Shown one piece after another: positions 1-27,489 of a DNA stretch of 27,489 nucleotides. The stretch's first letter is position 1; the number at the start of each line of letters is the position of its first letter. This DNA comes from Candidatus Thorarchaeota archaeon (lineage in GTDB: Archaea; Asgardarchaeota; Thorarchaeia; Thorarchaeales; Thorarchaeaceae): the NCBI GenBank assembly GCA_048882205.1, contig JBHLRV010000001.1, positions 1 to 27,489 of the forward strand, written 5' to 3'. The notes under the pieces were generated by a model. That model was not told where the DNA came from and made no database searches. It saw nothing but the letters and a program-made list of their open reading frames with translations. The position numbers were made by a program, and so were the translations under genes.

Positions 1-42
1 TTCACATAGAGATTGTGTCATGAGTCTGAAGAGCAGAATCAA

Positions 43-1851
43 TTAGGGCATATCTATCACATCAAGAGGGTCTATTGGCTCTACAGTTTCACCCTCTTCT
101 CTCAACCTCAAAATAGCAAGCTCGTAGGCTTTCAGAACGTCCGCCTTTGTAATGAAGCCAACCATCACATTGGGTATTCTTGGATCCACCACGACAGCAT
201 GTCCTTCGTTTCTTTCCAGCATGGTATGCAATACGCTGTCCATTGAGCTGTGTGGACTGATGCGCAAGAAGTCTGTACTCATCACATCTCTGACCAGTGG
301 TTCACAGTCATCATCTCTATCACAGAACAGATCTTCGGTGATCAGAGTTCCAACAATAAGCCCTTCAGCACTTACCACTGGGAATTTCGTATGCTGAGTT
401 TCATCTACTATCTGCAAAACCTGATCCCTTGCCATATCTGGACTGAGCACGGTGGGGGTTTCAGTCATCACATGGGCGACCTTGGCTTCTTTCAACGCAC
501 CAATGTAGAAACCTCGTCGCAGCCGGACACCTCTTCTCGACAGTTTGAGAGTATAGATGCTCTCTTCCTCGATTGAGGAAGCAATCAGGAATGAAGTTGA
601 TACGGCAATCATCAGCGGGAGAATCATTGAGTAGTCGGCCGTCATCTCCATGATGATTACTATACATGTGATCGGAGCTCTTCCCGTTCCGGCGAATAAT
701 GCCGCCATTCCAACGAGTGCAAAGCCTACAGGCTGTGGGACCACTTCAGGAAGAAGAGTCGAGAAGGTCACTCCGAATGCGCCTCCTAGAGCCGTACCTA
801 TGAAAAGGGTGGGGGCAAAGACACCACCCGATCCACCAGAGCCGAGCGTGAATGAAGTAGCCAGAGCCTTCAGAAGCCCAAATACAACTAATGCCGCTAC
901 AGATACACTCCCAATCAAGGCAGCATCTACAAAAGCATAGCCCACTCCCATAATCGCTGGAAAGTATGGGTCGCCGTCGAATAGACCTGCATAGGAGAAG
1001 GAGTCCTCCATGAGGAGCACAGCCACAGCAAGTGCTCCTACCATCAAACCGCCAATTACTGGAAGAATATGCCTCGGAGTCTTCAGGCGCTCAAACAAGT
1101 CCTCGACAGCATAGAATCCTCTGGTCCACAACACACTGGCAATACCAAGCAGAAGGCCCAACAAAAGGTATAGTATGAGTTCAAAATAGTTATTCAGAAG
1201 CAGGATCGGGGCCTGAAACGATGGCTGCGTTCCCAGAATCCAACCCGCAAGTGCTGTCGCCACAACAGAGGAAAGAATCACAGGGATAATCGAGAATCCC
1301 ACTATTCCGCCTGCAATCACTTCAATGCCAAAGAGAGTTCCTCCAAGAGGTGCGTTGAATGTGGCTGCAATGCCTGATGCCACTCCACAGACAACCAGTG
1401 TCTTGGTCATTCGTTTATCGAGTTTCAGAGAACTCGCAATGGCTGAACCTATACCACCGCCAATCTGCGCGATAGGCCCCTCTCGCCCGCAGGAACCTCC
1501 CGAACCAATCGTCATTGCTGAAGCCAGACTCTTCAGAAGAGGAACTCTCATCCGCATTCTTCCTCCTCGAAATGAGTATGCCTCCACTATTTCCGGCACA
1601 CCATGTCCTTTCGCCTCAGGCACATAGTTCTGTACTATGAAACCAACCACTAGACCACCCACTGCTGGGACAATGAGCCAGCCCCAAACACCGAGTAGTT
1701 GTGGCACTACTACAGACAATGAGCTAGTTCCCAGTATCAACCATCTGAAGCCGACTGCTACCAATCCCGAAACCACACCCACAACAGCCCCAAGTCCATA
1801 GATTCGCACCTGTTTCCTCATGATTCCGCTTTCTAGCATGTATTCGGTCAC
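43..1851 (-). CDS. CLC family chloride channel / Cl-/H+ antiporter with C-terminal CBS pair
   Basis: CLC motifs GHGVPE, GREGP (gating Glu), LFGIE (proton Glu), GGVFAP and IYT, then two CBS repeats. Start is uncertain (GTG 1851, ATG 1839 or ATG 1821). Confidence 0.93.
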   Translation of the reverse strand: MTEYMLESGIMRKQVRIYGLGAVVGVVSGLVAVGFRWLILGTSSLSVVVPQLLGVWGWLIVPAVGGLVVGFIVQNYVPEAKGHGVPEIVEAYSFRGGRMRMRVPLLKSLASAMTIGSGGSCGREGPIAQIGGGIGSAIASSLKLDKRMTKTLVVCGVASGIAATFNAPLGGTLFGIEVIAGGIVGFSIIPVILSSVVATALAGWILGTQPSFQAPILLLNNYFELILYLLLGLLLGIASVLWTRGFYAVEDLFERLKTPRHILPVIGGLMVGALAVAVLLMEDSFSYAGLFDGDPYFPAIMGVGYAFVDAALIGSVSVAALVVFGLLKALATSFTLGSGGSGGVFAPTLFIGTALGGAFGVTFSTLLPEVVPQPVGFALVGMAALFAGTGRAPITCIVIIMEMTADYSMILPLMIAVSTSFLIASSIEEESIYTLKLSRRGVRLRRGFYIGALKEAKVAHVMTETPTVLSPDMARDQVLQIVDETQHTKFPVVSAEGLIVGTLITEDLFCDRDDDCEPLVRDVMSTDFLRISPHSSMDSVLHTMLERNEGHAVVVDPRIPNVMVGFITKADVLKAYELAILRLREEGETVEPIDPLDVIDMP

Positions 1852-2018
1852 CTTCTGTCCAAGACTGAAAACAAATGAACTGTAGTTTGGCTGTCAACAC
1901 AGAATCCGGTTCCGGGAGTCTGGGGCAGTCACGAATTGCCAGATAATCCCGAGTCTCTCTTAAACATTCCCGCGCTGCAAATCCATCGTTCAAGAATCAA
2001 CGTTGAATCCGAATGGGG

Positions 2019-2334
2019 TGCAGCGGCCCCGCAGCGTCGATCGTCCTTTTTCTCAGTGCTATCTAACACCTTTCTCAAAGCAGCGCCCTCTGGGGCTCCA
2101 CCACCTAGTCTTAGGGCTGTTCCCGCCAGGGCCTGACCCGTTTCGACATTTTGAGCACACTCACAGCAGTCCTACGACTGTTGCTGTGGCTGTGACAGAC
2201 TCCAGAGACTGCTCGTCAACGTCCAGTGAAAGGACACATGAGCGTCCGGGTTCGTCCTCAGCGTTGGTTACTAGTCCCGGCTATTGCCATACCGGCTACA
2301 GGTCGCGGCAAACGACCCGACCCTACCCGCTGCA
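2019..2334 (-). ncRNA. ffs: Archaeal SRP (7S) RNA
   Basis: On the minus strand the termini pair (UGCAGCGG/CCGCUGCA, helix 1). Alu domain: GGUCG/CGACC, UGUAG, CCGG/CCGG, with complementary loops UUGCC/GGCAA. Helix 6 is CAGUC-GUAG-GACUG (GNAR loop). Helix 8 is GGGU-CAGG-CCC-UGGC-GGG-AACA-GCCC. Length 316 nt. Confidence 0.93.
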
Positions 2335-2357
2335 ATAGAATCTGGAATCAGTTCTCG

Positions 2358-2364
2358 TAAAAAC
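2358..2364 (-). promoter_or_regulatory. Putative TATA box of the SRP RNA gene
   Basis: Minus-strand TTTTTA ends 23 nt upstream of the helix-1 start, which is the archaeal TATA spacing. Confidence 0.5.
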
Positions 2365-2380
2365 ATTCCGAAGTCATCAT

Positions 2381-4177
2381 CTAGACGAATGAACCTGTCG
2401 CTCTCTTTATCTCCGTAATCTCCTGTAAAACCTCAACCTCAGAAGGCGTAAGGTCATCTAGGAACTTCTTTCTCATAACCAGAATGTGCTTGTCAGGAAC
2501 GTCAGAATAGAGGGTCTGGTCATTCTTCACCTGTCTACCTATAGTGGGACCCCTGATAGACACAGCAACCTCCATGCCATTTGTGGCTTCGTCTATGGTC
2601 ACGCTCCTGTCCTGAATCTGCAGAATCGTGCCAATACGTTTCCCTTCGGAGTTGATCAGCCCGATCCTTGGTCTTATGATGCCGTGGATTCTTACTCCCA
2701 CTATTGCCGGGTCCTTCTGCCTAAAGACATACTCGGGCATCAACTCGATTTTACCAGGTCTGATTATTGCACTGAGAAACTCAGCCTTTGCCTGTTCCCT
2801 CTTGACAATCAACCAAGCATTATACTCATCATAGAGTCGATAGATGACCTCATTGAGGAAGGTTTCTACTCCGTACTCTGCCGCCAAGTCTTCTATGTCA
2901 GGGGCGAATTTCACGTTGAATCCCAGAACAACCGCATTCAGAGGGTCAGTGTCTCCGGCGGCCTTGGCCTCCACAACGTCGCGTTTCACTATCGTACCTA
3001 CATCTGCTACGCGTACTGGGACATTTCGGTCTTGCAGGAACTTGGTGACCGCTTCTAACGAGCCAAGAGTATCAGTCTTTACCACGATTCCAGAAGAGTC
3101 TCGCTGAATTCGTATCGAACTGACCTCTTCTTGCACTTTCTGCTTAATAGCGTCCAGCTCATCCAAACTCTCCACTGCATAGACCGGCGCACCAGCCACC
3201 GCCCCTTCTATGTCTGGTGCCACTATCTTCACGCCTGCTGCTGCATGCACCCCTTCAACCGGGTTGAACTTCTCCTTCGGATCCCGAATCTCGTCAAGTT
3301 CCTTTGGCTGTAGCAGAGCTCTGATCTTCGCAACAATGACGCCGTCAAGACCACCTACGACTATTGTGTCAGTCTTCTTCAGAATACCTTCATAGATGAT
3401 GGTATCCAAAGTCATTCCAAGTCCTGTTTCTTCTCTAACCTCTAGTATCGCTCCCCTTGCTGGGCCGTCTGATATCTGAAGCCTGTCTTTCATGTATTGT
3501 TGAGTAAGACCAGAAAGGACCATGAGAAGTTCTGGAATCCCGGTCCCGGTCTTTGCACTAGTGGGCACAATGGCAACGGACTTTGAGAAGTCTTCTACTC
3601 TATCGAACCTTTCCGAATCAAACCCATTGGCTGAGAGTGCACCCACAATCTCATAGAGACGCCGATCAACCTCTGTCTGAGTGCTCGTCCCTTGTGCCTT
3701 GATTGCCTGAAAGAGATTCATGTCAGGTTTCTCTCTCCAGCCGGGGACCTTGTCCAGCTTGTTTGCAGCCACAAGGAAAGGAGTCTTCCCGGACTGAAGA
3801 ATCTTTAATGATTCATACGTCTGCGTCAGAGCGCCCTCATTGATGTCTATGACAAGGATCGCTATGTCTGCTATTGCTCCTCCTCTTCTTCTGAGATTCA
3901 AGTACGCCTCGTGACCAGGAGTATCGATAAACAAGAGACCGTCAATTGTCAATTCAGTCTTCACGCTCTCAAGAAGATCACCGCAGATTGACTGAATTGT
4001 TTCCGTTGGGAAGAACGAAGCTCCTATGTGCTGAGTTATTCCTGCGGCCTCTCGGTCCTGAACTGCCGTACCACGCATCTTGTCTAAGAGGGAAGTCTTG
4101 CCGTGGTCGATGTGACCAAGCACAGTAACAATGGGGGAGCGCAACTTGGCACTTGGTCCTGACTCAGCTTTAGTCAT
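2381..4177 (-). CDS. infB: Translation initiation factor aIF5B (IF-2)
   Basis: LRSPIVTVLGHIDHGKTSLLD, GITQHIGASF, DTPGHEAY, NKLD, TSAKTG and later IF5B domains. Start placed at ATG 4177 rather than 4213. Confidence 0.97.
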   Translation of the reverse strand: MTKAESGPSAKLRSPIVTVLGHIDHGKTSLLDKMRGTAVQDREAAGITQHIGASFFPTETIQSICGDLLESVKTELTIDGLLFIDTPGHEAYLNLRRRGGAIADIAILVIDINEGALTQTYESLKILQSGKTPFLVAANKLDKVPGWREKPDMNLFQAIKAQGTSTQTEVDRRLYEIVGALSANGFDSERFDRVEDFSKSVAIVPTSAKTGTGIPELLMVLSGLTQQYMKDRLQISDGPARGAILEVREETGLGMTLDTIIYEGILKKTDTIVVGGLDGVIVAKIRALLQPKELDEIRDPKEKFNPVEGVHAAAGVKIVAPDIEGAVAGAPVYAVESLDELDAIKQKVQEEVSSIRIQRDSSGIVVKTDTLGSLEAVTKFLQDRNVPVRVADVGTIVKRDVVEAKAAGDTDPLNAVVLGFNVKFAPDIEDLAAEYGVETFLNEVIYRLYDEYNAWLIVKREQAKAEFLSAIIRPGKIELMPEYVFRQKDPAIVGVRIHGIIRPRIGLINSEGKRIGTILQIQDRSVTIDEATNGMEVAVSIRGPTIGRQVKNDQTLYSDVPDKHILVMRKKFLDDLTPSEVEVLQEITEIKRATGSFV

Positions 4178-4329
4178 AGGTGACACATCACAAGCAGACT
4201 TGCAGCCGAGCACGTGCCTATGTTTATGAAACTATTGCTTGGGCTAGCCAGTCTGAAGTGCCCGGTCACAAGCCTAAAATAGCCCTAACCAGCGTCGCGA
4301 CACCGAAACAAGTACCAGAAGTGAGAATC

Positions 4330-4992
4330 ATGGAGAGCTCGCTCGTAATAATCAAGCCTGACGGTGCAGTTAGGAGAACCATCGGTGCCCTAGTCCTCAA
4401 GGATCTCATGGAGCGCGGCTATCGTGTCAAGGCGTTCAAGGAGATGCAGGTCACCGAGTCGTTGGCCAAACTGCACTACGACGTACACAAGGAGAAACCT
4501 TTCTTCTCGTGGCTGGTCCAATTCATCACTTCTGCTCGTGTTCTTGCCATGATTCTTGAAGCTGAAGGTGTAATCCAAGGGGTCAGAAACGCCCTTGGTG
4601 CCACATTTGTGCAGAAGGCAACGCCAGAGTCGCTTCGCGGCAAGTACGGAGTATGGTCTGGAATCAACATCGCGCATGCATCTGATGGCCCCGAAACTGC
4701 AGCAACTGAAATCAGACTTTGGATCGAAGAGGGCGGATTGGTTGAGTCTGACGATGCGGAGAGTGCTGCTCACAGCTATGTCGAGAAGTATGCCTCAACA
4801 GATCTGGACTATACCGGAGAGATCCGCGACCTAGTACGTCTGTCAATCGAGAGGGGTGATATTTCACCTACTGTGCTAGAATCATTGGAAGAGCTCTTTG
4901 GCAAGGACAGTGAAGGAATCGATGAGAGCGAAATCAAGGCTCTCGCTCTGGCTGTCTTTGCCTTCGTAAAAGAAGAGATCGAGAAGCAATAG
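4330..4992 (+). CDS. ndk: Nucleoside diphosphate kinase with an 89-aa C-terminal tail
   Basis: IIKPDG, HYDVHKEKPFF, GAT..., SLRG and NIAHASD (catalytic His). Start at ATG 4330. Confidence 0.94.
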   Translation: MESSLVIIKPDGAVRRTIGALVLKDLMERGYRVKAFKEMQVTESLAKLHYDVHKEKPFFSWLVQFITSARVLAMILEAEGVIQGVRNALGATFVQKATPESLRGKYGVWSGINIAHASDGPETAATEIRLWIEEGGLVESDDAESAAHSYVEKYASTDLDYTGEIRDLVRLSIERGDISPTVLESLEELFGKDSEGIDESEIKALALAVFAFVKEEIEKQ

Positions 4993-5052
4993 AAGCATCT
5001 GGTGGCACGCTGAGTACCACCTGAGTCAGTCCTAATCTCTGGCAAGAGTGGG

Positions 5053-5250
5053 TTATCGGGCCTTACCGCCCTTCTCAAAGCCCGCAGTCCACTTGGTAGC
5101 TCTTGGCTTCATCTTACGCTTCAGCCGGGCCACTTTGCACTTATTGGAACAGAACCATAGCACTGCACCGTCCTTTGTCTGAACAAAAGCCGAACCTGTA
5201 CCTGGTTCGATGTCCTTTCCACAGAAGACGCATTTCTGAGTACCTACCAT
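5053..5250 (-). CDS. rpl24e: 50S ribosomal protein L24e
   Basis: CVFCGKDIEPGTG...FCSNKC zinc/TRASH motif and the KWT motif. Confidence 0.96.
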   Translation of the reverse strand: MVGTQKCVFCGKDIEPGTGSAFVQTKDGAVLWFCSNKCKVARLKRKMKPRATKWTAGFEKGGKAR

Positions 5251-5252
5251 GG

Positions 5253-5483
5253 TCAGCGCCTTCTCATTTTACGGGCCTCACGTTCGGTTTCACGCAGAAT
5301 GAGAATGTCCCCCATTCTGACTGGCCCCTTCACGTTACGTGTGAGGACTCGTCCCTTGTCCCTGCCATCCAGTATCTTCACACGAACCTGAGTGATCTCC
5401 CCTGTTACACCAGTTCTTCCCAGCAACTGGATAACTTCAGCCGGTATAGCAGGAGTTTCGATTTCATCATCTTTCTTGCTCAT
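5253..5483 (-). CDS. rps28e: 30S ribosomal protein S28e
   Basis: [25 protein letters not shown]...[22 protein letters not shown]. Confidence 0.97.
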
Positions 5484-5503
5484 TGAAAGCCATCACCCAA
5501 GAG

Positions 5504-5875
5504 TTACTTACGTAGAGCACCAATCTTCTCGACGACGTCGGTAAGTAGGTCCTTTGCTTTCCCTTCGACAACAATGGCAACTGCGGCAGTGGGTCTCTCA
5601 ATCCCGGCGGCAATCCCAAGATCCCTCTTATTGGGCACGAAAATGTAGGGGGCCTTGCGGTCGTCGCAAAGACCTGGAAGGTACATAATCACCTCTGGGG
5701 GCTCCACATCTTCCGCAACAATCACCAGGCGGGCAAGTCCACGCTCAATGCTCTTTGTGGTTTCATTGATTCCTTTCTTAATACGGCCCGTGTCTTTGGC
5801 TATCTCTAGAGCCTCTAGGGCCTTCTTCTGAAGCTCTTCAGTAGCATCCCATTCTACAAATGACGGCTTTGGCAT
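5504..5875 (-). CDS. rpl7ae: Ribosomal protein L7Ae (K-turn binding)
   Basis: IKKGINETTKSIERG, IAEDVEPPEV-like and YIFVPNKRDLGIAAG motifs. Confidence 0.97.
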   Translation of the reverse strand: MPKPSFVEWDATEELQKKALEALEIAKDTGRIKKGINETTKSIERGLARLVIVAEDVEPPEVIMYLPGLCDDRKAPYIFVPNKRDLGIAAGIERPTAAVAIVVEGKAKDLLTDVVEKIGALRK

Positions 5876-5880
5876 TTTTC

Positions 5881-5905
5881 TACCTCTGTTCGCACTTCAT
5901 TGGTA
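5881..5905 (-). promoter_or_regulatory. Kink-turn in the rpl7ae 5' leader overlapping the SD sequence
   Basis: mRNA UACC-AAU-GA-A-GU-GCGA-AC-A-GA-GGUA: C-stem UACC/GGUA, 3-nt bulge, tandem G.A/A.G pairs, GNRA cap. GAGGU lies 6 nt before the ATG. Confidence 0.8.
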
Positions 5906-5966
5906 TAGATACAAATCGGACGCACCCATCTCCGGATGCGTTCTCACCCGCCCAATCTCAAGTTTC

Positions 5967-5974
5967 TTTTAAAA
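5967..5974 (-). promoter_or_regulatory. Putative TATA box of the rpl7ae operon
   Basis: TTTTAAAA about 25 nt upstream of the leader hairpin at 5921-5940. Confidence 0.55.
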
Positions 5975-6015
5975 CTGTCGAAGTGTCGTAGGCTGCTCTC
6001 TTCTGTTCGAGAGCT

Positions 6016-7017
6016 TCACTCCTTGGAATATCCGAGGTGCGTGAGGGCCTTCAAGAGATCTGCGTCCTCAACCTCAAGATGTTGTAGAACCGAATATCGA
6101 TTTCTACGTTTCATAATGTCAAGGGCATGATGCACATGGTCGAGAAGTTGGTCATTTGAAACATCTAGATTCTCAAGCCTTACAGGCATCTTTCTCTCAG
6201 TTAGGAATTTATACATGTCCTCAGCTTTGTAGTCCGTATAGCCCGTTTCACGGAGGTAGTATAGACACAGTGGAGTCGCAAAGGCAACCTGAAGACCATG
6301 GAGCTCGACAGACTGCCTGTCCATCGCATGAGAAATCGCATGTTCTGTACCTGAGCAGGGCCTGGAGCTGCCAAAGATACTCATGGCCCTTCCTGCGTCT
6401 ATCTCTGCCCTGACCAATGTTTCCAGACTATCACCGTTCAATACAGACTCTAGTGCAGACTCGACCAACGCATAGACTCTCTTCTCAAAGGGCTCATTGC
6501 GTTCTTCATGTGCCAGCCGCCATTCTCCTAGGCTGGAGGCCTTTGAGATGATGTCCCCAATCCCAGCAAGCCTGAGTTTCGGTGGAGCCCTCTCGATTAT
6601 CGAGAGATCTGCTATGACACCAATAGGACTCTTGCACTTTACTGAATACCTGTATCCATCATGACTCACAGAAGCAACATCACTGGCTATTCCATCGTGT
6701 GAGGCGGCTGTTGGCACTGCAATCCAGTCTAGTCCTGTGTCCCTAGCCAACAGTTTGGCAGTGTCTAGGCTTCTACCGCCTCCAAATCCGAGTATTACAT
6801 CCCTGTCAAGGACCTTCGAAGGGACATCCTCCTCATACTCAGATACAAGGAGCCAGGTCTGTTCTTGTCCTATGAGGTCTTCAAAACTCTCCCTATACTC
6901 AGAATACAGGAGGTCATCAGTGACGAATACTGGTCGCTGGTAGTCCTCCAAGAAGTCATCCACTTTACTTAGAGCCCCTTTCTCAATAACGATGAAATGG
7001 GGGTCTACAGTGGACAT
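6016..7017 (-). CDS. egsA: sn-glycerol-1-phosphate dehydrogenase (archaeal lipid backbone)
   Basis: GGGRSLDTAK, VPTAASHDGIAS, SRPCSGTEHAISHA and HGLQVA (Zn-binding His residues). Confidence 0.88.
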   Translation of the reverse strand: MSTVDPHFIVIEKGALSKVDDFLEDYQRPVFVTDDLLYSEYRESFEDLIGQEQTWLLVSEYEEDVPSKVLDRDVILGFGGGRSLDTAKLLARDTGLDWIAVPTAASHDGIASDVASVSHDGYRYSVKCKSPIGVIADLSIIERAPPKLRLAGIGDIISKASSLGEWRLAHEERNEPFEKRVYALVESALESVLNGDSLETLVRAEIDAGRAMSIFGSSRPCSGTEHAISHAMDRQSVELHGLQVAFATPLCLYYLRETGYTDYKAEDMYKFLTERKMPVRLENLDVSNDQLLDHVHHALDIMKRRNRYSVLQHLEVEDADLLKALTHLGYSKE

Positions 7018-7221
7018 CTGATCAACTCCTCACTGATGGCCGCCGCCCGATTGTTAAGCCCTTCTATTAGGCGCCGAACTTCCGTTGTCCTGAGCCATTA
7101 CAGCAGTCTTAAGTAGTACACGGACCCGGCGCCGTGGCAATAGCCAGTGTTACCTAGAAAACACATCAGCTGATATCTTCGCGCACCGCAACTGACGTAT
7201 TGACCCTTGGAGTCAAGCAAC

Positions 7222-7719
7222 ATGACCCGATACATCAAGGTCGCCCTGATGGGTTCCGGATATGCAGGCAAGTCCACACTCATCAAGCTTCTCACTGACA
7301 ACACCGAGAATCTCAAGGCGAACTATCAGCCCACGGTCGGCTGTGACGTGGGTACGATCACCATTGATGATACCACGAAGGTCACGCTCTTCGAGATGGG
7401 GGGTCAATCTCACTTTGAGTTCATGTGGGCCAGCTTTCTTAGAGGGAGTAAGATGGTCCTCGTGGTCACTGAGAGCAATCCAAAGGCCGTCCTGAAGACT
7501 CGTCAACTACTCCACAAGTACAAGGACAAGCTGAGTGGAGCACAAGTGATTGCGATAGCCAACAAACAGGACATTCCGGGGTCAATGAAGCCTCGGTCTG
7601 TTGAGGACCTTCTTGGTGTTCCCACTTATGGAATGGTTGCCATTGATCCAAAACAGCGCCTTGATGGATACAAACTGATTGTCAATGGTCTCAAGGACAT
7701 GGTACAGATAGCAGCCTAG
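7222..7719 (+). CDS. Ras-superfamily (Arf/Rab-like) small GTPase
   Basis: G1 GSGYAGKST, G2 YQPTVG, G3 variant EMGGQ, G4 ANKQD. No N-terminal amphipathic helix or CAAX tail seen. Start at ATG 7222. Confidence 0.9.
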   Translation: MTRYIKVALMGSGYAGKSTLIKLLTDNTENLKANYQPTVGCDVGTITIDDTTKVTLFEMGGQSHFEFMWASFLRGSKMVLVVTESNPKAVLKTRQLLHKYKDKLSGAQVIAIANKQDIPGSMKPRSVEDLLGVPTYGMVAIDPKQRLDGYKLIVNGLKDMVQIAA

Positions 7720-7737
7720 ATAGCCGTTATTTGCGAA

Positions 7738-7753
7738 AGGACTGCGAAGTCCT
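7738..7753 (+). terminator. GNRA-capped hairpin after the GTPase gene (possible 3' end structure)
   Basis: AGGACT-GCGA-AGTCCT, a perfect 6-bp stem 18 nt after the stop. No U-tract follows directly. Confidence 0.35.
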
Positions 7754-7763
7754 AAGGTAACGC

Positions 7764-7770
7764 TTTTAAA
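7764..7770 (+). promoter_or_regulatory. Putative TATA box of the rpoD operon
   Basis: TTTTAAA about 125 nt upstream of the rpoD ATG. SD AGGTGA at 7884-7889. Confidence 0.55.
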
Positions 7771-7893
7771 CAGACTTCCTTCTGAGGAAACTGCCCAGGG
7801 CATGGGCGACAGAGCTACCTGAACTCGACTCTCGTAGCGAGTCCGTCCGGGATAATGTGTTTTGGGTGAACACCTCTACGGTCAGGTGAGTCA

Positions 7894-8694
7894 ATGGAAA
7901 TCACTATCATTCACAAGCAAGAAGATGCAATCCAATTCCTTGTGGAAGGCATCGATGTTGCATTTGCAAATGCACTCCGGAGAACTATGCTTACTAGAGT
8001 GCCTGCAATGACAATTGACGAGGTGCTTGTGCTCGAGAACACCAGCGTAATGTATGATGAGATTCTTGCTCATAGACTTGGACTGGTACCTCTAGTCACG
8101 GATCTTGAGAGTTACAACTTGCCCGAAGAGTGTGACTGCGAGGGAAAAGGCTGCAGCCTATGTCAGTGCACACTTACTCTTGAGAAGGAATCCGGAAGTG
8201 AGGACCTTGTCGTCTTTTCTGGCGATCTAGTTTCACAGGACCCAAAGGTGATTCCCGCAACGAATGAGATTCCCCTTGTCAAGCTTGCTCCCAATCAGCG
8301 GTTGATAATCGAGGCCTATGCTCGTCTAGGTACTGGGGCCGAGAATGCCAAATTCCAACCGGTGTCTACAGTGGCCTACAAACATGTGCCCATAGTTGAG
8401 GTCGACAAGGAGAAATGCACCAAATGCGAAGCCTGCGTCGAGGTCTGTCCAAGGAAGATCTTCGTCATAGACAAGGACACATTGGTGACACAGAATACTC
8501 TGGACTGTAGCATGTGTGAGATGTGTGTTCAGGAATGTGAGCCCGAGGCAATCACGATAGGGTCAAAGAGAAACGCCATCTTGTTCAGGGTTGAGTCCAC
8601 AGGCGCACTGCCGCCCGAAACAATCGTAGAGAAGGCGGCTGAGAATCTAAGGAAGAGATTCAGAGAGGCTCTCGACTTTGTTGGTAAACTATGA
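7894..8694 (+). CDS. rpoD: RNA polymerase subunit D (Rpo3) with ferredoxin-like Fe-S domain
   Basis: FANALRR, ENTSVMYDEILAHRLGLVP and ENAKFQP. Carries a CDC...CSLC loop and two CxxCxxCxxxC motifs. Confidence 0.97.
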   Translation: MEITIIHKQEDAIQFLVEGIDVAFANALRRTMLTRVPAMTIDEVLVLENTSVMYDEILAHRLGLVPLVTDLESYNLPEECDCEGKGCSLCQCTLTLEKESGSEDLVVFSGDLVSQDPKVIPATNEIPLVKLAPNQRLIIEAYARLGTGAENAKFQPVSTVAYKHVPIVEVDKEKCTKCEACVEVCPRKIFVIDKDTLVTQNTLDCSMCEMCVQECEPEAITIGSKRNAILFRVESTGALPPETIVEKAAENLRKRFREALDFVGKL

Positions 8695-8705
8695 GGTGAA
8701 TAGAA

Positions 8706-9068
8706 TTGGTAAGATCCGGCCCAACTGACCCCAACACTCGCACATTAATCAATGCGCTCAGAAAGACATCTGCGAAGCACAACGTTAAGATTTGGAAGAG
8801 GGTCGCAGAACTAGTGGCACGGCCTGCCAGAAAGCGACCTGCAGTGAATGTCGGGAAGATAGGTCGCCATACCTCTGCAGGCGACGTTGTCGTAGTGCCT
8901 GGTAAGGTCCTAGGCTCAGGAAACCTCCCGCACAAAGTTACTGTTGCTGCCCTGAATGCGTCAGCTTCTGCTAGGCTGGTAATCATCGGTGCAGGAGGCT
9001 CGCTAATCAGCATAGACGAACTACTTGACAAAGTCCCCAAGGGCAAGGGAGTGACGATTATTGTTTAG
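8706..9068 (+). CDS. rpl18e: 50S ribosomal protein L18e
   Basis: IWKRVAELV...VNVGKI...VVVPGKVLGSG. TTG start after GAGGTGA. Confidence 0.96.
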   Translation: MVRSGPTDPNTRTLINALRKTSAKHNVKIWKRVAELVARPARKRPAVNVGKIGRHTSAGDVVVVPGKVLGSGNLPHKVTVAALNASASARLVIIGAGGSLISIDELLDKVPKGKGVTIIV

Positions 9069-9077
9069 GTGGTATCA

Positions 9078-9530
9078 ATGAGCGAGAAAGAAGTCAAAGT
9101 CTACGATGCCGAGGACATGGTCATAGGAAGATTGGCCTCTAAGGTCGCCAAGGCTGCTCTACTAGGGGACACAGTTGCAGTCGTAAACGCCGAGAAGGCT
9201 ATTATCACAGGTGACAGGCGTACGGTCATTGAAGCTTACAAGGAGAAGTTCAACATTCGTACCTCATACAATCCAAGAAAGGGACCTTTCCATAACCGAC
9301 GTCCCGATAAGATGGTCCGTCGGATGATACGAGGGATGCTACCCTGGCCTACACCTCGTGGTAAGATGGCCTACAAGCGTGTCAAGGTCTACATCGGAGT
9401 GCCTGAGAATCTGATTGACTCTGAGAGGATCGTGCTTGAGGGCTCCCGTTACAAGAGTCTTACACGAAAACACATCACAATTGAAGATCTGAGCGATGAA
9501 CTCGGATGGAGGAACCCGGAGGTCACATGA
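9078..9530 (+). CDS. rpl13: 50S ribosomal protein uL13
   Basis: DAEDMVIGRLAS, VNAEKAIITG, RRMIRGMLP and GVP motifs. ATG 9078 follows AGGTGG. Confidence 0.97.
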   Translation: MSEKEVKVYDAEDMVIGRLASKVAKAALLGDTVAVVNAEKAIITGDRRTVIEAYKEKFNIRTSYNPRKGPFHNRRPDKMVRRMIRGMLPWPTPRGKMAYKRVKVYIGVPENLIDSERIVLEGSRYKSLTRKHITIEDLSDELGWRNPEVT

Positions 9531-9531
9531 G

Positions 9532-9936
9532 ATGTCTATCAGAGTCGTCGTTTCCACCGGAAAGAGAAAGACATCACTGGCAAAGGCCACAATTAAACAT
9601 GGCCAGGGCCGCATCAGAGTGAATGGAAGACCTCTTGAAGTGCTCCAGCCTGAGATTGTCAAACTCAAGGCAATGGAGCCACTCATTCTCTTTGGCGAAG
9701 ATTGGAAGAAGTACGATATCAGGGTGCGCGTACAGGGTGGAGGTTTCATGAGCCAGGCCGATGCCGTACGAATGGCCGTTGCTACTGGTCTATTTCGAAT
9801 GAGTCAGGACTTTGAAGCACGGTCACGAATGCTGGAGCACGACAGGACAATGCTAGTTGGGGATCCTCGACGCACAGAGCCCAAGAAGTTCGGTGGGCCC
9901 TCCGCACGCTCCCGCTATCAGAAATCATACAGGTGA
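9532..9936 (+). CDS. rps9: 30S ribosomal protein uS9
   Basis: GKRKTSLA, VQGGGFMSQADAVR, DPRRTEPKKFGGPSARSRYQKSYR. Confidence 0.98.
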   Translation: MSIRVVVSTGKRKTSLAKATIKHGQGRIRVNGRPLEVLQPEIVKLKAMEPLILFGEDWKKYDIRVRVQGGGFMSQADAVRMAVATGLFRMSQDFEARSRMLEHDRTMLVGDPRRTEPKKFGGPSARSRYQKSYR

Positions 9937-9945
9937 GAAATGAAG

Positions 9946-10164
9946 ATGATCATACCAGTCCGTTGTTTCACATGTGGAAAAGTGGTTGCTGACAAGTTCG
10001 AGCAATTCAAGCGTCAAGTTCGCCAGGGCGAGGACCCAGCAGTAGTCCTTGACAATTTGGGACTTCATAGGTACTGTTGTCGAAGAATGCTCTTGTCACA
10101 TATCGATATCATTGACAGTTTCATGGCGTTTGCTACGACTGAGGTGGTGGAGGGCAAGCAGTGA
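9946..10164 (+). CDS. rpoN: RNA polymerase subunit N (Rpo10)
   Basis: [12 protein letters not shown]...[11 protein letters not shown]. An alternative start lies at 9940. Confidence 0.97.
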
Positions 10165-10799
10165 TGAGCGAAACAGAAATCCCCGAAGCTGAACTACTGA
10201 CACCAATGGACAAATATCTGGCTGCTGGCTGCCACATAGGAACGCAGGTGAAGACGCAGGACATGGACCCATTCGTCTACAGGCAGCGTCCAATTGGTCT
10301 GTACGTTCTGGATGTCAGAAAGACTGACGAACGTATCAGAGTAGCGGCCAAGTTCATTGCACGATTCGAGCCTTCAAAGATCGTTGTGGCGTCAGGTCGA
10401 GTCTATGGAAAACGCCCCGTGGAGAGCTTTGCCTACTACACAGGCGCCCATGCGTTCACAGATCGATTTGTCCCTGGATCGCTCACCAATCCCAATATCG
10501 CAGGTCCGCGTGTCTACGTGGAGCCTGACCTGGTCATCCTCACTGATCCTCGAACTGACCAGCAAGCACTATCAGAGGCAGGCAAGATCGGAGTTCCTGT
10601 CATCGCTCTGTGTGATACTGACAATGTGACTACAGGCGTGGATCTCGTCTTGCCTTCGAACAACAGAGGTAGGAAAGCCTTGGCACTTGTCTACTTCTTG
10701 TTGACTCGTCAGGTCTTGAGGGAGCGAGGAACAATCCCTGAAGACGGTGAGACCAGCTTTACTCCAGATGACTTTGAGCCTCAGATGCAGCGATTCTAG
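10164..10799 (+). CDS. rps2: 30S ribosomal protein uS2
   Basis: YLAAGCHIGTQ, RFVPGSLTNP, DPRTDQQALSEA, PSNNRGRKAL. Confidence 0.97.
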   Translation: MSETEIPEAELLTPMDKYLAAGCHIGTQVKTQDMDPFVYRQRPIGLYVLDVRKTDERIRVAAKFIARFEPSKIVVASGRVYGKRPVESFAYYTGAHAFTDRFVPGSLTNPNIAGPRVYVEPDLVILTDPRTDQQALSEAGKIGVPVIALCDTDNVTTGVDLVLPSNNRGRKALALVYFLLTRQVLRERGTIPEDGETSFTPDDFEPQMQRF

Positions 10800-11197
10800 C
10801 TCTTCTCGTGGATGGAAACAACGCCCCGGTCGGCGTCCACTTCCACTGATTGTCCAGTTTCAATCTTCTCAATATCAATATGGTCCACAGTGGGAATCTC
10901 TGAGATTATGCTCCCAACTGCTATGACTGGGTCCGTTTCCTTGTTCACAATGGCAGCAGGAGCCTTGTCAGCCTTCTTCAGAGCATACAGAACATACGAT
11001 CCGACGGTCGAACCCTTCCCACTCGGCATTACCAGTATCTTTCCAGCCACTGACTTGCCTTCTAGTGGGTGATCCTTCTCCACAACCTCGCCAGTTTCGG
11101 GGTCAACACCTCCATAGAAACTGATGTCCATGGCAGTGACAAGCGCTTCACCTTCTGCCTTTCCCTTGTAGATCTTACGGCCCTGCAGCTCTGTCAC
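10796..11197 (-). CDS. AcnX small (swiveling, DUF126) subunit; predicted phosphomevalonate dehydratase small subunit
   Basis: GEALVT...ISFYGGVDPETG...HPLEGKSVAGKILV...GKGSTVGSYV. GTG start 11197 overlaps the upstream TGA and follows a GGAGG SD. Confidence 0.9.
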   Translation of the reverse strand: MTELQGRKIYKGKAEGEALVTAMDISFYGGVDPETGEVVEKDHPLEGKSVAGKILVMPSGKGSTVGSYVLYALKKADKAPAAIVNKETDPVIAVGSIISEIPTVDHIDIEKIETGQSVEVDADRGVVSIHEKS

Positions 11198-12381
11198 GAA
11201 ACCGCCTCCTTGATGCATTCATCTATTGTTCGAATCTTCACATTGAACCTGTTCTTTCCTCGTGCGTAGAAGCAAGCCTTTGCTGAGTCTGTCATCAGGC
11301 CTTGGAATCGGCCTTTTAGTGGTGCCACTGCACAACACGCATCACTGACCAAGAACGCACCAGCTTTCTCTATCTTGTCGTAGTATCCCATCTTGATGGC
11401 CACATCCTTGGTCGGTTTCGCTGTGGTTATCCACACGGTCTTGCCTTCTGTTACCTTCTTCCCGTCAAGCATCTCGGCTACTTTAGCTATGTCCGCGATA
11501 CTTGCATGTGGGCATCCGACACTGACGAAGTCAATCTCTGCTGCTTCGTCATCGAGTTCTTGTCTGGCTCTCTCAAGGTCATCTTGAGTCACAATCTCTG
11601 TAATGTCTGGCTCTGTTGTCCGGTTGGGCGTAATCCCCTCCATATGGAAGAGAGCCACTCCACCATATGTTGCGACAGATGCACAGAAGGACCTCAGATG
11701 GTCCGTGGTAGCATGAGAAACGCCGGTGATATAGGGAATCTGCTTCCCGGTGCAATCCCCAATGACCTTCCCCAGTAGGCCAAAGTCGTCAGTTGTCTTC
11801 AATTCTGCTTCTATCTCATAGCCTACCTGTGCCATTCTGTTCTTCTCAAGATGGAAGCCATACTCCGCAGTCTTACCCGTGAGTGCAGAAGCAAGGGCAC
11901 TAGGCCCTCCTTCCCTGTTTGTACGGGCACCAATCACAGAGTTCGCGAAGCAGACAGCTGAGGACTCAGCCCATGCTATGTGTTCGCCATAGTGTGGCAG
12001 GTTGCCTATCAGATAGGGCGTGCAGGTACAGGTCGTTACCACTCCCATCCTTGAGAAGGCATCAACAACTCTCTGTTGGTTCTTGGCAAAGTCTTCGCTA
12101 ATGCCATGCTTTCTCCATTCCAACAGGTCCATACCCGCAGGATTCAGAGTTGTCAGAACGCGCGTCTGACCATCCTCAGCCATCTCTGAGAGGTAATCCA
12201 GACCGGCCTCTCCTAGATTATGGTATGAAACCCCGGCTATCTGGACACTAACAACAGGAATCAGTCGTTCAGCACCATAGATCTCACCTAATGTTGTGAT
12301 AATCTCCATGGTCTTCCTGGTGGCATTACCATACTTGCCCTCAAGCATATCCTGTTCTTCTGATGTGAGTTCAAGTGCCAT
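11194..12381 (-). CDS. AcnX large (DUF521) subunit; predicted phosphomevalonate dehydratase large subunit
   Basis: TCTPY, WAESSAV, GARTNREGGPSAL, GCPHAS, DACC and SAKACFY (Fe-S Cys ligands present). Confidence 0.9.
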   Translation of the reverse strand: MALELTSEEQDMLEGKYGNATRKTMEIITTLGEIYGAERLIPVVSVQIAGVSYHNLGEAGLDYLSEMAEDGQTRVLTTLNPAGMDLLEWRKHGISEDFAKNQQRVVDAFSRMGVVTTCTCTPYLIGNLPHYGEHIAWAESSAVCFANSVIGARTNREGGPSALASALTGKTAEYGFHLEKNRMAQVGYEIEAELKTTDDFGLLGKVIGDCTGKQIPYITGVSHATTDHLRSFCASVATYGGVALFHMEGITPNRTTEPDITEIVTQDDLERARQELDDEAAEIDFVSVGCPHASIADIAKVAEMLDGKKVTEGKTVWITTAKPTKDVAIKMGYYDKIEKAGAFLVSDACCAVAPLKGRFQGLMTDSAKACFYARGKNRFNVKIRTIDECIKEAVS

Positions 12382-12382
12382 G

Positions 12383-13696
12383 TCATTCACCCATGAACCT
12401 CTTCAAATCGACCTTTGGAAACTCCGCCTTGTCAAAGCTCTTACCCTTGGTATCTAATACCTTCGTACAGTCAAAGCCAATCTTAGTTGTCATCTTTGTT
12501 CCAGGCTCGGCACTTGGGTCTAGCGAGCTACCCGGTTCTTTGTCTTTTATCAGCAGGTTCACATCACCTTGGAATCGGGTTGCCATGGCCCACTCTCTCT
12601 CCTCTTCGTTGTAGATGTCAATGTCCTCATCATAGACCCAGACATGTTTCGCGCTTCGATGACCTGAAAAAGCCCCCTCGATCGCTTTCAGTCCATCGTC
12701 TTCATTACTCTTCCTAATCTGTACAGCAATGTGAAGCCAACTAGTGCCGCCGGGAGTGATGTTCACATCCAAGACGTCAACTCCGCGCTCCTTGATGCTC
12801 CTGAATACTGTGGGTTCACGAGGCATTCCCATGAGTATCTTGTGTTCGAGTCGACCCGGTAGCAGCGCTTGCCAGATTGCGTTCTTCCTATGAGTGATCT
12901 TCTTGACCTCGAATACAGGCTCCTGCCGAATGATGTCCACAGTTTCAGTCAGATCTATGAATGGACCTTCATCATGTTTCTCATCTAGAATGACCCTTCC
13001 TTCGAGGACAAATTCACAATCAGCAGGAATCATCAGGTCCACAGTCTTTGCCTTAGTCACCCGTATTGGTCTCAAGGCGTTTGCTATCTCCAGCTCATTC
13101 ACACCCGTTTCAACTGACGTTGCTGCTGCAATCAAGACCTCCGGAGTGTTCCCAATGCAAAAGGCAACATCAAGCTCGCCGTTCTTCTCAAGGAACTTGT
13201 GAAAGTCACGCCCGCGCACGACTCTTGCTACCATCTGGTCTTTCTCAATCTGCATTGCCCTGTGGAAATCCAGATTCTGACCATATTCAGGGTCTGCAGC
13301 CACCACAACTCCTGATGAGATATAGGGTCCGCCGTCCACCTCATTGTGAAGCAGTATTGGCAGCGCATCAAGATCCACATCTTCTCTCACAATCTCTTGA
13401 CACGGAGCATCATCGGTCGTTTCTGGTGGGCTGCGATTCTCAATAGCACTAGCCAGTGTTGGGATGATCTCCTTGACCTCTATGCCGAAATAGTCTGCAA
13501 TCTGTTCCTTTGTGCAGAATAGATTGCCAGCAACTCTGAACTCGGACTCCTTGACACTATCAAAGAGTGCTGGCATGGGCTCCATTGAATTCAGGACGCC
13601 GGCGATCTCTAGCTTCTTGGATATACTAGTGTCTATCTTCCTGAGTTTTCCTTCTTTGAGAAGACGTTCTATGTATCTCTCGAGTATCATCTTCAT
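12383..13696 (-). CDS. UbiD-family (prFMN-dependent) decarboxylase; predicted anhydromevalonate phosphate decarboxylase
   Basis: DGGPYISSG, EFVLEG, EGPF, EHKILMG and WAMATRFQ UbiD motifs. Function inferred from the operon with mvk and AcnX. Confidence 0.85.
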   Translation of the reverse strand: MKMILERYIERLLKEGKLRKIDTSISKKLEIAGVLNSMEPMPALFDSVKESEFRVAGNLFCTKEQIADYFGIEVKEIIPTLASAIENRSPPETTDDAPCQEIVREDVDLDALPILLHNEVDGGPYISSGVVVAADPEYGQNLDFHRAMQIEKDQMVARVVRGRDFHKFLEKNGELDVAFCIGNTPEVLIAAATSVETGVNELEIANALRPIRVTKAKTVDLMIPADCEFVLEGRVILDEKHDEGPFIDLTETVDIIRQEPVFEVKKITHRKNAIWQALLPGRLEHKILMGMPREPTVFRSIKERGVDVLDVNITPGGTSWLHIAVQIRKSNEDDGLKAIEGAFSGHRSAKHVWVYDEDIDIYNEEEREWAMATRFQGDVNLLIKDKEPGSSLDPSAEPGTKMTTKIGFDCTKVLDTKGKSFDKAEFPKVDLKRFMGE

Positions 13697-13703
13697 ACCT
13701 CAA

Positions 13704-14645
13704 TCAAAGTCCGAAAGTCGTGTTGTAGACGAGAGGCGCCCCACTTCTTTCCAACGCATCACCGATTTGTCTCTGAACCTCTTCGTTCGGCGCGAGGGCA
13801 ATCATGTTGCCACCACGTCCAGTTCCAGTGAGTTTTGCTCCAAGAGCTCCGGTCTTCTTAGCATTTTCAACCATTTCGTCCAGTTCTTTACAGGAAACTG
13901 TCAGATTCTGTAACAATTCGTGATTTCTGTTCATTAATTCTCCAACCTGGTTCAAATTGACATCAAGCAGCGCCTCTCTTGCTTGATGAACCAATGCCTC
14001 GTATTCAGTGGCAATCTCATTGAACCAATCAGGATTCTGCTCTTTCTTGGCTCGAACATCACCAACGACCTCAGATGTGCTTGCCGTTAGGCCTGTTGAT
14101 GCGATTGTGAGGTGAATTGCCTTCTTGAGCTTGAGCTTCTCAAAGGTGGGAGCACCACCACTGAGGGCTCTCACATACCAGACAAGGCCGCCAAAAGTTG
14201 AAGCAGTGTTGTCAATTCCGGACGGGGTTCCATGATACCCCTTCTCACCCTCATATGCAATCTCGTTTATCTTGTCATCGTCAAATCCGAGGCCGAACTC
14301 GTCATTCAATGCACGGGCAAGAGACACACAACTAGCTGCACTAGCTCCAAATCCAGATGCGCAGACCAAGTCCCCTTCATACTCGATGAAGATTCCCTTA
14401 TCACTCATGTCCAATCCCGCCGCTCTTAGAACGTTATTGATTGAAATGGTCTGTTCATCCAGCTTCTTGACCTTGTAGCCCGGCACTTCTGGTCTTCTGT
14501 CGTCTAGTTTCCAGCCGAGGTCTTTGGATCTGCTAACGAATGCTACCGTTTCTGCAGATATGCCAGCGGCAAGTGCAGGAAGGCCGTAGACAACGAAGTG
14601 CTCTCCAAACAAGATACTCTTGCCGCGGCCAGTGCCTCTTCCCAT
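13704..14645 (-). CDS. mvk: Mevalonate kinase (GHMP family)
   Basis: GKSILFGEHFVVYG, SGFGASAA, HGTPSGIDN, KLTGTGRGG. Start at ATG 14645. Confidence 0.9.
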   Translation of the reverse strand: MGRGTGRGKSILFGEHFVVYGLPALAAGISAETVAFVSRSKDLGWKLDDRRPEVPGYKVKKLDEQTISINNVLRAAGLDMSDKGIFIEYEGDLVCASGFGASAASCVSLARALNDEFGLGFDDDKINEIAYEGEKGYHGTPSGIDNTASTFGGLVWYVRALSGGAPTFEKLKLKKAIHLTIASTGLTASTSEVVGDVRAKKEQNPDWFNEIATEYEALVHQAREALLDVNLNQVGELMNRNHELLQNLTVSCKELDEMVENAKKTGALGAKLTGTGRGGNMIALAPNEEVQRQIGDALERSGAPLVYNTTFGL

Positions 14646-14785
14646 TCTCTCACGCTCAATCGCCGAGATTTGCAGCGGGAAGGCGTATCGCCACTTTTGA
14701 ACTCTTCCTTCGTCACCATTCAAAGTGAACCAGGGCCATTCTGTGCGCAAGACTCTTGTTCATTTCTGACGAATCGCAAGCAGAA

Positions 14786-15751
14786 ATGAATGTGTTGGAC
14801 CTATTCTCAGGTGCTGGTGGATTCTCATCAGGTTTCATATCACGCTCTGAAGAGTCACATCTGGCTGTGGACATAGATCCTTGTGCTTTGACCACCTTTG
14901 CTCTCAACTATCCCGGAGTTGGTACTCTCCATAGGGACATAGGAGCCACTCATTCTGTCGAGCTTCTGAACGAGCTTGGTGGCAAACCTGACATCATAAT
15001 CGCCTCTCCGCCCTGTGAAGAGTTCAGTCGTGCGAATCCCAATAGTGACACTCCAGCTGCCGAACGAATCTATGGCACAGGAACAGCCAGGCTTCTTCTT
15101 GACACTATTAGGCTCATCGGAAACCTGACACCGTCAGTCTTCGTGATTGAGAATGTGGCGGCGCTACTTCATAGGGGTGGAAGTGAGATTATCCGCCAAG
15201 AGTTTGAACGACTAGGGATTGACAATGTCTGGTTCAATATGGTACGTGCTCATAAACATGGCAATCCTTCAAAGCGGCTTAGAGTGTTCATCAGTAATGT
15301 GAAGTTTGCCCTTCCCCGAGGAACCCCTCCACGGGTTATGGAGGCAATCGGAGACCTCCCACCTCTCGGTATAGATGCACTCTTCTCTCCAAGCGACCAT
15401 GTTGCCAATCATTACCTTCAGCCTCTGACCGAGGATAGATTGAAGACTGTCAGAAGGATCCGGTGGGGTCATGGTGCCAAGCACTTCAGAGCGTCTAAGA
15501 CACGTACGATGCCAAACTGGGTGCGGCTCGCACCTGATCAAGTGTCTACATCGATAATTGGCCTCTCCCGATACATACATCCCTTTGAGAATCGGCTTCT
15601 CACAGTTCGAGAACACGCAAGACTCATGAGCTATCCTGACTCATTCGTGTTCAATGGTCCAACAGACAGCCAGTATAATCAGGTGGGCGAGAGCGTCCCA
15701 CCATTAATCTCGCATCTAATTGCGGAGGAGGTTCAGAAACATCTTGAGTGA
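14786..15751 (+). CDS. C5-cytosine methyltransferase (Dcm/Dnmt fold), orphan
   Basis: Motif I DLFSGAGG, IV SPPCEEFS (catalytic Cys), VI IENV, VIII GNPSKRLRVF, IX LTVREHARLMSYP, X VGESVPP. Confidence 0.92.
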   Translation: MNVLDLFSGAGGFSSGFISRSEESHLAVDIDPCALTTFALNYPGVGTLHRDIGATHSVELLNELGGKPDIIIASPPCEEFSRANPNSDTPAAERIYGTGTARLLLDTIRLIGNLTPSVFVIENVAALLHRGGSEIIRQEFERLGIDNVWFNMVRAHKHGNPSKRLRVFISNVKFALPRGTPPRVMEAIGDLPPLGIDALFSPSDHVANHYLQPLTEDRLKTVRRIRWGHGAKHFRASKTRTMPNWVRLAPDQVSTSIIGLSRYIHPFENRLLTVREHARLMSYPDSFVFNGPTDSQYNQVGESVPPLISHLIAEEVQKHLE

Positions 15752-15755
15752 CCTA

Positions 15756-16220
15756 ATGAAGAATGTCTATGTCGTGTTGCATGATGTTCATGCGGTCAGT
15801 AGAGTGATTGAAACCGCCCAAGTGGTCTATGGACTAGGTTTCTCAAACTTCGTAGTCTCGAAAGCCGAAGGCTCTGCTGCGCAGACTGGTGTTCCTGAGG
15901 CCAACCGTCTTGCCATGAAGATGAAAGGAAGCTTCATGGTTTTGCCAGATCTGCGTGATGTACTTGAGGTTCTGAATGCAGAACGCCCCGTATTGATCAT
16001 ATCCCCAGTGCTCACAAAAGAACGCGTGGACATTGATAACCTCGTGAGCCGCGTAAAGTCCGGAGAACGATTTGTAATCGCATTCTCCGGTAGCAACAAG
16101 TCCTTCTCCAGAAAGGAGATGGACATGGGAAACTGCTTCAGTCTAGAAGCCAAAGTCGATATTGGTTCGTCTGGGTCTGCAGCGGTTGTGCTACATGCAA
16201 TATCAACTAGGCTTTCATGA
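15756..16220 (+). CDS. DUF2122/COG4080-like protein (SPOUT-like, often labelled 'RecB-family nuclease')
   Basis: VVLHDVHAVSRVIETAQVVYGLG...GSAAQTGVPEANRLA...LPDLRDVLEVL pattern. C-terminal AFSGSNKSFSRKE...IGSSG resembles a SPOUT knot. Recognised from memory. Confidence 0.7.
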   Translation: MKNVYVVLHDVHAVSRVIETAQVVYGLGFSNFVVSKAEGSAAQTGVPEANRLAMKMKGSFMVLPDLRDVLEVLNAERPVLIISPVLTKERVDIDNLVSRVKSGERFVIAFSGSNKSFSRKEMDMGNCFSLEAKVDIGSSGSAAVVLHAISTRLS

Positions 16221-16233
16221 AGTCACTCACAGT

Positions 16234-17388
16234 CTAGCCAGCTACTCTTCCCTGCTTCATCCGCACAATTAGGGCAAGAATGACGACTACTCCCACAACT
16301 AGAATAACAAGTTCAAGACCCAGAGGAAATGGATGACTCTCACCGATCTCCAGAACCACGAATCCATTGTCCTGATCGGTCATATAGACTATGTCGTCCA
16401 CCACTTCAACTCGACAGGGCTTGCCGCCATCAACATAACGAGTTATCTCGGTAGGCTGAGTCGGATTACTGATGTTCAACATCACTAGTCCTATCTCATA
16501 GTCACAAAGAAAGGCGAGATCCCGTTCACCCTCGATATGGACTGAGAAGGAATCCAAGCTCTCAGTGAACTCGGCGACAAGTCTAATGTCTGCCACGTCA
16601 CTAACATTCAACACTTTGAAGCTGTGTCCCCAGTAAGTCAGAAAAGCCAAGTTTCCTACAATCTCAAGATCACCCGATTCTGCAACGTTTGTTGAGTCTC
16701 CTGTGTACTGTCCCACTTCCACTGGATTAGAACGATTGCTCACATCAAGGACGGTGAATCCTGCATAACTTGTTGTAACAAAAGCTAGGTTTCCAACCAC
16801 CTCAATATCCGTTGCATCACCCCTCACAGTGTAGCTCTTCAGCATTTCTGGAGTAGTTGAATCTGTGACGTTGACAATTGTCAGTCTGTCACCACTACCC
16901 AAGAACCCATTCGCTACGAACGCAGTATCTCCTTCTACTTCTACGGCCCAAGCATAGTGACCAGTGTACTGACACAGAACCTCGGGACTTGATGAGTTCG
17001 TGCAGTCTATGATCTTGAGTCCGCCACGACCGTCACCTACGAACAAGAGATTGCCACGGACAAAGACCTGATGTGCGTATGCTTGGTGACCATCTATATC
17101 TTCGGAAGGCAAGTGCGCCAGTTCAACAGGATCCGCGGGATTGCTAACATCAAAGATCCTTACTCCAGAGTAGCCGCATGACACATAGGCAATGTTTCTA
17201 TCAGTGTCAATCCACACATCGTAGGCATCACCAGTTTCGACACCTGCTATTCTTGATAGCACAAGATCAGTCGTGCTTGCCCCAGACACAGGACAGGCGA
17301 TGAATCCCACACTCACAAACAAGACCGCAGCCAGAATGCAGTTCAATCTCCACCTTCTTGAGGGCCGTGACCAATGCGACACATTCAA
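16234..17388 (-). CDS. Secreted, membrane-anchored LVIVD-repeat beta-propeller protein
   Basis: N-terminal signal peptide, seven ~40-aa repeats (e.g. DIEVVGNLAFVTTSYAGFTVLDVSN), C-terminal TM helix with basic tail. TTG start after a GGGGA SD. Confidence 0.88.
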   Translation of the reverse strand: MNVSHWSRPSRRWRLNCILAAVLFVSVGFIACPVSGASTTDLVLSRIAGVETGDAYDVWIDTDRNIAYVSCGYSGVRIFDVSNPADPVELAHLPSEDIDGHQAYAHQVFVRGNLLFVGDGRGGLKIIDCTNSSSPEVLCQYTGHYAWAVEVEGDTAFVANGFLGSGDRLTIVNVTDSTTPEMLKSYTVRGDATDIEVVGNLAFVTTSYAGFTVLDVSNRSNPVEVGQYTGDSTNVAESGDLEIVGNLAFLTYWGHSFKVLNVSDVADIRLVAEFTESLDSFSVHIEGERDLAFLCDYEIGLVMLNISNPTQPTEITRYVDGGKPCRVEVVDDIVYMTDQDNGFVVLEIGESHPFPLGLELVILVVGVVVILALIVRMKQGRVAG

Positions 17389-17493
17389 TATCTATCCCCT
17401 CTCAGACAGGAATACTTCAGATTCGGTAGAAAAGCGTGTCTTACAACGCAACATATCTCTCATTCAAAATGTGCCAGCCTAGAAGAATGAAAG

Positions 17494-17516
17494 TGGTGGG
17501 CCGGACGAGATTTGAA
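17494..17516 (-). repeat. att-like 23-bp duplicate of the tRNA-Pro 3' end
   Basis: TGGTGGGCCGGACGAGATTTGAA is identical to 18081-18103. Confidence 0.95.
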
Positions 17517-18002
17517 TCAAACAGCATTGTATGTGAACTGGAACTGCATATTCACTGGAACATCTGAAATCTTGACAATGTGGTAAGGATATGTAATAAC
17601 CTCAGTAAGATCTCCATAAAGCGACTCCTCAACATAGACCATGTAGTATGTGCTAGTCGAGATAATCCGCGTAATTCTCGTCCAGAATCCGCCACCGCCG
17701 CAGTAGCCTCGAAATACAGCGATAATGGTCTCTGATGTGAAGTTGATGGCCGGAAGCTCTGGTATGGAAAAACCTCCTCCATGTATCTCTAGCCATAGAC
17801 ATTCCCAGGCCGCCGCATCTCTTATTGTGAGATTAGCTCTCAGAGTATAACCAGAGCTCTTATCCCCCTTGTCTATCTCCTCAAAGGGAACGTCAACGCC
17901 AAGTAGAAGCGGCAGATTGGGTCCAAGCAGAATTAGAGATGAAGCTACCAACCCGATGCAAATTGCAGATCCCGCTATGACTTTGACAGAGGCTTTCACC
18001 AT
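17517..18002 (-). CDS. Membrane-anchored PrcB C-terminal-domain-like protein
   Basis: N-terminal hydrophobic anchor, then LPAINF...IIAVFRG...GGF...ITRI...VYVEE...ITYPYHIVKI, a pattern typical of PrcB_C. ATG 18002 follows GGAAGGCGG. Confidence 0.7.
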   Translation of the reverse strand: MVKASVKVIAGSAICIGLVASSLILLGPNLPLLLGVDVPFEEIDKGDKSSGYTLRANLTIRDAAAWECLWLEIHGGGFSIPELPAINFTSETIIAVFRGYCGGGGFWTRITRIISTSTYYMVYVEESLYGDLTEVITYPYHIVKISDVPVNMQFQFTYNAV

Positions 18003-18080
18003 ATGACCGCCTTCCAAATCATCAGATACAGTAAAGACTCTGAAGGCATATAACACCAGGGATTAGAGAAGATGGGGGAA

Positions 18081-18157
18081 TGGTGGGCCGGACGAGATTT
18101 GAACTCGCGATCCCTTGGATCCGAACCAAGAATCATACCAAGCTAGACCACCGACCC
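18081..18157 (-). tRNA. tRNA-Pro(CGG), intronless, CCA encoded
   Basis: GGGTCGG/CCGGCCC acceptor stem, CTTGG-TTCGGAT-CCAAG anticodon arm, GTTCAAATC T-loop, 3' ACCA. Length 77 nt. Confidence 0.97.
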
Positions 18158-18184
18158 ATGACCAGAGGGAACCCCCTGTGAGAA

Positions 18185-19018
18185 TCATTTAATCATTTCG
18201 TTGAAACGTTCCCTCAGCGACTCCACTGTACCCAGATACACTCCTGCTATACTATATACGTCCGACTTGAGAATGTCAGCACAGCTATTCTCAAAGAAAG
18301 GCCCATAGAAGGTTGTCTTTGGAGTATTGACCTGCACTCCTGAGAAGAGTTCGTTGAAGCTTGGAAGAGTGACAACAACCCCTTCCGAGTCATCAGGAGC
18401 TTCAGGAGCGCCGATATTCTGGCGTACACAGTTCCTATCCAGTTTTGAGCGCAGAATGACTGGGATTACACCAGCAAATCGTCGCCTACCAGCCCGATCT
18501 ATCTCAGGTGCATCAACAGACCTCACATTTCGTAGAGTTGGGTGGTTGTGCCCTATCACGAGTATCGGTGCTTCTAGCACCTTCGGAGATGGCCAAGAAT
18601 GTCCATGCAGTAGTCCGACTGTTTCCTCACCTTCACCTATCACTATACCACGGACATCAAGCAGAGAAACACTCCTCGGCAGAAGAGGAAGCAAATCGCC
18701 ATCATGGTTTCCAGGAATTACATGGATTCTGCACAGGTCTGAAAGAGCCGACATGAGATCAGGGACTGACTGCCAATTAGGAGGACTATGTACAGTGATG
18801 GAATGCTTGACATCCCCGATTATATGGATATCTTCGACTGCGTGGTTCTCAACGAGTGCTGATATCCTCTTGAGTAAACTCGCATTTTGGGCTGGATACG
18901 CAATTCCTCTCTCCTCGTAGAGAGTGTGCTCGAAACCAAGATGAAGATCTGCGACTATGAGGACTCTAAAGTCATCTGCCTTGATCACCATCGCCCGGTC
19001 TTCGAAGATAACCTCCAT
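18185..19018 (-). CDS. Calcineurin-like metallophosphoesterase (COG1407/Lhr-associated MPE type)
   Basis: ADLHLG, GDVKH, GNHD, HGH, GHNHP and LPSFN motifs. Confidence 0.9.
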   Translation of the reverse strand: MEVIFEDRAMVIKADDFRVLIVADLHLGFEHTLYEERGIAYPAQNASLLKRISALVENHAVEDIHIIGDVKHSITVHSPPNWQSVPDLMSALSDLCRIHVIPGNHDGDLLPLLPRSVSLLDVRGIVIGEGEETVGLLHGHSWPSPKVLEAPILVIGHNHPTLRNVRSVDAPEIDRAGRRRFAGVIPVILRSKLDRNCVRQNIGAPEAPDDSEGVVVTLPSFNELFSGVQVNTPKTTFYGPFFENSCADILKSDVYSIAGVYLGTVESLRERFNEMIK

Positions 19019-19074
19019 TATTGACGTTGGTCATCAATCCTACAACATTTTAACCTGACCGTCTGACACTGTGA

Positions 19075-19470
19075 ATGAGAAACATGGCCCTCCCTTCCAA
19101 AGAGGTCAAGATGCTTTGCAAAGAAGAGCTGACCCAGAGTGACATCGAGTACTTTCGTTCCAAGTACGGTAAGAGGTTTGTGAGGGCTCTCAGGGCAGTT
19201 GAGGAGGGGCGAGTATCAGAGCATTTCTTCCGTCCCAGTGAAACAACGAAGTGGATTGTGCAGGGAAAGCGCAGGGAGTATCTTGTCATCCCCAGAGTGT
19301 TCTGCACATGTCGCAGCTTCTATCATTCAGTTGTCATAGAGCGAGAGGTGGAGATGTGCTACCATCTGCTAGCGCAAGCAATTGCTGAGGCTCGAAACCA
19401 ACAGAAGATAGTTGAATCCACCGACGCTGAGCGGCGGGAGATGAGTGCTGAGCTTCGCAGAACAGACTGA
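19075..19470 (+). CDS. SWIM zinc-finger protein (SWS1/ZSWIM7-like)
   Basis: FCTCRSF-x11-CYHLLA (CxC...CxH). Start is uncertain (19075, 19084 or 19111). Confidence 0.85.
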   Translation: MRNMALPSKEVKMLCKEELTQSDIEYFRSKYGKRFVRALRAVEEGRVSEHFFRPSETTKWIVQGKRREYLVIPRVFCTCRSFYHSVVIEREVEMCYHLLAQAIAEARNQQKIVESTDAERREMSAELRRTD

Positions 19471-19549
19471 AACGGGTCTACAAGCCACCTGAACTGAGGA
19501 TAACTTTTTAACACGGCCTAGAGTCTGGCACGCTGACTCAGCAGAATGG

Positions 19550-20647
19550 TTGAATGAGCCTATGGTGCGTTTAAGAAGAACAGCCCGTATCCTAGCGGTT
19601 GCACTTATAGCATTGGTTCTCCTGTTCTCCCTTCAGTCCAAGGTAAATGCCCAGGCCGCTCTAGATCCTGTCGTCATTCTATATGATGCAAGTCACAACC
19701 CTCAGTTTGCCGTTGACGATGACACAGGGCTGGGGCTGATGCTCGACATGGTAAACGCATCGACTAGATATGTTGTGAGGGTGAACACAGACCCAATCGA
19801 GAACACAACACTGAATGATGTTGATATCCTCATCGTGGCTGGTCCTGACCCCAACAGCGGGTTCGGTAACACCGAAGTGATTTCAATCGCTGAGATGATG
19901 AACAATGGCAGCTCTGTACTACTGCTTGGTAACCCAGTGATTGGAAACAATAGCGGGTACTGGGATGACGTGGTCTTGCAGAATATCGGAGATAACATTG
20001 CCCTGAATCGACTTCTCGATGCACTCAATATCACAGGTCCCCGGTTTAGCATCAATGAAACAAAGCTCTTCTCTTGGTCCGATGCAATGTTTGACCATGA
20101 GCATGCAATCAACGAGTCTTCACCCTGGGTCACTCTAATGGACTCGAGCACATGGGACGCTAGCCACCCCATCTTCAAGAACATCAATGAGCTAGTGGTG
20201 ATGACAGCCACTCTGAAGCCTCTAGATCTCGTCAGCACCATTGCAACAGGCCACGAGTCATCGTTTGCACAGTTCAGATCCTCTCCTACTTCAATGGGGA
20301 ACTATACCTTTCCGAACATGACATTGGACGACTTTTCAGAGAATCCACTGTCATACTCAGCAATAAACGGAACTTTCCCACCTTGGATGTCTGCCTTTGA
20401 GTATGGTGACAGCAGGGTTGTAATCTCTGGCTCTGCAATAATGTTCTCTGGACTTGTCCTTGATGATCCCGGGAACGAAGCTAGGTGGTTCTATACTGCT
20501 GACAATGCTCGCCTTTTCATGAACATACTAGATTGGCTCTCTGAGGGTTTTGTGGAGCCTCCCGGTGCAATTGACTCTATGCTCATGGTTTCCTTGACCA
20601 TACTGGCTGTAGGTGCAGTCTACTACACTTTCCGGAAGCTGAGATAG
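19550..20647 (+). CDS. Type-I membrane glycoprotein with GIFT/DUF4350-like (GATase-like) domain
   Basis: Signal peptide. ILYDASH, DVDILIVAGP, GSSVLLLG, RVVISGS and DNARLFMNILDWL. C-terminal TM helix. Ten N-x-S/T sequons. Confidence 0.7.
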   Translation: MNEPMVRLRRTARILAVALIALVLLFSLQSKVNAQAALDPVVILYDASHNPQFAVDDDTGLGLMLDMVNASTRYVVRVNTDPIENTTLNDVDILIVAGPDPNSGFGNTEVISIAEMMNNGSSVLLLGNPVIGNNSGYWDDVVLQNIGDNIALNRLLDALNITGPRFSINETKLFSWSDAMFDHEHAINESSPWVTLMDSSTWDASHPIFKNINELVVMTATLKPLDLVSTIATGHESSFAQFRSSPTSMGNYTFPNMTLDDFSENPLSYSAINGTFPPWMSAFEYGDSRVVISGSAIMFSGLVLDDPGNEARWFYTADNARLFMNILDWLSEGFVEPPGAIDSMLMVSLTILAVGAVYYTFRKLR

Positions 20648-20650
20648 CGT

Positions 20651-21241
20651 CTACCACTGAAGTTTGTCTGTCCTTACATTTCCAAGAGCATCTTCTATTG
20701 CTCTCTTCAGCTCAATTATCCCCAGCTTCTTAGAGGCCGACATTGGGACTATTTGAGGAACTACACCAGGAAGGGCCTCCGTTAGCTTCATTGAAAGGTA
20801 TTCTAACTCAACTGTCTGTTGACGTTTCGTCAGCTTGTCTATCTTATTTGCAGCTATAATCACATTGTCGGCAATCTCAGACAGGAATGTATAGAACTCC
20901 ACATCAATAGGGAGTTCACTCCGGCTTTCCCAGCGGTCCACTAGCGTTCTGAAGAGCGATACATCGATTATCAAGACTGCGAGAGCCAGACGACTACTCC
21001 ATTGCTCTAGCTTCTGAATCAGTGTTTTCTTCATTTCCTCTATGTCAGTCCTGCTGGTTCCTGCCATGTATCCAAACCCAGGAATATCTACCAAAGTCAC
21101 AGGTCCGAGATTAATCATGCATTCCCACTTTGTACTGCCAGGCCGTTTCCCCACCCTTACTCTCTTCCCGGTGAGTGCCCTTATGGTGCTGCTCTTTCCA
21201 ACGTTGCTTCTGCCGGCAAATACAACGAGGGGCTTCTCCAA
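20651..21241 (-). CDS. engB: GTP-binding protein EngB/YihA
   Basis: GRSNVGKSS, KRPGST, DIPGFGY, NKID, MSA. Start is probably TTG 21241 (the ORF track start is 21274). Confidence 0.9.
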   Translation of the reverse strand: MEKPLVVFAGRSNVGKSSTIRALTGKRVRVGKRPGSTKWECMINLGPVTLVDIPGFGYMAGTSRTDIEEMKKTLIQKLEQWSSRLALAVLIIDVSLFRTLVDRWESRSELPIDVEFYTFLSEIADNVIIAANKIDKLTKRQQTVELEYLSMKLTEALPGVVPQIVPMSASKKLGIIELKRAIEDALGNVRTDKLQW

Positions 21242-21242
21242 C

Positions 21243-24086
21243 TCAATCCCTCCAGAACGGCCTGGTCCTTGCATACTCTCTCTCTGCTCTAGCTATTTCT
21301 TTCAATAGGGAGTGACGGTCATCAAGTCCGGGCCGCAATATCCTTGACGCTGTGTCAGGTCCAATACCCCGACCTGCAAGAGCGACCAATGCTCTCTTTC
21401 CATAGCTGGAAACAAGAGTGGCACTCAATCCTCCAGCTCTGTACTTCTTCTTCTCACTACGTGTCAGCGGCTTGCCAGCCACGTTCTTTGCTACAATCTT
21501 CTTGAACTCGGTGTCTTTTGCTGGAAGGGCTGCAATCATTGTAGATCCGCAAACAGGACAGCTCACGTTGTCCTCGATCGAAGAAACGGTTCTTACCGAG
21601 GCCCAGTCACCACTTCCCATGCAGACCAGCCTGAAACGGCTAGAAAGTAATCTTTCCTCCATAACCGCCAGTACTTCATCCTCATCAGTGATTTCCCCTA
21701 TCACCTCAAAGCGCGTCTTCTCCTCCACTATTAATCGAGCAAGAGCAGAGGGCATGTCAGTTCTTGCGATATGAATCTCAATCTCACCATTTGCAGCTTT
21801 ATCAAAGAGCTGTTTCACTCGGGACTCATCGAGTTTCTCTTGCAGGACTTCTCTCATTGCTTCATCAAACACGAGTGATCCCTCATAAGCTCTGATAAGT
21901 TTCCGAACTGGAATCTCTCTTATCTTTGCGTCCCTGCGGATGATTCCCATACGTCGGCCTACGTGGATAAATCGAGAGGAGAAGTTCTGCGTGGACTTAG
22001 CTGCTAACCTTAGAATTGTAGATACCTGTTCTCCCGTATAGTCCCTGAGAACATCCGCAACCTGTTCTGCGTCCAGATCGCCTGTAGAAGTTAGCAAGAT
22101 GCGATAGGGGTCTCTCTCAACACCCACGTGTACACCTAGTCGGGTTGTCAACAGTGCGGCAATCACTACACCTAGCGTTTCATTTGCCTTTGTTCCAAGG
22201 GGAACATGCATAACGACGCCAGCTTTGAAGTCTTCCACTATGATAATATTCTCTGATGGCAATCGCCCCAACTCTTTCTTTGCTAGCTTGACGGTTTCAA
22301 TCACATGAGTCTGTGCCTCGTCCGTGATTCTGTATTTCCTTTCCAACCACTCCCTACTATCAAGTTCCTCTTTCTCTCCAACAGAACTCCATACCTTGGC
22401 AACTTCTGTTGCGACCTCAAATGGTACTGGTATCATCTCACCGATCCATCTAGGTGCATCTGTGTTGGTATCTGTGACTGGGGCACACAGAACCTCGTCT
22501 TCCTCAATACTGACAACCTGCCAAGGGCGTCCTCTTATGACAAAGACGGAGCCCGTTTCGATATTCTGTGTCACGTATTCCTCATCCAACACCCCAATGC
22601 TTGAACGTGTGGCCATATCCAAGGCGTTGACCTTGTGCACGTCAGGAATTGTGCTAAGATGCTCATAGTAGAAGACTCGTGCACTTCTCCCTCTGCTGAC
22701 CAGGCCCCCATTCACATCTGCCCAACCTCTCTCAACCATGAATTGAAGCACTCTATCAAGGTCCTGCATTTTCAAGTGTGCATAGGGAGAAGCTGATGTG
22801 ACAACCGTAAATAGGCTCTTGATTTCAATCTCTTGTGTGTCAAGCAGAATGCCAACAATCTGGTGACAGAGGACATCCCAGGCTCCTACAGGGATGTTGG
22901 CTTTCTCAACCTTGTTCAAAAGTGCTCGTCTGACAATAGCCCCTGACTCTGTGATGTCATCCAGATTCATTGTTGCGACTATGACTCCATTTGCAACCCT
23001 GCCTATTCCGTGACCTGCTCGTCCTGTTCGTTGCAGGGCTCGAGAAACCTCTCGAGGGCTGCTATACTGAATGACAAGATCTGCTTGACCGATGTCTATT
23101 CCCAACTCAAGACTTGAAGTAGCGATGATGGCCTTAGAGGCACCCGTCTTTAATCTCTCCTCGGCCGACACACGAACATCCCTTGAGAGCGACCCGTGAT
23201 GAACATCGAATTCGTAGCTGGGCTTCAATGCCCTCATCTTTGCTCCCAAGGTTTCAGCAAAGGATCGCGTGTTTGTGAACACTAGGGTCGACGAATGACC
23301 TCTAATCAAATCGATTATTCGCTCTAGACGTGCTGTAGAATGCAAAGGATAGGAGATCTTTCTGCTCAACCTCTTATGTTCAGGGCTGGGAACCGGGGTT
23401 TCAACTCTGAGATTCATCTCCCGGAGATCGTACCCTGCCCAGATGGTCTTGATGGTACCGCTCGGACCCGAGAGGAGCTTCCCAACATTTCTAACGTTTC
23501 CAACTGTGGCCGACAGTCCTATCCTCTGAACCTCTTCTCCTTTCAAGTGTTCGAGTCGTTCAAGACCTAGACTCATCTGAACCCCTCTCTTACTATCAGC
23601 CAACTCGTGGACCTCATCAACGACCACAGCAAAGACGGTCTTCAAATGATATCTGAGCCTCTTTCCCGGAAGAATCGCCTGAAGGGACTCAGGAGTCGTA
23701 ATGAGCAGGTTTGGTGGCTTGATGGCCTGCTGCCTTCTTCTATATTGACTAGTGTCCCCGTGTCTCACTGCAACAGTCAGTCCGAGATGCTCGCAGAGTT
23801 TCTCAATTCGTCTGAACACATCTCTGTTGAGAGCTCTTAGGGGAGTGATATAGAGTATATAGAAGCCAAAGAGCTCGCGTTCCCGCTGAAGCTTGTGTAG
23901 ACGATGAAGCAGTGGCAGCAGGGCCGCCTCAGTCTTGCCAGAGCCCGTGGGAGAGAGAAGAAGGACGTCTGCCTGACCTTTGAGTATGACTGGAATCGCC
24001 TGTTCTTGGATTGGAGTGGGTGAGGTCATTCCCTGACTAACCAGAAACTCGTTGATCTCGTTGCTCAATTGAGAAAAGGCACTCAT
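21243..24086 (-). CDS. lhr: Lhr-type SF2 helicase with C-terminal Cys-containing domain
   Basis: SPTGSGKT, ITPLRALNRD, TTPESL, DEVH, SAT, FTNTR, HHGS, TSSLELGIDIG, QRTGRAGH. Also DVLCHQ (winged helix), WIGE and a C-terminal CPVCGS. Confidence 0.93.
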   Translation of the reverse strand: MSAFSQLSNEINEFLVSQGMTSPTPIQEQAIPVILKGQADVLLLSPTGSGKTEAALLPLLHRLHKLQRERELFGFYILYITPLRALNRDVFRRIEKLCEHLGLTVAVRHGDTSQYRRRQQAIKPPNLLITTPESLQAILPGKRLRYHLKTVFAVVVDEVHELADSKRGVQMSLGLERLEHLKGEEVQRIGLSATVGNVRNVGKLLSGPSGTIKTIWAGYDLREMNLRVETPVPSPEHKRLSRKISYPLHSTARLERIIDLIRGHSSTLVFTNTRSFAETLGAKMRALKPSYEFDVHHGSLSRDVRVSAEERLKTGASKAIIATSSLELGIDIGQADLVIQYSSPREVSRALQRTGRAGHGIGRVANGVIVATMNLDDITESGAIVRRALLNKVEKANIPVGAWDVLCHQIVGILLDTQEIEIKSLFTVVTSASPYAHLKMQDLDRVLQFMVERGWADVNGGLVSRGRSARVFYYEHLSTIPDVHKVNALDMATRSSIGVLDEEYVTQNIETGSVFVIRGRPWQVVSIEEDEVLCAPVTDTNTDAPRWIGEMIPVPFEVATEVAKVWSSVGEKEELDSREWLERKYRITDEAQTHVIETVKLAKKELGRLPSENIIIVEDFKAGVVMHVPLGTKANETLGVVIAALLTTRLGVHVGVERDPYRILLTSTGDLDAEQVADVLRDYTGEQVSTILRLAAKSTQNFSSRFIHVGRRMGIIRRDAKIREIPVRKLIRAYEGSLVFDEAMREVLQEKLDESRVKQLFDKAANGEIEIHIARTDMPSALARLIVEEKTRFEVIGEITDEDEVLAVMEERLLSSRFRLVCMGSGDWASVRTVSSIEDNVSCPVCGSTMIAALPAKDTEFKKIVAKNVAGKPLTRSEKKKYRAGGLSATLVSSYGKRALVALAGRGIGPDTASRILRPGLDDRHSLLKEIARAEREYARTRPFWRD

Positions 24087-24316
24087 CCAGAGAACTTCCC
24101 TCTCAACAGGTGTCGAATCTCATTAATCAATATGCGCAGGTCAGTCCTCAGTGTCACGTCAGTTTCTTCCATTCGTTGTTCAAGCAACCGAATCAGTTCG
24201 TCACTTGAATGACCATGACCTTTGATCTCCTGAACAATGGAACGTACTGAGTCCAGATTAGCCAAGTGTCCTCCAATGTTCTGAAAGGCATGAAGAAGAA
24301 GCTCGTCCGAACTCAT
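24083..24316 (-). CDS. Hypothetical 77-aa helical protein with internal two-fold repeat
   Basis: GGAGGT SD. Its stop overlaps the lhr start (ATGA). Alternative TTG start at 24319. Confidence 0.7.
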   Translation of the reverse strand: MSSDELLLHAFQNIGGHLANLDSVRSIVQEIKGHGHSSDELIRLLEQRMEETDVTLRTDLRILINEIRHLLRGKFSG

Positions 24317-24337
24317 CAAGAGTGACCTCCCATGTCA

Positions 24338-24451
24338 CTACTCATCTTCCTCCTCACCCCAGACCGAATAGGCAAAGATCAGCATAAGGGCCACGATGCC
24401 CATCGTCATGAGTAGAAGAGACAAGATTTGCTGGATGAGTTCGGTCTGCAT
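24338..24451 (-). CDS. 37-aa single-pass membrane peptide (absent from the ORF track)
   Basis: Translates MQTELIQQILSLLLMTMGIVALMLIFAYSVWGEEEDE. It fills the gap between a TTATAAG box 29 nt upstream and the next gene's SD. Confidence 0.65.
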   Translation of the reverse strand: MQTELIQQILSLLLMTMGIVALMLIFAYSVWGEEEDE

Positions 24452-24480
24452 AGAAATCCCGCGTTCTCGGATTTGCCTCA

Positions 24481-24487
24481 CTTATAA
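24481..24487 (-). promoter_or_regulatory. Putative TATA box of the peptide-hyp-lhr-engB operon
   Basis: TTATAAG 29 nt before the ATG at 24451, consistent with a near-leaderless mRNA. Confidence 0.55.
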
Positions 24488-24512
24488 CCATTGCTGATTA
24501 TGGGGCTTTGCA

Positions 24513-24767
24513 CTAGGCAGCTTCTGCGCTGCGTTCCTCATAGAACCTGTCTATAAACGTACCGTAGATATCAACTGCCTCTGTCAAGGGGTTGACATCA
24601 TCAACTGACATCTCCAGTCCACAGGATCCACACTTGACACTTGCAAGAGCATTGCTACGCTGGAGTTCAATCTTGATTGCTGTGTTTCCACAATCGGGAC
24701 ATGGATACACATCTGGGATACGCTTCTGAGGGCGCCGTCGTACCTTCTGTCTTCGTCTTCTTCCCAC
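24513..24767 (-). CDS. elf1: Transcription elongation factor Elf1 homolog
   Basis: Basic N-terminus MGRRRR, YPCPDCG...CGSCG zinc ribbon, EAVDIYGTFID. GTG start after GAGGTGA. Confidence 0.93.
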   Translation of the reverse strand: MGRRRRQKVRRRPQKRIPDVYPCPDCGNTAIKIELQRSNALASVKCGSCGLEMSVDDVNPLTEAVDIYGTFIDRFYEERSAEAA

Positions 24768-24920
24768 ATTGATTCACCTCTGCCTATTACCCACAACCTG
24801 GGCAGGAAACTCCATAGAAAGAGCGGGCTGCACCCTGATAGAATTCATTTAAGGCTTATGATGGGTCAAGGAGGACTATCAATCAAAGCCTTCTTATTGG
24901 GTCTTGCACCGCAGCCCAAC

Positions 24921-25163
24921 ATGATGTCAGACCTCTCAAGAAACGCCCAATGCGTTCTAGAAATCCTACAGAACGCAATCACCCCTCTCATGACTTCGGA
25001 GGTTCTTGAGATTGCTCGTAGCGACGAGTATGCTGACATATGTCAGGATTGCGCGGGTGGCGACACATTCATTGTGGCCGCAAGACAACTCGTGGACAAG
25101 GGGCTCATAACTAGGAAGCTCGGAAAAGGCGGTTATCGCTGGCAAATAGTGAAAGGCGACTGA
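24921..25163 (+). CDS. Small winged-helix protein with CxxC
   Basis: VLEILQ...PLMTSEVLE...CQDC...ARQLVDKGLITR...YRWQI wHTH pattern. Ends 5 nt before sufS. Start is uncertain (24921 or 24924; the ORF is open from 24858). Confidence 0.65.
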   Translation: MMSDLSRNAQCVLEILQNAITPLMTSEVLEIARSDEYADICQDCAGGDTFIVAARQLVDKGLITRKLGKGGYRWQIVKGD

Positions 25164-25168
25164 TTCAC

Positions 25169-26401
25169 ATGTTGGATGTAAGATCTGATTTCCCAGTCCT
25201 GAAGCGCACGATAAACGGCCGGCCCATTGTATACCTTGACAGTGCCTGCATGGCACTCAAGCCCGTGCATGTAGTACAAGCCATGAATGAGTACTATGAG
25301 AAGTATCCCGCCTGCGGTGGCCGCAGCATCCACAAGCTTGGCGAAGAGGCATCCAACGCCTACTCCGCATCAAGAGAGAAGTTTGCGAGTTTTCTTAATG
25401 CTGCAGAGGCATCAGAATGTATCTGGACTCGTAACGCCACAGAAGCTCTAAACATCGTTGCTTGTTCAATGAAACTCCCGAAAGACGCGAAGATCGTGAC
25501 AACTACTCTGGAACATCACAGCGGCTCCCTTCCCTTTGTGGAACGCGCCAAGCGAGATTCTCTGAAGATTGAAGTGGTGAAGGCAAGAGCTGACGGTACA
25601 TTTGATATTGAAGACTGGAAAGAAGCCCTTGACAACAAGACGCGGTTGGTTTCAATTGTACATTCGTCAAATGTCACAGGTACGATTGCACCGCTCGAAG
25701 ATATTATCGAGATTGCTCATGACCGTGGTGCGCTTGTAATGTCTGATGACGCACAGTATGCACCCCATCATCCCCTTGATGTCCAGAAGTCTGGTGTGGA
25801 CTTCTCAGCAATATCAGTTCACAAGATGTGTGGCCCAACAGGAATGGGGGTCCTTTATGGCAAACTAGAGCATCTGGAATCGATGAACATGTTCCTCGTT
25901 GGCGGGGACACCGTTGAAGATGTTCGGTACGAGAATGGCCAGATTGTCCCCAGCTATCTCCCGCCACCTGAGAAGTTCGAGGCTGGACTACAGAACTACG
26001 CAGGAGCTATTGGCGCCGGCGCAGCGGCCAAGTACTTGCAGGGCATCGGAATGCAAGAAATAGAACGCCACGAGAGAGCCCTTCTGGAAGTGGCTCTGAA
26101 CGAACTCAAGGATATGGATCACATCAAGATTCTGGGAACTGATGACATCAACCAGAAGACTGGACTAGTGACATTTAGTGTGGACTGCGTAGAAGCCGCG
26201 CACGATGTTGCAGCGTTTCTTAACGATGAGTACTGTGTTATGGTTCGTTCCGGAGCTCATTGCGTATATCCATTCCACTATCAAGTTGGGATTACCCCTA
26301 CGATGGGAACTGCCAGAGCTAGCTTCTATCTGTACAATAGTCTGGACGACGTGCAAACATTTCTTGAGGGAATGCGGGCCCTGATTGAGGCCACATCGTA
26401 G
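25169..26401 (+). CDS. sufS: Group II (SufS/CsdA-type) PLP-dependent cysteine desulfurase
   Basis: YLDSA, NATEALN, EHHS, HSSNVTG, DDAQ, SVHKMCGPTGMG (PLP Lys), FEAG, VRSGAHC (catalytic Cys), RASFYLYN. Confidence 0.88.
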   Translation: MLDVRSDFPVLKRTINGRPIVYLDSACMALKPVHVVQAMNEYYEKYPACGGRSIHKLGEEASNAYSASREKFASFLNAAEASECIWTRNATEALNIVACSMKLPKDAKIVTTTLEHHSGSLPFVERAKRDSLKIEVVKARADGTFDIEDWKEALDNKTRLVSIVHSSNVTGTIAPLEDIIEIAHDRGALVMSDDAQYAPHHPLDVQKSGVDFSAISVHKMCGPTGMGVLYGKLEHLESMNMFLVGGDTVEDVRYENGQIVPSYLPPPEKFEAGLQNYAGAIGAGAAAKYLQGIGMQEIERHERALLEVALNELKDMDHIKILGTDDINQKTGLVTFSVDCVEAAHDVAAFLNDEYCVMVRSGAHCVYPFHYQVGITPTMGTARASFYLYNSLDDVQTFLEGMRALIEATS

Positions 26402-26409
26402 TCAGAATA

Positions 26410-27489
26410 CTATCCCATCAACTCATCAATCGTTTGTCTCATGCGTTTGCTCTCTTCTACAGGGTCCGGAAATGTGAGTCCGCTGGCTGTGACATCAAGG
26501 GAATCTCGAAATCTCGAAACACGACCCTGCACCGCAACATATCTACCAAGCATTCTGTCAGAGTTCTGTTCCAGGGGCTCGAGTTTGTTCCCAGACTTCT
26601 CGATGAGCTCATGCGCCTTCTCTGCAGTCATTTCTAGGAGTTCCTCTCCAGTTTCGCCAAACAGTGTGGCCCTTATGGAGCCAGACCCGTCATCCACGGT
26701 TATCTTGTACAGCATTCGATACTCAGGTTTCTTCACGTCACCGCAGACACTACAGGTGAACTTCCCCTCAGTTTCCTCAACCTTCTTCCTGCAGCTCGGA
26801 CATGCTGGATATACTGGGCTTGCCTGAGTAATCCCTACCACAATACCACAGATCTCGACGCTCTTTCCTTCACTATTCTCATCTATATGCCCTATCATCA
26901 CTCTTCCTGCGGCAATGGACATTGGTTGTAATGATAGATCAGAGAGAGCGAGCTGTTCGAGTCGAGAGCCTTTGGGATTGATCTCAATCTCGGCTTTGCG
27001 ACCTGCATGCACCTCTACTCCGCCGCGAAAACCTTCTTTGGCGTATGCATGTGTGACACTAATGATGTCCCCCTCCTGGAGGGATTCAATCTTCTCAACA
27101 TCTTCATTCCAGAACGTCAGTCTGATCTGTGCCGTTTCGTCTGCTACGATGATGTTCTGGACGCGGCCTTCCTCTCCTTCTCGGTCGAACGTGTTAATCG
27201 GGAATACTCTAACGACTCTCCCCTCGACGTCTACATCTCGCATCTGAGTAGTTATTTCTGCAATCTCTTTCTTCCCAATCGGTGTCGGTGCACTTGCCTC
27301 AGGTACCACTTCTATGGCATCGATCTTGATCTTCAAGCCTCTTTCAATCTGTGAGGAACGACCCCCATGGACTTCGATGTTCCCGTAGCGTCCTGTCTTG
27401 GAGTAGGCTCCTTTAACTCTGATGACCTCGCCTTCCTTTGCATTCTCCATCTCCTCAGCATCTTTGTCCCAGAACACCAAACGAGTACT
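26410..27489 (-). CDS. rpa: Replication protein A large subunit (multi-OB plus Zn finger), 5'-truncated by the window edge
   Basis: Repeated OB folds (DETAQIRLTFW, DDGSGSIRATLFG) and YPACPSCRKKV...CSVCG. The frame stays open to the window end (...STRLVFW). Confidence 0.9.
   Translation of the reverse strand, partial: STRLVFWDKDAEEMENAKEGEVIRVKGAYSKTGRYGNIEVHGGRSSQIERGLKIKIDAIEVVPEASAPTPIGKKEIAEITTQMRDVDVEGRVVRVFPINTFDREGEEGRVQNIIVADETAQIRLTFWNEDVEKIESLQEGDIISVTHAYAKEGFRGGVEVHAGRKAEIEINPKGSRLEQLALSDLSLQPMSIAAGRVMIGHIDENSEGKSVEICGIVVGITQASPVYPACPSCRKKVEETEGKFTCSVCGDVKKPEYRMLYKITVDDGSGSIRATLFGETGEELLEMTAEKAHELIEKSGNKLEPLEQNSDRMLGRYVAVQGRVSRFRDSLDVTASGLTFPDPVEESKRMRQTIDELMG

Follow-up and report, generated by a model that had tools for sequence, protein, structure and literature searches.

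Genomic context and identification of the SRP RNA gene

The window, i.e., the whole 27,489-nt stretch of Thorarchaeota DNA that was analyzed, contains an SRP (7S) RNA gene flanked by a translation initiation factor gene on its upstream side and a chloride channel gene on its downstream side (Table 1). All three genes are located on the minus strand, and 48 nt separate the aIF5B/IF-2 gene from the SRP RNA gene. An equally spaced box (AACGTTTTTAGG) was identified upstream of the SRP RNA in 17 of the 18 Thorarchaeota-family loci listed (nine genera), G022 being the exception. The box in the window is probably an archaeal BRE/TATA promoter element.

Table 1. Features of the SRP RNA locus, with coordinates given as positions of the window.
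Feature	Position	Strand	Evidence
Downstream neighbor: ClC chloride channel with CBS domain	43..1851	minus	Pfam Voltage_CLC, CBS
SRP (7S) RNA gene, 312 nt, helices 1–6 and 8	2021..2332	minus	RF01857 match
Helix 8 apex, C-AGG / CCC-UGGC-GGG / AACA-G: SRP54-binding symmetric loop and apical hairpin	2117..2135	minus	Sequence reading; stem covariation
A replacing the conserved G of AGCA (E. coli G61 equivalent); G·G to G·A	2120	minus	RF01857 alignment; AACA in 65/75 family genomes
UGGC tetraloop replacing GGAA/GGGA	2125..2128	minus	RF01857 alignment; 66/75 family genomes
Helix 6 hairpin, GUAG (GNAR) tetraloop at 2175–2172	2162..2186	minus	Sequence reading; RF01857 alignment
Promoter-like box AAUGUUUUUA, ending about 25–26 nt upstream of the RNA 5' end	2358..2368	minus	Conserved position in relatives
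Upstream neighbor: aIF5B/IF-2 translation initiation factor	2381..4213	minus	Pfam GTP_EFTU, IF-2, GTP_EFTU_D4

Archaea_SRP (RF01857) is the best Rfam family for this RNA. At a permissive threshold, the gene matches this model with 83.8 bits (E = 5e-19) over model positions 1–317; its helix 5 region is part of the match, and helix 6 is present. At the default gathering thresholds Rfam reported only a tRNA in the window and left the SRP RNA gene unreported, its score being below the gathering score of 96.5 bits. All 30 aligned Thorarchaeota-family SRP RNAs close helix 6 with GUAG or GAAG. The RNAalifold consensus of 31 sequences (30 from the family and one outgroup) contains 71 pairs, 46 of them with compensatory change, and the 3-bp apical stem of helix 8 covaries among relatives (CCC/GGG, CUC/GAG, and CCA/UGG). 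A single SRP RNA copy was found in the source MAG (2.0 Mb, 376 contigs, 74% complete). The gene in the window is a complete archaeal SRP RNA gene and no chance motif, as the initial annotation had read it, including the GUAG loop of helix 6. It is a working gene, neither a relic nor an error.

Two types of Alu domain were observed among the Thorarchaeota SRP RNAs (alignment columns 12–65, corresponding to about 2270–2320 of the minus strand in the window). One type, to which the gene in the window belongs, has a UGUNR motif (CCUGUAGCC); the other is shorter and has no UGUNR motif (GUC--GAGACC). The two types cut across genus labels, both being present in genera g1 and g5.

Helix 8 apex

SRP RNA is among the few RNAs found in every cell, and nowhere is it more conserved than at the tip of helix 8. 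On the minus strand, positions 2139 to 2114 of the window read GGUCAGG-CCC-UGGC-GGG-AACA-GCCCU. In this register CAGG occupies 2135–2132, followed by the stem strand CCC (2131–2129), the UGGC loop (2128–2125), the stem strand GGG (2124–2122), and AACA (2121–2118). The consensus letters to which UGGC and AACA are aligned in RF01857 are GGAA and AGCA, respectively. The letters of helix 8 and the changed base at 2120, as given in the initial annotation, are therefore correct, and so is its reading of them as UGGC in place of a GNRA loop and as a G·A in place of a G·G pair.

In a review of 81 archaeal SRP RNAs, the loops of helix 8 were GGAA, GGGA, and GAGA only, that is, GRRA (PMC2905702); the RNA in the window has UGGC at this place. 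The helix 8 loop adenosine bonds an adenosine in the GNAR loop of helix 6; according to the same review, this clamp is strongly conserved and probably common to all archaea and eukaryotes (PMC2905702). The canonical symmetric loop is made up of A-C, G-G, and G-A pairs, among which the G-G pair is highly conserved (PMC5807370). The RNA in the window keeps AGG on the 5' strand of the symmetric loop and has AACA instead of AGCA on the 3' strand. The A and the C of the invariant A-C pair are both retained, and the G to A change at 2120 turns the conserved G·G pair of the SRP54-binding loop into G·A.

In bacterial SRP RNAs, GNRA is widely replaced by URRC (PMC4091067), in agreement with the initial annotation, in which URRC loops were given as mainly bacterial. 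The tetraloop of the E. coli SRP RNA matters for FtsY docking (summarized in PMC4091067). Non-GNRA loops, for example UMAC, can take GNRA-like folds (PMC12550061). A literature search found no published work on helix 8 of Asgard SRP RNAs.

Distribution within the Thorarchaeota family

A census was performed with a context pattern in which the ten apex bases were left free. It was applied to 86 genomes of the Thorarchaeota family; together with G017, which was read separately, 75 genomes could be scored. UGGC occurs together with AACA in 61 of these 75 genomes (81%) and with AGCA in five; GGGA is combined with AACA in four genomes and with AGCA, the canonical state, in the remaining five. Intermediate loops (UGGA or GGGC) were found in none of the 75 genomes, so loop positions 1 and 4 always switch jointly while the central GG is kept. 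Both changes of helix 8 are an inherited trait of the Thorarchaeota family. With 66 UGGC and 65 AACA genomes among the 75, the variant is lineage-specific, as the initial annotation had suggested. That suggestion drew on the two changes together; a coupled redesign of the S domain is not supported, since all four combinations occur within the family.

To follow the two traits, we used a tree of 53 SRP RNA genes from which the apex columns had been removed. The canonical pair G145/G984 is nested in a group with UGGC and AACA (supports 99/95 and 96/87). Three further genes with GGGA and AGCA fall inside a 100/100 clade whose other members have UGGC and AGCA, and this clade in turn lies within a 96/97 clade that has members with UGGC and AACA. 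At least five changes of each trait, the loop and position 61, are required by the SRP RNA gene tree. G125, too, shows position 61 reversed, within a 100/100 protein clade. These placements suggest that the loop returned from UGGC to GGGA, and position 61 from A to G, several times. The deep family branches are unresolved in the SRP54 and SRP19 protein trees, and some MAG contigs may be mis-binned; consequently, we claim neither an exact number of switches nor an ancestral state.

Two genomes show discordant placements or copies. The SRP RNA of G125 (L189) groups with genus g7 in the SRP RNA tree, and SRP54 together with SRP19 place this genome beside G141. Contigs C13 and C288 of G980 (L436 and L437) carry two different SRP RNA genes. 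The discordance in G125 and G980 suggests gene transfer, recombination, or mis-binned contigs.

Distribution in other archaea

For the other Asgard lineages, 73 SRP RNAs were retrieved, of which 48 were readable with the strict apex motif. GGAA or GGGA with AGCA is present in 46 of the 48 readable RNAs, and the other two, both from family f22, combine a GNRA loop with AACA; a URRC loop was found in none of the 48. The two f22 genomes with AACA and normal GGAA/GGGA loops are G124 and G157 (genomes L268 and L269, SRP RNAs L229 and L231), and G129, which belongs to the same family, has AGCA.

Extra bases at the helix 8 apex are present in most of the 25 RNAs that could not be read. Tip inserts of 20–35 extra bases were observed at helix 8 in SRP RNA genes of the Asgard families f7, f15, f19, and f21, with the form AGG-CCC-GGGA-G[A...GA(A/U/C)]GG-AGCA. 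Examples are L161:1501-1844 (G054), L010:1501-1856 (G030), L173:1501-1861 (G087), and L168:1501-1840 (G069), together with their relatives. A different insertion site was found in L222:1-344 (G050, family f18), where a hairpin insert of about 30 nt is located on the 5' side of helix 8, directly before AGCCCGGAAGGGAGCA.

The pattern AGG-NNC-URRC-GNN-ARCA was also searched in two sets of 401 genomes each, one from the phylum that contains a Methanoregula MAG, the other from that of Thermoproteus sp. CP80. In these two phyla, its matches are no commoner than those of a reversed control pattern. Rfam was used to check 29 places that have complementary stems or recur in several genomes, and an SRP RNA was identified at one of them, contig 42 of G866 (L379:92-418, plus strand), from the phylum of Thermoproteus sp. 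CP80. This RNA scores 118.6 bits and reads CAGG-CCC-UGGC-GGG-AGCA. It shares CAGG-CCC-UGGC-GGG with the Thorarchaeota RNAs but keeps AGCA; as it is GC-rich and resembles them in helix 8 only, it is of independent origin. UGGC is thus rare in archaeal SRP RNAs and has arisen at least twice. The possibility, raised with the initial annotation, that the variant is already common in archaea does not agree with these counts, which comprise no URRC loop in 48 other Asgard RNAs and one UGGC case in about 800 genomes of two phyla.

Recurrent URRC-like motifs of Thermoproteota and Halobacteriota (AGGAGCUAACGUAAGCA, AGGAUCUAACGUUAACA, AGGACCUGGCGAGAGCA, and others) were considered as SRP helices and rejected. 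No SRP RNA was found by Rfam at 28 of the 29 places, which indicates that these motifs are other conserved or chance sequences.

Protein partners

The source MAG encodes an SRP54 with an M domain (PF02978, 113.6 bits), SRP19 (PF01922, 69.9 bits), and FtsY; its PF00448 matches score 253.9 and 248 bits. The RNA-binding motif SSRIxRIAxGSG of the SRP54 M domain is retained in genomes of all apex states and in the outgroups, and SRP19 retains WPxYLD...GRRIP and YPR. Compensatory changes in SRP54 and SRP19, a check suggested with the initial annotation, were not observed. In the alignments of SRP54 and SRP19, no column sorts the genomes by loop (UGGC or GGGA) or by 3' strand (AACA or AGCA), in a residue-tracking comparison whose power is low (4 genomes against about 20, unresolved trees, and possibly mis-binned contigs).

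In the comparison within the family, columns 84 and 87 of FtsY, in its variable N domain, separate the four GGGA genomes from 18 UGGC genomes. The residues on either side are mixed (IR vs. FLMV and KNQ vs. AEST). With a variable region, mixed residues, and four GGGA genomes, we set this separation aside as chance. In contig C144 of G042 (L265:2469-2626), an unrelated sequence with a run of N at its end breaks the SRP54 gene; the break is an assembly gap or scaffold join and no natural split.

Sequence integrity and RNA-derived data

Positions 2110–2140 are covered by contigs of four public runs, each from a different study (mangrove DNA, hydrothermal-vent DNA, and two metatranscriptomes). Within 2114–2139 these contigs do not differ from the assembly, and they contain no joints; stretches that have no contig cover carry no evidential weight. 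A single metatranscriptome contig spans 2044–2333, near the predicted bounds of the SRP RNA, although transcript ends, base modifications, and rare edited forms lie beyond the reach of assembled contigs. The variant letters of helix 8 are present in RNA-derived data.

Three rival explanations of the variant letters were considered. The source MAG is fragmented and incomplete, and an assembly or sequencing error could in principle have replaced true GGAA and AGCA letters. The same apex letters, however, occur in 60 other, independently assembled genomes of the family and in the contigs of all four runs, and these observations refute such an error, which was also considered in the initial annotation. 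The incomplete MAG might likewise lack a second, canonical SRP RNA gene that does the work, the gene in the window being a decaying or spare copy, and G980 does have two SRP RNA genes. Against this stand the near-complete relatives G098 (98%), G052 (98%), G062 (99%), and G019 (97%), each with one match that is of the variant type, as well as the strong compensatory change all through the SRP RNA, the conserved promoter-like box, and the RNA-derived contigs; moreover, both copies in G980 have UGGC and AACA, and this MAG has 7% contamination. We regard a spare copy as highly improbable. A canonical loop might also be restored in the mature RNA by editing, base modification, or removal of a small intron, and the tip insertions in four other Asgard families count in favor of this idea. 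The Thorarchaeota gene, on the other hand, has no extra letters, being 312 nt long and collinear with the RF01857 model, and at the apex two metatranscriptome contigs agree with the genomic letters and show no joints, so that post-transcriptional correction is very doubtful.

A possible basis of the variant apex

We consider it likely that the locus holds a single functional SRP RNA gene with a near-neutral, family-wide exchange of one GNRA-like loop for another, accompanied by a tolerated change from G·G to G·A. The GNRA loop, which is GGGA in most Asgard relatives, is replaced by UGGC, with a change from G...A to U...C at the loop ends and the middle GG kept. UGGC may preserve a GNRA-like turn in which a U-C contact takes the place of the sheared G-A. 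Such a fold is suggested by analogy with bacterial SRP RNAs that have URRC loops and with UMAC loops that mimic GNRA, and the joint change of loop positions 1 and 4 across the 75 genomes gives it indirect support; the fact that UGGC lies outside the UMAC consensus counts against the analogy. At position 61, the new G·A stands beside the existing G·A pair and would be tolerated by the unchanged SRP54 M domain.

Because GGGA is accepted in many archaea, the helix 6 adenosine must bond with the A at position 4 of the helix 8 loop, in agreement with the human numbering A201. This A is absent in UGGC, and the packing must then use an A-C contact, or SRP19 together with internal-loop contacts. The adenosine of helix 6 may contact the loop C instead of A, or the contact may be dispensable given SRP19. 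Both states are tolerated by an unchanged SRP54 M domain and SRP19 and toggle within the family, which would make them near-neutral alternatives rather than parts of a redesigned particle. The fold of the loop, the A-C contact, and near-neutrality are what we infer, and we see no sign of a new mechanism.

Two other readings give the change a functional weight. UGGC and G·A could form a co-adapted S domain, a functional redesign matched in SRP19, the SRP54 M domain, or FtsY, for instance with another packing of helices 6 and 8 or another docking site for the receptor. This would fit the dominance of the double variant (61 of 75), the loss of a clamp adenosine described as likely universal (PMC2905702), the role of the tetraloop in FtsY docking in E. 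coli (PMC4091067), and the two FtsY columns that separate GGGA from UGGC genomes. It is opposed by the occurrence of all four combinations with reversions inside well-supported clades, and by SRP54 and SRP19, whose alignment columns do not separate the states and whose RNA-binding motifs are intact; the FtsY columns are variable, with mixed residues and only four GGGA genomes. On balance we think co-adaptation unlikely. The Thorarchaeota may also have given up the adenosine clamp between helices 6 and 8, using an A-C contact or SRP19 alone instead, so that the switches between GGGA and UGGC represent two selected solutions, with the SRP RNA gene perhaps exchanged between Thorarchaeota lineages; this, too, appears improbable to us. 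The reported universality of the clamp (PMC2905702) implies that a loss of the A should matter. The association of the two traits (61/5/4/5) and the predominance of the double variant could reflect selective advantage or coupling, with shared ancestry as a confounding factor. The near-neutral exchange remains the reading that we prefer, at the strength given above.

Comparison with known SRP RNAs

The Thorarchaeota RNA resembles other archaeal SRP RNAs (RF01857; 7S RNAs of Methanocaldococcus jannaschii and Archaeoglobus fulgidus) in having an Alu domain, helix 5, a helix 6 with a GNAR loop, and a helix 8 with asymmetric and symmetric loops, and in having SRP19, SRP54, and FtsY as partners. It is likewise encoded by a single gene, which has its own putative promoter. 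It differs from them in the UGGC loop of helix 8, in place of GRRA, and in the 3' strand AACA, in place of AGCA.

The URRC loops of bacterial 4.5S and 6S RNAs (PMC4091067) occupy the same position and have the same make-up, with U at position 1, purines at positions 2 and 3, and C at position 4. In contrast to the Thorarchaeota, which have helix 6 in the RNA and SRP19 in the genome, the bacterial URRC systems have neither, and therefore their loop need only serve FtsY docking. At the place of the Thorarchaeota loop, archaeal and eukaryotic RNAs bind SRP19 and form the loop contact between helices 6 and 8. The change from G·G to G·A is no part of the bacterial URRC variant as described. Four-base UMAC/UNAC loops that mimic GNRA in rRNA and phage boxB (PMC12550061, citing Zhao et al., 2012) share the U...C ends with UGGC, which differs from them in having G at positions 2 and 3 instead of M-A. 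The Asgard genes with tip inserts are similar to the Thorarchaeota gene in that their helix 8 apex departs from the textbook sequence; the Thorarchaeota gene has no insertion, and its loop letters themselves are non-canonical.

A whole Asgard family thus has no clamp adenosine and an altered G·G pair under SRP54, yet its SRP19 and SRP54 are standard. This shows that two rules, closure of helix 8 by GRRA in all archaea and the adenosine clamp in all archaea and eukaryotes, are softer than stated. With all four combinations in near-identical backgrounds, the family provides natural mutants that could be used to test the roles of the loop and of the G·G pair.

Detection of SRP RNA genes by Rfam

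According to the initial annotation, standard searches may miss this gene on account of its helix 8. The gene is indeed missed at the Rfam gathering score; the cause proposed, however, is not borne out. SRP RNAs of the Thorarchaeota family score from 72 to 120 bits against RF01857, most of them below the gathering score. G145, which has a canonical helix 8, scores 72.7 bits, whereas G041, G092, and G042, with one change each, score 112–120 bits, and relatives with UGGC or AACA reach 104–120 bits. Since a relative with the canonical helix 8 scores low and variant ones score high, helix 8 is not the cause of the low Rfam score, and that of the gene in the window comes mostly from divergence outside helix 8.

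The effect extends beyond this family. SRP RNA matches (E ≤ 1e-3) were obtained in 131 of the 151 sampled Asgard genomes, and only 73 of the 151 have an SRP RNA above the gathering score, which means that routine annotation misses the gene in many Asgard genomes. Annotation based on motifs and on the Rfam gathering score misses the SRP RNA in Thorarchaeota genomes and in about half of the sampled Asgard genomes.

Follow-up and report, generated by a model that had tools for sequence, protein, structure and literature searches.

Integrons, which are built on IntI, attI and gene cassettes bounded by attC and are taken to include sedentary chromosomal arrays as well as CALINs lacking the integrase, hold single-ORF units, each closed by a repeat and set in one orientation at a fixed dock, with variable order and content, and the CIMEs of streptococci, which are reportedly ICE-derived and have cognate ICEs at the same site, show attL/attR-like bounds, lack a recombination module and are thought to be mobilized by the integrase of a related element. 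In classical tRNA-targeting elements, a direct repeat of the 3' part of the tRNA bounds the insert and the tRNA is regenerated; for the integrases concerned, Williams 2002, as cited in PMC8813620, distinguishes T-loop and anticodon-loop sublocations. Tycheposons, the islands of Prochlorococcus (Hackl et al., bioRxiv 10.1101/2020.12.28.424599), also integrate at tRNA genes and form tandem elements parted only by a partial tRNA copy, with partial tRNAs also dispersed over the islands and with niche or defence cargo; they encode a tyrosine or large serine recombinase, often together with replication genes, and span several kb or more. Asgard archaea also have aloposons, which integrate at tRNA genes but are large and contain giant tandem genes and a ParA-like module (Wu et al. 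2022, PMC8813620).

The unit described here shares with these systems the attL/attR-like bounds, the tRNA location and, together with its relatives, the organization into stacked single-ORF units of 0.3–1.7 kb. It differs from tycheposons in consisting of one gene without a recombinase, in genomes where none was found, and from classical tRNA-targeting elements in having no integrase, no symmetric core and an insert of only 564 bp. Identity with aloposons was rejected, as those are giant-gene elements with no resemblance to one-gene cassettes. Our literature searches turned up no account of tRNA-tail cassette arrays from Asgard archaea, and the best reading of the unit is as a single member of an undescribed cassette system of Thorarchaeota that is anchored at tRNAs and apparently has no integrase. 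On the evidence given below, we think it probable that these 587 bp form a one-gene cassette, complete in itself, which is docked at the 3' end of tRNA-Pro(CGG) and belongs to a lineage-wide system.

The window, i.e. the whole stretch of 27,489 nucleotides that was analysed, belongs to a Thorarchaeota (Asgard) MAG, G000 (2.02 Mb, 376 contigs, 74% complete, GC 49.5%). ARAGORN detected a single tRNA in it, tRNA-Pro(CGG), with an encoded CCA. The sequence of this tRNA is identical in four congeneric genomes (G012, G006, G014 and G008), one of which, G008, matches positions 18080–18160 of the window at 100%. The locus comprises the following features:

15720–16220, plus strand: DUF2122 gene (Pfam), the conserved distal boundary of the variable slot, 6–101 bp from the tRNA in about 20 empty loci.
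16234–17388, minus strand: gene for an LVIVD-repeat membrane-anchored protein (Pfam PF08309, E 2.8e-37; synteny).
17380–17493, minus strand: ancestral downstream flank of the tRNA, a pyrimidine tract (17481–17493) followed by a spacer; aligns to G004.
17494–17516, minus strand: distal copy of the repeat, 23/23, abutting the TGA of the cargo gene.
17517–18002, minus strand: cargo gene for a 161-aa protein with a predicted N-terminal membrane helix and PrcB C-terminal domain (ORF, Pfam, fold search).
18047–18053, minus strand: TTATATG, a TATA-like box that precedes the ATG by about 45 nt (read from the sequence).
18065–18080, minus strand: pyrimidine-rich tract of 16 nt, the first bases of the cassette (read from the sequence).
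18081–18103, minus strand: proximal 23-nt copy of the repeat, i.e. the T-loop, T-stem 3' strand, acceptor 3' strand and CCA of the tRNA.
18081–18157, minus strand: tRNA-Pro(CGG), the docking gene, intact (ARAGORN).
18185–19018, minus strand: metallophosphoesterase gene, the conserved boundary upstream of the tRNA (Pfam and synteny).

The last 23 nt of the tRNA, from T54 of the T-loop to the terminal A (T54–A76), recur exactly in the distal copy, at a start-to-start distance of 587 bp. When up to three mismatches were allowed, the 23-mer had two matches in the window and none in 100 dinucleotide-preserving shuffles. Between the copies lies one ORF (17517–18056 in the ORF list) and no other of substance; the likely start of the cargo gene is the ATG at 18002, and its stop codon (17517–17519) touches the distal copy with zero spacer. 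The pyrimidine tract that opens the cassette is probably the terminator of the tRNA, and a second such tract directly follows the distal copy. The TTATATG box could act as a TATA-type promoter of the cargo gene, as far as its sequence tells, and a ribosome-binding stretch is likely between the box and the ATG. Boxes like it are found at the same place in the related PrcB cassettes of the metagenome loci L097, L064 and L099. The cassette seems to bring its own TATA box, a difference from integrons with their Pc promoter.

In the cargo protein, an N-terminal hydrophobic helix is followed by a beta-rich domain. The Pfam profile PrcB_C (PF14343) matched it with an E value of 3e-4 and 21.4 bits, below the gathering cut-off of 24 bits. 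Twelve homologues were retrieved, all of them from Thorarchaeota or metagenomes, and PF14343 was precomputed in 13/13 proteins, including the window's own. An AF2 model built on a 14-sequence alignment (pLDDT 75) hit AFDB clusters of PrcB C-terminal domain proteins (E 1.7e-9, TM 0.69), and the same model had no significant solved structure among its matches in the PDB. As modelled, the fold confirms the predicted membership of the PrcB family, and we treat the cargo as an envelope-associated accessory protein. A first-pass annotation made from the letters alone had reported the exact T-loop-to-CCA repeat, the single gene with its stop set against the distal copy, the TTATATG box, similar pyrimidine tracts after both copies, a PrcB_C-like membrane gene and the absence of an integrase from the unit, and each of these statements agrees with what we found.

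A false repeat could in principle result from the misjoining of two populations at the common tRNA sequence. The depth of the tRNA (538, against 5–25 nearby) shows that it is common to many community members, and the nearest relatives of the two flanks differ, being G012 upstream of the tRNA (91%) and G011 downstream (90%). This difference reflects either recombination at the tRNA or a chimeric join of co-occurring strains, and the contig of the window may be a mosaic or a chimera at this point; under either account, the cassette is attached both to tRNA-Pro(CGG) and to the side with the LVIVD and DUF2122 genes. Logan contigs covering 16000–19200 were examined from four runs (X1, X2, X4 and X6) of four studies (sediment, mangrove and an unlabelled metagenome), and the cassette or its junctions were present on contigs of all four. 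Contigs from three runs cross the distal junction and extend into unique sequence to either side of it (16000–17553 in X1 and X2; 17257–17617 in X6), and other contigs run from the cassette into the T-stem of the tRNA (17535–18108 in X1 and X2; 17751–18106 in X4). The junctions being bridged in independent runs, the repeat is not an assembly artefact, which the first-pass annotation had named as a possible undoing of its reading, and the same architecture occurs in other assemblies. We therefore give an artefact next to no chance.

Depth was 24.8 upstream, 5.1 in the cassette and 9.3 downstream. In X1 and X2, the cassette contig has a depth of 5.1–5.6 vs 9.3–9.4 for the contig on the LVIVD side, and the two contigs break at 17535–17553, inside the 3' end of the gene; a second allele in the population is a possible cause of this break. 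The first-pass annotation had suggested looking for a circle junction and an empty site. No circle joint and no empty-site joint skipping the 587 bp were present in the assembled contigs of the four runs; as contigs drop rare variants, this absence is weak evidence. A look for RNA data yielded no listed RNA run with the cassette.

The order of the metallophosphoesterase gene, tRNA-Pro(CGG) and the DUF2122 gene is conserved across the genus and the family, and we surveyed the slot defined by these three genes in about 45 genome and metagenome loci. About 20 of them are empty (9 reference genomes and 11 metagenome contigs), with the tRNA followed by a gap of 6–101 bp and the convergent end of the DUF2122 gene. 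In the closed congeneric genome G004 (one contig, 2.58 Mb), tRNA-Pro is followed by about 86 bp, the LVIVD gene and the DUF2122 gene, with no cassette, so that the locus equals the arrangement of the window minus 587 bp. The sequence after the distal copy of the window aligns with the sequence after the tRNA of G004, and the distal copy therefore carries the ancestral flank. Judged by this alignment, the arrangement is what would be expected from insertion into the 3' end of the tRNA with regeneration of the tRNA. The LVIVD gene, present in two slot loci (G000 and G004), is a second variable module at the slot, without a distal repeat.

Other cargo occupies the same slot elsewhere. A 200-aa membrane protein was found in six loci (L052, L056, L064, L142, L146 and L153), and the tail after its gene, i.e. 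the copy of the tRNA 3' end, is near-perfect in L146 and L064 and decayed in L052. A 237-aa SAM methyltransferase is encoded in at least five loci (G012, G011, G008, L151, L156 and L161) and a 405-aa M23 peptidase in two (L048, with a 21-nt tail, and L157). PrcB is present in 4 of the about 45 loci: G000, L141, L097, where it lies next to an apparent decayed tail, and L064, where it is the second unit after the 200-aa cassette and its tail. We thus observed PrcB alone, the 200-aa gene alone, the 200-aa gene with tail and PrcB, PrcB with tail and LVIVD, and LVIVD alone; the slot modules combine independently. When L064 is compared with L052, homology ends at the tail and resumes at DUF2122. The unit is accordingly a discrete module of gain and loss. 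Conserved genes flank the tRNA-Pro(CGG) slot, about 20 of its alleles are empty and it has at least five alternative one-gene fillings, which makes it a clean test bed for the study of such modules.

The same survey bears on the age of the PrcB cassette at this tRNA. It might be ancestral there and vertically inherited, the other genomes having lost it when the tRNA recombined with the distal copy, and gene conversion keeping the copy identical; the unit would still be a cassette of the same system, and the window would then show retention rather than recent insertion. PrcB proteins occur at the same slot in L097, L141 and L064 with 47–59% identity, and the composition of the cassette is native (GC 0.457 vs 0.48–0.50 in its neighbours). 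The proteins of the window (P0001) and of L097 (P0002) share derived deletions, in the PGEGC loop and at the C-terminal YDCE, as well as the position of the stop, which abuts the tail or a tail-like remnant. Given these deletions at the same tRNA, the cassette could be old there, its tail kept identical by gene conversion. The repeat of the window is, however, 23/23, whereas the cassette tails of L097 and L052 have decayed, and the cassette sits between the tRNA and the LVIVD module, a module that G004 has on its own. Moreover, PrcB is present in so few of the surveyed loci, and its identity is much lower than that of the flanking DUF2122 gene from the same genomes (64–85%). Ancestral retention thus appears unlikely to us, although gain and loss are not told apart with certainty and the PrcB cassette lineage could be old at tRNA-Pro(CGG). 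Its presence in the window could reflect transfer between sites of this kind or long retention with tail conversion.

The preferred reading, a one-gene cassette of a lineage-wide system, gains weight from other tRNA genes, behind which units of 0.3–1.7 kb with one gene each are stacked in series of three to seven and permuted between arrays. Behind tRNA-Leu, arrays of five to seven cassettes include one of the PrcB family. In L099, a JGI contig, six copies of the last 24 nt of tRNA-Leu(TAG) come after this tRNA at spacings of 277–642 bp, with a single small ORF in every interval; the fifth of them encodes the PrcB homologue. L103, also behind tRNA-Leu(TAG), has four to five tail copies, with PrcB second and an MFS transporter third. 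A BLASTN comparison of these two arrays revealed three cassettes in common, in permuted order, with both ends of each homology block inside tails. Another PrcB homologue, that of G003, is located behind tRNA-Leu(GAG) and is followed by a decayed copy of the end of that tRNA. The genome of the window has its own array on contig C242, where tails of tRNA-Ala(GGC) at 983, 1550 and 2349 bp delimit three stacked cassettes that encode a CPBP protease, whose gene lies on the opposite strand, and two membrane proteins of 84 aa and about 240 aa; on contigs C16 and C41, units occur singly and their copies are decaying. The exact cassette of the window was looked for in JGI metagenomes with a codon-degenerate pattern spanning its gene end and tail, which had no matches.

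In G000, 20-mers from tRNA tails gave 19 matches away from tRNAs (about 9 distinct sites, some of them at undetected tRNAs or contig ends). Those from tRNA heads gave five, every one at a contig end or an undetected tRNA; with reversed tails there were no matches. Runs of Pro, Leu and Ala tails are also present in relatives, among them G004 (four Ala tails within 3 kb), G020 (five Leu tails) and G015 (four Ala tails), and the reversed-pattern controls in relatives had no matches. In the window unit and its relatives, a co-oriented copy of the 3' end of the resident tRNA closes the unit and is followed by a pyrimidine tract. Relatives differ in which units they have, and the units recombine independently of one another, the tails being the breakpoints. 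The system differs from integrons in having many docks per genome, one per tRNA, and at the slot studied here the neighbours of the tRNA are the metallophosphoesterase and DUF2122 genes. The first-pass annotation had suggested searching relatives for different cargo between the same repeats or for the same cassette at other loci: different cargo was found as the 200-aa protein, the methyltransferase, the peptidase and the LVIVD protein, and the same cargo family was found in the arrays behind tRNA-Leu.

The tails could alternatively be a duplicated functional signal, a tRNA 3' end with its terminator that ends or processes the transcript of the cassette. In 36 tRNA tails and copies from 11 loci, the positions +1, +2 and +9 after the CCA are pyrimidines in 35/36, and the nine or so bases after the CCA are mostly pyrimidines; every tail is followed by such a tract, as are tRNA genes; the gene of the window is co-oriented with the tail and ends exactly there. 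Genes in other cassettes, however, lie on either strand relative to the tail (the CPBP protease of C242 and the ORFs of C16), and homology between arrays breaks exactly at the tails. The 23 nt also lack the 5' strands that a tRNA-like fold would use, and folding either strand of 17470–17545 predicted no hairpin and no stable structure (z of 0.35 and 1.30 vs shuffles). We regard a role as mere signal as very unlikely. On the same z values, an attC-like structure of the repeat was rejected; it corresponds to the resident tRNA's 3' end, whereas the attC of integrons is palindromic.

Direct repeats of the tRNA 3' part that begin at the T-loop or anticodon loop are also classic scars of tyrosine integrases, and on the conservative reading the unit might accordingly be what deletions have left of an integrated virus, plasmid or island that was once larger and had its own integrase. 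Some Thorarchaeota genomes do have integrases, and larger tail-bounded inserts exist, such as one of about 9 kb in G020. The latter encodes a HerA-like ATPase and a multi-HTH protein besides other big ORFs without an assigned family; it has no integrase and looks like a defence module rather than an integrative element. The first-pass annotation had considered that relatives might carry a large integrase-encoding element at this site, and neither an integrase nor a multi-kb element was found at any of the about 45 slot loci; L160 and L143 yielded no integrase either. The unit of the window also has a complete gene with its own upstream signals and a stop that abuts the repeat, and permuted stacks of small units would not arise from random internal deletions. 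An origin as a remnant is in our view improbable.

The cassette encodes no enzyme for its own movement, and we searched its own genome and the family with the profiles PF00589, PF16795, PF00239 and NCBIfam XerA. There was no PF00589 (Phage_integrase) match in the window or in the whole of G000, a MAG that is 74% complete. The tail-rich genomes G014, G015 and G020 resemble G000 in having neither a Phage_integrase nor a Resolvase match, and no SSV-type integrase and no XerA match at the cut-off was obtained in G000 or G020, the two of these four genomes to which those searches extended. Within the family, Phage_integrase was detected in 11/31 genomes (6/17 of the high-quality ones) and Resolvase in 10/31; most Thorarchaeota genomes searched are without any tyrosine recombinase. 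G004 encodes one tyrosine recombinase, of which no homologue was found in 16 congeners; it is therefore not a conserved helper.

As to a viral or plasmid helper, four tail sequences had no matches in IMG/VR. In this respect, the unit differs from CIMEs, as no cognate integrase-bearing element was detected in the slot loci or in IMG/VR, although MAGs may miss such elements; an integrase-bearing helper could be unbinned. The distal site is missing its 5' half-site, namely the T-stem 5' strand, and thus presents no symmetric core on which a simple tyrosine recombinase could act. The proposal of the first-pass annotation that the unit is an integron-like cassette moved in trans is borne out in part: presence and absence as a block, swapped cargo and permuted arrays agree with it, whereas neither a circle nor an empty site was seen and the search for a genomic tyrosine integrase whose att matches found none. 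Integrons differ here as well, since neither IntI nor any other tyrosine recombinase was found in the window or in the rest of G000.

The cassette consists of the pyrimidine tract, a putative TATA-type promoter, the gene for the PrcB-family membrane protein and the 23-nt copy of the tRNA 3' end, and it probably belongs to a lineage-wide set of small modules stacked behind tRNA genes, each closed by the tail of the resident tRNA and gained, lost and recombined singly. In the mechanism that we propose, incoming DNA bearing a tail would recombine reciprocally with the tRNA's own 3' end. This DNA might be a circle looped out between two tails of a donor array, or a piece of a relative's genome in which a cassette has a tail at either end. 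The tRNA would be regenerated from the incoming tail, the original 3' end would become the distal copy, and a loop-out between the copies would remove the unit again. The anatomy of the unit, its presence and absence as a block, the other cargo of the slot, the permuted arrays and the lack of known recombinases are what we observed; the circle, the direction of the event as a gain, the promoter and the enzyme are what we infer in this scheme.

Two candidates for the agent seem to us equally plausible, each falling somewhat short of an even chance: a site-specific recombinase acting in trans, unrecognized or not binned, and host homologous recombination on tails of 21–45 nt. Something new is about half as plausible as either. 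Under host recombination, a loop-out between tails would be followed by single-crossover integration or unequal exchange, and the tRNA 3' end would be used because it is the longest stretch identical across species. Lengths of 21–45 nt are close to the minimal efficient recombination length reported in E. coli. More broadly, and with less confidence than for the unit itself, we tentatively suggest a genome-wide gene capture in Thorarchaeota in which the 3' ends of stable RNAs, here tRNAs, would dock one-gene cassettes without a canonical integrase, through an unrecognized recombinase, possibly guided by RNA 3' ends or fragments, or through host recombination on the tails. If true, this gene capture would be an archaeal functional counterpart of integrons and a new route of gene flow in the lineage, shuffling surface proteins, peptidases, methyltransferases and defence modules, and it would be a sign either of a recombinase yet to be discovered or of short-homology recombination that is very efficient. 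The lengths of the tails cluster at 21–24 nt, with a start at the T-loop as in the window, and at about 45 nt, with a start at the anticodon loop, which is a further likeness to classical tRNA-targeting elements.

In the window's own genome, tails, that is, copies of the resident tRNA's 3' end, also bound DNA behind three other tRNAs, as follows.

Contig C242, 534-2959: tRNA-Ala(GGC) array with three tail copies, each of the last 21-24 nt and in the same orientation as the tRNA
Contig C16, 747-1815: single unit behind an intron-containing tRNA, called as Pro by ARAGORN with a doubtful anticodon call
Contig C41, 1990-3038: single unit behind tRNA-His

The C242 array comprises three one-gene units lying between tRNA-Ala(GGC) and its tails, which carry, respectively, a CPBP/Rce1-like protease gene on the strand opposite to the tRNA and tails, a gene for an 84-aa membrane protein and one for a membrane protein of ~240 aa. 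The distal tail copies of both single units are decaying, and the C41 unit encodes a small HNH gene together with a zinc-ribbon protein.

Tail-bounded DNA was likewise found in two relatives, G020 and G003.

G020, contig C49 (L082), 805-16941: tail-rich stretch of 17 kb with six tails from two tRNA types
G003, contig C16 (L087), 1320-2050: homologue of the PrcB_C-like cassette gene, directly 3' of tRNA-Leu(GAG)

Some of the tails in the G020 stretch are 45 nt long, and one interval of ~9 kb looks like a defence module, its products including a HerA-like ATPase (1029 aa) and a multi-HTH protein (923 aa); other large ORFs gave no family match. The G003 homologue is 53% identical and is followed on its 3' side by a decayed copy of the 3' part of tRNA-Leu(GAG) (~22/34 nt). 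Across the family, 20 of the 31 Thorarchaeota genomes showed no tyrosine recombinase, several of these being 97-99% complete, and XerA had no match above the cut-off in any of the 31.

The tRNA-Pro(CGG) slot of the window holds a further gene.

Window 16234-17388: LVIVD-repeat protein gene, itself a variable module of the slot

Among ~45 loci, this gene was detected in the slot only in the window's own genome and its closed congener G004, and the module in the window lacks a distal tail. Relatedness was compared over window 8900-19100 against the loci L030 and L032. The nearest relative over the 1 kb upstream of tRNA-Pro(CGG) is G012 (91%), whereas over the 8 kb downstream it is G011 (90%, versus 80% to G012). 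Given that the nearest relative differs on the two sides of the tRNA, either the contig is chimeric or recombination has taken place at the tRNA.

The Logan contigs of two sequencing runs, aligned to window 16000-19200, break at 17535-17553, which lies within the cassette gene's 3' end; their depth falls from ~9.3 on the LVIVD side to ~5.1-5.6 in the cassette. A second allele, or else a sub-population, may account for the break and the drop in depth. Window 17528-17561 contains an imperfect 17-nt tandem repeat.
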